Below are positions 1 through 64,000 of a stretch of 64,000 nt of DNA, piece by piece. The translations under genes were made by a program, and so were the position numbers. The notes beneath the pieces were generated by a model that searched no databases, was not told the origin of the DNA, and saw only the letters and a program-made list of their open reading frames with translations. The DNA is from Desulfosudaceae bacterium (GTDB lineage Bacteria; Desulfobacterota; Desulfobacteria; Desulfobacterales; Desulfosudaceae): assembly GCA_963674745.2 (NCBI GenBank), contig CAXXDV010000003.1, positions 1,056,001 through 1,120,000 of the forward strand, given 5' to 3'. Positions within the stretch are counted from its first letter, which is position 1, and every line of letters begins with the position of its first letter.

Positions 1-2
1 TT

Positions 3-983
3 GATGCGCAGAAACGGCGCGCCACCGCCTGCAATCATTCGGCCACGCATTTACTGCACGCGGCCTTGCGCCAGGTGGTGGGAGACCATGTCAAGCAGGC
101 CGGGTCAATGGTTTCACCCGATCGGCTGCGGTTTGACTTTACCCATTTTGCCATGGTTGATGCCGAAGCCCTGGAAAAAATCGAGGCTTTTGTCAACGCC
201 CGGATATGCGAAAACTACCCCATTTCCATAACCGAAATGGCCATTGAAAAAGCGCTGGAAGAGGGCGCAACAGCCCTGTTTGAAGAAAAATACGGTGATA
301 CGGTGCGGGTCATTGCCATGGGCGATGTCAGCCGGGAGCTGTGCGGCGGAACCCATACGCGCCGGACAGGGGATATCGGTTTATTCAAGATACTGTCCGA
401 AGCCAGTGTTGCCTCCGGTGTCAGGCGGATCGAGGCCTTAACCGGAGCAGCCGCCCTGGCATACGTTCAGGAGAATATGCGGGTTTTAAATGATATCAGC
501 GGGCTGATGAAAGAGACACCGCTTGCCCTGGTGCCGCGTATTCAGAAAATCATGAAGGATATCAAGTCCCTGGAGAAAGAAAAGGAAGCCCTCAAAAACA
601 AACTGGCGGCCGCTTCGGTGTCCGGCGGAGGCGGCGGGGGGGGGACGGATCATACCGAGATCAACGGGGTCAAGGTGATTTCCCGGGTGGTGGAGGCGGA
701 TAACCCGGGCGCTTTGAGAACGCTGGCGGATCAGCTCAAAGACAAGCTTAAATCAGGTATTATTGTTCTGGGAGCCGCAGTGGATGCCAAGGCTTTTTTG
801 ATCGTTGTTGTCACAAAAGATCTGACCGGTCGTTTCAAAGCCGGGGATATTATCAAAGCAGCGGCAGCCGAAGTCGGAGGGGGCGGCGGTGGCCGGCCGG
901 ACATGGCCCAGGCCGGCGGGTCCAACCCCGAAAAGCTGTCTGAAGCCATTGCCAAAGCAATTGAAATCATAGAAAACAATTAA
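3..983 (+). CDS. alaS: Alanine--tRNA ligase, C-terminal part (5' truncated by window edge)
   Basis: Frame open from nt 3: NHSATHLLH, RLRFDFTH, ELCGGTH editing motif, GVRRIEA, GGGGGRPDMAQAGG (DHHA1/C-Ala). Confidence 0.97.
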   Translation, partial: DAQKRRATACNHSATHLLHAALRQVVGDHVKQAGSMVSPDRLRFDFTHFAMVDAEALEKIEAFVNARICENYPISITEMAIEKALEEGATALFEEKYGDTVRVIAMGDVSRELCGGTHTRRTGDIGLFKILSEASVASGVRRIEALTGAAALAYVQENMRVLNDISGLMKETPLALVPRIQKIMKDIKSLEKEKEALKNKLAAASVSGGGGGGGTDHTEINGVKVISRVVEADNPGALRTLADQLKDKLKSGIIVLGAAVDAKAFLIVVVTKDLTGRFKAGDIIKAAAAEVGGGGGGRPDMAQAGGSNPEKLSEAIAKAIEIIENN

Positions 984-1014
984 TTCTGAACGACATATCC
1001 CGTTTCTTTTTTGC

Positions 1015-1061
1015 TTGACAGAAAAGCGATTTTAATGGTTTAGTGAATGAGCACTCATTCA
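1015..1061 (+). promoter_or_regulatory. Sigma70 promoter with overlapping FadR(YsiA)-type operator
   Basis: TTGACA 1015-1020; extended -10 TGgTTTAGT 1036-1044; palindrome TGAATGAG-CA-CTCATTCA 1044-1061, resembling the Bacillus FadR box TGAATGANTANTCATTCA. Confidence 0.8.
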
Positions 1062-1084
1062 TTTTTATTTGTCATGGAAGGACA

Positions 1085-1693
1085 ATGAGCGAACAGAATA
1101 AAAACACACTAAATCCGGACAAATATTCCCTGATCCTGGAAGCGGCCATCAGTGTTATTGCCGAGGAGGGCTTTTTTAACTCCACGGTTTCCAAAATCGC
1201 CAAAGCCGCCGGCGTGGCCGATGGTACCATTTATCTCTATTTTAAAAATAAAAACGATATCCTGCTTCATTTTTTCAATTACAAGACCCGCCAGGTATTT
1301 GACGAGTTCCGCAAGGCAGTTGATAAGGGGCAGGATGCCAGAAGCAAATTAAACAATCTTATCCGGGCCCATATACGGGAATTTAAAAAAGACAAAAACA
1401 TGGCCGTCGTTTTTCAGGCCGAGGCCCGTCAGATAAGATATTTTGAGTTGTATATCAAGGATATTACCCATATGTATTTCGACCTGGTCGGGGAAATCGT
1501 TTTACAGGGACAGGAAGAGGGTATATTCAGAAAAGATATGGAGTTGAGCCTGGTCAAGCGGTTTATCCTCGGGGCAGTGGACGAGGTGATCAATACCTGG
1601 CTGCATGCCGGGGATACGTTTGACATTGAAGCCCAGGCGGAAGGACTGGTGGAATTATTCCTTCACGGCATCGGCGGCCGGAAGGAAAGCTGA
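1085..1693 (+). CDS. fadR: TetR-family fatty-acid degradation regulator (FadR/YsiA-like)
   Basis: HTH IAKAAGVADGTIYLYFKNK. ATG 1085 follows GGAAGGA; the ORF-track start at 1043 lies in the operator. Confidence 0.85.
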   Translation: MSEQNKNTLNPDKYSLILEAAISVIAEEGFFNSTVSKIAKAAGVADGTIYLYFKNKNDILLHFFNYKTRQVFDEFRKAVDKGQDARSKLNNLIRAHIREFKKDKNMAVVFQAEARQIRYFELYIKDITHMYFDLVGEIVLQGQEEGIFRKDMELSLVKRFILGAVDEVINTWLHAGDTFDIEAQAEGLVELFLHGIGGRKES

Positions 1694-1802
1694 TAGACAT
1701 GTAATCAACAAGCGAGGAAAACTTACAACAAGTTATAATTTGGATGGCAAAGTAAAAAGTTCATTGAATTTTTTACAAAACCAGCAATCAAGGAGAAGGA
1801 CT

Positions 1803-3608
1803 ATGGCACAAAATGTAGCGGATAGAAGAGATGTCGATTTTGTTCTGCATGAACAGTTTCATGCGGAAGAATTGAGCAAAAACGAGCTGTTTGCCGATTT
1901 CAACCGGAAGACGATCGACATGATCGTCAACGAGGCGCGCGGTCTGGCCCTGAAGGAACTGTGGCCCATCAACAAGGAAGGTGATGAAATCGGCGTTACG
2001 TTTGACGGCGGCAAGGTCAGCGTTCCCGAATCGTTTCATCGGGCCTACAAACTGCTGATGGAAGGTGAGTGGATCGCCATGGCCGAAGACCTGGAAGTCG
2101 GCGGGCAGGGCATGCCGAATCTGGTCGAACGGGCGGCCAGCGACTATCTGCTGGGTGCCAACTTTGCATTCATGCTGTATGCAGGCCTTACCCACGGCGC
2201 CGGCAAACTGGTTGAAGCTTTTGGCTCGCCGGAACAGAAGGCCATGTATTTGAAAAAGCTTTTTTCCGGTGAGTGGTCCGGCACCATGCTGCTGACCGAG
2301 CCGGAAGCCGGTTCGGATGTAGGCGCCCTGACCACCTCGGCGGTCAAGAATGATGACGGCACTTACTCTATCACCGGTTCCAAGATATTTATTTCCGGCG
2401 GCGAACACGATATGACCGAAAACATTATCCATCCCGTTCTGGCCCGTATCGAAGGTGCACCTGCCGGAACCAGGGGTATTTCCCTGTTTCTGGTACCCAA
2501 GTACCGTGTCAATCCCGACGGCAGCCTGGGCAAGTTCAACGATGTGGTCTGCACCGGCATTGAAGAGAAGATGGGGATTCACGGCAGCGCCACCTGCTCA
2601 TTGACACTGGGCAGTAAGGGAGAATGTATCGGTGAGCTCATCGGCGAAGAAAACAAGGGCATGATGGAGATGTTCCTGATGATGAATGATGCCCGCCTGC
2701 TGGTGGGATTCCAGGGTTTTGCGTGTGCCACGGCCTCTTACCTGGAAGCGCTGAATTACGCCCGCACCCGGGTTCAGGGCAGACCCCTAACGGCGGGTAA
2801 GGACGCTTCCATCGGCGGTGTTCCCATTATTCAGCATCCGGATGTGCGGCGCCAGTTGATGAACATGAAGGTGTTCGTGGAAGGGCTGCGCAGCCTGATT
2901 TATTATGTCGGTTACTGTATGGACATGGCCAAGATTGCTGATTCCGATGAGGAAAAAGAGAAATACGCCGGCCTGGTTGAAATTCTGACCCCTATTGTCA
3001 AAGGTTACGGCACGGATCGGGCCTTTGACGTCTGCAGCCACGGTGTCCAGGTTTTCGGCGGGTACGGATATACCAAGGAATACCCGGCCGAGCAATACAT
3101 GCGCGACTGCCGTATTACCATGATTTACGAGGGCACCAACGGTATTCAGGCCATGGACCTGTTGGGCCGGAAAATGACCATGAAAAAAGGTAAACTGGTG
3201 ACGGACCTGTTCGGTGAAATCCAGAAAACCATTGCCGAAGCCGGTCAGATTGATACCCTGAAAACCCCGGCCGATAAAGTCACCGAGGCTATGACCAAAC
3301 TGGGTGAAGCCGGCAGCCACCTGGGCAAAACGGCGATGCAGAATGTCGAACAGGCGTTTTTGTACGCCCACCCCCTCCAGGATGTGTGCGGTGACGTTAT
3401 CATGGCCTGGATGCTGCTCTGGCGTGCCTGTGTTGCGGCCAAAGCCCTGGAGAAAAACCCCAAGGACGCCGCTTTCTACGAAGGCCAGATCAAGTCGTTG
3501 ACCTTTTTTGTGAACACGGTTCTGCCGGCGACCCTGGGTAAAGTAAATGCCATTATGGCGACGGATACGTCTGCCATTGACATCGCCGATGCCTCTTTCG
3601 GCGGATAA
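1803..3608 (+). CDS. Acyl-CoA dehydrogenase (long, about 600-aa type)
   Basis: TMLLTEPEAGSDVG, GSKIFISGG, EEKMGIHGSAT, QVFGGYGY, IYEGTNGIQAMDL; RBS AGGAG before ATG 1803. Confidence 0.95.
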   Translation: MAQNVADRRDVDFVLHEQFHAEELSKNELFADFNRKTIDMIVNEARGLALKELWPINKEGDEIGVTFDGGKVSVPESFHRAYKLLMEGEWIAMAEDLEVGGQGMPNLVERAASDYLLGANFAFMLYAGLTHGAGKLVEAFGSPEQKAMYLKKLFSGEWSGTMLLTEPEAGSDVGALTTSAVKNDDGTYSITGSKIFISGGEHDMTENIIHPVLARIEGAPAGTRGISLFLVPKYRVNPDGSLGKFNDVVCTGIEEKMGIHGSATCSLTLGSKGECIGELIGEENKGMMEMFLMMNDARLLVGFQGFACATASYLEALNYARTRVQGRPLTAGKDASIGGVPIIQHPDVRRQLMNMKVFVEGLRSLIYYVGYCMDMAKIADSDEEKEKYAGLVEILTPIVKGYGTDRAFDVCSHGVQVFGGYGYTKEYPAEQYMRDCRITMIYEGTNGIQAMDLLGRKMTMKKGKLVTDLFGEIQKTIAEAGQIDTLKTPADKVTEAMTKLGEAGSHLGKTAMQNVEQAFLYAHPLQDVCGDVIMAWMLLWRACVAAKALEKNPKDAAFYEGQIKSLTFFVNTVLPATLGKVNAIMATDTSAIDIADASFGG

Positions 3609-3623
3609 ATCAAAGCAAAGCAA

Positions 3624-3666
3624 AACAACAAAAGCCCGGCCCTGATACGGCCGGGCTTTTGTTGTT
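3624..3666. terminator. Bidirectional intrinsic terminator
   Basis: AACAACAAAAGCCCGGCC-loop-GGCCGGGCTTTTGTTGTT between convergent genes. Confidence 0.85.
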
Positions 3667-3679
3667 ATCCGGTACCGGT

Positions 3680-5428
3680 TTATTTTATTGTTTGCCCGCT
3701 CTGCCGGCCTTGTGAGCTTCCCGATTGTGGATTATCAGTATTTTCGGCCGCTTTATGCCGGATCATTTCTATATCGTATTTTAAGTCGGTGTTTTCCGGT
3801 TTCAGCTTTTCCGCCTTGTTGAGGAAAGTGAGTGAACGGTTATACTGCCCCTTTTGGGCGAAATGCAGGCCAAGCTTATAATAGGGGAGCGCCCGGTCCG
3901 GGATTTTCTGGGTCAGTTCATACCAGATAGCGGCCGCCTGCTCTGCGTTTCTCATCAGTTGAAGCGAATCGGCCAGATTCATGGAGACGATGTAACGCAC
4001 GTCCGGATCGGTCTTTTCATCCATGGCGGAATAAATGCGTTTAAAATCGGCTGCGGCCGGGCCATACTGGCCATTGATTTTATAATGAATGCCCCGGTTG
4101 TAAGTCGCTATCGGCATGAATTTCTTTTGGTAAGACATCCGTATGGATTTTGCGTTGAACCCGATAACCAGACAAATAAAGACAGCGGCCAGAGCGGTTC
4201 TGCCCGTCCAGTTCAATTTGTAAAATGTTCCGGGCAGCCGCCACAGGGTAAATGCGCTGATAACGCAGAACAGGGGTATCAAGGGCAGCCGGAAACGTGA
4301 CAGCACGTAAAAGGCAATGACGGAAAATACGCCGGTGATAAAATAAAGTGCCAGCAACAGGCGGCCCTTTTCCCGCCGTTTTAAAAAAAGCAAGACCAGT
4401 CCAAGGATCGCCAGAGGTGAAAGGATACCCAGGGAAACGTAAGGTAGCCGCAGCAACGGAACGACTTCACGGTATGCATAGAAATCGACAAACTGGGAGA
4501 ATTCATAGTTGAAAAAGAAGGCATACAGTTTGGAAAACTGCAAATGGATCCAGTTCATGCCATGACTGCTGATGTCCTCGAGCAGAAACAGCATAAAACG
4601 CCATGAACTGCCGCCATATGTCTTCAACAGGGGGTACCAGCTGTCCTGTTCCCACCAGCCGACGCCACAGGCTTGATGAAAATGGCTGTTTAACAGAACC
4701 AGGCGTCCCTGGGTAGTGATGCTCAACAGCCCGGTGCCGGCAAGTAAATTGCGTAAGACGATCAATCCGTATACCGAAACAAAAGGCAGCACAAAACGAA
4801 GCATTCGCCGCCGATCCGTTCTGTTTAATGCCAGAAACACCAGGCCGGCCATGAACAGGAAGATATTGTTGGGGCGGCATATAAAAGCCCAGCCGTAAAA
4901 TATTCCGGACAGTATCAGGCACGGTGATGACCTGTCATAAACGGCCCGGATCAGGCAGTAAAACGCGGCCGTCAGCAGGAATGTTACCAGGGAGGCCATC
5001 AGCAACGCGCCTTCATAACAAAGCGCCGGAAGATAAAGCGCGTAGAGGAGGCTGGCCGTGAGGGCTTCTTTGTCTGTGAATAAGCGCCGGGTCAGTAAAA
5101 AAATCAGCAGCCCGGTAATGATCCCCAGTCCCCACTGAATCACTCGTGCCGCCAGGGGGGTCTTGCCGAACAGTTGATAAACAGCTCCCAGGAAATACAG
5201 ATAGCCGGGGCCCCGGGTAATGGGGCCTTTTTGACCGATGATATAACCGTCGGCGATGGCGACAGCTGTTTTGTGATAATAATCCTGGTCATCTGGAAAG
5301 ATAAACCGGTTGAATCCGGGGTAATCGGCAATTTGAAGGGAATAACCGGCTCTCAGCACCGTCATCAGCAGCAGGATCAGGAGCAGGGCGATGGGGACGA
5401 ATTTTTTATAATCAATCTGCATTATCAC
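3680..5428 (-). CDS. GT-C membrane glycosyltransferase (ArnT/PMT-like) with C-terminal TPRs
   Basis: Many TM segments, DD..YY loop, PGYLYFL, RPN, RFRLP motifs; TPR-like helices (YYKLGLHFAQKGQY). Confidence 0.8.
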   Translation of the reverse strand: MIMQIDYKKFVPIALLLILLLMTVLRAGYSLQIADYPGFNRFIFPDDQDYYHKTAVAIADGYIIGQKGPITRGPGYLYFLGAVYQLFGKTPLAARVIQWGLGIITGLLIFLLTRRLFTDKEALTASLLYALYLPALCYEGALLMASLVTFLLTAAFYCLIRAVYDRSSPCLILSGIFYGWAFICRPNNIFLFMAGLVFLALNRTDRRRMLRFVLPFVSVYGLIVLRNLLAGTGLLSITTQGRLVLLNSHFHQACGVGWWEQDSWYPLLKTYGGSSWRFMLFLLEDISSHGMNWIHLQFSKLYAFFFNYEFSQFVDFYAYREVVPLLRLPYVSLGILSPLAILGLVLLFLKRREKGRLLLALYFITGVFSVIAFYVLSRFRLPLIPLFCVISAFTLWRLPGTFYKLNWTGRTALAAVFICLVIGFNAKSIRMSYQKKFMPIATYNRGIHYKINGQYGPAAADFKRIYSAMDEKTDPDVRYIVSMNLADSLQLMRNAEQAAAIWYELTQKIPDRALPYYKLGLHFAQKGQYNRSLTFLNKAEKLKPENTDLKYDIEMIRHKAAENTDNPQSGSSQGRQSGQTIK

Positions 5429-5684
5429 CGGACGAGGGCTTAATGTTATTACCTATAAAAATACAACCATACCATAAAACATGACAGCAGGTAAAGCCGG
5501 CCGGCCCGGGTTGAGGGCGTTGGTTTTATTTGTTCTTTTCTTCAGGTTGGCGTTGACGGCTAACGGTTTACGCTCTTTTGAGCCGACGACTTATGCATTG
5601 ACATCAGCCGCCTTCGTGGCATAGGGTTTATATATCCTTTTACCCAAATATTACCATAAACCACATAACGATTGGATCGGTCGA

Positions 5685-6617
5685 ATGAGCGGAATCGGTG
5701 TAATATTTAATCCCTATGCCGGCAAGAACCGGAGAAATCCCTGTCTGGAAGAGGACCTGAAAAGGATTGTCGGTGACAACGGCCTTTTTGTCCGGACAGA
5801 CGATAAAGCGGCCCTGGTTTCAGCGGCGCAGGACTTTTTAAAAGCGGATATCGAAGTGATGGCCGTCAGCGGCGGCGACGGCACCCTTCATCAGGCCCTT
5901 TCCACCATGGCTGAAATCTATGGCGATCACCCATTGCCCATGCTGGCTTCCCTGCGATGCGGCACCATGAATACGGTTTCCAATTCCGTTAAAATCAAGG
6001 GGCAATCAACCGAGATCCTGGCCCATGTCGTCAAAAACCTTGCGGCCGGGAAAAGCTTTGAAACCTTTGACCAGCATACCATGAACATCAATGACCGGTT
6101 CGGATTCCTGACCGGTGCCGGCGTGGTGGCCGGTTTTCTCCAGATCTATTATTCAGCGCCCAAGCCCGGGCCGGTTCACGCCGCGGGCATGGTGGCGCAG
6201 ATGATTTTCAGCGCCGTTTTCCGGACCGGTTATAACGGCCGCATATTTCATCCCATGAAATGCCGGATGACGGTCGACGGCCGGGAAATTCCGCACAACG
6301 AATACCTGTTTGTCCTGGCCTGTACGGTCAGGGAACTGGGCCTGGGCTTTACGCCTACCCCCCGGGCTTATGAAAAACCCGGGCACTTTCATCTGTTTGC
6401 CGGTTCCATGACACCGGCCAGCATCGTGCCCAAAGTACCGGCCCTGTGGCTGGGCCGGGATATCGTCCATCCTGACCTGTATTTCAACGGCATTGCGGCC
6501 GAGATGGTGCTGGAGCCCGAAGAGGAGGTTCCCTGGATGATTGACGGTGACGTCTATACCACCGATCAGCCGCTGCGGTTTACCGTGGGGCCGACCATCA
6601 AGCTGATCGTTTCCTGA
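5685..6617 (+). CDS. Diacylglycerol/sphingosine kinase-family lipid kinase
   Basis: NPYAGK, SGGDGT, GTMN, IDGD motifs. Confidence 0.85.
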   Translation: MSGIGVIFNPYAGKNRRNPCLEEDLKRIVGDNGLFVRTDDKAALVSAAQDFLKADIEVMAVSGGDGTLHQALSTMAEIYGDHPLPMLASLRCGTMNTVSNSVKIKGQSTEILAHVVKNLAAGKSFETFDQHTMNINDRFGFLTGAGVVAGFLQIYYSAPKPGPVHAAGMVAQMIFSAVFRTGYNGRIFHPMKCRMTVDGREIPHNEYLFVLACTVRELGLGFTPTPRAYEKPGHFHLFAGSMTPASIVPKVPALWLGRDIVHPDLYFNGIAAEMVLEPEEEVPWMIDGDVYTTDQPLRFTVGPTIKLIVS

Positions 6618-6622
6618 CCACG

Positions 6623-6800
6623 GATGGCTTCGTAAAAAGTCCAATATCTTTGTTGCGCTGCATCCTTCGGAATTTCACGTACTTCTATGTACGCTGCATT
6701 CCTCAGGATTTGCGCGCCTTGATCTTGAACTTTTTACTTTGCCATCCCAACTTCGACTTTTTTACGCGTGCATCATTATTGATGGCTTCGTAAAAAATCC
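6623..6800. repeat. Short inverted-repeat (MITE-like) element with GATGGCTTCGTAAAAAG ends
   Basis: GATGGCTTCGTAAAAAGT at 6623 and 6781; inverted ACTTTTTAC..CATC copies ending 6746 and 6774. Related ends at 1743-1785 and 16716-16735. Confidence 0.65.
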
Positions 6801-7012
6801 AATTGCGGCTGAGCGGCCGAGGGCCATGCGGATATTCCTTTAACGGGTGCCACGGGCCAACCGAAGGTTGCCCGTGTGTTAGGGCGACCCGCCGGCCCCC
6901 CCTACGCCCGTGCTATCCGCGCAGGGCGGAACTCCCTTTTTTCGTCATCCCGGCCAGTGGAGCGAAGCGGAACGTGAGCCGGGATCTAGTATAAAATTGA
7001 GCTGATTCCTTT

Positions 7013-7906
7013 TTAAGGGTTGTTGCAGGTCAGACTCCTGCTCGTCGAATTGTTGTTATCGTTTACTTCTGCCACAGCACTGTTGGCGTCGACCCATACC
7101 CGGATGGGGTGAACAATATTGTATCCCAGAACCGTTCCCGGAAACCCGGCGCCGATCGGGCACCAGGTGCAGCTCACCGTTGTTCCCGGGGCCTTCAGTG
7201 TTCCGCCCGGATCAAACGCGCTCAGTGCCATGCTGCTGTGAAGGTTATTACCATAATACATATTCAGGATTGACGCATTTGTCCCATAGGCCGCGTCCGG
7301 GACACCGCCGGTGCCGATGTTGCTGACCGTGACTTCTATCGGGCAGCCGGCAACCTGGGTCCCCTCGATGACCTTGATGTCGCTGACGATCAGGTCCGGC
7401 ATCGCTCCCTGGCAGGTCAGGTTTCTGGTCATGGAATTGTTGCTTTCGTTGGCCTCTGCCACGGCATTGCCGGTATCGACCTCAACCCGGATGACATGCG
7501 TTCCCGGATTCAGGTTCAGGCCCGGTGACCCCTGAAACCAGACTTTGCTGACCGACGTTCCGGGGGCCTTTAACTGGCCGCCCGGATCAAACACGCTCAA
7601 TACCATGCCGCCATGGGGCTGGTTCCCCTGATACATCTGGATTGCGCAAAGGTTCCCGGTATAAACCGGGTTGGGAACACCGGCCGTACCGACGTTTTGA
7701 ATGGTAACCCTGATCCAGCAGTCCTGAATCAAATCGATATTACTGACGACCAGATCCGGCTTGAGCGATTTTCTGAGCGGTTTTTTTATCGGCGGCTTCC
7801 TGATGGAGCTATCCGGGTGAAACCGCGTTTGAGCGAACAGCAGACCCGTTGACAATATACTGATAAAAATAAAAAGTGCTCCCGTCATGATGGCTGTTTT
7901 TTTCAT
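7013..7906 (-). CDS. Secreted protein with two CARDB (Ig-like) domains
   Basis: Signal peptide; two repeats PDL(V/I)VS.I...NxG...VD..N.V.E.N..NN. Confidence 0.85.
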   Translation of the reverse strand: MKKTAIMTGALFIFISILSTGLLFAQTRFHPDSSIRKPPIKKPLRKSLKPDLVVSNIDLIQDCWIRVTIQNVGTAGVPNPVYTGNLCAIQMYQGNQPHGGMVLSVFDPGGQLKAPGTSVSKVWFQGSPGLNLNPGTHVIRVEVDTGNAVAEANESNNSMTRNLTCQGAMPDLIVSDIKVIEGTQVAGCPIEVTVSNIGTGGVPDAAYGTNASILNMYYGNNLHSSMALSAFDPGGTLKAPGTTVSCTWCPIGAGFPGTVLGYNIVHPIRVWVDANSAVAEVNDNNNSTSRSLTCNNP

Positions 7907-8131
7907 CTTTTCCCCCCTTTGTTTTTGATGAGACTATATCACAGCATAGAAATTTTTTTTGAAATCTTAATTGCTTTAATTCAATCCAGATAGGTTTTAG
8001 GTTTTAAAGTTTTAGGGTTTTCTTGCAGGTGGTTCCCGGATAATTGTCCTCTCTGCAAAAAAGCGAACGGGTCGTTTGATCATATTCATGAACACCATCC
8101 CCGGCCCGGGTTACCCGTTTTGCCCCGACCC

Positions 8132-8300
8132 GTAGGGGCAACCCCCCGTGGTTGCCCTTCATCAGGGCAGGCACGGGGGCCTGCCCCTACATTATTCATG
8201 AACGCCATCCACGGCCCAGGTTACCCTTTTGACCTCGGTCCGTAGGGGCAACCCCCCGTGGTTGCCCTTCATCAGGGCAGGCACGGGGGCCTGCCCCTAC
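8132..8300. repeat. Two 59-bp REP doublets (REPINs) downstream of RAYT
   Basis: GTAGGGGCAACCCCCCGTGGTTGCCC-ttcatca-GGGCAGGCACGGGGGCCTGCCCCTAC at 8132-8190 and 8242-8300. Confidence 0.92.
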
Positions 8301-8301
8301 A

Positions 8302-8871
8302 TTAAAAGCCTCTGTCCCTGCAATAATAATTGTCCGGGTTTTCCCGATCCAGATCCCATTTTCGGGCATTATTGATGATGTATTCCCTGGCCAGATTCAA
8401 TTCAGTCTCATCACGGATAATATGTTCATAATAATTACGTTGCCACAATCTGCCGGAAAACCTTGTCCAACCCCTTTGTTTAACTCCATCAACATATTGT
8501 TTCGTGGTTATGGTTTTAAAACGATGAACAACATCCGGTAACGATAATGTAGGGGCAACCCCCCGTGGTTGCCCTTCACCAGGGCAGGCACGGGGGCCTG
8601 CCCCTACAATAATTATAATGCCGTGAATATGATTTGGCATGATGGCAAATTTATCGATTTTTATACCGCTATAATATTCGGGTATTGCGCCCCAGACCAT
8701 TTGAATCATCAGGCCGATACCATTCAAAAACATGTTGCCGTCAACAATTTTTCCAAACAGGCATTTCCGGTTTTTCGTACATACCGTTACAAAATATGCA
8801 CCGGATTGTGAATAATCATATTTTTTTAAACGAATCGACCGCCGACGATGAGTAACGGGATTAAACACCAT
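8302..8871 (-). mobile_element. REP-associated tyrosine transposase (RAYT, IS200-like HUH Y1)
   Basis: RRSIRLKKYDYSQSGAYFVTVCT, HUH motif MPNHIHGI, WQRNYYEHIIR, EYIINN; flanked by REP doublets with one inside the gene. Confidence 0.92.
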
Positions 8872-8946
8872 ATTTCGTCCTCCCTGACGTGTGTGTGTTT
8901 GTTGCGCAGGAGCCTCTCGAGTGGCTCTCCGTTTATATTTTGACCC

Positions 8947-9173
8947 GTAGGGGCAACCCCCCGTGGTTGCCCTTCATCAGGGCAGGCACGGGGGCCTGCC
9001 CCTACAACATTTGCAAACGGCCTGCAACACATCGAATCTGAAACCCCGATATTCCCCCCCGCAAAGCGGGCCGAATCCAGTCTCACCCCCCGTCCCCTTA
9101 AACACATAATCACCTAAACACATAACCACATCCCTAAATCCCTAAAACCCTAACACTCTAAAACTTTAAAACC
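8947..9173. repeat. REP doublet, minihairpin and 8-mer tract upstream of RAYT
   Basis: REPIN 8947-9005; CCCGCAAAGCGGG 9058-9070; TAAxCACx/TAAAACCC 8-mers 9099-9173. Confidence 0.85.
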
Positions 9174-9175
9174 GT

Positions 9176-10783
9176 TTAAGTCGTAATGTCCAGCAACCCG
9201 CCTGAAACGGCAGTTTCATTGAGCAGGGTATCGGTGATCTCTTCTTCGGCATCCCTTATTTTTCGTGCCGGCACGCCAAGGCTTTTGGCCAGCACGGTAA
9301 AGTCGACCTCTTCTTCCGGCCGCTGTTCAAGCGACTGGAAAAGAAGCGAGGTTATCCCCAGTTGATATCGGCTTTGGGTCTGGAATTCCCTGTGGTGCCG
9401 TTTTAACATCCCGGTTTCACTGATCAGAAAGACCCTGGCCTCAGGCCTGGCCAGTTTGGCGCCCAGGGCCAGTGGATACCCCGCGCCGGCAACATCAACA
9501 TCATCCAGCAGAAAACAATTATGCAATCCCGGAGGCATTAAATAAACCATGGCTACCCTGGCAACGGCAGGGCCTTCACAGATAACGATATCTTCGGGTG
9601 TAATAACGGCATTGATCCGTTCAATCGCGTGGATCATGCTATACAGGCGGTCTTCGTGAATGGTCAGGCACTCTCGCAGCCTGGACTTATGGGAAGCGAT
9701 GGTGACGAAAAGCGCCTTTTTCCAGTCACTGTTGATCGAAAGCAGTGATGTCATGTCGGACAAAATTCGGGAGAACTGTTCCATTATGGCCTGGGGCGAG
9801 CCCGACAAGCCGGTGGTAATGGGCATGATTGAGCCAAGAGAAGCCGTCAGTTCAGCGGTCTGGATGATTTTTATGTCGGGATTAAGAGCCGCCAGGGCGG
9901 TTGCCAGGCGGGCGGTTTCCTCATCCGCTTCAAACAGTATAATCAGGTCTGTTTCCGATAACAACCCTCTGTTCTGAGCGTTATCCCAAAGCCAGCATCC
10001 TCCCAGATTCAGTGTATAACCGGCGGCCAGCGTGCCAAAGGCCGGGGTCGAGGTGATGACCGGAGCGCCGGTAATCTGCAGAAAATCGGACAGGGCCTGG
10101 CCGGCCCTGGCCCGTTCCACGTTTCGACCGGCCAGCACCAGGGGTTTGCTGGATTTTTTGATCAACTCAACCGCTTCGGCAAGGCCGCGTTCATCCGGGT
10201 AAATCAGGCCTTTAAACCTGAAATCCGCGTCTGGAAAGAGGTCTCCCATTTTTTTGGCGGACACCCGCTTAAAACCGAATATGACATCTACCGGCGCGTC
10301 CAGGTGAACCGGTCCGGGTTCAGGCGCCAGTGCGGTTTTAAACGCCCGCTGAATGAGGTTGGGAATACGATCCCGGTGGTAGAGAATGGACGTGAACTTG
10401 GTGATGGGTTTGAATATTTCGTCCTGGTCACAGGCCTGCAGGTTTTCCTGGATCGGTTTCATCTTGTATGACTGGACCTGGGGCGAGATGGAAATCAGGG
10501 GCAGTCGTTCTTTCCATGCAAAATAAAGGGCGCCGATTTCATAGGCAATACCGGCACCGACGGTTGACATGACGCAGGCCGGTTTACCTGAAGCCAGGGA
10601 AAAACCGGCCGCCATCAGGGCACCCGCGCCTTCGTGCCGGGGAATGATCAGGGTCATGCCCGGTTCTTCGTCGATGGCAAAATGAATCGGGTTCATCTGG
10701 CCGCCGGGCAGGGTAAACACATGGGATATATTTTCCCTGGCCAGCGATTTAACGATCAGGTCGGCACCTAGCAAAGTCGGCAT
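9176..10783 (-). CDS. ThDP-dependent enzyme (acetolactate-synthase-like), subunit with intact Pyr domain and degenerate PP domain
   Basis: VFTLPGG and RHE(51)GAGALMA present; GDG..NN motif replaced by SETG..QS. Confidence 0.85.
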   Translation of the reverse strand: MPTLLGADLIVKSLARENISHVFTLPGGQMNPIHFAIDEEPGMTLIIPRHEGAGALMAAGFSLASGKPACVMSTVGAGIAYEIGALYFAWKERLPLISISPQVQSYKMKPIQENLQACDQDEIFKPITKFTSILYHRDRIPNLIQRAFKTALAPEPGPVHLDAPVDVIFGFKRVSAKKMGDLFPDADFRFKGLIYPDERGLAEAVELIKKSSKPLVLAGRNVERARAGQALSDFLQITGAPVITSTPAFGTLAAGYTLNLGGCWLWDNAQNRGLLSETDLIILFEADEETARLATALAALNPDIKIIQTAELTASLGSIMPITTGLSGSPQAIMEQFSRILSDMTSLLSINSDWKKALFVTIASHKSRLRECLTIHEDRLYSMIHAIERINAVITPEDIVICEGPAVARVAMVYLMPPGLHNCFLLDDVDVAGAGYPLALGAKLARPEARVFLISETGMLKRHHREFQTQSRYQLGITSLLFQSLEQRPEEEVDFTVLAKSLGVPARKIRDAEEEITDTLLNETAVSGGLLDITT

Positions 10784-10845
10784 GAGGATTGTCTTTCTTT
10801 AAAGATATCGTTTTTGAAAGCGTAATTTTTTTATTCAATCGAAAA

Positions 10846-11455
10846 AGGTTTTAGGTTTATGTGGTTAAGTGGTTAAGTGATTAAGTGATTAAGTGATTAA
10901 GTGATTAAGTGTTTAAGTGATTAAGTGTTTAAGTGTTTAAGTGGTTAAGTGTTTAAGCGGGCGCGGTGTGAGACTTGTTGCAGCCCGCTTTGCGGGGTTT
11001 TAAGTTTTAGAGTGTAATCGTTTTAATTTTTTTAGGTCTTGGTAATGTATGGTCTCGTAGGGGCAACCCCCTGTGGTTGCCCTTCATCAGGGCAGGCACA
11101 GGGGCCTGCCCCTACAATATGCATGAACACCATCCCCGGCCCGGGTTACCCGTTTTGCCCCGGCATTATTCATGAACACCATCCCCGGCCCGGGTTATCC
11201 GTTTTGCCCCGGCCCGTAGGGGCAACCCCCTGTGGTTGCCCTTCATCAGGGCAGGCACGGGGGCCTGCCCCTACAGCATTTGCGGACGGCCTGTAATAAA
11301 GCTGAACCTTAAATCTCGGTCCTTCCCCCGCAAAGCGGGCCGATTCCCGACCTCGAACCCCGTCCCCATAACCACTTAACCACTTAAACACATAATCACT
11401 TAACCACCTAAACACATAACCACCTAAAACCCTAAAACCCTAAAACTCTAAAACC
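10846..11455. repeat. Composite intergenic repeat module
   Basis: (GTG[GAT]TTAA)x12 at 10861-10956; CCCGCTTTGCGGG 10984; REPINs 11057-11115 and 11216-11274; CCCGCAAAGCGGG 11327; inverted 8-mers 11368-11455. Confidence 0.88.
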
Positions 11456-11501
11456 ATCTTCTAAAAGGCCACAGCCTTCCGCTATCTAACCCCTGCCCGT
11501 T

Positions 11502-13352
11502 TTACATGGTCTTAAACAGAAACTTGACCATATTCCATGAATTCCGGCTGAACAGGTTCAACCGGTTTTGATACAAGCGAAGGGCTTTTTTCAGGGGCAG
11601 CGGAAACAAAGACCCCATGAACTCAACCCGTATAAAACTGGCCAGGGCATCAGGATAGACATTTTTATCCGTCGGAATGTCGATCAGTACCGGATGGTCG
11701 GCCTGGATCGCATCCCGGATCATGGCCGGCACGTCTTCCAGCCGGGTAACGCGTTTAACCGTAATGCCGAACGCTTCGGCCACATCGGCGTAATTCTGTT
11801 CCGGCAGTTCCGTGCTGACCGGCCGGTTGACCATCACCTCGCCGGCCCGGATCATGTTCCAGGCGGAATCATTGTTGACCACAATGGTAATCGGCAGGTT
11901 GTAACGTTTCATCAGTTCCAGTTCCTGGATATTGTACATCAGGGAACCATCGCCGGTCAGGAGCATGACCGGTTTTTCCGGGGCGGCCGCTTTAAGCCCC
12001 AGGGCCATGGGAATGCCCACGCCCAGGGTGGCCATGCCGGTGGGGAAAAAAACACGCTTAGGGCCTTTGACGCGCATGGTCATGCCCGCCCACAGGGGGG
12101 TATTGCCACCGTCGACGACAGCAATGGCATCCGATTTTTCGATATATTCCCTGGCGGCCAGCAGTCCGGCCGCGGGATGAAATTTTCCGTCTTTGCCCCG
12201 GTGGTCGCGGGCTTCTTTTTGCAGTCGTTTTTCGTGATCCCGGTTTTTCTGTTTTAAGTGGTTGACCCACCCGGACCAGTCGGGCAGGGGGGGATCATGT
12301 TCGACCAGATCGAGCATCTGGGAGAGAAACAGACCGGCGTCAGCGATGATGGCCGTCCGTGCTCCCGGGTTCAAGGCAATGTACTGGTGATCGATGTTGA
12401 CCTGGATGAACTTGATGCTGCCTGACCAGAGCGGTGGCAGGCCGAAACCGTCCAGGCCGCTGAAACAGGCCCCGACAGCCAGGACCACGTCCGCCTGTTT
12501 GATCGCCGTGTGAAAAGCTTCACCGGCCAGGTAACTTGACGGCCCGATATACATGGGATTGCCCGGGTCAACCACGTCCAGCGCGCCCATACTGGAAAGC
12601 AGCGGAATGCCGGTTTTTTCGGCCAGCCGGTTGAGCAGATCGGCGGCATTGGCTTTGACGACGCCCCCGCCGGCAAAGATGAACGGCCGCCTGGCGGTCC
12701 TGATCAGATCAAGGGCCTGACGGATTTTTTCCGGTTCTCCCATTGGCGGCACAACATGGGGAACCCAGCCGGCAAACGGGTTTTCTCCCCCGGGCACTTT
12801 AATCTCAGATACTTTTCGGGATTCGAGCAGGGGCAGCGGGATACGAATGTGGGCCGTTCCGCCCCGGCCGCTGACGGTTTCCCGGGCGGCGCGCTGGACG
12901 GCGGGCGCCAGATCACGGATCTTGTGGATGGTCGTATGATACACGCAAACCGGCGCGAACACGTCTTCAAGGTTGGTGGCTTCGCGATCAAATACCGGCG
13001 AGCGGGGAAAATCTGTCTCCTGGCACACGGCGATGGTGATTACCGGTGATTTGTCGCCCCAGGCGGTGGTTACGCCCATGACCTGGTTCAGGCAGTGACC
13101 GCCGCCCGTGGTCAGTGAAACCACCGGTTTTCCGGTATAACGGGCACAGGCGTCTGCCATGGGAACACATGCGATATCACTGACCGGTTGAACGAGGTGC
13201 AGACCGTTGATGTTTTTTATCGCCCGGGCAATAAAATCGGTTGTGGGATGATCTTCCATGAAAACGTATTCAATACCGCACGCTTTTAAGGTTTGAACCA
13301 GGATTATGGCGCCGGTTGCATTGTCCCTGTTATTGATATCGGGTGCGCCCAT
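11502..13352 (-). CDS. ThDP-dependent enzyme (acetolactate-synthase-like), subunit with intact PP domain and degenerate Pyr domain
   Basis: TGDGSLMYNIQEL...VNNDSAW intact; N-terminal PG and RHE replaced by EDH and VSD. ATG 13352 follows GGAGA. Confidence 0.88.
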   Translation of the reverse strand: MGAPDINNRDNATGAIILVQTLKACGIEYVFMEDHPTTDFIARAIKNINGLHLVQPVSDIACVPMADACARYTGKPVVSLTTGGGHCLNQVMGVTTAWGDKSPVITIAVCQETDFPRSPVFDREATNLEDVFAPVCVYHTTIHKIRDLAPAVQRAARETVSGRGGTAHIRIPLPLLESRKVSEIKVPGGENPFAGWVPHVVPPMGEPEKIRQALDLIRTARRPFIFAGGGVVKANAADLLNRLAEKTGIPLLSSMGALDVVDPGNPMYIGPSSYLAGEAFHTAIKQADVVLAVGACFSGLDGFGLPPLWSGSIKFIQVNIDHQYIALNPGARTAIIADAGLFLSQMLDLVEHDPPLPDWSGWVNHLKQKNRDHEKRLQKEARDHRGKDGKFHPAAGLLAAREYIEKSDAIAVVDGGNTPLWAGMTMRVKGPKRVFFPTGMATLGVGIPMALGLKAAAPEKPVMLLTGDGSLMYNIQELELMKRYNLPITIVVNNDSAWNMIRAGEVMVNRPVSTELPEQNYADVAEAFGITVKRVTRLEDVPAMIRDAIQADHPVLIDIPTDKNVYPDALASFIRVEFMGSLFPLPLKKALRLYQNRLNLFSRNSWNMVKFLFKTM

Positions 13353-13365
13353 GGCATCTCCATTT

Positions 13366-13971
13366 TTACGGGGTGATAAGCTCAATCATTTTTTTCGATG
13401 CATACTCACCGACATCTGCCAGGGCGTCGATCGGCAGAAAATCGGCGGCATTGGATGAATAAAGACAGGTCACGGATGCCGGAAAATCTTCATCGGCGGC
13501 ATAAAAGATATAGCAGAGGCATATTTTCGGTAAGGGGTTGACGGTAAAGGCCAGATCCCCCCCGATACCATCCGGCGCGCTGCCGCCATTGAAATGTTCC
13601 CGGACGAGGTCGGCCGATTCCATGATTTTGTCCGCATGCGGTACGAGGATCTGTTCGGTGTGGGTGTGAAAAGCGCCGGCATAGGGCATGGTGTCCGGGA
13701 ACTCTTTGTAGGCCCTATACGGTTCCTTGCGGCAGGGCGCTGCTGTCGTATGAAGGGCATAAAGGGAAATGATGATGCCTCTGGGGTCGGTTACCTGAAC
13801 GTTTCCCAGGCTGATCCCCTCGGGTGAAATGATGCAGGTATCGCCGAAAGCGTCAAAAACAAACCGGTCCCCGTCTATTGTCGCCGGCAGGCGGTTGACG
13901 GCCGAACCAGACGCATTTTCATAAAACCTCAACAGGTTGTCGCGGATGATGGCTTCGTAGTTGCTGCCCAT
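13366..13971 (-). CDS. DUF3786-like protein
   Basis: IIISLYAL, PLPKICLCYIFYAADEDFPASVTCLY, FLPIDALAD pattern recalled for DUF3786. Confidence 0.7.
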   Translation of the reverse strand: MGSNYEAIIRDNLLRFYENASGSAVNRLPATIDGDRFVFDAFGDTCIISPEGISLGNVQVTDPRGIIISLYALHTTAAPCRKEPYRAYKEFPDTMPYAGAFHTHTEQILVPHADKIMESADLVREHFNGGSAPDGIGGDLAFTVNPLPKICLCYIFYAADEDFPASVTCLYSSNAADFLPIDALADVGEYASKKMIELITP

Positions 13972-13977
13972 TTTTTT

Positions 13978-14078
13978 GGTTCATCTCCCGACATAAAACA
14001 TCTCAATAGCAAACACTTGAATCCTCGACCCCTTGAATCCTTGAACCCTGTGTGCCCACTAAATTTGGAGAAGAGCCT
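13978..14078. repeat. Small element with imperfect terminal inverted repeats and internal 8-mers
   Basis: GGTTCATCTCC ... GGAGAAGAGCC enclosing CTTGAATC/CTCGACCC-type units. Confidence 0.45.
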
Positions 14079-14234
14079 GTCTTTTAAAAAAGAGTTCCTG
14101 GATACTCAATATGGTCTTGATGTTAACACCGGATTACGGTATAAAATAAACATATCATCAAGTAGGTAATCATACACGGATTTGATTTCACGGCAAACGT
14201 TTTTTAAGATTTACCATTTTTGTTCGGGGGGCAT

Positions 14235-14795
14235 ATGGGGTTAAAAGTCAAGGGAACCGTATTGATAGACCTCGTCAAACAGGTCCGGTCGGCAAAAGAC
14301 CGGAATTGGGAAAAGTATCTGACAGCCGAAGATATGGAGTTGATTAACGGTGAGATAATGACGTCTTCCTGGTATCCGGATGATTTTTTTTACCGCCTGT
14401 CTCTGGCGGTGTTCAAGGTTACCGGCGAATCCAATCTCGACAATTCTTTTGCTTATGGCCAGTTGACTGCTCATAATATGGCCGATGTGTATAAAAATGT
14501 GATCGTTCAAAACGACCCGGCCACCACCATCGAGCGTTTTGTTTCGCGCCGGAAGTCGTTTTTCAGTACCGACTACCAGGACTCTGAAAGAAATCAGGTC
14601 ATCAAGGACGACAAAAAGGTTACCATCTACACCATCAGTGATAAAAAGATTAGGGGAACGGAAGTATCTGAAGTAATAATGTACTCCGTTATGGGTGTGG
14701 CTCATGAGCTGGCCACCATCGTCGGCGGACACAACGTGCAGTCCCATCTGGTTAAGCATAACGAGGGCTTTAAAATAACCATCAGCTGGTTATAG
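14235..14795 (+). CDS. Hypothetical protein, paralog 1 (possibly TIGR02265/V4R-like)
   Basis: VKGT...WYP pattern; shares long identical blocks with the next ORF. Confidence 0.7.
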   Translation: MGLKVKGTVLIDLVKQVRSAKDRNWEKYLTAEDMELINGEIMTSSWYPDDFFYRLSLAVFKVTGESNLDNSFAYGQLTAHNMADVYKNVIVQNDPATTIERFVSRRKSFFSTDYQDSERNQVIKDDKKVTIYTISDKKIRGTEVSEVIMYSVMGVAHELATIVGGHNVQSHLVKHNEGFKITISWL

Positions 14796-14808
14796 GAGAT
14801 AATGGTTT

Positions 14809-15369
14809 ATGACAGTTCAGGTCAAGGGCACCCTTCTGGTTGATCTTGTTAAACAGGTTCGGGTGGCCCGGGATAAAGATTGGGAGACGTATTTGACGCC
14901 GGAAGACATGGTGCTGATCAACGGTGAAATCCTGACATCCGCCTGGTACCCGGATGATTTTTTTTATCGCCTGTCTTTAGCGGTATACAAGGTCATCGGC
15001 GAATCCAGTCTGGATGCCTGTTTCGCCTACGGGCAGCTTGCGGCCCACAATATGGTCGAAGTTTATAAAAACATTTTGGTTCCGGACGATCCGGCCACGA
15101 CCATCGAGCGCTTTGTGGTCCGTCGTCAGACTTTTTTCGAAACGGATTATCCGGATGACGAACAGAATCGCGCGGAAAAGGGTGACGGCCGGATAACGGT
15201 ATATACCATCGCCGACACAAAGATTCGAGGCACAGAAACAGCCGACGTCGTCATCAATTCGCTGCTGGGCATATTTTACGAACTGGCGGTTATCGCCGGC
15301 GGAAAAAATGTCCAAACCGACATTCAACACATAGGCGAACAGCACGCACTGACCGTGACCTGGAATTGA
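14809..15369 (+). CDS. Hypothetical protein, paralog 2
   Basis: RBS AGGAG; tandem paralog of 14235-14795. Confidence 0.75.
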   Translation: MTVQVKGTLLVDLVKQVRVARDKDWETYLTPEDMVLINGEILTSAWYPDDFFYRLSLAVYKVIGESSLDACFAYGQLAAHNMVEVYKNILVPDDPATTIERFVVRRQTFFETDYPDDEQNRAEKGDGRITVYTIADTKIRGTETADVVINSLLGIFYELAVIAGGKNVQTDIQHIGEQHALTVTWN

Positions 15370-15380
15370 CGCCGGCCATG

Positions 15381-16691
15381 TCAGGCGTCACGGTCAAATT
15401 CCGTCGACATATAAAGTTCCACGGGATGACAGACCTGAATGTCTGTTCCGCCATGTTTTGACAACAATCCCGCCAGTTGAATCATGCAGGCCGGGCAGGC
15501 GGTGGCCACCATCCGGCAGCCGCTGGCAATGATATTCTCCCGCTTGCGTCCGCCAATTTTTTCGGACAGGTCGTTGTGGGCCAGCCCGAACCCGCCGCCC
15601 ATGCCGCAGCAGACATCCGCTTCCGCCATTTCAATCAGCCGGTAGGCCGGGTTGGCGGCAATCAGTAGCCGTGGGGCCTGGTGTACGCCCAGGGATTTTT
15701 TCAGATGACATGGGTCGTGATAGGTCACAGCAATGCCCTTATCGTTCGGGCGGGGCGGGTCCGTATCCAGGCCGGCAGCGATCAGTTCCGTTATATCCAT
15801 TGTCTTTTCGGATAATTGTTGGACAAAGGCGTATTCCTGGTCTTGCGGGTCGACCATCATGGGCCAGATTTTTTTGATGGTAAAGGTACAGGTGGCGCAG
15901 GCCGTGACCAGTCGATCAAAAGAAAGCGATTTAAACCGGTTTAGGTTATATGACAGTAACTGCCGGAAGGATTCGCCGTCTCCCGCTGACAGGGCGGGAA
16001 TACCACAGCATCCTTCGCTGTCCGGTAAAATGACGTTAAAACCCTGATGCGCCAGCGCCTTGACGGAAGCCCTGGCTACCTGCGGAAACACCTTGTCGAG
16101 CAGGCAGCCGGTGAAAAAAAGAACCGTTTCTTTTCCGGTCGTCTGTGCCTGATGCTTTTCGACTATTTTTTGACGATGAAAGGGAACCGGTGCCAGCGGC
16201 ACCACATGTCGACCGGCCAGAAGGGGGGAGGCTGTAATCCGGGCGCAACTGGTTCCCAGCCCGGGATTGACTTGTTTTAAAAACAGCCCCTGTGATTTTG
16301 CCGCCAGATCGGCGGCCCGGTTGAATCTTTCCGGTTTTGCCAGCAGCTGCCGGAAAACGATTTTTTTCAAGGGGGACAGGCCCAGGTATCCGGCCAGCAA
16401 CACCCGGGCTTTTAAGAAAATTTCCAGTGTATTGACACCGTTGGGGCAGACACCGGCGCAGCCGCCGCAAAGAAGGCAGCGGTCCAGCCGGTCTTTGACG
16501 CTGTCGGCGTTTTTGACCACCTCGGACATGACGCCTTCCAGGATGGCGATTTTACCCCGGGCCACATCCCTTTCCAGTCTTGTTTGCGGGTAAATCGGGC
16601 AGGCGGACAGGCAAACCCCGCACTGTTTGCAGACGGCGGTCTGTTGTTCGAGCGATCCGGCCAGGCGCGCCAGTTCTTTGATGTGCTTCAT
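15381..16691 (-). CDS. GlcF-like Fe-S oxidoreductase (2x[4Fe-4S] plus two CCG domains)
   Basis: CKQCGVCLSACP, CLLCGGCAGVCP, CCGIP, YHDPCH, CCGMGG, TACPAC. Start moved to 16691 because the upstream extension reads through a repeat end. Confidence 0.88.
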   Translation of the reverse strand: MKHIKELARLAGSLEQQTAVCKQCGVCLSACPIYPQTRLERDVARGKIAILEGVMSEVVKNADSVKDRLDRCLLCGGCAGVCPNGVNTLEIFLKARVLLAGYLGLSPLKKIVFRQLLAKPERFNRAADLAAKSQGLFLKQVNPGLGTSCARITASPLLAGRHVVPLAPVPFHRQKIVEKHQAQTTGKETVLFFTGCLLDKVFPQVARASVKALAHQGFNVILPDSEGCCGIPALSAGDGESFRQLLSYNLNRFKSLSFDRLVTACATCTFTIKKIWPMMVDPQDQEYAFVQQLSEKTMDITELIAAGLDTDPPRPNDKGIAVTYHDPCHLKKSLGVHQAPRLLIAANPAYRLIEMAEADVCCGMGGGFGLAHNDLSEKIGGRKRENIIASGCRMVATACPACMIQLAGLLSKHGGTDIQVCHPVELYMSTEFDRDA

Positions 16692-16793
16692 GCCTATGTC
16701 CGTATTCTTATTGTTGATGGCCTCGTAAAAAGCCCTTATACGCCATTCCGGGCTTGGAGACGGTGCCGTAATGTGTAATTCCAACCTTATTTA

Positions 16794-16860
16794 AGGGCGA
16801 CCAGCCGGTCGCCCCTACGCTCGTGGCCATCCGTATGTAGGGGCGACCGGCTGGTCGCCC
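16794..16860. repeat. Two REPs of the GGGCGACC class, back to back
   Basis: GGGCGACCAGCCGGTCGCCCCTAC and GTAGGGGCGACCGGCTGGTCGCCC. Confidence 0.8.
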
Positions 16861-17020
16861 TTTCGTTTTTAATATTGTTACTCTACACAACAAAACATTA
16901 TCCGGCAACACGGAAAACCGTATTGGTGTCAACTGCTTAATTTCTTGACAAATATTGGCCAGGTTGGTGTACAATGTAAAAGGTTCATGACAAAAAACCC
17001 TTCATGAAAAGAGCATTCCA

Positions 17021-19618
17021 ATGCAGGTTGAAAACGACAATGCAGGTCAGAACAGTTCCCCCGGCACAGATGTCTGTCCGGTCAGCAGTCTGAAAATAAC
17101 TGAAAAACCCGGGTGGACGGATATCCCTCTGGCCGAGGGGTATACCGTTACTTTCAAGTTTATCGGTGACCGGATTCTCCTGACGGTTCCCCGGGGATAC
17201 AGCGGCAGCCAGGGGATGGCGGCCCTTTTCCGGGAAAGAGAAAAAGCGCTCAACGAGATGCTCCCGGCAGGCGAAACGTATGTAGAATTGAGGGATTATA
17301 GCCGGATTTCGGGCAAACCCAACTGGAACGCCCGTAAACAGATGGTGGAGGGGTTGCGCTCCTGCCAGGATCGCATGCAGGGACTGGTTCTTTTTAATGC
17401 CCCGCCGGCCATAAGAATCGTGGCCGGTGTCGGTATGCGTCTTTATCATTACCCGTTCTGGGCCTGCATGGCTTCAGATTACCGGGATGCCGTAAACCGG
17501 GCATTGGAAATGTTGAAAAACGAAAAAACCGGTCAGCCTGAGGGCGACAGGCAGGCCGTTGTTCATCAGCCCCAAGACAACAAAAATTTTGAAGCATATG
17601 TTGATGAACTGGTGCGTTATATCGGCCAGATCAACTGGGAGACCGGGGAGGCAAACCACGTATCCGTAAAGCCGGATGACCACCCTTTTAAACCGGTATT
17701 CGAAGCCATTGATCTGTTAAAAGTGGATCTGGAAGATTTGATCCGGGAACGGGAACAGTCTTTACGGGATTTGATCGAAAAAGAAACCGAACAACGCAGA
17801 ATTATCGAAAGCATCGATGATGGATATTATGAATGCGATCTGACCGGAACCATTCTGGTTGCCAACGAGGCGTTTTGCAGGGCTTCCGGTTTTTCCCGGG
17901 AGTCGGTGATCGGCACCAATTACAGGGACAAGCTGGATCAGAAAAATGCGGACAAGGTGTTTGAAGCGTTCAACAAGGTTTTCAGGACAGGTAAGCCGGC
18001 CTACAACATTATCTATGAGATTGTAAATCCGGACGGAAAACTGTGCTATGTCGAGGCGACCACTTCACTGATCAGAGACAAGGAAGGAAAACCGGTCGGT
18101 TTCAGGGGAATTCTCCGGGATATATCAGAGCGGAAGAAAAACGAAGAATTTCTGATGATGTTCCGGCGCTTTGCCGAAGCCTCGGGTGAAGGTGTGGGAT
18201 GGTCCGACCTTGACGGTCGTATCGTGTATATCAATGAAACCATGTGCCGTATTCTGGGGGAAACCGACCTGGCATCTGCCAGAGGAAAGCGGGTCACCGA
18301 TTATTATGACAAAGAGACCAGCAAAAAGCTGATCAAGGAAACAAATCCGGTGGTCATGAATGAGGGGGAGTGGAAAGGAGAGCTTTTACTGAAAAGACCG
18401 GACGGCCGACAGATGCCGACACTGAACGATATTTTCTTGATCCGGGATGAAGACGGCCGACCGCTTTACCATGCCATTATTTCAAGGGATATTTCAGACC
18501 TGAAAGAGGCTGAGCAGGCCTTGCGGAAAAGCGAAGAAAAATACCGGATTCTGTATCAGCATGCCGGGGATGTTATTTTTATCGCCCAGGACGGTCTGGT
18601 CAAGTTCCCCAATCTTAGAGGGGAGGCCCTGTTCGGTTATACAAAAGAAGAGCTGGTCAACACCTCTTTTCTTTCCGTCATTCATCCGGATGACCGCGAA
18701 TTGGTGATGGAACGGCATATGAAGCGCCTGCGGGGAGAGCAGTTTGAGCAGACCTACTCTTTCCGCATATATAATAAAGCGGGAAAAATGTTGTGGGTGC
18801 AGATTACCAGTGTCTATATCGAATGGGAGGGCCGGCCGGCCGCCCTGGTTTTTTTAAGAGACATCACCCGCCAGCAGATAATGGAAGAACAACTCCGGCA
18901 GAAATATAAAATGGAGGCGGTCGGAACTCTGGCCGGCGGTATTGCACATGATTTTAATAATATTCTGGCCGGCATCATGGGGTATACGGATGTTATTGCC
19001 GGTGAAACACCGGAGGGCACAACCACCCATAAAAATCTGACCCAGATCCGCAAGTCGGTTTTACGGGCCAGGGGGCTTGTCAAGCAGTTGCTTTCGTTCA
19101 GCAAGTCAGCGGAACAGGATTACAGCCCGGTGAGCATGAATATGATGGTCACCGAAGTTTTGGAGATGATTCGTGCCTTATGCCCGCCAACGGTTGAAAT
19201 TATTAAAGAAGTATCCGAAAAAGATTGCCTGGTTTATGCCAACCCGGTCCAGATCCATGCTATTATACTCAATATTTGCAAGAACGCCCTTCAGGCAATG
19301 CCGGATGGCGGTCTTCTTGAGGTAACCTTGCAGCAGAATGATGATTCAGGTGCCGAAGCCGCAGACGAGTCGCATACCGGCAGCCGATATTGCCGCCTGA
19401 ACGTAAAGGACACGGGGGTGGGCATGTCGCCTGAGGACAAGGATCGCATATTTGAGCCCTACTTCACCACCCGTCCGCAGGGGCAGGGAACCGGACTCGG
19501 GCTTTCGGTCGTTCATGGCGTGGTAACCGGTCTGGAAGGCTTCATTTCGGTTGACAGCACACTCGGAAAAGGCACAACTTTAAAGATATCTTTGCCCATC
19601 ATGAGCCGTAGCGATTAG
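17021..19618 (+). CDS. Cytoplasmic sensor histidine kinase with three PAS domains
   Basis: Three PAS/PAC units ending RDIS/RDIS/RDIT; H-box GIAHDFNNIL; N, G1, F and G2 boxes; no receiver domain. Confidence 0.93.
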   Translation: MQVENDNAGQNSSPGTDVCPVSSLKITEKPGWTDIPLAEGYTVTFKFIGDRILLTVPRGYSGSQGMAALFREREKALNEMLPAGETYVELRDYSRISGKPNWNARKQMVEGLRSCQDRMQGLVLFNAPPAIRIVAGVGMRLYHYPFWACMASDYRDAVNRALEMLKNEKTGQPEGDRQAVVHQPQDNKNFEAYVDELVRYIGQINWETGEANHVSVKPDDHPFKPVFEAIDLLKVDLEDLIREREQSLRDLIEKETEQRRIIESIDDGYYECDLTGTILVANEAFCRASGFSRESVIGTNYRDKLDQKNADKVFEAFNKVFRTGKPAYNIIYEIVNPDGKLCYVEATTSLIRDKEGKPVGFRGILRDISERKKNEEFLMMFRRFAEASGEGVGWSDLDGRIVYINETMCRILGETDLASARGKRVTDYYDKETSKKLIKETNPVVMNEGEWKGELLLKRPDGRQMPTLNDIFLIRDEDGRPLYHAIISRDISDLKEAEQALRKSEEKYRILYQHAGDVIFIAQDGLVKFPNLRGEALFGYTKEELVNTSFLSVIHPDDRELVMERHMKRLRGEQFEQTYSFRIYNKAGKMLWVQITSVYIEWEGRPAALVFLRDITRQQIMEEQLRQKYKMEAVGTLAGGIAHDFNNILAGIMGYTDVIAGETPEGTTTHKNLTQIRKSVLRARGLVKQLLSFSKSAEQDYSPVSMNMMVTEVLEMIRALCPPTVEIIKEVSEKDCLVYANPVQIHAIILNICKNALQAMPDGGLLEVTLQQNDDSGAEAADESHTGSRYCRLNVKDTGVGMSPEDKDRIFEPYFTTRPQGQGTGLGLSVVHGVVTGLEGFISVDSTLGKGTTLKISLPIMSRSD

Positions 19619-19796
19619 ATCCCTTCAGGCTATTAAATTTCTTTAAGGTGCTATAAAAATAATTAATGGTTTAATGCCGAAACTACATTTTTCGAAAAGG
19701 TTTCTTTATCCCCATGTGATCGTCAGGTTTAAAATTTATATTATTATTCAGTGTGTTATTATTAAACTGGGTTTGTGATCATTAATTTCCCAAATG

Positions 19797-19812
19797 CGGC
19801 ATGTTTTTTGTA
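19797..19812 (+). promoter_or_regulatory. Possible sigma54 (-24/-12) promoter of pilY1
   Basis: CGGCATGTTTTTTGTA has GG-N10-GT spacing (consensus GC), within an AT-rich region with an IHF-like ATTCAGtgtgTTA about 50 bp upstream. Confidence 0.4.
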
Positions 19813-19947
19813 TGTTAAAGCATATCAAATAGTAGTTTAGTGTTTTCCCAGGGGAAGGTATCCTAAATGGAAACTGGCAGAACAAAGCCGCTGTTAAATC
19901 TTATGGCCCGTAAGTGGCCGCATCAAGGATAATAAAGGGAGTATGCC

Positions 19948-22900
19948 ATGAACAAATCACATCAAACCGACCGGTCGTTTTCTAAAATAACCGTTGGTAA
20001 AAGATTGCCGGGCGCGCCGGCTTTGCACGAGCGCCTGGTAAAATCAGCGCTGTGTCTCCTGGTTCTGATGGCAATGGGCCTGATGCTGACCACTGTTGCC
20101 ATGGCGGCCCCCGCCACATATTGGTGTAAAGATGGTGACGGCGATGGCTGGGGTGATCCCACTAATTGGGAGTATTGCAAAAAGAAGAATCTTCCGTCAG
20201 GGATATGGTACAAGTGGAGTACCGGCCTGTGCGAGGATTGCAACGACAGTGAAGCCGGTATCAACCCGGATGCGGACGAAATTTGCGGGGACGGCATCAA
20301 CAACAACTGTACTGGTGGGGTGGATGAAAGCTGTTACGACTGGTATCGGGACAGTGACATTGATAATTACGGCGATTCCAGTGACATTAAATCGGCCCAG
20401 ACCCAGCCGACGGGATATGTATTGGATTCTACCGATTGTGACGACACCCGGGGCGATGTCTACCCCAATGCCACTGAATTGTGCGACGGCGTGGACAATG
20501 ACTGCGACACCGACGTGGACGAAGGCTGCCAGACCTGGTACCGCGACGCCGACAACGACGGCTATGGCACGGCCGGTGACACCACTTCGGCCGCTTCAAA
20601 GCCGGCGGGTTATGTGGCCGACAATACGGACTGTGACGATACCCGCTCCAATGTCAACCCCGGCCAAAGCGAGATCTGCGACGGCCTGGACAACAATTGC
20701 GACGGCGATACGGATGAAGGCTGTGAGACCTGGTATGAGGACGCCGACGGTGACGGTTACGGCAATCCCGCTGTTTTCTTTAGCGGCCACAACCCGACCG
20801 GGTATGTTTCTAACAGCCTCGATTGTAATGACTTAAACGCCGCGATAAGTCCAGACGCAACCGAAGTCTGCGACGGTGTGGACAACAACTGTAACGGCGT
20901 TACGGATGAAGGCTGCCAGACCTGGTATCAGGACGCTGACGGCGACGGGTTTGGAAACCCGGCCGTAACCGCGTTCCTTTTTAACCCGCCGCCCGGCTAT
21001 GTGAGCGACAATACCGACTGTGACGATACCGACGCCGACATCTATCCGGGCGCGAATGAAATTGACGGCGACGGCATCGACAACAACTGCGACGGTCTGA
21101 CCGATGAAAGCAGTCTCTGGTATGAGGACAGCGACAACGACGGTTTTGGTAAGCCGGACGTGAGCACTACCGGCTTTTCCCAGCCGCCAGGATATGTTGC
21201 CGACAACACGGATTGTGATGACAGCGATAATTTTACTTACCCGGGCGCACCGGAGATATGCGATGACGGAATCGATAACAATTGCAACGGCGCCGTGGAT
21301 GAAGGGTGCAATACCTGGTATCGGGATGCCGACAACGACGGTTACGGAGACCCGGCTGTGTGGGTTATCGCCGATGCCAAACCCGCCGGTTATGATTATG
21401 TTTCCGACAACACGGACTGTGACGACAGCAATCCCCTTGTCAATCCCGCCGCTGACGAGCTCTGTTTAGACTCGATTGACAATAACTGCGACGGGCAAGT
21501 TAATGAAAATTGTTACGTCTGGTATGAGGACGGCGATGGTGACGGGTACGGTAATCCCGGAGTGACCACCTGGGCCACTTCACAACCGGGCGGTTTTGTA
21601 AACAACCTGCGGGATTGTGATGATACCGACGCGGCCGTCAATCCAGATGCCGCTGAAATCTGCGATGGTTATGACAACAACTGTAACGGTGTTATTGATG
21701 AAGGCTGCGAGGGGAAATGGTACCGGGACAGTGACGGTGACACTTACGGCGATTCGAGTGATTCTTCAGACACCCAGCAGCCGGGTTATGTACCCGTGCC
21801 GGGCGACTGTGACGACAGCAATCCCCTGGTTTATCCCGGCAGGGATGAAATCTGCAACGACGGAATCGACAACAATTGCGTAGGCGGCATTGACGAGGGC
21901 TGTCTTTACTGGTATCCGGATGATGACTTTGACGGCTTCGGCGATATCGATTCAGCCAGTGCCGTCAGGGCGTATGCGGCGCCGGCCGGATATACCGCCG
22001 ACCACTCGGACTGTAATGACGGCAACTCCGACATTAATCCCGACGCGACTGAAATCTGCAACGGTGCCGATGACGATTGCGACGGTTTTACGGACGAGGG
22101 CTGCGCTGACTGGTATCAGGATTATGATGGGGACGGATACGGCAATCCCGCGGTACCCGCCACTTCGGTCGTTCAGCCGGCGGGGTATGTGGACAACAGC
22201 CTCGATTGTGATGATGAAGACTCCAATGTCAATCCCGGTATGCACGAGGACTGCGCCAACAATGTTGATGATGATTGTGACGGTGAAATAGACGAAGGCT
22301 GTATTATCTGGTACCAGGACTTTGACGGTGACGGCTGGGGTAATTCCTCCGTCATTAAGGCCCTTGATACCCAACCGGACGGCTATGTGGAAAGGGGGGG
22401 GGATTGCAACGACCATAGCACCAGTATCAATCCCGGCGCTCTAGAAGTCTGTGATGATACCTTTGACAACAACTGTGACGGCAACATAAATGAAGGCTGC
22501 CAGGCCTGGTATTATGATAATGATGGTGATGGCTGGGGATCGGCTCTAGAGGATGATATCGGATACGCAACCACCCAGCCTGACGATTACGTAGACCGGG
22601 CCGGCGATTGCGATGACGAAGATGCTGCCGTCAATCCCGATGCGTCGGAAGTCTGTGACACCTATGATAATGACTGTGACGGTTTCACGGATGAAGGCTG
22701 CACGATCTGGTATGAGGACGGTGACCACGACGGATGGGGGTCGGCAACTTCCCAGGTGGCGATTACCGCCCCACCCAATTTCGTGGACATTACCGGTGAC
22801 TGTGACGATGCCGTTGCCGCCATTAATCCCGGCGCCGTCGAAATCTGTGACGGTATTGATAATAATTGCGATTTGAGTGTCGACGAGGGCTGCACCGACT

Positions 22901-25900
22901 GGTACCAGGACGCCGACGGCGACAACTACGGAGATGCGTCCGTTTCCGTTATTGATAATGTTCAGCCGGGTGGTTACGTGTCGGATAACACGGACTGTGA
23001 TGATGCCGTTTTCGCCGTCAACCCCGGTGTTGCCGAGGTATGCGACGACGGTATCGACAACAACTGTGACGGCGAAGCCGATGAAGGCTGTCAGGTCTGG
23101 TACCGGGACGCCGACAATGATACCTGGGGGGATATTGCCAATACGATGACCGGCAAGTCCCAGCCCCTCGGTTATGTTTACAGATCCGGTGACTGCGATG
23201 ATTCGGATGCCGCCATCAATCCCGACGCGGCCGAAGTATGCGACGGCGATGACAACAACTGCAATACCTATATTGATGAAGGTTGTCTGGACTGGTTTTT
23301 AGATGCTGATGGTGACGGATTCGGCGATCCCGCCACCCTGCAGACAGCCATCAACTTGCCGTCGCCGGATCATGTACTGAACGGCCTGGACTGCGTTGAT
23401 ACCGACGAGGACGTGAATCCGGACGCGGTTGAAATCTGCGACGGAATCGACAACAACTGTGACGGCAACACGGATGAAGGCTGCCTGACCTGGTATCGGG
23501 ACAGCGACGGCGACACCTACGGTGATCCGGGTGACACCACCGTTTCCCAGGTCCAGCCGCCCGGCTATATCCTTGACGGCACGGATTGCGATGACACCCG
23601 TTTGGAAGTCCATCCCGGGGCTGCGGAAATCTGCGACACCCTGGATAACAACTGTGACGGCGATACGGATGAAGGCTGCCTGACCTGGTATCGGGACAGC
23701 GACAGCGACACCTACGGTGATCCGGGTGTATCCACCGTTTCCCTGGTCCAGCCGGCCGGCTATGTGGCCGATAATACGGACTGCAATGATGCTGTTTTCG
23801 CCATCAACCCCGGTGTCGCCGAGGTATGTGCGGACGGCATTGACAACAACTGTGATGGTAACACGGACGAAGACTGCCTGACCTGGTATCGGGACAGTGA
23901 CGGCGACACCTACGGTGATCCGGGTGTATCCACCGTTTCCCAGGCCCAGCCGGCCGGCTATGTGGCCGATAATACGGACTGTGACGATACCGACGCGGCC
24001 ATCCATCCCGGCGGTGTGGAAGTGTGCGACGGCGATGACAACAATTGTAACGGCGACACGGACGAGGGCTGCCTGACCTGGTACCGGGACGCCGATGGTG
24101 ATAATTACGGTGATCCGGCATTGCCTAGCGTGTCCCAGACCAAACCGGTCGGGTTCGTGCTTGACAACACCGATTGCGATGATAGTGATCCGCTCATCAA
24201 CCCCGGTGCCCTGGAATTGTGTGACGCGGGACTGGATGATGAAGACTGTGACGGCGATGTAAACGAAGGCTGTCTGACCTGGTACTGGGACGGTGACGCC
24301 GATAATTACGGCGATCCGGCAACATCTGTTTATTCCCAGGTCCAGCCGGGCGGGTATCTGCTTAACGGCACGGATTGCGACGATACCAACGCGGCCATCC
24401 ATCCCGGGGCGGCGGAAATCTGCGACACCCTGGATAACAACTGTGACGGTAACACGGATGAGGGCTGTTTGACCTGGTATCGGGACAACGACAGCGATAC
24501 CTACGGTGATCCGGGTGTATCCACCGTTTCCCTGGTCCAGCCGGCCGGCTATGTGGCCGATAATACGGACTGTGACGATACCGACGCGGCCATTAACCCG
24601 GGCGCGCCTGAAGTGTGCGACGGCGTTAATGACGAGAACTGCGACGGCAGCGTGGATGAAGGCTGCCTGACCTGGTACGAGGACAGTGATGGCGACAATT
24701 ACGGCAACCCGGGCGTGTCCGTCGATGCTGTCATTCCGCCGCCCGGCTATGTGTCCGACAACACCGATTGTGACGATACCAACGCGACGATCCATCCCGG
24801 TGGTGTGGAAGTGTGCGACGGCGTTAATGACGAGAACTGCGACGGGTCGGTGGACGAAGGCTGCCTGACCTGGTACGAGGACAGTGACGGCGACAAATAC
24901 GGCAACCCGGGCGTGTCCGTCGATGCTGTCATTCCCCCGCCCGGCTATGTGTCCGACAACACCGATTGTGACGATACCAACGCGACGATCCATCCCGGTG
25001 GTGTGGAAGTGTGCGACGGCGTTAATGACGAGAACTGCGACGGGTCGGTGGACGAAGGCTGCCTGACCTGGTACGAGGACAGTGATGGCGACAATTACGG
25101 CAACCCGGGCGTGTCCGTCGATGCTGTCATTCCGCCGCCCGGCTATGTGTCCGACAACACCGATTGTGACGATACCAACGCGACGATCCATCCCGGTGGT
25201 GTGGAAGTGTGCGACGGCGTTAATGACGAGAACTGCGACGGGTCGGTGGACGAAGGCTGCCTGACCTGGTATCGGGACAGTGACGGCGACAAATACGGCA
25301 ACCCGGGCGTGTCCGTCGATGCTGTCATTCCGCCGCCCGGCTATGTGTCCGACAACACCGATTGTGACGATACCAACGCGACGATCCATCCCGGTGGTGT
25401 GGAAGTGTGCGACGGCGTTAATGACGAGAACTGCGACGGGTCGGTGGACGAAGGCTGCCAGACCTGGTACCTGGACAACGACGGCGACAATTACGGCGAT
25501 GCCGGCGTTTCCATGACGTCCAACTTCCAGCCGCCCAATTATGTGCTGGACAACACCGACTGTGACGATGGCGATGCCGCCATCAACCCGGCCGGCACGG
25601 AAATCTGTGATGGCCTCAATGACGAGAACTGCGACGGGTCGGTGGACGAAGGCTGCCGGACCTGGTTCCGGGACAGCGACGGCGACAATTACGGCGATGC
25701 CGGTGTGTCTACCATTGGCGTGGTTCAGCCGGGCGGATATGTGCTGGACAACACCGACTGTGATGATACTGAACCATTGAGGAACCCGGGTATGGCCGAA
25801 GTCTGCGGGGATACCCTGGACAATGATTGCAACGGGCTGGTGGATGACAGTTGCGCCAACTGGTACAAGGATACTGATGGTGACGGTTATGGCGATCCGG

Positions 25901-28900
25901 CTGTGCCAAGTATGGCCGTAGGTCAACCGGCTGGATACGTGGGCAAGGCTGGTGATTGCGACGACACCGAGTTCAACATCAACCCCGGTGTAGTAGAGGT
26001 GTGCGACGGCGCGGTAGATGAAAACTGCAACGGCCAGGTGGATGAAGGCTGTCTGACCTGGTATATTGACTCTGATGGCGATGGTTATGGCACTAACTGG
26101 TCTGTCGTGCAATCCATCACCCAGCCGGCCGGATACGTGTTAAAAGACGGCGACTGCGTTTTCGATAACCCGGCGATACATCCGGGTGCTTTGGAGGTCT
26201 GCGACGGTGATGACAATAATTGTGACGGCAACGTGGATGAAGGCTGTCTGACCTGGTACGAGGACAGCGACGGCGACTCTTACGGGAATGCGGCCGTTTC
26301 CTCGACAGCCATCGTGCCGCCGGCCGGATATGTGCTTGACGACACGGATTGTGACGACACGAATTTTAATGTCAACCCGGGCGCGATTGAAGTGTGCGAC
26401 GGCGTCAATGACGAGAACTGCGACGGGTCGGTGGACGAAGGCTGTAATACCTGGTACCAGGACAGTGACGGCGACGGGTACGGTAACGCCGGCGTTACGG
26501 CCGTGCATATCGTGCCGCCGGCCGGCTGGGTGCTTGACGGTACGGATTGTGACGACACGAATTTTAATGTCAACCCGGGCGCGATTGAAGTGTGCGACGG
26601 CGTCAATGACGAGAACTGCGACGGGTCGGTGGACGAAGGCTGTAATACCTGGTTCCAGGACAGTGACGGCGACGGGTACGGTAACGCCGGCGTTACGGCC
26701 GTGCATATCGTGCCGCCGGCCGGCTGGGTGCTTGACGATACGGACTGTGACGACACGAATTTTAATGTCAACCCGGGCGCGATTGAAGTGTGCGACGGCG
26801 TCAATGACGAGAACTGCGACGGGTCGGTGGACGAAGGCTGTAATACCTGGTTCCAGGACAGTGACGGCGACGGGTACGGTAACGCCGGCGTTACGGCCGT
26901 GCATATCGTGCCGCCGGCCGGCTGGGTGCTTGACGGTACGGACTGTGACGACACGAATTTTAATGTCAACCCGGGCGCGATTGAAGTGTGCGACGGCGTC
27001 AATGACGAGAACTGCGACGGGTCGGTGGACGAAGGTTGTAATACCTGGTACGAGGACAGTGATGGCGACAATTACGGCAACTCGGGCGTGTCCGTCGATG
27101 CTGTCATTCCGCCGCCCGGATATGTTCTTGACGACACGGATTGTGACGACGGTGATTTCAACATTCATCCCGGGGCAGTGGAGGTGTGCGACGGCACCAA
27201 TGACGAGAACTGTGACGGCAGTGTGGACGAAGGCTGCCAGACCTGGTACCGGGACGCCGACAGTGACGGTTACGGGGATCCGTCTGACAACATGGTTACC
27301 ATTATCCAGCCGCCGGGTTATATTTCCGACAACACCGACTGCGACGACACCAAGGCCGCGGTCAATCCCGGTGCGACCGAAGTGTGCGACGGCATCGACA
27401 ACAACTGTGCCGGTGGCATAGATGAAGGCTGTGACTTCTGGTACCGGGACAACGACCATGACAACTTTGGTAATCCCGGGGTGTCTGTCTGGGCCGTGAT
27501 CCAGCCGGCCGGCTATGTAAACGATTTTACGGATTGTGATGACAGCGATGCCGCCATTAATCCGGCTGCTGTGGATATATGCGGCGACGGTGTTGACAAC
27601 AACTGCGACGGCTCGACTGATGAAGATTGCCTTGATTGGTATCGTGACCTTGACGGGGACAACTTCGGGTATATTGGCGATAAACATGTTTCACGCGTCC
27701 CGCCTGCCGCGAATTATATCTCCGACAACACGGACTGCAACGACAACAATCCCGCAGTGTATCCCGGTGCGGCAGAAGTGTGCGACTCCATCGATAATGA
27801 TTGTGACGGCGACACCGATGAAGGCTGCCAGACCTGGTACGAGGACAATGACGGCGACGGTTACGGCAACTCCGCTGCGCCTCAGACAAGCCCGAGCCGG
27901 CCGGCCGGTTATGTCTTTAACGACACGGACTGCGACGACACCGACCCGGCCATCCATCCCGGCGGTGTGGAAGTGTGCGACAGCGTTGACAACAACTGTG
28001 ACGGCGACACCGATGAGGGCTGCCAGACCTGGTATGCGGACGACGATAGTGACGGTTACGGGGATTCGTCTGACAGCATGGATACCATTATCCAGCCGCC
28101 GGGCTATGTGTCCGACAACCAGGATTGTGACGACACCAATCCGGCCATCCATCCCGGAGTGCCTGAAGACTGTGACGGCGTTGACAACAACTGTGACAGC
28201 CAGACAGATGAAGGCTGCATGATGTGGTATCAGGATCTGGACGGGGATAATTACGGAAACCCGGGTGTAGTCCTTAATGAAGTCATCCAGCCGGCGGGTT
28301 ATGTGTCTGACAACACGGATTGCAAGGATGACAACCCGGCCATTCATCCCGGAGTTCCTGAAGACTGCAATGATAGTTTTGACAATGATTGTAACGGGTT
28401 GGTTAATGACGGTTGCATGACGTGGTTCCAGGACGTTGACAGTGACGGATACGGTAACGCTTCTGTTTCCGTAGATGAAGTCGTCAAGCCGTTCGGTTAT
28501 GTGGCCGACAACACCGATTGCGACGACACCAAGGCCTTTGTTAACCCCGGCATTCTGGAAGTTTGCGACGGCTTCGACAATGATTGCGACGGCGGCGTGG
28601 ACGAGGGCTGCCGGACCTGGTATCAGGACAATGACCACGACGGTTTCGGAACCGGCACTACCGCTACGGCGGTTTTACAGCCGGGCGGTTACACGGCCCT
28701 GACCGGTGATTGTGACGACACCAATCCGGCGATTCACCCCGGCGCCCTGGAAATCTGCGACACCATCGACAATGATTGCGAAGGCGGCATAGACGAGGGC
28801 TGCCGGACCTGGTATCAGGACAATGACGGTGACGGTTTCGGTTCGACGAATACTGGCGAGGCTGTTGGCTCCTTACCCGGTTACGTGGCCGAACCCGGCG

Positions 28901-31900
28901 ACTGTAATGACGGTGATAACACCATCTATCCCGGCGCCGGTGAAATCTGTGACACCATTGATAATGATTGCGACGGCGACACTGATGAAGGCTGCACCAC
29001 CTGGTATGAGGATGCTGATGGCGACGGTTACGGTAACCCGTCAGTTTTCACGGAGTCCATTCCTCAGCCGATCGGCTATGTTGACGTGGCCGGTGACTGT
29101 GACGATGACCCGGTCACCGGTCCTGCGGTGAACCCCGGTGTCGCTGAGGTCTGTGAAGACGGTATCGACAACGATTGTGACGGTGAAATCGACGAAGGAT
29201 GTATTAACTGGTATCAAGATGGTGACGGTGACGGCTACGGGGATAATACTGTTACGGTTGTCGATAATCATATCCCGCCCGGCTTTGTTTCTGATAATAC
29301 GGATTGTGACGATACCAACCATGACATCAACCCCGGACAACTTGAACTTTGCGAAGACGGTATTGATAACGACTGTGACGGCGACGTGGATGAAGGCTGT
29401 CAGACCTGGTATGAGGATGCTGACGGCGATACCTACGGCAACAGCGTCACCACCTCGGTTTCGGTCTCCAATCCGGGCGGCTATGTGACCCGGGACGGTG
29501 ACTGTAATGATTCCGATGCCGCCATAAACCCCGCCGCTGTTGAAGTCTGTGACGGTAAGGACAATGACTGTGATACGGTTGTGGACGAGCGCTGCCAGAA
29601 CTGGTTCGAGGACCTTGACGGCGACGGGTTCGGATCATCCACAACAATTGTGTCCGATACCCGTCCTGACGACTATATCGATATCAGCGGTGACTGCGAT
29701 GACAGTGATCCTGACATTAATCCCAATGCGATTGAAATCTGCGACGGCAAAGACAACGATTGCGATGGCGACAGGGATGAAGGTTGTCTCGTCTGGCACC
29801 TGGATAATGACGTGGACAATTATGGAGACAACAATTTCGTCCAATGGACCGTTTTCCGGCCGCCGGGACACGTAATTGCCGGCGGTGATTGTAACGACGC
29901 TAACAACCAGATTCATCCTTATCGTCTGGATCTTTGTGACGATTTGGACAATGACTGTGACGGCGCCGTTGATGAAGATGTGCCGGATTCCGAAAAGACC
30001 AATTACTACCTGGATTCGGACGGCGACGGATACGGCAACCCGGCCAGTTATATGTTTGAATGTAATTCACCGGGTTTCAATTATGTTCTGAACAATCTGG
30101 ACTGCAATGACTCTGCGGCCGCCATCCATCCCGGCGCCTTCGATATCTGTGACAATGGTACCGACGAGGACTGCTCCGGTGCTGACCGCGCTTGCGGGTC
30201 ATCCACCACCAAAGGCTGTGCCGACCTGGCCGACCAGCCCCTGGAAACCCAGGTCGAGTCCTCGACGCCGGTTGTCATGTTTGTCGTGGACAACTCCGGC
30301 AGTATGGCCTGGGATGTCATGTGCGCCGGCGAGGACAACGGGCTTTACAAGGGAAACAGCAGTGCCGCCGCCGGCAGTAGTGAATACTGGCAGACCCAGT
30401 ATTCGGGTATCAACAGTATCTATTACGACCCGACCATTGAATATGAACCCTGGCCGGGATATCCCGTGGCAAATTCGGATGACCCCCGGTCGCTCCCGTA
30501 TCAATCAGGCACCATCGATCTGGATTGGGAATTCGAAGACATCGACGGTGCTTTAAGTGTCAAGTACGCCCATTATTATGCCTGGTCGTCTACGGAGCAG
30601 CGGCCTTACCTGGTGATTATCAACAACACCAGTGTGACCTATTACCGGATCGATCCGCCGGGAGATAATGAGATTGATCCCCAGCACGTGAGCGGACCGA
30701 TAGCGGCGGACTCTGTTCCGGACGACGCCATCATCCCCCAGGCCTGGGCGGACGGTAACAAGGAGTGTTCGGCCGCTGAAGCCGCTGTGGCCCGGCAGAA
30801 TTTTGCCAACTGGTACCAGTACTACCGGACACGCATGCTGACCGCTACCTATACCATGGCCAAAGTGGTAGCCGAGGTCGGAGACATCGAGGTCGGCTTT
30901 CAAATGCTTCATGACAACTCCTCCTCGGTCAGCGATTTTCTGTTCCCGCTGGCCGTGAACAATACAGCCCAGGGCCAGATCAACCGGCAGGCGGTTCTGG
31001 ATTTTATTTATGCTGCCAGCCGGCCCAATGGCGGTACGCCGTTACGGACCACATTTAAAAGGATCGGCAACTTTTATGACCAGTCCGTCAATGACGGCCG
31101 GTCCTCGCCATGGGCCGCTGCGACAGACGGCGGTGAATGCCAGCTGGCGTTTACGATTCTGATGACCGACGGCTACTATAATGGCTCAAGCCCCAACATG
31201 CCGGATACGGACGGTGACAACAACACGGATTATGACGGCTCGCCTTACGGGGACAACTATGGTCAGGGCAACACCCTGGCGGATATCGCCATGCATTATT
31301 ATGAAAGGGATCTGCATACAGGCCTGAACAATTATGTGCCGGTCACTTCTACTGATCCGGCCAACCATCAGCATATGGTGACCTACAGTATTTCTTTCGG
31401 CGTGATCGGCAGCCTGGATCCAAAAGGGTATATATTCAACTCGGGATCATCCACCTGCGCTGCGGGATCGGCATCTACCTGCACGGATGAGTCACCGTGT
31501 GAATGCGCACCTTACTGGCCGTTTGTCACCACCAGCAATACCGACACCACAATCGACGACCTTTATCATGCCGCTGTCAACGGAAGGGGTAAATATTATG
31601 CCACTACCAATGTCCAGCAGCTTGCCTATGCCCTGTCGACCATCCTTGGGGAAATCGCCGACCGCAGGGGGTCCGGTGCATCAGTGGCCGTCAATACCCA
31701 GGCCCTGGAAGAGGATACCCTGTTGTACCAGGGCTTTTACGAGTCCGCCAACTGGAGCGGTGACCTGACCGCCTGGGCGATTTATGATAAAGATGATGAT
31801 GCTGATCCGCCTCAATATTTCAAAGGTGATGTCGCTGATTCCTGGACCTGGTCCGCTGCGAACATACTGGATAATCGGAATCTTGCTTCCGACCCCCGAA

Positions 31901-33783
31901 ATATTTTTACCTATAATCCGATTTCCAAAAACGGTGTGGCATTTGCCTTGGATAATCTGACGGATGAACAAAAAGAGTGGCTGGGCAGCACGACTGCCGG
32001 CCGGGAGGACCTGATCGATTATCTTTATGGTGACCGTACCCTTGAAAAAAGCCATGGCGGTAATATGCGTAATCGTGATTCCCGCCTGGGTGACATCGTC
32101 CATTCGGCCCCCTTTCACGACGGCTCCACGAATACCATTTATGTCGGTGCCAATGACGGTATGTTCCATGCCTTTACCTCCACGTCAGCCGGCGGAGGAG
32201 TTGAACGGTTCGCCTATATACCGAGTTATGTGTACGAAAACCTTTATACCCTTGCCGATCCGCTTTACGAGCACCGGTATTATGTCGATGCGACGCCCTA
32301 TGTCCAGGATGTCGGTAACACAAAACTCCTGGTCTGCGGTCTGGGCGCCGGTGGTAAGGGATATTTTGGTCTTGACGTAACTGACCCGGCAACCTTTTCG
32401 GCCAGTGATGTGTTGTGGGAAGTCCCGGCCAGCGCGAATGCCGGCGATATGGGATATTCTTTTGCTAAACCGGTCATCGTGCCCCATAAGTATAATAGCG
32501 ATGGTGATTTGGAATACCTGGTGATTTTCGGTAACGGGTACGACAGTGACAGCGGCAAAGCCGTGCTGTATGCGCTTACTGTGGATACCAACGGTGTCGT
32601 TACGGACACAACGGTCATTGATACAAAGGTCGGCACCCAGTCATCTACTCCGGATATTAAGACCGGTTGCAACGGTCTTTCCAGCCCCCTGGCCACGGAC
32701 GTTGATTTTGACAACAGCCTTGACTTTATTTATGCCGGGGACCTCCAGGGGAACCTCTGGAAGTTCGACTTTAGAGGATACACAAAAAATACCTGGAAGG
32801 TCTTTTATGGTACAGACCTGAATCCCAAGCCATTGGTCCGGGCGGTATCGGTTTATGATCCGGATGATTATAATGAAGGCACAGGAAAAGATAAAACCAA
32901 TGTCATCGTTCCCCAGCCGATTACAGCCAAACCCGGTGCCATGAGTCACTGTCTGCCCAATCGTTCCGGGTACATCATCGTATTCGGTACAGGCCAGTTC
33001 TTTGGAAACGACGATTTCACAGATACCTCGGTGCAGTCTGTTTACGGCGTCTGGGATTGGGCTGAAGAACTGGTAGACGGTAATGTGGCCGACCCGTGGA
33101 ACCATCCTCTCGGCACGCTGTTACGGAACGGGGACCATGCTGATATGTATGCCACCATCAAGGACGCGGATGATTCGGTACTTTCTTTGGGCGGAACCTC
33201 TCCGGTCACCTTTGCCATGCTGGGTCAGAGTACCGGCGCCGATCAGATTATCGATGGCTCTGTTTACAGCGAAACCAGTTCAAACCAGCTGTTTGACAGG
33301 TATCAGGACCCTGACGGTATCCCCGGCAACGCTGACGACCAGCGGGCCTGGTTTGACGCTGATCGGTGGGAAGCTCAGGGCGCAAATTATGAGGGCACCC
33401 GATATGTCGGCTGGTATTATGACCTGCCGAACAGCGGAGAGCGGATAATCGCCGACACGACCATCCGTGCCGGTCTGGCCATCATGATTTCGCTGGATCC
33501 GTCTCCGACGCCCTGCCGGCCCGGTGGGAACTCCTTGCTGACATTCCTGACGGCCTGTGACGGCAGTAAGCCGGACGAGAAGGTCCTGAATACGACTGAT
33601 GATAATATTCTTGACGATGCCGACGAAGATGTAAACCGGAAAGAGCTGTCGGATATTTTCTATAAACCCGTCATTCTTGAAGATTATCTATACTTTAATG
33701 AGGAAGACCCTGAGGTCGGTCCCAGTGAGCGTCTCGGCGTGGCTTACTGGCGTTTCTTAAGAATGCTGCATCTAAATCCGTAA
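19948..33783 (+). CDS. pilY1: Giant PilY1/PilC type IV pilus tip adhesin: about 50 MopE-like metal-binding repeats, vWA domain and beta-propeller
   Basis: Signal peptide; about 65-aa repeats WYxDxDGDGYG...DCDD...PGAxExCDGxDNNCDGxxDEGC; MIDAS VDNSGSM; LGDIVHS, VGANDGMFHAF, YAGDLQGNLWKFD. Confidence 0.92.
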   Translation: MNKSHQTDRSFSKITVGKRLPGAPALHERLVKSALCLLVLMAMGLMLTTVAMAAPATYWCKDGDGDGWGDPTNWEYCKKKNLPSGIWYKWSTGLCEDCNDSEAGINPDADEICGDGINNNCTGGVDESCYDWYRDSDIDNYGDSSDIKSAQTQPTGYVLDSTDCDDTRGDVYPNATELCDGVDNDCDTDVDEGCQTWYRDADNDGYGTAGDTTSAASKPAGYVADNTDCDDTRSNVNPGQSEICDGLDNNCDGDTDEGCETWYEDADGDGYGNPAVFFSGHNPTGYVSNSLDCNDLNAAISPDATEVCDGVDNNCNGVTDEGCQTWYQDADGDGFGNPAVTAFLFNPPPGYVSDNTDCDDTDADIYPGANEIDGDGIDNNCDGLTDESSLWYEDSDNDGFGKPDVSTTGFSQPPGYVADNTDCDDSDNFTYPGAPEICDDGIDNNCNGAVDEGCNTWYRDADNDGYGDPAVWVIADAKPAGYDYVSDNTDCDDSNPLVNPAADELCLDSIDNNCDGQVNENCYVWYEDGDGDGYGNPGVTTWATSQPGGFVNNLRDCDDTDAAVNPDAAEICDGYDNNCNGVIDEGCEGKWYRDSDGDTYGDSSDSSDTQQPGYVPVPGDCDDSNPLVYPGRDEICNDGIDNNCVGGIDEGCLYWYPDDDFDGFGDIDSASAVRAYAAPAGYTADHSDCNDGNSDINPDATEICNGADDDCDGFTDEGCADWYQDYDGDGYGNPAVPATSVVQPAGYVDNSLDCDDEDSNVNPGMHEDCANNVDDDCDGEIDEGCIIWYQDFDGDGWGNSSVIKALDTQPDGYVERGGDCNDHSTSINPGALEVCDDTFDNNCDGNINEGCQAWYYDNDGDGWGSALEDDIGYATTQPDDYVDRAGDCDDEDAAVNPDASEVCDTYDNDCDGFTDEGCTIWYEDGDHDGWGSATSQVAITAPPNFVDITGDCDDAVAAINPGAVEICDGIDNNCDLSVDEGCTDWYQDADGDNYGDASVSVIDNVQPGGYVSDNTDCDDAVFAVNPGVAEVCDDGIDNNCDGEADEGCQVWYRDADNDTWGDIANTMTGKSQPLGYVYRSGDCDDSDAAINPDAAEVCDGDDNNCNTYIDEGCLDWFLDADGDGFGDPATLQTAINLPSPDHVLNGLDCVDTDEDVNPDAVEICDGIDNNCDGNTDEGCLTWYRDSDGDTYGDPGDTTVSQVQPPGYILDGTDCDDTRLEVHPGAAEICDTLDNNCDGDTDEGCLTWYRDSDSDTYGDPGVSTVSLVQPAGYVADNTDCNDAVFAINPGVAEVCADGIDNNCDGNTDEDCLTWYRDSDGDTYGDPGVSTVSQAQPAGYVADNTDCDDTDAAIHPGGVEVCDGDDNNCNGDTDEGCLTWYRDADGDNYGDPALPSVSQTKPVGFVLDNTDCDDSDPLINPGALELCDAGLDDEDCDGDVNEGCLTWYWDGDADNYGDPATSVYSQVQPGGYLLNGTDCDDTNAAIHPGAAEICDTLDNNCDGNTDEGCLTWYRDNDSDTYGDPGVSTVSLVQPAGYVADNTDCDDTDAAINPGAPEVCDGVNDENCDGSVDEGCLTWYEDSDGDNYGNPGVSVDAVIPPPGYVSDNTDCDDTNATIHPGGVEVCDGVNDENCDGSVDEGCLTWYEDSDGDKYGNPGVSVDAVIPPPGYVSDNTDCDDTNATIHPGGVEVCDGVNDENCDGSVDEGCLTWYEDSDGDNYGNPGVSVDAVIPPPGYVSDNTDCDDTNATIHPGGVEVCDGVNDENCDGSVDEGCLTWYRDSDGDKYGNPGVSVDAVIPPPGYVSDNTDCDDTNATIHPGGVEVCDGVNDENCDGSVDEGCQTWYLDNDGDNYGDAGVSMTSNFQPPNYVLDNTDCDDGDAAINPAGTEICDGLNDENCDGSVDEGCRTWFRDSDGDNYGDAGVSTIGVVQPGGYVLDNTDCDDTEPLRNPGMAEVCGDTLDNDCNGLVDDSCANWYKDTDGDGYGDPAVPSMAVGQPAGYVGKAGDCDDTEFNINPGVVEVCDGAVDENCNGQVDEGCLTWYIDSDGDGYGTNWSVVQSITQPAGYVLKDGDCVFDNPAIHPGALEVCDGDDNNCDGNVDEGCLTWYEDSDGDSYGNAAVSSTAIVPPAGYVLDDTDCDDTNFNVNPGAIEVCDGVNDENCDGSVDEGCNTWYQDSDGDGYGNAGVTAVHIVPPAGWVLDGTDCDDTNFNVNPGAIEVCDGVNDENCDGSVDEGCNTWFQDSDGDGYGNAGVTAVHIVPPAGWVLDDTDCDDTNFNVNPGAIEVCDGVNDENCDGSVDEGCNTWFQDSDGDGYGNAGVTAVHIVPPAGWVLDGTDCDDTNFNVNPGAIEVCDGVNDENCDGSVDEGCNTWYEDSDGDNYGNSGVSVDAVIPPPGYVLDDTDCDDGDFNIHPGAVEVCDGTNDENCDGSVDEGCQTWYRDADSDGYGDPSDNMVTIIQPPGYISDNTDCDDTKAAVNPGATEVCDGIDNNCAGGIDEGCDFWYRDNDHDNFGNPGVSVWAVIQPAGYVNDFTDCDDSDAAINPAAVDICGDGVDNNCDGSTDEDCLDWYRDLDGDNFGYIGDKHVSRVPPAANYISDNTDCNDNNPAVYPGAAEVCDSIDNDCDGDTDEGCQTWYEDNDGDGYGNSAAPQTSPSRPAGYVFNDTDCDDTDPAIHPGGVEVCDSVDNNCDGDTDEGCQTWYADDDSDGYGDSSDSMDTIIQPPGYVSDNQDCDDTNPAIHPGVPEDCDGVDNNCDSQTDEGCMMWYQDLDGDNYGNPGVVLNEVIQPAGYVSDNTDCKDDNPAIHPGVPEDCNDSFDNDCNGLVNDGCMTWFQDVDSDGYGNASVSVDEVVKPFGYVADNTDCDDTKAFVNPGILEVCDGFDNDCDGGVDEGCRTWYQDNDHDGFGTGTTATAVLQPGGYTALTGDCDDTNPAIHPGALEICDTIDNDCEGGIDEGCRTWYQDNDGDGFGSTNTGEAVGSLPGYVAEPGDCNDGDNTIYPGAGEICDTIDNDCDGDTDEGCTTWYEDADGDGYGNPSVFTESIPQPIGYVDVAGDCDDDPVTGPAVNPGVAEVCEDGIDNDCDGEIDEGCINWYQDGDGDGYGDNTVTVVDNHIPPGFVSDNTDCDDTNHDINPGQLELCEDGIDNDCDGDVDEGCQTWYEDADGDTYGNSVTTSVSVSNPGGYVTRDGDCNDSDAAINPAAVEVCDGKDNDCDTVVDERCQNWFEDLDGDGFGSSTTIVSDTRPDDYIDISGDCDDSDPDINPNAIEICDGKDNDCDGDRDEGCLVWHLDNDVDNYGDNNFVQWTVFRPPGHVIAGGDCNDANNQIHPYRLDLCDDLDNDCDGAVDEDVPDSEKTNYYLDSDGDGYGNPASYMFECNSPGFNYVLNNLDCNDSAAAIHPGAFDICDNGTDEDCSGADRACGSSTTKGCADLADQPLETQVESSTPVVMFVVDNSGSMAWDVMCAGEDNGLYKGNSSAAAGSSEYWQTQYSGINSIYYDPTIEYEPWPGYPVANSDDPRSLPYQSGTIDLDWEFEDIDGALSVKYAHYYAWSSTEQRPYLVIINNTSVTYYRIDPPGDNEIDPQHVSGPIAADSVPDDAIIPQAWADGNKECSAAEAAVARQNFANWYQYYRTRMLTATYTMAKVVAEVGDIEVGFQMLHDNSSSVSDFLFPLAVNNTAQGQINRQAVLDFIYAASRPNGGTPLRTTFKRIGNFYDQSVNDGRSSPWAAATDGGECQLAFTILMTDGYYNGSSPNMPDTDGDNNTDYDGSPYGDNYGQGNTLADIAMHYYERDLHTGLNNYVPVTSTDPANHQHMVTYSISFGVIGSLDPKGYIFNSGSSTCAAGSASTCTDESPCECAPYWPFVTTSNTDTTIDDLYHAAVNGRGKYYATTNVQQLAYALSTILGEIADRRGSGASVAVNTQALEEDTLLYQGFYESANWSGDLTAWAIYDKDDDADPPQYFKGDVADSWTWSAANILDNRNLASDPRNIFTYNPISKNGVAFALDNLTDEQKEWLGSTTAGREDLIDYLYGDRTLEKSHGGNMRNRDSRLGDIVHSAPFHDGSTNTIYVGANDGMFHAFTSTSAGGGVERFAYIPSYVYENLYTLADPLYEHRYYVDATPYVQDVGNTKLLVCGLGAGGKGYFGLDVTDPATFSASDVLWEVPASANAGDMGYSFAKPVIVPHKYNSDGDLEYLVIFGNGYDSDSGKAVLYALTVDTNGVVTDTTVIDTKVGTQSSTPDIKTGCNGLSSPLATDVDFDNSLDFIYAGDLQGNLWKFDFRGYTKNTWKVFYGTDLNPKPLVRAVSVYDPDDYNEGTGKDKTNVIVPQPITAKPGAMSHCLPNRSGYIIVFGTGQFFGNDDFTDTSVQSVYGVWDWAEELVDGNVADPWNHPLGTLLRNGDHADMYATIKDADDSVLSLGGTSPVTFAMLGQSTGADQIIDGSVYSETSSNQLFDRYQDPDGIPGNADDQRAWFDADRWEAQGANYEGTRYVGWYYDLPNSGERIIADTTIRAGLAIMISLDPSPTPCRPGGNSLLTFLTACDGSKPDEKVLNTTDDNILDDADEDVNRKELSDIFYKPVILEDYLYFNEEDPEVGPSERLGVAYWRFLRMLHLNP
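24610..25460 (+). repeat. Near-identical 198-bp tandem repeats in pilY1 (block 1, about 4 units)
   Basis: Identical out-of-frame ORFs recur at 24686, 24884, 25082 and 25280. Confidence 0.9.
26330..27060 (+). repeat. Near-identical 198-bp tandem repeats in pilY1 (block 2, about 3.5 units)
   Basis: DCDDTNFNVNPGAIEVCDGVNDENCDGSVDEGCNTW occurs four times with almost the same DNA. Confidence 0.9.
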
Positions 33784-33837
33784 GTACGGGTTAAAGCGAT
33801 GCGGTCGACAGAAATTGTCTGGTATAAAGGAGTGATC

Positions 33838-34173
33838 ATGAAAAAATACCTGCTGATGATAGGGATCCTGGTCTTGATGATGGTGCCGATGGTGTTGCCG
33901 GCAGCGGATTCCACGGCCACGGATCCGTTGATGGGTGCCGCTGAACTGGGCACCCGGGAAAACCCTGAACTGGTATGGAAGTCCGGTAAAATTAACCGCG
34001 TTGACGAAATCGGAATGACCATCGATGACGTTTTTTACGAATTTAACCCGGACACAACGTTTTATAGCACTTCGGGAATAAAGATAACATCCTCGAATTT
34101 CTTTCCCGGAACGTCTGTAAAAATTGTACTGAAAAATGATATGAAGACCGTTGTTTCGGTGGTAAAACAATAA
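33838..34173 (+). CDS. Small exported protein, PilY2-like by position
   Basis: RBS AAGGAG, signal peptide, beta-rich GKINRVD..MTIDDVFY; directly after pilY1. Confidence 0.65.
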   Translation: MKKYLLMIGILVLMMVPMVLPAADSTATDPLMGAAELGTRENPELVWKSGKINRVDEIGMTIDDVFYEFNPDTTFYSTSGIKITSSNFFPGTSVKIVLKNDMKTVVSVVKQ

Positions 34174-34193
34174 TAGCGAATTTTTTCGTCACC

Positions 34194-34230
34194 ACAGCCC
34201 GGTCGTTCTTTGGGAAAACGGCCGGGCTGT
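34194..34230. terminator. Hairpin between convergent genes
   Basis: ACAGCCCGGTCGTT...AACGGCCGGGCTGT. Confidence 0.6.
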
Positions 34231-34257
34231 TGACGTTTGATCGCGGAGGGCGGGCGC

Positions 34258-35346
34258 TCATCCCGTCCGGGACGGCTGGTAAGCACAGAGGGGTTCTTCT
34301 TCCAGAAAGTCACCGGTATTTTCATATGCCCGGGCCCGGCAGCCGCCACAGACATTCTTGAACTCACATTTACCGCATTTTCCCTTCAAGTTGTCAAAAT
34401 CCCTCAGTTTCAGGAATATGTCGGAATGGTTCCAGATGGTGTTAAAGGAATCCTGTCTAACGTCACCGCAGTTTAATTCCAGAAAACCGCACGGCTGGAC
34501 AATGCCGACATGGGAGATAAAGCAGAAAGCCGTTCCCCCCAGGCAGCCCCGGGTGACGGCGTCAAGGCCGTGGGTCTGAAAATTGACGGCCACCCCGTCC
34601 TGTCTGGCGCGCTGGCGGAGAATCCGGTAATACTGGGGGGCGCAGGTCGCTTTTAACTGCAAATCGGTTGTTTTTTTGCGGTCATAAAACCAGTTCAGGG
34701 TTTTTTCATAATCTTCGGCGGTAATCGCCTGGTCGGCCATGTCTTTTCCCCGGCCGGTGGGCACCAGCAGGAAAATATGGTGGGCCACGGCACCGATCTC
34801 TTCGGCCAGTTCCAGGATCTGCGGAATTTCATCCATGTTATTGCGGGTAATGGTGGTATTCAGCTGGAACTCGATACCGGCTTCGGCGGCCAGCCTGGCG
34901 CCGTTGAGGGCGCCTTCATAGGCCCCGGAAACGCCCCGGAAACGATCGTGACTTTCGCCGGTGGCACCGTCAATACTGATGCTGATCCGCTGAATGCCGG
35001 CATCTTTCATCTGCCGGGCGGTAGATTCGGTAATGAGCGTGCCGTTCGGGGCCATAACCATGCGCAGGCCCTTGTCCGTTCCGTATCTGGCAATGGTGAA
35101 GATGTCTTCCCGCATCAGGGGCTCGCCGCCCGTTAAAATAACAATGGGTGACCCGGTTTCGGCGATCTGGTCGACCAGCCGCAGGCTGGCGTCCGTGTCC
35201 AGTTCACCGGTAAAGACTTCGCCGCGTCCGGCCGATGCCCGGCAGTGCAGGCAGGAAAGGTTGCAGTTGCGGGTGGTCTCCCAGGCCACCAGCCTTAAAT
35301 CTGACGCCCCGGGTTTTCCCGGTTTATGGCCCGGATGAGCACTCAT
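34258..35346 (-). CDS. ahbD: Heme b synthase (radical SAM/SPASM)
   Basis: LRLVAWETTRNCNLSCLHCRASA, HIFLLVPTGRG, KATCAPQYYRI; in ahbC-hemB context. Confidence 0.9.
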   Translation of the reverse strand: MSAHPGHKPGKPGASDLRLVAWETTRNCNLSCLHCRASAGRGEVFTGELDTDASLRLVDQIAETGSPIVILTGGEPLMREDIFTIARYGTDKGLRMVMAPNGTLITESTARQMKDAGIQRISISIDGATGESHDRFRGVSGAYEGALNGARLAAEAGIEFQLNTTITRNNMDEIPQILELAEEIGAVAHHIFLLVPTGRGKDMADQAITAEDYEKTLNWFYDRKKTTDLQLKATCAPQYYRILRQRARQDGVAVNFQTHGLDAVTRGCLGGTAFCFISHVGIVQPCGFLELNCGDVRQDSFNTIWNHSDIFLKLRDFDNLKGKCGKCEFKNVCGGCRARAYENTGDFLEEEPLCAYQPSRTG

Positions 35347-35349
35347 GGT

Positions 35350-36333
35350 TTACTGTCCTCCAGATAAAATAACGGCGGCCGCTTCTTTGGCAAAATAGGT
35401 CAGGATCATGTCTGCCCCGGCCCGTTTGATGGACAGCAGGCTTTCCATCATGACTTTATTGCCGTCAACCCAGCCCATTTTATCGGCGGCTTTGATCATG
35501 GCATATTCGCCGCTGACATTATAGGCGGCCACGGGCAGATCAAACTCCTCCCGGACCCGGTAAATAATATCCAGGTAGGGCAGGGCGGGTTTGACCATCA
35601 GGATATCGGCCCCTTCCTCGACATCCATGCCGGCTTCGCGGATGGCTTCTAAGGCATTGGCCGGATCCATCTGGTAGGTTTTTCTGTCCCCGAATTTGGG
35701 TGCCGAATGGGCGGCCTGACGGAACGGGCCGTAAAAGGCCGAGCAGTATTTGACCGCGTAAGACATGATGGGAATATCGGCATAACCGTTGTCATCCAGG
35801 GCCCCGCGGATTTCCGCCACCCGGCCGTCCATCATGTCGGACGGCGCCACCATGTCGGCCCCGGCTTTGGCGTGGGACAGGGCGGTTTTGGCGATCAGGT
35901 CGAGGCTGGCATCATTGTCGATAATGCCTTTTTCCACGATGCCGCAGTGGCCGTGGTCCGTGTACTGGCACAAACAGACGTCGGTAATGACCATCAGCTC
36001 CGGCACCTTGTTTTTCAGTTCTTTGACCGCTTTCTGGACAATGCCGTCTTTGGCGTAGGCGCCGGTGCCCAGGGCGTTTTTCTTGTCCGGCACACCGAAC
36101 AGCATGATGGCCGGGATGCCCAGTTCCACGGCGCTTTTGGCCTCTTTGACCAGGTTGTCAATGGAAAGCTGAAAATGGCCGGGCATGGCCTCGATGGCGT
36201 TTTTGACGTTTTTACCGCCGATGGCAAACAGCGGCAGAATGAGGTCGTCCGTGGAAAGCGTGGTCTCCCGGATCATCCGGCGGAATGCCGCGTTCTGTCT
36301 CATGCGTCTGGGTCTATAATCCGGAAACAGCAT
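35350..36333 (-). CDS. hemB: Porphobilinogen synthase
   Basis: [37 protein letters not shown]. Confidence 0.98.
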
Positions 36334-36342
36334 TTATTCTCC

Positions 36343-37527
36343 TTATTTCAATCCAATTTCTTCATCCGTCAGGTAACAGGCCGGGTCAGGCGCCCAGAGA
36401 TCGCCGCTGAAGGCTTCGGCCCGCACCCGGAAATTCCCGGCACAGACATCGAGCCAGCGGCATTGGGCGCAGCGGCCCTTGACATGTTTGGCTTTTTCCT
36501 TGAGCTTACCCATCAGGGGCTCGCTGGTATCGTTCCAGATCTCGGAAAACGGCCGCTGCCGGACATTGCCGAAACTGTAATGCCGCCAGAACTGGTCGGC
36601 GTGGACGGTGCCGTCCCAGCTGACACAGCCGATTCCCCGTCCGGAACTGTTGCCCTCGTTCATTTTCAGCAGTTCCAGGACCTGTTCGGCCCGTTTCGGG
36701 TCTTCTTTTAAAAGCCGCAGGTAAATATAGGGACCGTCGGCATGGTTGTCCACGGTAAGGACTTCCTTGGGTTTGCCCCGGTCGTGCAGGTCTTTTGTCC
36801 GGTCAAGAATCAGGTCGATCACTTCACGTGTCCCTTCGCGGGTCAGGTCACTTTCAATCATGTCCGAACCCCGTCCGGCATACACCAGGTGGTAAAAACA
36901 GATCCGGGGGACATCGTGTTCCTCGACGATATCGAACATTTGCGCCACTTCATCGACATTGAACTTGTTGATGGTGAACCTGAGCCCGACCTTGATGCCG
37001 GCTTCACGGCAGTTTTTAATGCCCTGCATGGCATCGTCAAAGGCGCCCTCTACCCCGCGGAACTTGTCGTTGATTTCCCGGCCGCCGTCCAGGCTGATAC
37101 CGACATAGGACAACCCGATCTCTTTTAAGACCGCGGCTTTTTCTTTGTCAATCAGGGTGCCGTTGGTCGAGATGACGGCCCGCATGCCCTTTTCGATGGC
37201 ATAGGCCGCCAGTTCCGGCAGATCTTCGCGCATCAGCGGCTCACCGCCGGAGAAAAGCATCACCGGTGCTTTAAAGGCGGACAGGTCGTCGATCAGCTGT
37301 TTGCCTTCGGCCGTTGTCAGCTCGTTTTTGTCCGCTTGCGTTTTGGCGTGGGCGTAGCAGTGCCGGCATTTTAAGTTGCAGCGCTTGGTAATGTTCCAGA
37401 CCACTACCGGACGTTTGTCGATGGAAAACTGCAGCAAATGCGAGGGCAGATCTTCGGAACGCCGGCCGTAGCGCAGGGCGTCGGAAGGCTCGGTGGTGCC
37501 GCAATAAAGCTTGGAGATACCGATCAT
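36343..37527 (-). CDS. ahbC: 12,18-didecarboxysiroheme deacetylase / Fe-coproporphyrin synthase (radical SAM)
   Basis: MIGISKLYCG, CNLKCRHCYA, FYHLVYAGRG, LTVDNHADG, HADQFW. Confidence 0.92.
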   Translation of the reverse strand: MIGISKLYCGTTEPSDALRYGRRSEDLPSHLLQFSIDKRPVVVWNITKRCNLKCRHCYAHAKTQADKNELTTAEGKQLIDDLSAFKAPVMLFSGGEPLMREDLPELAAYAIEKGMRAVISTNGTLIDKEKAAVLKEIGLSYVGISLDGGREINDKFRGVEGAFDDAMQGIKNCREAGIKVGLRFTINKFNVDEVAQMFDIVEEHDVPRICFYHLVYAGRGSDMIESDLTREGTREVIDLILDRTKDLHDRGKPKEVLTVDNHADGPYIYLRLLKEDPKRAEQVLELLKMNEGNSSGRGIGCVSWDGTVHADQFWRHYSFGNVRQRPFSEIWNDTSEPLMGKLKEKAKHVKGRCAQCRWLDVCAGNFRVRAEAFSGDLWAPDPACYLTDEEIGLK

Positions 37528-37542
37528 GATAAAGCCATTCTG

Positions 37543-39321
37543 TTATGATTGTTGAAGTTCAGGAGGGCTGTCCCCGACGCCGAACGCTTTTTTGATCATC
37601 GAGTCAAGCCATGATTCGGGAAACATGATGGCCTGTTTGTTAACAGTGATAAGATCCATTTCGGCCTTATCAACCAGCAGCCTGAATCCGTCAATAAAAT
37701 TAGCGGCCATCTCATCGCATACCTGCTCAAAACTGTCAAAACCGCCCAGGATATACTGCTGGACGATATACGCCAGTGCGTCTTCGGTAATATTGATAAT
37801 GATGTCGTAGTTACTTAAAAAATAGTCCTCAATGTGTTTGGCCTCTTCAAAATAGGCCCTTACGGTTTCAAAAGCGTTATCTATATCCGTGATATTGTTC
37901 ATGTAGAACTCGGAAACAATGTCGATCCGTTCGGGTGTCAGCGTGAAACGATATTTTTTCGCCTGGGTGCGGCACTTGTCCCGGATATGGTCGGACAGGG
38001 ATATTTTATTCTGTCTCCGGATCTGTTCGCACCGGGTTTTCAGGTCCCGGGCATCGGCCGCCATAACCTGTTCGAGTTCCTGCTCGGGAGAAACAATCGT
38101 GGCTTCGTTGACCGGCAGGTAGTTGACCTCGCTTGTGGGCAGCCGGTTTTCAAAATGAATCAGGGCCCGTTCCACGGCGTTGACCAGTCCCCGGGCGCCG
38201 GTTTTTTCTTCAAAGGCATGTCTGGCCAGCATTTTCATGGCGCTGTCATCAAATTTAATGTCAATACCGTAAGCGGCAAAGTCCATTCTTTTGCTCAAGA
38301 TCACCGGATTGCTGGGGTTTTTGAGAATATCAAACAGGTCCTGTTCGGTCAGGTTTTCAAATATGGCCCGCACCGGCAGTCGTCCCACGAATTCGGCCTC
38401 AAACCCGTATTCTGTCAGGTCTTCGGCCTTGATGTGTTTAATGGCCTCATAGGGATCTTCTGTTGAATCGGTTAGTTGTGCGGAAAACCCGATGGATTGC
38501 CGGACAAGTCGCTTGTTGATGATCTCCTGCAGGCCGTTGAAGGATCCGCTCATGATAAACAGGATATTTTTGGTGTTTACCACGCGTTTTTCGCGTTTTC
38601 CGGTCCTGCGGAATGTTTCGACTTCCTGCATGATGGAAACCGGGTCATGGGGCACCTTCATTTCCACATCGATTTCTTCCATCAGGGTCAGCAGGGCCCT
38701 TTGCACACCGCTGCGGGAAACATCCAGCCCGATCAGGTTTTTGCTGGAGGCGATTTTATCGATTTCGTCTATATATACAATGCCATGCTGGGCCAGTTCA
38801 ATATCGTTGCCGGCCTCCCGCACCAGGTCCCTTACCATGTCTTCCACATCGCCGCCCACGTAACCGGTTTCACTGAATTTGGTGGCGTCGCCTTTGACAA
38901 AGGGAACGCCGATCTTCTGCGCGATCAGGCGGATCAAATAGGTTTTGCCGACACCGGTCGGCCCCAGCATAAGGATATTATTCTTGATGGCGCCGACGAT
39001 TTTTTCGTTACTATTCCAGAGATGATGGTGTTTGATGCGGTTGAAGTGGGTACAGATTTTGGTGGCCAGGATTTTTTTGGCACTGTCCTGTTTTATGATG
39101 AACTGATCCAGATAGGCGACCAGTTCTTCGGGTTTTAAATCAAAATTGATTCGCTCACTGATGGGTTTGGGCTTGCGGGGGTCCTCATCGCCTTTGTCCG
39201 GGTCAGGGATCACCACCGGGGTCACCAGTTTAACGTTGTCACCATACTTTTCCTGTAAAAATTCACCGATTTCCTTTTCAATCTTTTTCGGATCCGGCAT
39301 GTTTTCTTTTTTTATATTCAT
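37543..39321 (-). CDS. ClpX-like AAA+ ATPase without N-terminal zinc finger
   Basis: GPTGVGKT, DATKFSETGYVGGDVE, YIDEIDK, IGF loop, EFVGRLP, TGARGL. Confidence 0.88.
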   Translation of the reverse strand: MNIKKENMPDPKKIEKEIGEFLQEKYGDNVKLVTPVVIPDPDKGDEDPRKPKPISERINFDLKPEELVAYLDQFIIKQDSAKKILATKICTHFNRIKHHHLWNSNEKIVGAIKNNILMLGPTGVGKTYLIRLIAQKIGVPFVKGDATKFSETGYVGGDVEDMVRDLVREAGNDIELAQHGIVYIDEIDKIASSKNLIGLDVSRSGVQRALLTLMEEIDVEMKVPHDPVSIMQEVETFRRTGKREKRVVNTKNILFIMSGSFNGLQEIINKRLVRQSIGFSAQLTDSTEDPYEAIKHIKAEDLTEYGFEAEFVGRLPVRAIFENLTEQDLFDILKNPSNPVILSKRMDFAAYGIDIKFDDSAMKMLARHAFEEKTGARGLVNAVERALIHFENRLPTSEVNYLPVNEATIVSPEQELEQVMAADARDLKTRCEQIRRQNKISLSDHIRDKCRTQAKKYRFTLTPERIDIVSEFYMNNITDIDNAFETVRAYFEEAKHIEDYFLSNYDIIINITEDALAYIVQQYILGGFDSFEQVCDEMAANFIDGFRLLVDKAEMDLITVNKQAIMFPESWLDSMIKKAFGVGDSPPELQQS

Positions 39322-39480
39322 AATTTCTTAATTATAACCATTCCCCGATGAAAATCAAGAAACCGCTCATGTCTTTTTGCCGGGCCAAAGTAGGGATGCT
39401 CGTGATTTTAGACGTTTATCATCAGATTCCGGAAAACAGCAGCCTGTTGCCGGACTCAAGGCATGAAAAAGTCTTCAGCG

Positions 39481-39511
39481 TTGACACAAATATTGTATAA
39501 GGATATAAAAT
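39481..39511 (+). promoter_or_regulatory. Sigma70 promoter
   Basis: TTGACA-17 bp-TATAAA upstream of ORF 39540. Confidence 0.6.
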
Positions 39512-39539
39512 AATAAGAAATAATCTATTCAATAGTTTA

Positions 39540-41132
39540 ATGATAAACAAATTCCATATGGCACTGCGGCAGTTTTTTCTGCTGGCAATCATGGCCATGA
39601 TTGCCCTGACCGCCACCGCCATGCCCTCCCGGGCCGAAAGGGAAGGGGTTATGGCCCCGGTCAAACCCGTGCCCGCAGAAATATCCGGGGGTGTTACAGG
39701 AGAAAACAACAGCCGGCCGGTCCGGTTGAAAATAATGCCCCAACAGACCCGGCAGGCGGATATTTTGTCTTTTGCCGGGCCTGTGGTGGTAACGGTTCTG
39801 GATGCTGACGGCAATCCCGTATTCGGTGTGGACGTTTTTTTTACCCCCTCGCTTGAGAATGCCGACTGCAGCGCACCGGATGCCGTTAACAAGGGGCTGA
39901 AGTTTATGGCGCCCGATGACCCCTGCCTGGCAAATGGCTGCCCGGTATACGACCGGTGCGGATCAGGCGAAGTATGTCACCGCCGGACGGACGACAAAGG
40001 CAGGTCCATGGTTTATGTCATTCTGGGCGGTGTGCCCGGTGCGGATTACATGGTCACGGCCGGGTTTACCGGTCAGGACGGGACTCCGGTGACCCGAACG
40101 GCCCGGTTTCATTCAACCGATGTGGCCCGCTGGGTCTGCCTTGACGATACCAGCCCCGGCGGCCATCTGGTGGTGTTTGAGCTGTTTCCTGAGTTCGGCC
40201 CGTATTGCGGCGTACCGGGCGACACCATCGATCTTCGGGCCCATCTGAGGCTGATCATCGAGCAGGAAAAAGAACATGTCATTACCTGTGACTATGGAAA
40301 AAAATGTCCCCACATTTACGGCATCAAAAAATTCACCACAAATTTGAATTATGACGAGGCGCGCCAGGTGTCCTTTGACGCCGACGTGGTCTTTAATCAC
40401 CAGCCCGATCAGGATGTCCGCACAGGTAACGTCTATACCTGCCGGCATACGATTTTACCCGGCGTCAACACCATACCCGTGACGTTTACCGCTACCGTGA
40501 GCCGGGATGTCACGTTTACACCCTGTGAAACCTGCAAGATAACCCGGATGCGAAAAACCGTTAAGGGCGAAGATATCATAACGGTTTACGGTGTCGGCAC
40601 CGGGTTTGTCGACGATCAGGGCGCGGGCATAAGCGAGATGAACGTCCCGGTGAATGAAAATTATCTGGCTGAACAGGAGGCAGGCCTGATCGTTCAAGTC
40701 ACTCCGGCCGAATATACACCAACCAACTGCACGGTCGTCATTTACAAGGACAGCGAACCCGTCAGCCGTATTCCGGTGGATATCATAGACGGCCGGGGCA
40801 GGGCGGCAATCGAGCCAGGCTTTGCCTTTGAGCAAACCGCCGCGTACACGGCCGGTATCTACGTCGACAACGGTATCCAAAATTCATGGCACCTGGAAAC
40901 ACCGGCCGACAAACGGCTGACCATAAAACCGTTCCGGCCCGATCCCGAACCCTGTAACGACGGACCGGCCGCAGATGTTGTAGGGGCAGGCCCCCGTGCC
41001 TGCCCGGCAGAAGGGCAACCACAGGGGGTTGCCCCTACCGGAGAGATGCCGTACGATCGTCGGGTGCTGCAGGTTGTGTCGCAATCCTTTATTTGGAAAA
41101 AACATAACGAAAATGGGTGCCACGGCCCGTAG
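39540..41132 (+). CDS. Exported Cys-rich protein with invasin-type Ig-like domain; 3' end runs through a REP doublet
   Basis: Signal peptide; VVVTVLDADGNPVFGVDVFF...TDDKGR; tail VGAGPRACP...GVAPT is REP-encoded. Confidence 0.65.
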   Translation: MINKFHMALRQFFLLAIMAMIALTATAMPSRAEREGVMAPVKPVPAEISGGVTGENNSRPVRLKIMPQQTRQADILSFAGPVVVTVLDADGNPVFGVDVFFTPSLENADCSAPDAVNKGLKFMAPDDPCLANGCPVYDRCGSGEVCHRRTDDKGRSMVYVILGGVPGADYMVTAGFTGQDGTPVTRTARFHSTDVARWVCLDDTSPGGHLVVFELFPEFGPYCGVPGDTIDLRAHLRLIIEQEKEHVITCDYGKKCPHIYGIKKFTTNLNYDEARQVSFDADVVFNHQPDQDVRTGNVYTCRHTILPGVNTIPVTFTATVSRDVTFTPCETCKITRMRKTVKGEDIITVYGVGTGFVDDQGAGISEMNVPVNENYLAEQEAGLIVQVTPAEYTPTNCTVVIYKDSEPVSRIPVDIIDGRGRAAIEPGFAFEQTAAYTAGIYVDNGIQNSWHLETPADKRLTIKPFRPDPEPCNDGPAADVVGAGPRACPAEGQPQGVAPTGEMPYDRRVLQVVSQSFIWKKHNENGCHGP

Positions 41133-41184
41133 GGGCGACCGGCGGGTCGCCCGCGTGCAAGGGCGACCCGCCGGTCGCCCCTAC
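40980..41184. repeat. Two REP doublets of different classes
   Basis: 40980-41038 (GCAGGC/GCAACC class) and 41129-41184 (GCGACC class). Confidence 0.88.
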
Positions 41185-41271
41185 ACCCGTGGCACCCGTT
41201 AAAGAAATACCCACATGGCCGGGATGGTGAAATGACCGGGCCGACACATCAGGACAGAAAAGGAGAAACAC

Positions 41272-42255
41272 ATGTCCCGGGGAAGACAGATGACGCGCCA
41301 GTGGCGCATTCTTCAGAAACTGGCGGCCAGCCCGCTGGGCGCCACCATTGATGAAATGGCCGACGAGATGGACTGCTGCCGCAGGACCCTGTACCGCGAC
41401 CTGGACGCGCTGCAGGAAGCGGGCTTTCCCGTGTACAATCCCGGTACCAGCGGCCGCAAGAACTGCTGGGCCCTTTTGTCCACAGAGCGCATGGGCCTGC
41501 CGTTTCCCCTGGAACTGCCGGAACTCATGGCCCTTTACCTGGGCCGGGATGTGCTCAAGATATTAAAAGACACCTTTATTTATGACAACCTGGACACCCT
41601 GTTTAAAAAGATCCAGGCCATTCTGCCGACCGAAGCCATGGACTTTTTAAAAGAGATGGAAAACACGCTTTACGTCAGGCAGCGGCCGTCCAAGCATTAC
41701 AAAAAAAGCCTGACCGGCCTGTTCGACGCCATCAACCAGGCCATTGCCGATCGCCGTGTCATGGATATTACCTATTTTACCATGAGCCGGGGCAAGTCTA
41801 CTCAGCGGCAGATCGATCCCTACAGCCTGTGGTACTTTGACGGCAGTTTCTATCTGCTCGGCAATTGCCACCTGAGAAACGAGGTCCGGGTGTTTGCCGT
41901 TGACCGCATGGAAGACTATCAACTTTGCCCGGAAACCTTTGAGCGGCCGGCCGATTTTTCCGGCCGGGAATTCATGCGCACCAGTTTCGGCGCTTTCCAG
42001 GGAAAGCCCACCCGGGTGAAAATCCGGTTTTCCCCGCAGGTGGCCGGTTATGTCAAAGAAAAGGAGTGGCATGAATCCCAGGTGTTGTCCGAAAACCGCG
42101 ACGGTTCGGTGGAGCTGGAAATGGAAGTGGCCGGCACCCGTGAGATCAAGCTCTGGGTCATGGGCTGGGGCGCCCAGGCCGTGGTGCTGGAGCCCGAGAG
42201 CCTGAGAAAAGAGATTCGGGACGAGATTAAAGCCATGCAGGGGCAATACAAGTGA
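41272..42255 (+). CDS. HTH-WYL-WCX transcriptional regulator (PafB/YafY-like)
   Basis: RRTLYRDLDALQEAGFP; IDPYSLW...FYLLG.C..R..VRVFAVDRM; WVMGWG...VLEPESLR. Confidence 0.92.
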   Translation: MSRGRQMTRQWRILQKLAASPLGATIDEMADEMDCCRRTLYRDLDALQEAGFPVYNPGTSGRKNCWALLSTERMGLPFPLELPELMALYLGRDVLKILKDTFIYDNLDTLFKKIQAILPTEAMDFLKEMENTLYVRQRPSKHYKKSLTGLFDAINQAIADRRVMDITYFTMSRGKSTQRQIDPYSLWYFDGSFYLLGNCHLRNEVRVFAVDRMEDYQLCPETFERPADFSGREFMRTSFGAFQGKPTRVKIRFSPQVAGYVKEKEWHESQVLSENRDGSVELEMEVAGTREIKLWVMGWGAQAVVLEPESLRKEIRDEIKAMQGQYK

Positions 42256-42619
42256 TTAGGTGGTTATGTGTTTAAGTGGTTAAGGGGACGGGGTTCGAGG
42301 GGTGGCACGGGCGTAGGGGCGACCGGCGGGTCGCCCTCGCACAAGGGCGACCCGCCGGTCGCCCCTACGGGCCTTGGAGAGCGTTCATTAGTGTTGTAGG
42401 GGCAGGCCCCCGTGCCTGCCCGGCAAAAGGGCAACCACAGGGGGTTGCCCCTACGAGGCCTGAGATAAAAGGACAACCATAGAAGGATGTCCCTATTAAT
42501 ACTGAAAGCCATATACCACCTAACCACATAATCACCTAACCACATAATCACTTAACCACATAATCACTTAACCACATAATTCTAAAACTCTAAAACTCTA
42601 AAACCCCCGCGAAGCGGGC
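42252..42619. repeat. Composite intergenic repeat module
   Basis: GT-strand 8-mers, REPINs 42313-42368 and 42396-42454, AC-strand 8-mers 42513-42606, CCCGCGAAGCGGG. Confidence 0.85.
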
Positions 42620-42707
42620 CAACCCCGAACCCCCGATCATTGACACACAAGGCCGTCCCTGCTACAGATGATGAGCATAAAACCAATTGCTTATTTGACC
42701 TGATAAC

Positions 42708-43766
42708 ATGTTAAAATTTAACGTTCCATTCCTGCCCGATGAAACCTATATAAACTTTCTCAACGCAAAGAAAGATGTCCTCCACTCCTGTCACTACAGT
42801 CTTCACGATCATCTGGCACTCGACGGCAGACACAAGACACGGGTGCTGGATATTGAAACCCTTGCGAAATACCTGGGTGAACTCGAAATCCCCAAAAAAT
42901 ATCTTCTGTTGAACACCCGGGTTTATCCCCCGGCCGCCTATACAGAACAGCATGCGTTGAAGGATGTTTTAGACCGGTTATCCCGGCTCGTCGACCAATC
43001 GGTAATCAGCGGCATCGTTTATGCCGACCAGTACCTCATTCAGGCCATCTCATCGGCCGGCCCGGACCTTTCCGGAATGCTGGAAGCGGTTCCCAGCGTG
43101 AACTGCATGATCGATTCCTACGAAAAATTCCTGGCATATCTTGACATCCTTGATACCACCCATTTTAAATCGCCCGGCAAACTTACCCTCGACCGGTCGT
43201 TAAACAGGCGAATGGCCGATCTGTCCGCCATTTCGGAAAATATTCAAAAACACCATCCGGGCGTTGGCATCGAACTGCTCGCAAACGAAGGGTGCATTTA
43301 TCAATGCCCGTTCAAACCGGCCCATGACGCGCACATTTCCTTGCGGGACATTTGCGGCGGCGTGGATACCTTTCATGTCAATCGCACCTTCGGGTGCACG
43401 CAGTATTTTCTGGACCACCCGCATTGTCTCTTCAAATCGCCGTTTATCCGGCCCGAAGATACGGATGCCTACAGCCAGGTGGCGGATATTATCAAGATCT
43501 GCGGCAGAACCCTCGGCGCATCATTTTTAATAAAGGTGATTACGGCTTACATTGAACACAAATTTGAGGGAAACCTGCTTTCGTTAATGGATGCGACAGA
43601 CTTTCTCGCCGATCATTTTTATGTGGATAATCACCGGTTGCCGAAAACGTTTCTGAACACAATGACCACGTGTGATAAATCCTGCCGGACCTGCAACTAT
43701 TGCAAAGACCTGTTCCAAACCCATGTGAGACGGCAGAATAACGTTTTTAAGGAACTGCCCGGGTAA
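42708..43766 (+). CDS. Peptidase-U32-like (probable Fe-S) protein
   Basis: LLLN, SVN, LDRSLNR, ELLANEGCIYQCP, SPFIRPED, KICGR; C-terminal CxxxCxxCxxC. Confidence 0.7.
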   Translation: MLKFNVPFLPDETYINFLNAKKDVLHSCHYSLHDHLALDGRHKTRVLDIETLAKYLGELEIPKKYLLLNTRVYPPAAYTEQHALKDVLDRLSRLVDQSVISGIVYADQYLIQAISSAGPDLSGMLEAVPSVNCMIDSYEKFLAYLDILDTTHFKSPGKLTLDRSLNRRMADLSAISENIQKHHPGVGIELLANEGCIYQCPFKPAHDAHISLRDICGGVDTFHVNRTFGCTQYFLDHPHCLFKSPFIRPEDTDAYSQVADIIKICGRTLGASFLIKVITAYIEHKFEGNLLSLMDATDFLADHFYVDNHRLPKTFLNTMTTCDKSCRTCNYCKDLFQTHVRRQNNVFKELPG

Positions 43767-43770
43767 GACG

Positions 43771-44043
43771 AGGTGATTAAGTGTTGATGTGATTAAGTGA
43801 TTATGTGATTAAGGGGCCGGGGTTACCTGCCTCGCAAGAGTTTCAGGGTGTTATGATTCAGGTTTTAGGGGCTGTGGGGAATGTTCATAAATAATGTAGG
43901 GGCAGGCCCCCGTGCCTGCCCGGTGAAGGGCAACCACAGGGGGTTGCCCCTACAGGCGCATAAATTACCGAGGCCTAAAATGTTAACACTCTAAAACCCT
44001 GAAACTTTAACACTTTAAAAACTTAAAACCCCCGCGAAGCGGC
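43771..44043. repeat. Composite intergenic repeat module
   Basis: GTGATTAA 8-mers, REPIN from 43896, TAAAACxx 8-mers, CCGCGAAGCGG. Confidence 0.82.
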
Positions 44044-44049
44044 CGAACT

Positions 44050-45558
44050 TCAAACCTCCTTCGACGCATGAACGCCCGGTATTTTGTCAAACCAGGGCCG
44101 GGCTTCTTCCAGTTGGCCGGCCAGCTGGAACAGGGTTGTCTCATCGCCGAAAGGGGCCACAAACTGGGAGCCGCAGGGCAGGCCGTCGGCCGTCCAGTAC
44201 AGGGGGACGGACATGGCCGGCAGGCCGCACAGGTTGGCCAGTTGCGTGAAAGGCGTGGGCGCCAGGTTTTTATAGCCTGTTTTTTCGATCATGCCCGACA
44301 GGATCAGCAGCTTTTCCAGCTTTAAGGTGTGAATGACGGAAGAACCGAATTTCTCAAAGGATGACAACTTGTTCTCGCCGATCAGGGGCGGTATATCGGC
44401 GGCCGTCGGAATCAGGTAAAGATCATACCGGGAAAAGTAATCGGCCATGGCCATGGCCGCCCGGTGCCATTGCCGTTTGGCTTTGACAAAGTCACAGGCG
44501 GTAAAGGTTCGCCCCAGCTTGCTGATGGTCCATGTCAGGGCCTCCATATCCGCCGGTTTGGCCTTCCGTTTAAGATAATCACTTATTTCGTCGACATCCG
44601 CGGCCACTTCCCCGTAGTACATGATGAAATAACTCATGGCCAGGGCCTTGCCGTCAACCGCCGGTTCCGCCTCTTCGACGACATGTCCCAGGTCGGTCAA
44701 CAGGCCGGCCGTGCTTTCAATGGCCCGGACGCAGTCATCATGAACCGGTGTGCCTAGGGGCGAACGCGTGCATAAACCGATTTTCAACTGACCGACACGG
44801 CTTTTGACCGCTTCCAGGTAAGGCGTTTCCGGTTCGGGGATAATAAAAGGCGCGCCTTTTTCCGCCCCCCGGACGGCGTCCAGCATGGCGGCACTGTCGC
44901 GAACCGACCGGGTCAGCACATGCTCCTGGGCCGCTCCCTGCCAGTGTTCACCTTGCTGCGGACCGGCGGGAACCCGTCCCCGACTGGGTTTTAACCCGAA
45001 CAGCCCGCACCATCCCGAAGGAATACGAATGGAACCGCCTCCGTCCCCGCCCGATGCCATGGGCACCATGCCCGATGCCACGGCCGCGGCGGACCCGCCG
45101 CTGGAACCGCCCGGCGTCCTGTCCGGGCTCCAGGGGTTTTTCGTGGGGCCGTGAAGCTCCGGTTCCGTCACACCCATCAACCCGAATTCCGGGGTATTGG
45201 TTTTGCCCAGCACAACCACACCGGACCGCTTGAACCGTGTGACCAGTTCGCTGTCATAGTCGGGAATGTAGTTCTGATAAGCCTTGCAGCTGTTTGTCAG
45301 CGGTGCTCCGGCATAGGCGGCGATCAGATCCTTGAGCAGGAAAGGCACGCCTTCAAACGGACCCGGTGGTAAATGATTTTCGATTGTCTTTCGGGCATTG
45401 TCATACATGGAATGAATGACAGCATTGAGTTCGGGGTTGACGGCCTCGATCCGTTTGATTGCTTCTTTGCAGAGTTCGGACGGGGTGACGGATTTGTTTT
45501 TAACCAGTTCCGCCAGGCCAAGGGCGTCATACCGGTGGTATTCCTGGAAACCGGCCAT
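44050..45558 (-). CDS. Amidase-signature family amidase
   Basis: GVPFLLKDL, GKTNTPEFG, PGGSSGGSAAAVA, GGDGGGSIRIP. Confidence 0.95.
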   Translation of the reverse strand: MAGFQEYHRYDALGLAELVKNKSVTPSELCKEAIKRIEAVNPELNAVIHSMYDNARKTIENHLPPGPFEGVPFLLKDLIAAYAGAPLTNSCKAYQNYIPDYDSELVTRFKRSGVVVLGKTNTPEFGLMGVTEPELHGPTKNPWSPDRTPGGSSGGSAAAVASGMVPMASGGDGGGSIRIPSGWCGLFGLKPSRGRVPAGPQQGEHWQGAAQEHVLTRSVRDSAAMLDAVRGAEKGAPFIIPEPETPYLEAVKSRVGQLKIGLCTRSPLGTPVHDDCVRAIESTAGLLTDLGHVVEEAEPAVDGKALAMSYFIMYYGEVAADVDEISDYLKRKAKPADMEALTWTISKLGRTFTACDFVKAKRQWHRAAMAMADYFSRYDLYLIPTAADIPPLIGENKLSSFEKFGSSVIHTLKLEKLLILSGMIEKTGYKNLAPTPFTQLANLCGLPAMSVPLYWTADGLPCGSQFVAPFGDETTLFQLAGQLEEARPWFDKIPGVHASKEV

Positions 45559-45618
45559 ACGTTCCTCCCAAAAAAATAAATAAATATTTAACGAGTCGAT
45601 TCGGGCGCGGGCTCACCT

Positions 45619-45729
45619 GTAGAGCACCTCCCTGTGGTTGCCCTTTTACCGGGCAGGCACGGGGGCCTGCCCCTACATTGTTTGTGAACACCTACCCCGG
45701 CCTGTAGGGGCAACCCCCTGTGGTTGCCC
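45619..45729. repeat. Degenerate REP doublet plus single REP
   Basis: GTAG...GCCCCTAC 45619-45676; GTAGGGGCAACC...GGTTGCCC 45703-45729. Confidence 0.75.
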
Positions 45730-45753
45730 TTTCATTTCGGCCGAAGAGGGAAA

Positions 45754-46449
45754 TTATGTTTTTTTCGGGGCAGGAAACAACTCTTTCAAGGTCGGGGTAA
45801 ACAGGTACACCAGGCATTTTTTGACCCATTTGCGAAATTCCGGGCCATTGGGGTCCATGTTGAGCACCTTGCAATGATAAGGCGCTGCCCCGACAAAGCT
45901 GATCAGCAGGTTAAGAACACCGTAAAACCAGACGACAATATTATCTACACTTTTTTCCATTCTCAGTTCGTTGATCAGGATACCGCCGCCGGCAAAAACA
46001 TATTTGGAAAACGATTCAAAGGCCGGTGCGGTTTCCTTGGAGTCGGCTTCGCCGGCGTTTTTCATCAGGATCTGGAGCATGTCCGGGTTTTCAAAAAAAC
46101 AGTCCAGTGCCCGGTCGAGAAACCAGGAGAAGCCTTCTCCCGGCGGCATTTTCTGAACATCTTTGAGCCAGCCGGTGAACTCCTTGAGCAGTTCTTCGCT
46201 TACCTGTGAGGCCACTGCGCCGAACAGTTCGGACTTGGTAAAATAATGGTTGATCAGGGAAAAGTGAAAGCCGCCTTCTTCGGCGATCATGCGGATACTG
46301 GCCTTATGGTAGGGATAACGGGCAAATACCTTGCGGGCTGACGTAATGATCATGGCCCGGGTGGCGTCACTTTTGGATGCATGATCCGTATCCCGGGTAC
46401 GGGTACTCTTTTTTAATTTGGAGCGCCTGCTCGTTTTCTTGAATTTCAT
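45754..46449 (-). CDS. TetR-family regulator
   Basis: ASIRMIAEEGGFHFSLINHYFTKSELF; start probably ATG 46449. Confidence 0.85.
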   Translation of the reverse strand: MKFKKTSRRSKLKKSTRTRDTDHASKSDATRAMIITSARKVFARYPYHKASIRMIAEEGGFHFSLINHYFTKSELFGAVASQVSEELLKEFTGWLKDVQKMPPGEGFSWFLDRALDCFFENPDMLQILMKNAGEADSKETAPAFESFSKYVFAGGGILINELRMEKSVDNIVVWFYGVLNLLISFVGAAPYHCKVLNMDPNGPEFRKWVKKCLVYLFTPTLKELFPAPKKT

Positions 46450-46541
46450 ATTTACATGATAATCCCGGATAAACGGTTTTGTCAACAAGGTTGTTAAATA
46501 GAAAATCAAATTAAATCCCATAGATGGAAAAAGACCCCAAA

Positions 46542-46615
46542 TTTTTGTGTACACACGTACAAAAAATACTTGACATGTTCCGGAGACAGATTATTATACA
46601 TATGTACAAAAAAAA
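46542..46615 (+). promoter_or_regulatory. Sigma70 promoter with two palindromic operators
   Basis: TGTAC-ACAC-GTACA 46548-46561 and TATAC-ATAT-GTACA 46595-46608 around TTGACA 46570-46575 and TATTAT 46592-46597. Confidence 0.7.
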
Positions 46616-46698
46616 TTGGCCAAATTGTACACTGCGAAACGACGAATGATCGTCACCGGAACAAATCAGTTTAATTGACAAAACTGGAGGAAACGAAA

Positions 46699-47268
46699 AT
46701 GGCAGAGCAAACCATCACCATCACCGTCGATGTAAAAGAACTGTTAACCGGATTTATCCCCAAACTGGCAAAGCAATACATGGCCCTTGGCGGGCTGGCC
46801 GAAGAATTAAAAGGTACGGAACTGACGTTGAACGTGGATGTCTCCGGCCAGGTGTACGGTTATCACATCAAGGACGGCGTTGATTTTGATGTCACCGAAG
46901 GTGCCCTGGACAACCCCATGGTGCAACTGGGTATCTCCCTTGAAACCATGGAAAAACTGGCGGACATGAAAAATATCGATATGCTGATCAACATGCAGGG
47001 CCAGTTGAGCAAGCAAAAGAACGATGTAATAAAAGGCCTGAAGGGTACCGGCGTTTTCCAGTTGAAAAACGGTGACGGTGCTCCGGCCGAGATTACGGCC
47101 ACCTTCAACGGCGCCGAAACGCCCAAAGCCACGATTTCCCTGGCCATGGAAGACGCTGCTGCCGTCAGCAGCGGGCAGGAATCGCCCATTCAGCTGTTCA
47201 TGAACGGGCGCCTGGGCATCGAGGGCGATATGTCCTTTGCCATGGGGCTGCAGCCGTTGTTGACATAA
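46699..47268 (+). CDS. SCP2 lipid-binding domain protein (probably tandem SCP2)
   Basis: C-terminal SPIQLFMNGRLGIEGDMSFAMGL; RBS GGAGG. Confidence 0.8.
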   Translation: MAEQTITITVDVKELLTGFIPKLAKQYMALGGLAEELKGTELTLNVDVSGQVYGYHIKDGVDFDVTEGALDNPMVQLGISLETMEKLADMKNIDMLINMQGQLSKQKNDVIKGLKGTGVFQLKNGDGAPAEITATFNGAETPKATISLAMEDAAAVSSGQESPIQLFMNGRLGIEGDMSFAMGLQPLLT

Positions 47269-47340
47269 TTCTGCTAAAGACCCGGATTGGGCTTAAAGCA
47301 CCGCATTTCGTCTGACCTGGGAATGCGTCTCGGCGCAAAA

Positions 47341-47754
47341 GTGGTTAAGTGTTTAAGTGATTAAGGGTTGAGTTGATTGAGTGCTTGTTTGAATGATGTA
47401 GGGACGGCCTTGCAGCCGTCCCTACATTGTATTTTGGTGTTTATGTGTTTAAGGGGGCGGGTGTGTTCCTGTAGGGGCGACCGGCGGGTCGCCCATGTGC
47501 AAGGGCGACCCGCCGGTCGCCCCTACGGTTTGTGATGATCGTTCATGAACATTGTAGGGGCAAGCCCCCGTGCCTGCCCGGTGAAGGGCACCCACAGGGG
47601 GGTGCCCCTACATAACCCCTAACCACATTACCACCTAACCACCTAATCACCTAACCACATAACCACCTAACCACATAACCACTTAACCACTTAACCACTT
47701 AACCACTTAATCACATAATCACATAATCACATAATCACATAATCACATAATCAC
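47341..47754. repeat. Composite intergenic repeat module
   Basis: GT 8-mers, three REP classes (47398, 47472, 47554), about 17 AC-strand 8-mers 47620-47754. Confidence 0.85.
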
Positions 47755-47841
47755 CCGAACCGATAAAAACCCTGGACTTAATAAAACCTGATGTTCGATA
47801 ATAATGAAAATCAGCAAAGAACCCACAAGAGGGAGTCATAA

Positions 47842-48288
47842 TTGGAAATTAAAGTGGTGTTTTACCGTGGCCGTCTGTTTCTTCTGATGTACGGGCTCGG
47901 CCGGGTAATATGGGTTGCGGCAATCATTAACGGGGACTTTCGAGAGTGGCTGAAGGAAACACCTTTTACCTTTGTCATGAAGGCCGCTGACGGCGGGCCC
48001 ATTCGATATTTCCAGGGCATTAACGGAAAACTTCGCACCAGCCGCAAACCCATTCCCATGCCGGCTGACGCGCCGGAAATCAAGCCCTTCGGCCTTGTCT
48101 GGAAAGACAGTAAATCCGGCGGGCAGGCCATGTACGACATGCTGATGGGAAAATCCAAAGCCCTGAATGACGCCGTGGCCGACGGTGTACTGATGCTGGA
48201 AGGTGAAGGGCAGATGGTTTTCTGGTTTTTAAAAACAATCAGCAGATTGAATCGCGTCTTCCACCCGAAAAAGAGGCCAAAAAAATAA
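47842..48288 (+). CDS. Hypothetical protein, SCP2-like
   Basis: ALNDAVADGVLMLEGEGQMVFWF resembles an SCP2 C-terminus; TTG start after GGGAG. Confidence 0.55.
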   Translation: MEIKVVFYRGRLFLLMYGLGRVIWVAAIINGDFREWLKETPFTFVMKAADGGPIRYFQGINGKLRTSRKPIPMPADAPEIKPFGLVWKDSKSGGQAMYDMLMGKSKALNDAVADGVLMLEGEGQMVFWFLKTISRLNRVFHPKKRPKK

Positions 48289-48330
48289 CCAGCCCTAAAG
48301 GATGTATCCGTAAAAAGTCAAATAGGAGAC

Positions 48331-49692
48331 ATGGCCATGAGACCTGCCCCAAAAACCATCGGTATCGTTTTGTTGTTTGCCTTTCTGTTGTCCGTTGTCA
48401 ATGCCTATGCGGATGAGGCCGGGCAGGATCCGACACCGGACCAGGCGGCGGCAGCCACTGCCGCCGGAGACACCCCGGCCGTAACCGAAACCTATTTTGA
48501 TCCCGAACTGGAAAGCATCCTGGCGGTCAAGGAACGTTCACGGTACGATTTTCTGGCCCGGCTGACACCGGAAGAACAGCACCAGCTGGCCCGCATGATC
48601 AAAGAGCGGGTGGACGATGAAGCCGGGGTCGTCGTCTCCATCATGGCCATTGTGTCCCGTTTTGTACCGGCCTTTATCAGTGCGCAGTTCGCGGACAAGA
48701 TGGAACCCGCTGTGGTGGCCCGGATTTCCGACAAGGTGTCCGTCGGCAAGGCCATTGCCATCGGTAAACGTCTCGAGCCCGAGTTCCTGGCTGAAGTGGC
48801 CGTATACCAGGACCCGAAAAAAGTCACGGCAGTGGTCGAAGGACTGCCTGACGAGGACCTGACGAAAATTACCCGGATTCTTTTTGACAGGGGTGAGTAC
48901 CGGATCGTAGCCGGGTTTTCGGACGGCCTGAGCCCGGAAAAACTCCGGTCAGTGGCCGAGAAGATCAATGACCCGGCCACCCTGATCGAGATCGCGCGCT
49001 ACATGAAAAACCGGGACAAAACAGTTAAAACCGCGATCTCCCTGTCCGATGACTACCTGCTGGGTTTTATGAACCTGCTTTCCAGTGAAGAAGATTACAA
49101 ACTGGCCGCGGCTGTGGGCCGTGAGCTGGATCCGGATCGCCAGATCAGAATGCTCAACCGGCTGGATATGGATAAAGCCGCCATGATCGCATCTTACTAT
49201 CCGCCCGAGACCATTGCCCGGATTATGGAAATGGCCGAAGACGGTGTGCACGATACCTATCTTTATGACATCACCCGGATTCTGCTGGAAAGAGGTGATT
49301 ATCAGGTTATGGCCGGATTCTCGGACGCCCTCAGTGTTGAAATGCTGACCGATGTTGCCAAAAGCATCAATGACCCGGCCGGCCTGATTCGGATCGCGCG
49401 ATACATGAAGGACAAGGAAAAAATAGCCCTGACGGCCATAGGGCTCCCCGATGACTACCTGCTGGGGTTTTTATCCCAGATTTCCAGCAGGGAAGATTAT
49501 GAACTGGCTGCCATCGTGGGCCAAAAAATGGATATCGACCGGCAGATCAGCATGCTTTCCCGGCTGGATACGGAAAAGGCCGTCCGCCTGGCCTCTTATT
49601 ATCCCTCGGAAACCCTGACGCAGATTCTGGAAAAATCAGATGATGAGCGCCTTGCCGAAATCGCCCCGCGACTGAAGGGGTGTATAAAATAG
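48331..49692 (+). CDS. Exported all-helical protein with internal duplication of about 135 aa
   Basis: Signal peptide; ITRIL..RG.Y...AGFSD.LS...INDPA.LI.IARYMK...DDYLLGF occurs twice. Confidence 0.7.
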   Translation: MAMRPAPKTIGIVLLFAFLLSVVNAYADEAGQDPTPDQAAAATAAGDTPAVTETYFDPELESILAVKERSRYDFLARLTPEEQHQLARMIKERVDDEAGVVVSIMAIVSRFVPAFISAQFADKMEPAVVARISDKVSVGKAIAIGKRLEPEFLAEVAVYQDPKKVTAVVEGLPDEDLTKITRILFDRGEYRIVAGFSDGLSPEKLRSVAEKINDPATLIEIARYMKNRDKTVKTAISLSDDYLLGFMNLLSSEEDYKLAAAVGRELDPDRQIRMLNRLDMDKAAMIASYYPPETIARIMEMAEDGVHDTYLYDITRILLERGDYQVMAGFSDALSVEMLTDVAKSINDPAGLIRIARYMKDKEKIALTAIGLPDDYLLGFLSQISSREDYELAAIVGQKMDIDRQISMLSRLDTEKAVRLASYYPSETLTQILEKSDDERLAEIAPRLKGCIK

Positions 49693-49899
49693 GTTCAAGG
49701 TTCGGGGTTCAGGGTTCAAGGTTCGTGGGTCGATGGGTCGATGGGTACCACGGTCTGTAGGGGCGACCGGCCGGTCGCCCATTTGCCGTTTTCAGGTGGC
49801 TGCCCTTTTTGCCTAAGGCCCGTAGGGGCACGGCGTGCCGTGCCCGTATGCAAAGGGCGACCCGCCGGTCGCCCCTACAATACCTAAAACCCTAAAACC
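49692..49899. repeat. Short tandem repeats plus REPs
   Basis: GGTTC(A/G)(A/G)-type units, REPs at 49757 and 49822-49878, TAAAACCC units. Confidence 0.75.
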
Positions 49900-49901
49900 T
49901 G

Positions 49902-51569
49902 TTAGCCTTTGTAAAGCGCCTTATATTCTTCCCGGATCTCCTTTTTATTCAGCTTTCCCACGCTGGTTTTGGGGATCTGGTCCACAAACAGCACCTCGTC
50001 GGGCAGCTGCCATTTGGCAAAGGTTTTGGCCAGATGGGTCCTGATATCCGCGGCCGTAACCTTGTCTTTTTCGTTCTCGCGTAAAACCACCAGCGCCAGC
50101 GGACGCTCTTCCCATTTGGGATGGGCGATGCCTACCACGGCGGCTTCCAGGACAGCGGGATGGGAGACGATTTCATTTTCCATGTCAACCGAGCTGATCC
50201 ATTCGCCGCCGCTTTTGATGACATCTTTGACCCGGTCGGTGATTTTAACATAACCGTACTCGTCCATGGTGCCCACATCACCGCTTCGCCAGTACCCGTT
50301 TTCCGTGAACTGGTTTTCCGACCCCGGTGCATCATGGTATTTTCCGGTAATCCACGGCCCCCGGATGATGATCTCGCCGGGTGTCCTGCCGTCGGCGGGC
50401 ACTTCATTGCCTGAGGCATCGACCACTTTAACATCCAGCCCCACGACCGGCAGGCCCTGTTTTTTCTTTAACTCCCATTTCTGGTCTTCGTCCAGTTCGG
50501 CCTCCAGCCAGGGCATGATCCGGTTGGTGGTCACCATGGGCGTGGTTTCAGTGGCGCCGTAGGCATGAATAATCTCGGCCCCGGTCATGTCCATGAAACC
50601 CTTCATCATGGATACCGGCGGTTCGCTGGCACCCGAAAGCATCCGCGCGCCCTTCAGGTCGGGCTTGTCATCCAGGCCGCGGATGTACTCTAAAAGCGGC
50701 ATGAAGATAGCCGGGGCACCGGCGCTGACGGTTACTTTTTCGTCTACAATCAGACGGCTGAGCGCCTCCAGTGTATCCAGGGTGTACATGCCCGGAAAAA
50801 CGAGGCGGGCGCCGACCATGGTGGCGGCCTGGCTCAGCCCCCAGCCCAGGGCATGAAACAGGGGCACGATCTGGCAGTAGGTGTCCTGGGCCGAGATGCC
50901 GGCGTTGGCGCCGATGGCGCTGGTGTGAAGATAGACATTTCGGTGGGAGTAATACACGCCCTTGGGACGGCCGGTCGTGCCGGTGGTATAGCAGGCCGCG
51001 TAAGCCGAGGTTTCGTCCATCACGGGCCATTTGAAATCCGGGGAAGCCCCGGCCAGCAGGTCTTCATAAGAAAAAGTATTTTCCAGGGAGGTCTCTACGT
51101 CGGCCAGCTTTTTACCGGGCAGGGTGATGATCACAAATCCTTCCAGGTTTTTGCACAGCGGGGCCACGGCATGGGCTATGGGCAGCAGGGTCTCGTCCAC
51201 AATAATAAACCGGGCACCGGAATGGTCGATCACATAAGCCAGGTCCTGGGGCGTCAGCCGCAGGTTGAGCAGAAGCATGACCGCGCCCATGCCCGGCAGC
51301 CCGAAGTAAATCTCGTAGTTTTCATGGCTGTTCCAGGCCAGTACACCGACCCGGTCACCCACGTTGACGCCGATGGACTTAAGGCCGTTGGCCAGCCGCT
51401 TCATCCGGTCGTAGGCATCGGCATACGTATACTTAAACATACTGCCGTCCAGCCGCCGGCTGACGATTTCCTGGCGTCCGAAAGTGCGGCTGGCGTGCCG
51501 GATGATATTGGTTACATTAAGCTGATAGTTGTCCTGGCTGGTGGCGGGAAATCCCTTGATGATGTCCAT
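49902..51569 (-). CDS. Fatty-acid--CoA ligase (AlkK/DmdB-like)
   Basis: YTTGTTGRPKGV, AYGATET, SGDVG, DRVKDVIKSGGEWISS, PKTSVGK. Confidence 0.93.
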   Translation of the reverse strand: MDIIKGFPATSQDNYQLNVTNIIRHASRTFGRQEIVSRRLDGSMFKYTYADAYDRMKRLANGLKSIGVNVGDRVGVLAWNSHENYEIYFGLPGMGAVMLLLNLRLTPQDLAYVIDHSGARFIIVDETLLPIAHAVAPLCKNLEGFVIITLPGKKLADVETSLENTFSYEDLLAGASPDFKWPVMDETSAYAACYTTGTTGRPKGVYYSHRNVYLHTSAIGANAGISAQDTYCQIVPLFHALGWGLSQAATMVGARLVFPGMYTLDTLEALSRLIVDEKVTVSAGAPAIFMPLLEYIRGLDDKPDLKGARMLSGASEPPVSMMKGFMDMTGAEIIHAYGATETTPMVTTNRIMPWLEAELDEDQKWELKKKQGLPVVGLDVKVVDASGNEVPADGRTPGEIIIRGPWITGKYHDAPGSENQFTENGYWRSGDVGTMDEYGYVKITDRVKDVIKSGGEWISSVDMENEIVSHPAVLEAAVVGIAHPKWEERPLALVVLRENEKDKVTAADIRTHLAKTFAKWQLPDEVLFVDQIPKTSVGKLNKKEIREEYKALYKG

Positions 51570-51746
51570 GTTTGCTTCCTCCGCGGTTATATTTTTTTAT
51601 CTGTCTGTCTTGAACACTTCGGACGGTTAAAGGTGTTGTTGTTTTAGGTTTTAAAGTTTTATGGTGTTAGAGTTTTAAGGTATCAGGCCTTAGTAATGCC
51701 TTGTCTTGTAGGGCCCCCCCGCGGTTGCCCTCATAATCCCCGGCCC

Positions 51747-52129
51747 GTAGGGGCAACCCCCTGTGGTTGCCCTTCACCAGGGCAGGCACGGGGGCCTGCC
51801 CCTACATTGTTCATGAACGATTTCCACGGTATTCATAAACATTCCCCACGGCCCGTAGGGGCAACCCCCTGTGGTTGCCCTTCACCAGGGCAGGCACGGG
51901 GGCCTGCCCCTACATTGTTCATGAACGATTTCCACGGTATTCATAAACATTCCCCACGGCCTGTAGGGGCAACACCCTGTGGTTGCCCTTCATCAGGGCA
52001 GGCACGGGGGCCTGCCCCTACATTGTTCATGAACGATTTCCACGGTATTCATAAACATTCACCACGGTCCGTAGGGGCAACCCCCTGTGGTTGCCCATCA
52101 CCAGGGCAGGCACGGGGGCCTGCCCCTAC
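51747..52129. repeat. BIME-like array: four REP doublets at 108-bp period
   Basis: Starts at 51747, 51855, 51963 and 52071 with a near-constant 49-bp linker; bracketed by inverted 8-mer tracts 51642-51680 and 52386-52516. Confidence 0.92.
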
Positions 52130-52515
52130 ATTGTTCATACACATTCGCCGTTCATAAACATTCCCCACGGCCCGTAGGGGTTGATGCAAGGGAAGGCCAA
52201 ATGCCTTCCCTTACATCGTTCAACCCCACCCCGGGTGTTGAACCCCGTCCTCCACTCGCAAAATTAAACCTCAAACCTGATTTATGCTTTGTCGGGTGCC
52301 ACGGGCAAAGCGAAGCTTGCCCGTGCCATACCTCAAACCTCAATCTTTCTCCCGCGAAGCGGGCCACAGCCAATCTCAAACCCCGCCACCTTAACCACTT
52401 AACCACATAATCACTTAACCACATAACCACTTAACCACATAACCACATAACCACATAACCACAGCGCCATAACACCTTAAAACCCTAAAACTTTAAAACT
52501 TTAAAACTTTAAAAC

Positions 52516-54051
52516 CTATTTCGCCCAACCCGGCAAGGTGTTCATATCAATGCCGAAAACAACACTGCCCAGAAAATAGAACAATGTGGCAATCACAATC
52601 GCGCCGATAATGTTAATACCCATCCCGACTCTGGCCATGTCGGATATTTTCACCCGGCCGCTGCCGAAAATAATGGCGTTGGGCGGGGTCGCCACCGGCA
52701 TCATAAAGGCGCATGACGCGGAAATGGTGGCCGGGATCATCAGCACCAGGGGATTGGTTTTCATGGCTACGCCCATGCAGGCCAGGATGGGCAGGATCAT
52801 TTCCGTCGTGGCCGTATTCGAGGTCAGTTCGGTTAAAAAGGTAATGCCCAGGCAGAGGATCAGGATCATTACAAACGGCGGTACATCAGCCAGTCCGCTG
52901 AACTGTTCGCCGATCCAGGCCGACAGCCCGCTGACCTGGAACCCCTTGGCCAGGGCAAACCCGCCGCCGAACAGCAGCACGATTTCCCAGGGCAGGTTGC
53001 GGACCACTTCGACGTCCATCAGCCGGTCGGCCCGGGCTTCTTTACTTTTAACCGGAATAAAAAACAGGGTCATGGCCATAAAGACGGCCACCGTTCCGTC
53101 ATCGATCATCTCCGGAAAAGGCAGCAGGTTGGACCAGCCGGGTATGGACACAAATCCAATGTCCAGGTTTTTGCGGAACACCCACAATAATGCGGTCAGG
53201 GAAAATACCCACATGACGGCTTTTTCTTCAAACGTGACCGGCCCCAGCTTGCGGTATTCCTCGGTGATGATGCTTTTATCAATAATGACGTGTTCGGGTA
53301 TCCGGAGAAAGAGCCGGGTCAGCAGCAGCCAGACAATGGCCAGCATGATCACCGACAGGGGCAGCCCGAACACGAACCAGGTGCCGAAGCTGATGGGTTC
53401 CGCCCCGGGAAAGGTGATTTGAAAAATCCGCGCAAAAGACAGGTTCGGCGGGGTGCCGACCAGTGTGGCCACACCGCCCAGGGAGCAGGCATAGGCAATG
53501 CCCAGCATCAGACCGGTCGTGAACTGCCGGGTATCGTCCCGGTCGAATGTTTCTTCAAGCTGCAGGATAATGGCCATGCCGATGGGTACCATCATGATGG
53601 CCGTGGCGGTATTGGAAATCCACATGGATAAAAAGGCCGAGGCCAGCATGAACCCGAGGATGATACGGGCCGGGCCGCCGCCGATGACCCTGATGATCGA
53701 CAGGGCGATGCGGCGATGCAGGTGCCATTTTTCCATGGTCAGGGCGATCATGAACCCGCCCAGAAAGAGGAAGATGGTGCTGTTGATATAAATCGGCGCC
53801 GTGGCTTTGCCTTTAAGAATGCCCAGCAACGGGAAAAGCACCATGGGCAGAAGGGCCGTAGCAAACAGGGGAATGGCGTCGGTGATCCACCAGGTGGCCA
53901 TCAAAATCGCCACCGCGGCCATGGCCGGCAAGGTGGTGCTGTCGGTTTCTGGCCGGAAGAGGGTAATCATCAGGATGAACAGAACCGGGCCAAGGACAAG
54001 ACCTGTTTTCTGGCCGGTGGTTTTTCTGTTTTTGCCCTCACGGATGTTCAT
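52516..54051 (-). CDS. DASS/SLC13 sodium:dicarboxylate or sulfate symporter
   Basis: SMWISNTAT, GTPPN, TELTSNTAT, PVATPPNAI. Confidence 0.95.
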   Translation of the reverse strand: MNIREGKNRKTTGQKTGLVLGPVLFILMITLFRPETDSTTLPAMAAVAILMATWWITDAIPLFATALLPMVLFPLLGILKGKATAPIYINSTIFLFLGGFMIALTMEKWHLHRRIALSIIRVIGGGPARIILGFMLASAFLSMWISNTATAIMMVPIGMAIILQLEETFDRDDTRQFTTGLMLGIAYACSLGGVATLVGTPPNLSFARIFQITFPGAEPISFGTWFVFGLPLSVIMLAIVWLLLTRLFLRIPEHVIIDKSIITEEYRKLGPVTFEEKAVMWVFSLTALLWVFRKNLDIGFVSIPGWSNLLPFPEMIDDGTVAVFMAMTLFFIPVKSKEARADRLMDVEVVRNLPWEIVLLFGGGFALAKGFQVSGLSAWIGEQFSGLADVPPFVMILILCLGITFLTELTSNTATTEMILPILACMGVAMKTNPLVLMIPATISASCAFMMPVATPPNAIIFGSGRVKISDMARVGMGINIIGAIVIATLFYFLGSVVFGIDMNTLPGWAK

Positions 54052-54174
54052 CAGCGCTCCATCAGATTTTTCTATTTTAAACCTGAATGTCCATAAAGGC
54101 AAGTTAATCTCCGGAGCGAGGCGGTTTGAGGTGACGAACGTTTGTTCACGTTAGGGGCGTGTTCATGAACAATG

Positions 54175-54297
54175 TAGGGGCAGGCCCCCGTGCCTGCCCG
54201 GCAAAAGGGCAACCACAGGGGGTTGCCCCTACGGGCCGTGGTGAATAAGGGTAACCACCTAAACACGGCAAAAGGGCGACCCGCCGGTCGCCCCTAC
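54175..54297. repeat. REP doublet plus single REP
   Basis: 54175-54232 and 54274-54297. Confidence 0.82.
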
Positions 54298-54335
54298 GGG
54301 CCGTAGAAAGCGTTCGTCACCCCGAACCCCTTTCT

Positions 54336-55181
54336 TTATGGCATCAACCGATCAATTTTACGCGTCAAAACCTCCTGCCCGGACAGCTCATGATCGTACC
54401 CGTAAACCGCCCCTTCCCATGAACCGTAAATGGGGTTGGGCAGCACGATCCATTTTTCCGCCCAGAACGGGGCATAGGCTTCGGCCGCTTTGATCCGGTT
54501 TTCCGGTTTGTCTTTCATGCCGCTGATAAAATCGCCCAGGTTGTCCCCGGCCATCAGTATGACACGATAATCCCCGCAGATCCGGCGCCGCCGGCTGCAT
54601 TTGTTCGATGACGTGTCACCGCATTCGCCTTTGGAGTAAATCGAATCCACGCCTTTTGCGACCGGGAACCCCTCATTTTTCAGGTTTTTCAAAGTCCAGG
54701 GCTCCACGGACACGGGCCGGTTGGTGACATAGAAAACGGTAACACCTTTTTCTTCGGCCGCCCACTTGATAAACGCCAGGGCACCGGAAATACTTTTGGC
54801 CGAAGCGGTGCGGGTCCACTCATCCCAAAGGGCCTGGTTGAACCGGCGGCCCTGCTTTATCATCTGTGCCTGGAAACCGGTGGTGTCGAGCACGGTTTCG
54901 TCAATATCCACGATAATCGCCGGGGGCAGGGCACCAAAATCCGTGCCGACCTGTTCGACGGCGGCCGTCCAGGTCGGATCGGCCAGTGCCTTTTCCACGG
55001 ATGTCCGGGCCCGCTGATAGGCCTGGGTGGTCATCATCCGGTATTCGGCCGAGGTCTGCATCCACAGGGTAGCGTTCAGTGTTTCACAGCCATCTTGATA
55101 TTTCGGGGCCGTGCAGCAGGCCGCCATCATTAACGCCGGCATGATCGCCAGGCAAAACCATTTCATCATTTTCATATTCAT
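54336..55181 (-). CDS. Class C acid phosphatase / e(P4)-family 5'-nucleotidase lipoprotein
   Basis: Lipobox-like MAAC, WMQTSAEY, DIDETVLD, VTNR, GDNLGDF, LPNPIYGSWE. Confidence 0.92.
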   Translation of the reverse strand: MNMKMMKWFCLAIMPALMMAACCTAPKYQDGCETLNATLWMQTSAEYRMMTTQAYQRARTSVEKALADPTWTAAVEQVGTDFGALPPAIIVDIDETVLDTTGFQAQMIKQGRRFNQALWDEWTRTASAKSISGALAFIKWAAEEKGVTVFYVTNRPVSVEPWTLKNLKNEGFPVAKGVDSIYSKGECGDTSSNKCSRRRRICGDYRVILMAGDNLGDFISGMKDKPENRIKAAEAYAPFWAEKWIVLPNPIYGSWEGAVYGYDHELSGQEVLTRKIDRLMP

Positions 55182-55327
55182 TCCGCCCTTTCCCTTTAAG
55201 CATTGTTCCGGCCGGCAAAATCACCCCGGTATTCGCATAGATGAATATACCCCCTAAAACACAATTGATTGAAAGAAAACCCGGGCGTATTTGAGAAATT
55301 TACATGGTTGTATGCGATTTAATATTG

Positions 55328-55514
55328 TAGGGGCAGGCCCCCGTGGCCGACCGGCAAAAGGGCGACCACAGGGGGTTGCCCCTACGGACCGTGGAAGGCG
55401 TTCATGAATATTGTAGGGGCAGGCCCCCGTGCCTGCCCATTTAAAAGGGCAACCACAGGGGGTTGCCCCTACGGGTGCAGAAATTGTTGAACCCTAAAAC
55501 CCCTGCGAAGCAGG
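55328..55514. repeat. Two REP doublets and minihairpin
   Basis: 55328-55385, 55413-55472; CCTGCGAAGCAGG 55502-55514. Confidence 0.82.
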
Positions 55515-55595
55515 TTGCAAAGCAGGATTGCATCAATTGCCCGTTTCTGTTAAAACCACACGTGAGACTGAAACATTCAAACAGGGAGGGGAATC

Positions 55596-56225
55596 ATGAA
55601 AAAAAACCTGCTCATTCCGGCCATCGTTTTTACTTTCGCGCTCATTTTAACCGGCTGCGGCCCGTCTCCGGACGATCAGAAAAAAACCGGGCCCGAACCG
55701 GCAAAGGAAGCCCCCCCGACAACCCGACCGGCACCACAGCAAGCAATTGAACAACCCGCCCCACCGGTTAAAACCGCTGTCCCACCGGTCGAAGAAAAAA
55801 TACCGTCCGAAGCAGCTGAATCACCCGTCGACACGTCCACGGGTTCTGATGCAGTGGCCGATGTGATTGTAATGAAAAATACGACCGCTTTTAAAGAGCA
55901 TACCCGGGCCATTGTCATGTTCACCCACAAAAAACATTTTTTACCGGCCCCGGATGGCCACGCCATTGCCTGCGGTGAATGCCACCATGACAAAGACGGA
56001 CAACCCCTGGAACTTAAAAAGGGCGACGTTGTTCAGGGCTGCATGGCCTGCCATGACAAAACCGATAAACCCAAAAAACCCGCCGGCATGTCCCGGGAAG
56101 AGTGGAGCACCATGCAGCTCGAGTACTACTACGGCGCTATTCATGCCAACTGCATCGACTGCCACAAGGCCGGCGAAGCCGGTCCCACCAAGTGCAATGA
56201 ATGCCACCCCAAACCGGAGGAATAA
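55596..56225 (+). CDS. Lipid-anchored tetraheme cytochrome c3
   Basis: Lipobox LTGC, Pro-rich linker, FTHKKH, CGECHH, CMACH, CIDCH, CNECH. Confidence 0.93.
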   Translation: MKKNLLIPAIVFTFALILTGCGPSPDDQKKTGPEPAKEAPPTTRPAPQQAIEQPAPPVKTAVPPVEEKIPSEAAESPVDTSTGSDAVADVIVMKNTTAFKEHTRAIVMFTHKKHFLPAPDGHAIACGECHHDKDGQPLELKKGDVVQGCMACHDKTDKPKKPAGMSREEWSTMQLEYYYGAIHANCIDCHKAGEAGPTKCNECHPKPEE

Positions 56226-56413
56226 GCGAACCCCTATCGGCCTCAACCTGCCCGGAAAAGGGCAACCACAGGGGGTTGCCCCTACGGGCCGTGGAAAATG
56301 TTCATGAACAATATTCGCGATAGGGCCGCCCCCGACAACATTCGGATCGGGTCGCCTTACAACATTCGTGAACGATCCCGGAGCCTCAAACCCAAAACCC
56401 TGAAACCGTTTTT

Positions 56414-57556
56414 CTAATTGTTCCCGGACAGATCTAACCTTGTCAACCAGTTGTGGGCTGAGCGGATTTCAGAACCGTCAGGATAGGTTTTTTCTTTTTT
56501 AAGAGATTTGACCAGTTGGATTTTTCTGATACCTGAGAAATACTTTGCAAATACATCAAAATTGGGGCTCAAGGCGTCATCCTGCCATTTTACTTCCAGC
56601 ATTAACACCGGTGACTCGGATCGGGTCACCAGAAAATCGATTTCTTTGCCTTCTTTATTTTTTAGATAATAAAGTCCGCGGGTCTCGCCAAAACAATCTT
56701 CCAGAAAATGAATTTCCTTCATCAGGGCGCAGGCCACCAGATTTTCCAGCTTGACACCCTGGTCGCCGATTACCTGACCGGTATCGTAAAAATAGAACTT
56801 GGGTGATTTTAAAATCGCCCGGGCAATGTTTTTGTGGTACGGGGGCACCTTGAAAATAACATACATGTTTTCCAGGATGGTCAGCCATCGCTTGACGGTT
56901 TTATCCGAGCACTGCAGGTCTTCCGCCAGGGAGTGGTAGGAGATCGGGCTGCCTACCCGTCGTTTCAGAAGCTGAATCAGGGTTTCAATGGCCGATATTT
57001 CCTGAACGTTTTCAAGCTCGATCAGGTCCTGCCGGATAATAATATCAAGGTGTGACTTTTGCCAGCGTTTATAAAAAGGGCCTTTGCCTTTTAAAAACGG
57101 TTCGGGAAAACCACCTGTATCGAGCAGTTTGTCCAGCTCCTTCCCGGGATTGTCCGGTTTTAAAAAGGTACCGATTTCTTTTAAATCCAGGGGATGAAGC
57201 CGGAACTGAAAAAAACGACCGGCCAGCGAATCCCCGACTTTTTTGTATGTATCCAGCCGGGCACTGCCGGTAACCAGCAGGGCTGGCGGAATTCCTTCTG
57301 TATCAAAAATGCCTTTGATCCAGGACTTCCAGTTTTTCAGTTTGTGCAGCTCATCAAAAATAATCAGCTCTTTTGACCGGTCCCATGATTTGTCAGATAT
57401 ATCCAGCCGATGCTCGGCATTATCATAATTAAAATAATCAAAGCTTTCGGTCAACATTTTGGACAATGTTGTCTTGCCTGCCTGTCGTGGGCCTGTCAAA
57501 AGGATAATTTTTTCCGGCAGATCCTTTTTTATATATGTTTCCAGGTAACGTTTCAT
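56414..57556 (-). CDS. AAA_14 ATPase with DUF4143 and PD-(D/E)XK-like C-terminus
   Basis: GPRQAGKT, IFDE, TGSA, LAGR, GGFPE, KFYFYDTG, EIDF...LEVK. Confidence 0.9.
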   Translation of the reverse strand: MKRYLETYIKKDLPEKIILLTGPRQAGKTTLSKMLTESFDYFNYDNAEHRLDISDKSWDRSKELIIFDELHKLKNWKSWIKGIFDTEGIPPALLVTGSARLDTYKKVGDSLAGRFFQFRLHPLDLKEIGTFLKPDNPGKELDKLLDTGGFPEPFLKGKGPFYKRWQKSHLDIIIRQDLIELENVQEISAIETLIQLLKRRVGSPISYHSLAEDLQCSDKTVKRWLTILENMYVIFKVPPYHKNIARAILKSPKFYFYDTGQVIGDQGVKLENLVACALMKEIHFLEDCFGETRGLYYLKNKEGKEIDFLVTRSESPVLMLEVKWQDDALSPNFDVFAKYFSGIRKIQLVKSLKKEKTYPDGSEIRSAHNWLTRLDLSGNN

Positions 57557-57563
57557 AATGACT

Positions 57564-57612
57564 ATTATGGCATCCGTTCCGAAAAAGTCAAGACTTTTCC
57601 GGAGCGGATGCC
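57564..57612 (-). promoter_or_regulatory. Promoter embedded in a 21-bp inverted repeat; probably leaderless
   Basis: GGCATCCGTTCCGAAAAAGTC-AA-GACTTTTCCGGAGCGGATGCC; minus strand TTGACT-16 bp-CATAAT ends 7 nt before the ATG. Confidence 0.65.
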
Positions 57613-57792
57613 GAATTGGTCAGGGCCTTGCCGTTTTATTGTAGGGGCGACCGGCCGGTCGCCCCTACAACATCCGCAACATTTGAGAATATTCCCGGAC
57701 CTTGACAAAAGGGCACGGCACGCCGTGCCCCTACCGGAACCCCGAACCTCAAACCCCGAACCCATAAGGGTTTCCCCGATGTGAACAAAAAA

Positions 57793-58584
57793 TTATGTGG
57801 AATCCTGATGGATAAAAAAACGATTGGCATTCTCAAACGCCAGGGCTTTTCTCACTTCGGCCGAAAATCGTTTGTCCTGGTAAAAATCAACCAGGTCTTC
57901 GTAAAACATGACCCCGGAATCCGTGTTGCACATGATCTTATCAAGCTGTTCGGCATGGCTGTCCACGATCTGCATTAAATCATCAAGAGACGTCTTGATG
58001 GGGCTCAACGTTATCCCGGCCCAAAAGCCGCCTCTCAGGACCGGGCCGATGGTCTTTGGCGTGCAGTGATCGATGACCGTGATCGGCGCCAGATCCGGAA
58101 AATCCGCCAGCAGCACCATGGTCTGGGCGGTCACGGCCGGTTTGTCTTCCCGGGGGGTATGGATGCCGATGCATTTGTTCATGGCCAGCAGCTTGTCCCC
58201 CAGGGCGAGCTGCTCCCTCAACATCTCCTGTTCAAAAACACTGCCGGTTTCCAGGCCGATTTCGCCCAAACCCAGGCAGAGCGGGTCCTTCAGGTAGGGC
58301 ATCAGGATGTTTGCCACTTCTGTGGCGGCCAGGTCCGGCGTAATGCTCCGGGGGTGGATACCGGCCAGGTAAAAGCATTTTTTGCCTCTGCGGTTCAAGC
58401 GCCGGACCAGGTCGGCCTGGGCCGTCAAACAGTTCAGCAAACCGGACTGGTTTTTTACCCCCGGACAAAAGGCCCAGGAAACCGGCATCATATCATGTTT
58501 CTGCATCCATTCGATCCGCTCCGGATGATTCTTATCCACAAGGTCCAGGTGCAAATGACTGTCAATAATCGTCATGTTGTTCAC
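57793..58584 (-). CDS. TatD-family metal-dependent hydrolase
   Basis: IDSHLH, GIHP, GEIGL, IHTPR, IDH, NTD. Confidence 0.85.
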   Translation of the reverse strand: MNNMTIIDSHLHLDLVDKNHPERIEWMQKHDMMPVSWAFCPGVKNQSGLLNCLTAQADLVRRLNRRGKKCFYLAGIHPRSITPDLAATEVANILMPYLKDPLCLGLGEIGLETGSVFEQEMLREQLALGDKLLAMNKCIGIHTPREDKPAVTAQTMVLLADFPDLAPITVIDHCTPKTIGPVLRGGFWAGITLSPIKTSLDDLMQIVDSHAEQLDKIMCNTDSGVMFYEDLVDFYQDKRFSAEVRKALAFENANRFFIHQDST

Positions 58585-58805
58585 AGCAGCCCCTCTGATC
58601 GTTACAAGTCGATTGTTGAGGATATGACTGAAGTTTGCAATGGTTTTCTTTCAAGGCCGATATTCTGCCTTCGTCATTCCGGCCTCGAAAGCCGGGATTC
58701 AGATCTGCCGGACATAAACACACGCCTGAACGTGTTTTAAGAAAACCGGCCAGAATTCCGAGGCAAACCTAATCACCTAATCACATAACCACCTCCAACA
58801 AATTC

Positions 58806-59476
58806 GTAGGGGCACCCCCCCCGTGGGTGCCCTTGACCGGGCGGCCACAGGGGGCCGCCCCTACATTGTTCATGAACGCTCTCCGCGGATTTCTCGACGC
58901 CCATCCCGGCCCGTAGGGGCAACCCCCCGTGGTTGCCCTTCATCAGGGCAGGCACAGGGGCCTGCCCCTACATTGTTCATGAACGATTTCCACGGTATTC
59001 ATGAACATTCACCACGGCCCGTAGGGGCAACCCCCCGTGGTTGCCCTTCACCGGGCAGACACAGGGGCCTGCCCCTACATTGTTCATGAACGATTTCCAC
59101 GGTATTCATGAACATTCGCCACGGCCCGTAGGGGCAACCCCCCGTGGTTGCCCTTCATCAGGGCAGGCACAGGGGCCTGCCCCTACATTGTTCATGAACG
59201 ATTTCCACGGTATTCATGAACATTCGCCCCGGCCCGTAGGGGCAACCCCCCGTGGTTGCCCTTCATCAGGGCAGGCACAGGGGCCTGCCCCTACATTGTT
59301 CATGAACGATTTCCACGGTATTCATGAACATTCACCACGGCCCGTAGGGGCAACCCCCCGTGGTTGCCCATCATCAGGGCGGCCACAGGGGCCTGCCCCT
59401 ACATTGTTCATGAACGATTTCCACGGTATTCATGAACATTCACCACGGCCCGTAGGGGCAACCACCCGTGGTTGCC
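58806..59476. repeat. BIME-like array: about six REP doublets at 107-108-bp period
   Basis: Starts at 58806, 58913, 59021, 59128, 59236, 59344 and 59452 (half); same linker as the 51747 array from 58913 on. Confidence 0.92.
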
Positions 59477-59547
59477 TCACACCCCGTCCCCTTAATCACC
59501 TTAAAACGCTATAACCCTGAAACCTTAAAACTCCCGCGAAGCGGGCC

Positions 59548-61983
59548 CTACGCCGCACTCGTCCGCGCAAACGGCACCAGGCTGCCTCTCACCACGGGCC
59601 GGGGCGTTTCATCATCCACCGGCTCTTCGGTCTTTGCCTGCTTCCGGCGTTTCCTTTCTGTCTCGACGTCTGCTACCGCCTTGTCATTTCCTAAAAACCG
59701 GGCATTGCTAGCATACCAGAACAATTCCCAGTCTTCCTGTTGTTTCAGCGGTGGAAACCCATTTGCGGCTTTCTCGGCTGTATCCCTGGCCTGTTTTGTC
59801 TGGCCTGTATCATTTAAAATCTCCGCTTTCAGGGAAAGATAAGCACTTTTTTCCCTCTCGATATCAAGGGCCGCATCGACTAAGACCAGCGCCTCTTCAT
59901 CACGCTTTGTTTTTTGATAAAGCTGCGCCAGGTTAAATGACGGAATGGCTCGAAATCCCCGGTCGGCGACCCGGATGGATTCCCGGTAGGCTTTTTCCGC
60001 GCGTTCATAGTCATTAATCTCTTTATAATAAATGCCCATCAGGTTCGAGATATACGCGCTTGGCTCACCTTTTTTTCTCAAAGCCGTGCGCAGGTAATAC
60101 AGGGCTTTCTCCTGATGGTTCAGTTCCGCGTACCACCTGGCCAGCTTGGTGTAGTCTTCAACGCTTTCCTCGTTACCGCCCTGCTGCGCGCGAAGTTTCT
60201 CTTCCATCTCCTCGATCTTCAGGCGTATGGAACCGGGATTGACCACATTGACCAAAGGATTTTCAAGGGTCCGCACAAACCCCTCGTTCTCCTCATCTTC
60301 TTCGGCTTCGCCCAGAAAGGCCCGGCACTCAAACTGCTTGCCGGCGGTCACCCGGTACTGCATGACGATTTCATCACCGGCCGTGGCCGCCTCGGGCAGA
60401 TCCCATATCTCGTTTAACAGGTGGCGGCTGTCGGTATGGCTCATCAGCTTGATTCGCAACTGATTCACCAGCAGTTGCGCCGTGTTCGGCACCGTCATCT
60501 CCAGGTCCACCCAGGAGCCGTCCGCCGGCCAGGGCAGGGGCGTCCCCGGTTCCACCAGGGGATAGCGGGTGCCGTCATTGGTTTCCAGGTCAATGCCGTC
60601 ATGCAGCACCGGCCGGATCAGGGGCCGGCCGGTAATGGTTTTATAGATGGTGTTCCAGGCCGCCCCGCGGGCCACGGCCGTCTGCATTCTTATCGGATCT
60701 TCAAAACAACAGATATAACAATCCTCGAAATATTCCTCGATGGCTTCCCGAACCTGGGGAATGAGCACACTGCCGCCGGTTATCAGACAGAAATCAACCA
60801 TATCCGGGCGGATACCGGCCCGGTCCAGGGCGTCTTCCAGCGGCGAAAACACGGACTGGGACATCCGGTATTCGGTTTCCCGGGCGTAAAGATGATCGGT
60901 ATCCAGAAACGGCTCCAGCAGGGTCTCAAACTGTTGGATCGACAGGCCGGGTTCATTAAGATACAATTCATCACCGTTCAGATCGCAGCGTATTGAAGCA
61001 ACCGTGGCACGCATTGTCTGGCTGTCGGTCTTATATGTCCCCCGGGCTTTCCTTTCACGAATCTTATCACACAGACTGATTTTCAATGTTTCAGCCGTGC
61101 CGATCAACTGGGTCTCCAAAACCAGTTTTTTGTCTTCCCAGTTCAGGTCAGCCGGCTCGAGCCCGTTGCTTTCCATCAGCGCCGGGATCAGCACATCATG
61201 AACAATGGCCTCGTCAATATCGCCGCCGCCCAGCCGGTGATACCGGGAAACCGACAGCTCACTCAACGACAGTGGCCTGTTCTCTCCATCGCTGGTGATC
61301 GATACCACCGATACATCGCAGGTACCGCCCCCGAAATCAAAAATAACGCCGATGTTTTCATCTTCGGGTGACAGCACCAGGTTGCTTTCTTCGGACATGA
61401 GGTAGTCGACCAGGGCGGCCGTGGGCTCCTCGAGCAGGCTGCCCTGGTCCAGGTGAAGATCGGCCAGCCGGCCGGCCCGCAGGGTATCCCGGCGCTGGTT
61501 CATCTGGAACGAGGCCGGCACCGTCACCGTAACGGCCTGGTAAGGCGCCACAGCCGCCTGCTCGGCCGCGTCCACCAGGAACGCCAGGATATACCCGGCC
61601 ACCTTGTGGGCATGATCCAGGTAGGCCGGCGCCCCGACATAGGTCTTGTTCAGGCCCATGTCGTTCTTGGTTTCGTAAAAGATATTCCGTCCCCTTACCA
61701 GGTGGACCCTGTCAACACTGTGCCACTTCCGCCGGGCGCCTTCGCCGATATAGATGGTTTCGTCTTTCATCACCACCGCCACCGACGGCACCATTTCACT
61801 GGAAAACGTTCCGGTCGAAAGCGGCTGGACCACCTCGAATACCCGGCACATGGGCGCATATCCCGGCATCCAGACACTTTCGGCAATGGTGGAGTTGGTG
61901 GTGCCCAGGTCAATACTGAGGGTGCGCACAACGCCCCCGCCGCCGGCCACCGGCTGGTCACAAAATCGTTTGATCATATCCAT
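59548..61983 (-). CDS. Atypical Hsp70-family protein with C-terminal TPRs
   Basis: IDLGTTNS, TVPASF, EEPTAA, FDFGGGTCDVS, LGGGDID, TGGS; TPR helices in the last 200 aa or so. Confidence 0.88.
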   Translation of the reverse strand: MDMIKRFCDQPVAGGGGVVRTLSIDLGTTNSTIAESVWMPGYAPMCRVFEVVQPLSTGTFSSEMVPSVAVVMKDETIYIGEGARRKWHSVDRVHLVRGRNIFYETKNDMGLNKTYVGAPAYLDHAHKVAGYILAFLVDAAEQAAVAPYQAVTVTVPASFQMNQRRDTLRAGRLADLHLDQGSLLEEPTAALVDYLMSEESNLVLSPEDENIGVIFDFGGGTCDVSVVSITSDGENRPLSLSELSVSRYHRLGGGDIDEAIVHDVLIPALMESNGLEPADLNWEDKKLVLETQLIGTAETLKISLCDKIRERKARGTYKTDSQTMRATVASIRCDLNGDELYLNEPGLSIQQFETLLEPFLDTDHLYARETEYRMSQSVFSPLEDALDRAGIRPDMVDFCLITGGSVLIPQVREAIEEYFEDCYICCFEDPIRMQTAVARGAAWNTIYKTITGRPLIRPVLHDGIDLETNDGTRYPLVEPGTPLPWPADGSWVDLEMTVPNTAQLLVNQLRIKLMSHTDSRHLLNEIWDLPEAATAGDEIVMQYRVTAGKQFECRAFLGEAEEDEENEGFVRTLENPLVNVVNPGSIRLKIEEMEEKLRAQQGGNEESVEDYTKLARWYAELNHQEKALYYLRTALRKKGEPSAYISNLMGIYYKEINDYERAEKAYRESIRVADRGFRAIPSFNLAQLYQKTKRDEEALVLVDAALDIEREKSAYLSLKAEILNDTGQTKQARDTAEKAANGFPPLKQQEDWELFWYASNARFLGNDKAVADVETERKRRKQAKTEEPVDDETPRPVVRGSLVPFARTSAA

Positions 61984-62173
61984 TTTTATCCTCCTTTACT
62001 GAAGAGTTTAGGGCCTCGCTGAAAATCAGAATTTTCAGCTGTACCCTGAATAAAAATGCCCGCCCGTCCATATCGCCCCCGGTTGACAATGAACACACCA
62101 TCCTCAACCTTGATCCAACAATACCACCCACCTGTGACATATCCGGTCACACTTCACGGAAATTTTTTTACCT

Positions 62174-62725
62174 CGTCATTCCGGACCCCGATCCGGAATC
62201 CAGAAAAATTGACCAGCACCACTTTGACGGGTGCCACGGGCAAAGCGCCAGCTTGCCCGTGCTGTCTCACCGTTACCCTGGACCCCGATCCGGCATCCAG
62301 AACGGCCGGCCATAAACACACGCCTGCACATGACCTAAGATAATCAGCCAAAATGCCGAGGCCCCCATAACCACTTAATCACTTAACCACTTAATCACCT
62401 TCCCCCGACCCGTAGGGGCAACCCCCCGTGGTTGCCCATCATCAGGGCAGGCACAGGGGCCTGCCCCTACATTGTCCCTGAACGTTTCCCCCGACCCGTA
62501 GGGGCAACCCCCCGTGGTTGCCCATCATCAGGGCAGGCACGGGGGCCTGCCCCTACAATTCAAACCCCGAACCCTGAACCCACCTACCTCGTCATGCCGG
62601 ACCCCCGATCCGGCATCCAGATCTGCCGGACATAAACACACGCCTGCACATGACCTAAGATAATCAGCCAAAATGCCGAGGCCCCCATAACCACTTAATC
62701 ACTTAACCACTTAATCACTTTAAAA
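62174..62725. repeat. Repeat cluster: about 120-bp direct repeats around two REP doublets, with CGTCATTCCGG-type palindromes
   Basis: 62280-62398 approximately equals 62599-62718; REPINs 62412-62470 and 62498-62556. Confidence 0.85.
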
Positions 62726-62773
62726 CCTCGAACCCCAACCCCATCTTTTTTCTTGCTTTTGACCGAATATAAT

Positions 62774-62819
62774 GTAAAATACAGTTAATTATCAAATTTG
62801 TTAATAAACTGTACTTTGC
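62774..62819 (+). promoter_or_regulatory. 23-bp inverted-repeat operator of the AbiE operon
   Basis: GTAAAATACAGTTAATTATCAAA / TTTGTTAATAAACTGTACTTTGC (19/23 complementary) directly before ATG 62821. Confidence 0.75.
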
Positions 62820-62820
62820 A

Positions 62821-63405
62821 ATGGGTTATTCTTCACTCAGAAAAATCAGGTCCCTCTACTTCACGTACAATGAGGTTGCGGAGATACTGAACATCAAGCC
62901 GGATTCCGCCCGGGTGCTGTGCTCCCGGTATGTGGCGGCCGGTCTGCTCATCCGCTTGAAAAGAAATGTCTATATTTTAAAGGAACGCTGGGATTATCTG
63001 GATGAAAACGAGATCATGCAGGTGGCCAATATTCTCCAGGTGCCATCATATATCTCCCTGACAACCGCCCTGTCGTATTATGGATACACAACCCAGATCC
63101 AGCAGAATTTTATGGAGTCGGTTTGCTTAAACCGAACAGGCAATAAGACGATTGAAGCAATCGAATTCAATTTTACCAAAGTATCACGACCTTATTATTT
63201 TGATTTTGACAGGATAAACGGCGTGTTTATCGCTTCTGCGGAAAAAGCGCTGGCCGATGCGCTTTACCTGATGTCCCTGGGCAGATACAGCCTCGATTTT
63301 GCCGCCCTGGAAAGCAGCCGAATCGACAGCAATAAACTGGAAAACCTGCTGGGAAGATACCCGGAAAAAACCCGAAACCTCTGGAGAACACGTGGACCAG
63401 CTTAA
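62821..63405 (+). CDS. Type IV TA antitoxin, AbiEi-like
   Basis: N-terminal wHTH (LIRLKRNVY), PSYISLTTALSYYG, AEKALADALY. Confidence 0.88.
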   Translation: MGYSSLRKIRSLYFTYNEVAEILNIKPDSARVLCSRYVAAGLLIRLKRNVYILKERWDYLDENEIMQVANILQVPSYISLTTALSYYGYTTQIQQNFMESVCLNRTGNKTIEAIEFNFTKVSRPYYFDFDRINGVFIASAEKALADALYLMSLGRYSLDFAALESSRIDSNKLENLLGRYPEKTRNLWRTRGPA

Positions 63406-64000
63406 ACAACACGAAATTTTTGAAATCGAAACCCTTCAGTTTATGAAGAACCGGCGCCTGCTCGACAGCCTGGTCTTCGGTGGTGATACCATGCTGCGTT
63501 TGTGCCACGGCCTGAACAGGTATTCTGTTGACCTTGATTTCTATTTAAAAGACCAAACCGCCCACGACCGTTTTTTTCAAAAAATCACATCAGAATTCGC
63601 CGGCCCGTTCGTGGTTACCGACAGTCACAATAAACGGAATACCATCCTCCAGGAAATCAAACATGAACGTTACGGGATGAAGCTTAAGATCGAAATCAAT
63701 AAAATGCGGCGTTTTACGGCCTATCAGACGACGATTGCTTTTTCGCCCCATGCCGCCATGCAGGTACATGTGGATACGGTTCCGTTAAAAGACATGATGA
63801 ACAATAAAATTGAAGCCCTTCTGTCCAGAAAGGAAATACGCGATGCCTTTGATATTGAATTCCTGTTACGCCGGGAGGTAGTCTTTCCCGAAGACAGGCA
63901 GAAAGCCAGTGCGGTCCTGAAAACCATTCAGGCTTTTAAGAAAAACGATTTTTATGTAAAACTCGGCTCCCTGCTGTCGCCCGATGACAGGGCATATTAC
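63392..64000 (+). CDS. AbiEii-family nucleotidyltransferase toxin (3' truncated by window edge; absent from ORF track)
   Basis: GTG 63392 after GGAGA overlaps the antitoxin; translates to LVFGGDTMLRLCHGLNRYSVDLDF...LKIEI...KIEALLSRKEIRDAFDI. Confidence 0.88.
   Translation, partial: MDQLKQHEIFEIETLQFMKNRRLLDSLVFGGDTMLRLCHGLNRYSVDLDFYLKDQTAHDRFFQKITSEFAGPFVVTDSHNKRNTILQEIKHERYGMKLKIEINKMRRFTAYQTTIAFSPHAAMQVHVDTVPLKDMMNNKIEALLSRKEIRDAFDIEFLLRREVVFPEDRQKASAVLKTIQAFKKNDFYVKLGSLLSPDDRAYY

Follow-up and report, generated by a model that had tools for sequence, protein, structure and literature searches.

The window analysed here, a stretch of 64,000 nucleotides, contains two genes that code for proteins resembling ThDP enzymes, each of which seems to have lost part of the active site that the other has kept. 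The question raised by this locus is whether the two proteins, called A and B below, work separately or are the two parts of a single enzyme. The original prediction favoured an obligate heterodimer, and it was followed up with domain and motif analyses, comparison of related loci, a phylogenetic tree and modelling of the complex.

Two intact genes and their active-site motifs

The two genes are located as follows:

9176-10783, minus strand: gene A, 535 aa, three-domain ThDP-fold protein with an intact Pyr (Glu) half-site and a degenerate PP domain
11502-13352, minus strand: gene B, 616 aa, three-domain ThDP protein with an intact diphosphate/Mg (PP) half-site

The coordinates and the integrity of both open reading frames, as first described, were borne out. 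Gene B could alternatively be read from a TTG start (11502-13385) instead of the ATG. Since a GGAG lies 7 nt upstream of this ATG and the four closest relatives of B are 616 aa each, position 13352 is the likely start. A and B scored above the cutoffs for all three domains (PF02776, PF00205 and PF02775); the N, M and C domains gave 90.6, 57.8 and 26.2 bits in A, and 58.5, 105.1 and 125.3 bits in B. The C domain of A passed narrowly (cutoff 21.9 bits), with a match over 50 residues (433-482). Both proteins are of the ALS/HACL/BAL type of ThDP enzymes, and the identity between them is only ~21%. In the source, both are named either "acetolactate synthase large subunit" or "thiamine pyrophosphate-binding protein". 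The predicted structure of A (pLDDT 91.3, pTM 0.92) was superimposed on the solved structures of BAL, HACS and AHAS with a TM of 0.85 over ~560 columns, and according to this model the degenerate PP domain of A should still fold.

The motifs of interest in A and B are the following:

10424-10717, minus strand: Pyr-domain active-site loops of A, whole span
10700-10717, minus strand: FTLPGG of A, residues 23-28
10628-10642, minus strand: PRHE51G of A, residues 48-52
10538-10564, minus strand: TVGAGIAYE of A, residues 74-82
10424-10459, minus strand: KPIQENLQACDQ of A, residues 109-120
9326-9424, minus strand: degenerate ex-GDG and ex-NN positions of A, ISETGML (454-460) and LLFQSLE (480-486)
11856-11957, minus strand: intact ThDP-Mg motif of B, TGDGSLMYN (466-474) and NNDSAWN (493-499)
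13170-13262, minus strand: weakly conserved Pyr loops of B, FMEDHP (31-36) at the place of the PGG loop and PVSD59IA at the place of RHE
12423-12464, minus strand: conserved family-specific stretch in the middle domain of B, FSGLDGFGLPPLWS, residues 297-310, with modelled interface residues 296-300 and 303
11613-11654, minus strand: conserved C-terminal tail motif of B, PDALASFIRVEFMG, residues 567-580, overlapping interface residues 577-581, which touch A in the model

The Pyr active-site loops of A were invariant or nearly so in 35/35 A sequences, all of which kept R-x-E, TVGAGxxYE and KPxQExLQ; Glu51 was present throughout the two sets examined (48/48 and 35/35). In A, S-E-T-G takes the place of GDG and Q-S that of NN, and neither motif was found in any of the 32 A-family sequences covering that region. 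The former Asp column was non-acidic in 48/48 sequences, with E or D one column before it in 44/48. The originally described retention of FTLPGG and RHE51 together with the change of GDG...NN to SETG...QS holds in the window, and the pattern extends across the A family. The shortened loop described along with it corresponds to a real deletion of ~18 residues, which is located just past the ex-NN (A 481->492 vs BbmA 476->505 in the HMMER alignment); no gap was observed between the ex-GDG and the ex-NN.

In B, GDG was present in all 33 sequences covering the position. The combination of GDG with N-D-x-[AS]-W-N was found in 33/33 of them and in 88-90 of the 90 proteins of a metagenome set, with G467, D468, N494 and D495 each in 90/90. 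Invariant residues in the tail of B are P567, D568, S572, F573, E577 and G580. The signature GDG-X(24-27)-NN is present in B and absent from A, and the complete set of motifs was found only when the two proteins were taken together. Loss in B had been described as the mirror image of that in A. This was confirmed for the intact GDG/NN and for the PGG-type loop, which is lost family-wide, but not for the Glu. The family as a whole does not share the change of RHE to VSD: column 59 of B is Glu in 31/31 loci and in 85/90 metagenome proteins, and E or D in 90/90, so that Asp59 of the window copy is a rare variant. Hence, the half-site loss is less symmetric than originally described.

Since the B family has retained this Glu, an active site formed by B only has to be considered. 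B would then be a self-sufficient homo-oligomer using its own Glu59, and A a non-catalytic paralog that regulates, stabilises or targets it. The intact GDG...NN of B and the frequency of its Glu fit this explanation, as does the lack of any ThDP-Mg site in A; the conservation of the two proteins bears on it from the other side.

Conservation and linkage of the A-B pair

Columns at least 90% identical made up 34% of the Pyr domain and 7% of the PP domain in A, whereas in B they made up 26% of the PP domain, 24% of the middle domain and 7.5% of the Pyr domain. Likewise, comparison with one relative (L010, 77-80% identical) gave a dN of 0.044 for the Pyr domain and 0.138 for the PP domain of A, vs 0.078 for the PP domain and 0.147 for the Pyr domain of B. 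The motif and conservation patterns of A and B mirror each other family-wide, and this is not due to chance. These values argue against self-sufficiency of B. The Pyr domain of A is the best-conserved part of either protein and keeps all the loops with which solved relatives contact ThDP, whereas the same loops vary in B. Invariance of the catalytic Glu and of the GG, TVGAG and QE loops would not be required in a purely regulatory A, and we regard this explanation as unlikely.

A dN/dS below 1, which the original prediction had proposed as a check, was found in every domain (omega 0.03-0.25 across all domains of A and B against the same relative). The PP domain of A, with an omega of 0.05-0.19, is under purifying selection. 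This domain, which is also confidently folded, is relevant to a second alternative, namely that both sites of an AB dimer are used and that the PP(A)/Pyr(B) pocket has been re-tooled for an effector, a second substrate or a metal, without ThDP. Such re-tooling would explain both the retained Glu of B and the acidic residue beside the former GDG of A, in keeping with the high frequency of acidic residues at these two columns (90/90 and 44/48, respectively). However, few other pocket residues are conserved in the PP domain of A or the Pyr domain of B, and the selection could be explained by scaffold constraint alone. Use of both sites in this manner is, in our opinion, rather improbable.

The pairwise identities among A proteins correlate with those among B proteins (r = 0.92; 435 pairs from 30 loci). 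In a quick LG+G4 tree of 70 rows, which included 46 generic ThDP proteins sampled randomly among candidates of 530-630 aa (a wider pool of 520-640 aa held 199), the A and B families each formed one clade with SH-aLRT 100, and their sub-clades matched. The sister relationship of A and B was weak in this tree (SH-aLRT 72, branch length 0.011).

An A-profile search revealed B directly upstream of A in 33/34 loci, distributed over many phyla, with a B-A gap of -7 to +20 nt in 30 of the 32 evaluable loci. The expected co-occurrence of the orthologs was also seen when the search started from B: A was adjacent in all 13 B-bearing genomes sampled (all eight genomes with B among 41 relatives; all ten genomes with B in a class sample of 151). 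This indicates that A and B form an old unit and have been inherited together. At locus L028, A stands without an intact B: what is left upstream is a 46-residue relic of the 3' end of B, and the corresponding MAG yielded no B-family gene (best match 28% identity). At locus L013, B is split over two frames. No fused B-A protein was detected among the best 150 matches of 1.84 billion representatives. Within these 150, all matches with E <= 1e-40 were at most 606 aa long, and two longer ones (842 and 1016 aa, E ~1e-30) were each a single-stretch match.

The low identity between A and B and their weakly supported sister relationship could also be taken to mean that they are independent proteins merely placed in one operon, or that A is a decaying pseudogene copy. 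This is highly improbable in view of the adjacency over many phyla with coupling-type gaps, the intact open reading frames, an omega of 0.13 and the co-divergence of the two families. Moreover, A alone has no evident activity of its own, since it is devoid of the ThDP-Mg motif.

In the window, the surroundings of the pair are as follows:

10784-11501, no strand assigned: B-A spacer of 718 nt, a composite repeat element
13366-13971, minus strand: DUF3786 gene (Pfam 111 bits), ending 13 nt before the ATG of gene B

Within the spacer, tandem arrays of 8-nt units (10841-10968 and 11352-11447) are inverted relative to each other, and two palindromic units of 59 nt are present at 11057-11115 and 11216-11274. 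Because of this repeat insertion and of Asp59 in B, the window copy could differ from the family norm. The DUF3786 gene is probably co-transcribed with the pair in the window. It was rejected as a core partner, since it adjoins the pair in only 2/35 loci (the window and L011); the open literature contained one unrelated mention of DUF3786, and nothing was found there for DUF3786 together with thiamine. At other loci the pair has SDR, enoyl-CoA hydratase (7/35) or acyl-CoA dehydrogenase (3/35) genes beside it, and a CoA-ester or ketone gene context recurs. The lipid-degrading context originally suggested for the window was not supported: synteny is not conserved, and the acyl-CoA dehydrogenase gene (1605-3608) is more than 5 kb away from the pair, with unrelated genes between.

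The predicted single-site heteromer

The complex of full-length B with residues 1-190 of A was modelled and obtained a score of 0.87, a mark reached by 116/157 solved complexes and by 2/215 mismatched pairs; the best of three controls scored 0.00. The runs had at least 89% of contacts in common, with a partner pLDDT of at least 87. The modelled contacts were established between residues 24-32, 47-50, 76-78 and 112-116 of A and residues 438-443, 469, 472-473 and 498-505 of B, so that the Pyr loops of A are predicted to dock onto the ThDP loops of B. In the model, the contact between the Pyr domain of A and B expected from the original prediction was obtained. Since homodimers of the same fold have already been solved, this result may show likeness only, and it does not discriminate between a hetero- and a homodimer.

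Altogether, A and B are probably two subunits of one heteromeric ThDP enzyme, in which the Pyr domain of A and the PP domain of B form the single complete site. Most likely, A and B form an obligate heteromer with a single ThDP site in each AB dimer; physical binding of A to B, inactivity of either protein alone and the type of chemistry are what we infer. The basic unit would be an AB dimer, possibly assembled as A2B2. The PP domain of B (GDG...NNDSAWN) would anchor ThDP and Mg, Glu51 of A would activate the aminopyrimidine of the cofactor, and the walls of the site would be provided by the conserved Pyr loops of A, the 297-310 stretch in the middle domain of B and the C-terminal tail of B. 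The PP(A)/Pyr(B) site, predicted to be unable to bind ThDP-Mg, would survive as a folded scaffold, leaving one catalytic centre per dimer. The reaction would probably be the cleavage or formation of a C-C bond in an anaerobic catabolic pathway, with an alpha-hydroxy-carbonyl, a 1,2-diketone or a 2-hydroxyacyl-CoA as putative type of substrate.

Hosts of the pair include Desulfatibacillum alkenivorans, Smithella and Syntrophaceae, which are hydrocarbon- and ketone-degrading anaerobes, and also anammox bacteria; the pair may therefore mark an unrecognised catabolic step. More tentatively, it is conceivable that A (cofactor-activating) and B (cofactor-anchoring) represent an ancient, phylum-spanning class of single-site ThDP enzymes, in which the vestigial pocket (Glu/Asp59 of B plus the acidic residue by the ex-GDG of A) is re-used as an allosteric or proton-relay site, and whose reaction is a C-C lyase or carboligase step, not described so far, in the anaerobic catabolism of ketones, alicyclic compounds or acyl-CoA.

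In the usual view, a ThDP enzyme of this fold is a symmetric dimer whose two sites are equivalent, and the need for communication between sites, as assumed in half-of-the-sites and alternating-sites models, has mostly been probed with engineered hybrids. If the single-site heteromer is correct, a natural and conserved one-site heterodimer would offer a clean system for deciding whether ThDP sites must communicate, as well as a clear case of complementary degeneration locking two paralogs together. A or B expressed alone would probably yield an inactive protein. No naturally occurring heteromer made up of two full-length ThDP paralogs of the ALS type was found in the open-access literature, although subscription papers may hold one.

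Comparison with known ThDP enzymes and paralog pairs

A and B have in common with ALS, AHAS, benzaldehyde lyase, 2-hydroxyacyl-CoA lyase and oxalyl-CoA decarboxylase the three-domain fold. In ALS-type enzymes the site lies where the two chains of the dimer meet, with the PP domain coming from one chain and the Pyr domain from its partner, and the modelled A-B contacts are alike. However, those enzymes are assembled from a single kind of catalytic chain and have two equivalent sites in each dimer, whereas A and B are different full-length chains with one half-site degenerate in each. Neither protein reached any NCBIfam equivalog cutoff. A and B scored 163.5 and 217.7 against the ALS model TIGR00118 (cutoff 538.35), and 121.6 and 176.3 against TIGR02418 (cutoff 551.1). 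With the 2-hydroxyacyl-CoA lyase and oxalyl-CoA decarboxylase models NF058623, NF006721 and TIGR03254, B scored 190.9, 187.9 and 178.6 (cutoffs 600, 557 and 739.4, respectively). The best PDB sequence match of B was the HACS/OXC chain 8vzk (E 6e-43), with ALS chains scoring almost alike; another match, 8rph, is JanthE, an unrelated carboligase. Since the distances of A and B to ALS, HACL/OXC, BAL, CDH and POX are all about the same, a substrate assignment by homology was rejected.

Sulfopyruvate decarboxylase ComD/ComE and E1 alpha/beta of the 2-oxoacid dehydrogenases carry the Pyr and PP domains on separate chains and, like A and B, obtain the Pyr function from one chain and the PP function from the other. 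Their chains are split single-domain or rearranged ones and both sites are functional, whereas A and B have all three domains each and one surviving site; separate short Pyr and PP chains of the ComDE type were not found here. Glyoxylate carboligase, represented among the PDB matches by 2pan and 8i01, has the same fold, departs from the canonical activating Glu and works without it. It is, however, a homo-oligomer with complete ThDP-Mg motifs, and the B family keeps the Glu (Asp in the window copy).

The acetone/ketone-activating ThDP enzyme of Desulfococcus biacutus and Desulfosarcina cetonica is an uncharacterised ALS-like ThDP enzyme from sulfate-reducing anaerobes, for which formation or cleavage of a C-C bond adjacent to a carbonyl has been proposed. 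It is described there as a single 77.6 kDa protein with a B12-dependent mutase in its cluster (PMC7888143, PMC8084838), a description that sets it apart from A and B. Since no mutase gene was present among the 28 window ORFs scanned, this identity was rejected. Finally, the prozymes of trypanosomatid deoxyhypusine synthase and AdoMetDC provide cases in which an enzyme has become dependent on association with a paralog that is catalytically impaired or dead (PMC3663545, PMC5201418). They are eukaryotic heteromers of unrelated folds and chemistry with one live and one dead chain, whereas in A and B the impairment is complementary.

Active-site motifs of the A and B families

Two neighbouring genes, hereafter A and B (or the pair), encode ThDP-enzyme paralogues:

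9176-10783, minus strand: gene A, open reading frame of 535 aa
11502-13385, minus strand: gene B, open reading frame as called; likely start at the ATG at 13352 (616 aa)

Since a GGAG sequence is located 7 nt upstream of the ATG at 13352 and the four closest relatives of B retrieved by protein search are each 616 aa long, this ATG is most likely the true start of B. The three Pfam domains of ALS/POX/OXC-type ThDP enzymes were found in both proteins. In A, the N-terminal Pyr domain, which carries the activating Glu, scored 90.6 bits versus 26.2 bits (across only 50 residues) for the C-terminal PP domain, which carries the GDG...NN diphosphate/Mg motif; in B, the C domain scored 125.3 bits versus 58.5 bits for the N domain. 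Each protein matched more than 130 solved ThDP enzymes (E-values 1e-19 to 1e-43) with no single family clearly leading among these structures, and no NCBIfam equivalog cutoff was reached by A or B.

Motif alignment revealed FTLPGG (residues 23-28) and R-H-E51 in A, with S-E-T-G ... Q-S in place of GDG...NN. B contains TGDGSLMYN ... NNDSAWN, FMEDHP replacing the PGG loop and V-S-D59 replacing R-H-E. The motifs had therefore been read correctly in the original prediction, which described a reciprocal loss of half-sites. The shortened loop it attributed to A corresponds to an 18-residue deletion, but this deletion sits just past the former NN position and not between the two halves of the motif.

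Relatives were gathered by two protein searches, by whole-genome searches and by scanning a single genome of each species with a profile (34 loci). In the A family, all 35 sequences kept the Glu as well as the TVGAGxxYE and KPxQExLQ loops, and 33 of them kept the GG pair, two anammox loci having G-E instead. Neither G-D-G nor NN was present in any of the 32 sequences covering that region; among 48 metagenome proteins the Mg-binding Asp column was never acidic, and the column preceding it was E or D in 44. All 33 B-family sequences contained GDG plus N-D-x-[AS]-W-N, and G467, D468, N494 and D495 were each present in 90/90 proteins. The replacement of RHE by VSD, taken initially as the loss of the Glu from B, is not a family trait: this column is E in 31/31 loci and in 85 of the 90 proteins, and Asp59 of the window's B is a rare variant shared by four other proteins. 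Across the family, the Pyr domain of B has instead lost its PGG-type loop, and its remaining cofactor-contact loops are no longer conserved.

Linkage, distribution and origin of the pair

The co-occurrence of orthologues expected for obligate partners was borne out. In 33/34 loci B directly precedes A on the same strand, the distance between the B stop codon and the A start codon being -7 to +20 nt in 30 of the 32 evaluable loci and 122 and 176 nt in the other two. Among 41 relatives, A was present in nine and B in eight, with the pair adjacent in all eight; in the ninth A-bearing relative, A itself is cut off by the end of the contig. In a class sample of 151 genomes, B occurred in 10 and A adjoined it in every one. 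A single locus (L028:2994-4663) has an A-family gene but no intact B; just upstream of its A is a 46-residue stretch resembling B residues 535-580 (43% identity), a relic of the B 3' end. No B-family gene was found in that metagenome-assembled genome (MAG), where the best match was 28% identical, and the locus could be a decaying one or an assembly chimera. In another locus (L013) B is split across two frames; both exceptions could reflect decay or assembly error.

The pair is found in Desulfobacterales, Desulfosudaceae, Desulfatibacillum alkenivorans DSM 16219, Smithella, Syntrophaceae, Spirochaetes, Actinomycetota, Bacillota, Ca. Brocadia, Ca. Anammoxibacter, and Myxococcota and Pseudomonadota MAGs. 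In one genome of the window's genus, the pair is represented by a distant subtype alone (G002:C4:173731-176959; 37% identity for B and 35% for A), which resembles the Desulfatibacillum type and suggests either transfer between lineages or differential loss of subtypes. The pairwise identities within A were correlated with those within B (r = 0.92, 435 pairs, 30 loci), a descriptive value only, since related loci do not count as independent data. A tree built from 11 A, 13 B and 46 generic ThDP proteins placed each family in a clade of its own (SH-aLRT 100 each), with matching internal splits. Their sister join was weak (SH-aLRT 72), so that a single founding duplication is no more than a possibility; A and B are ~21% identical, no closer to each other than either is to canonical ALS. 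The best 150 of 1.84 billion representatives included no fused B-A protein.

The distance between B and A in the window is 718 nt, and this spacer is occupied by repeats:

10784-11501 (B-A spacer, element lies within): composite repeat element, with the following arrays and palindromes
10841-10968 and 11352-11447: 8-nt tandem arrays, TTAAGTGA-like, in inverted orientation, flanking the palindromic units
11057-11115 and 11216-11274: two 59-nt GC-rich palindromic units, between the 8-nt arrays
8132-8300 and 8947-9005: further palindromic units, in the 8083-9180 region

A near-identical 125-nt block follows both stop codons (9056-9180 for A, 11325-11462 for B). The insertion in the spacer may transcriptionally uncouple A from B. 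A 189-aa open reading frame (8302-8871, minus strand) showed a partial match to IS200-like Y1 transposases (31 bits, residues 106-167), and a palindromic unit of the spacer repeats is also present inside its reading frame (8544-8607). It could encode a REP-associated tyrosine transposase linked to these repeats.

Neighbouring genes and possible function

Homology to solved or curated ThDP families gave no assignment of the substrate of A and B. The following genes are located close to the pair:

14220-14795 and 14809-15369, plus strand: two tandem paralogous proteins of ~190 aa, DUF2378/V4R-like by language-model features only
15381-16784, minus strand: CCG/4Fe-4S dicluster protein resembling the C-terminal part of LdhH/GlcF-type subunits (268 bits versus a cutoff of 800)

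No flavin subunit was found beside the CCG/4Fe-4S gene, which is syntenic with the pair in two other loci (L010 and L011). The tandem proteins had no Pfam or NCBIfam matches; their language-model neighbours were hypothetical proteins of Myxococcota, a minority of them annotated as DUF2378 or V4R, and a resemblance to these small-molecule-binding proteins is a lead only. A homologue adjoins the pair in L010, L011 and L013. Both kinds of neighbour recur in the closest relatives only (3 to 4 loci); a DUF3786 gene that also neighbours the pair recurs in just one of these, L011. The acyl-CoA dehydrogenase (1605-3608) and AMP-ligase (49902-51569) genes of the window are not syntenic with the pair, and the lipid-degrading context initially proposed for it was not upheld. 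A single open reading frame of 4611 aa was also observed at 19948-33783 (plus strand).

In distant loci the recurring neighbours were short-chain dehydrogenases (SDR, 11/35), the enoyl-CoA hydratase family (7/35) and glyoxalase-fold proteins (5/35), followed by the CMD family (4/35), acyl-CoA dehydrogenases (3/35) and AraC regulators (3/35). In Syntrophaceae/Smithella-type MAGs (L042:3649-15583, also L037, L039 and L040) the pair stands at the head of an apparent operon with the order AraC regulator, B, A, SDR, enoyl-CoA hydratase family, SDR, glyoxalase-fold, CMD family, alpha/beta hydrolase, acyl-CoA dehydrogenase. The neighbours recurring in distant loci point tentatively to a catabolic reaction that breaks or joins a C-C bond adjacent to a carbonyl (as in acyloins, 1,2-diketones or 2-hydroxyacyl-CoAs), an assignment of low confidence.

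Domain conservation and the modelled A-B complex

The domain conservation of A and B is a mirror image:

Proportion of alignment columns with identity of at least 90%, by domain
A: Pyr 34%; Middle 4%; PP 7%; Tail n/a
B: Pyr 7.5%; Middle 24%; PP 26%; Tail 20%

Compared with the closest relative, L010 (77% and 80% identity to the window's pair), dN was lower in A Pyr (0.044) than in A PP (0.138) and lower in B PP (0.078) than in B Pyr (0.147), and omega was 0.03-0.25 in every domain of both proteins, values that are rough because dS (0.7-1.5) is near saturation. As the original prediction anticipated, dN/dS was thus below 1, which indicates that the degenerate domains are still constrained. The predicted structure of A (pLDDT 91.3, pTM 0.92; TM 0.85 to benzaldehyde lyase, HACS and AHAS over ~560 columns) confirms, at the level of the model, that its degenerate PP domain retains the fold. 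The main rival explanation, that B acts alone by means of its own Glu, E in most of the family, and that A is only regulatory, fits poorly, since no other part of the two proteins is as conserved as the Pyr domain of A.

Full-length B was modelled with residues 1-190 of A, using the own family alignment of each. The score was 0.87, a level attained by 116/157 solved complexes and by 2/215 mismatched pairs, versus 0.00 for the best of three controls; it refers to the AB heterodimer only, unranked against the AA and BB homodimers. The runs had at least 89% of contacts in common, with a partner pLDDT of at least 87. On the A side, the modelled contacts comprise the GG loop (24-32), the neighbours of Glu51 (47-50), the GAG loop (76-78) and the QENLQ loop (112-116); on the B side, the GMATLG loop (438-443), the GDG region (469, 472-473), the NDSAWN region (498-505) and the tail (577-581). 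The modelled interface is the canonical Pyr/PP arrangement. The predicted AB complex gains support from the score, but this pass may reflect likeness only, because homodimers of the same fold have been solved.

The simplest account of these sequences is an AB heteromer, in which the PP domain of B and the Pyr domain of A would compose one ThDP site per dimer, and the other pocket would be kept as a scaffold. The retained Glu of B (Asp59 in the window) and the acidic residue beside the former GDG of A would also be compatible with a second pocket put to a new use. The proposed heteromer is supported by comparative evidence, and the open-access literature searched contained no natural case of full-length ThDP paralogues that combine complementary half-sites in one heteromer.
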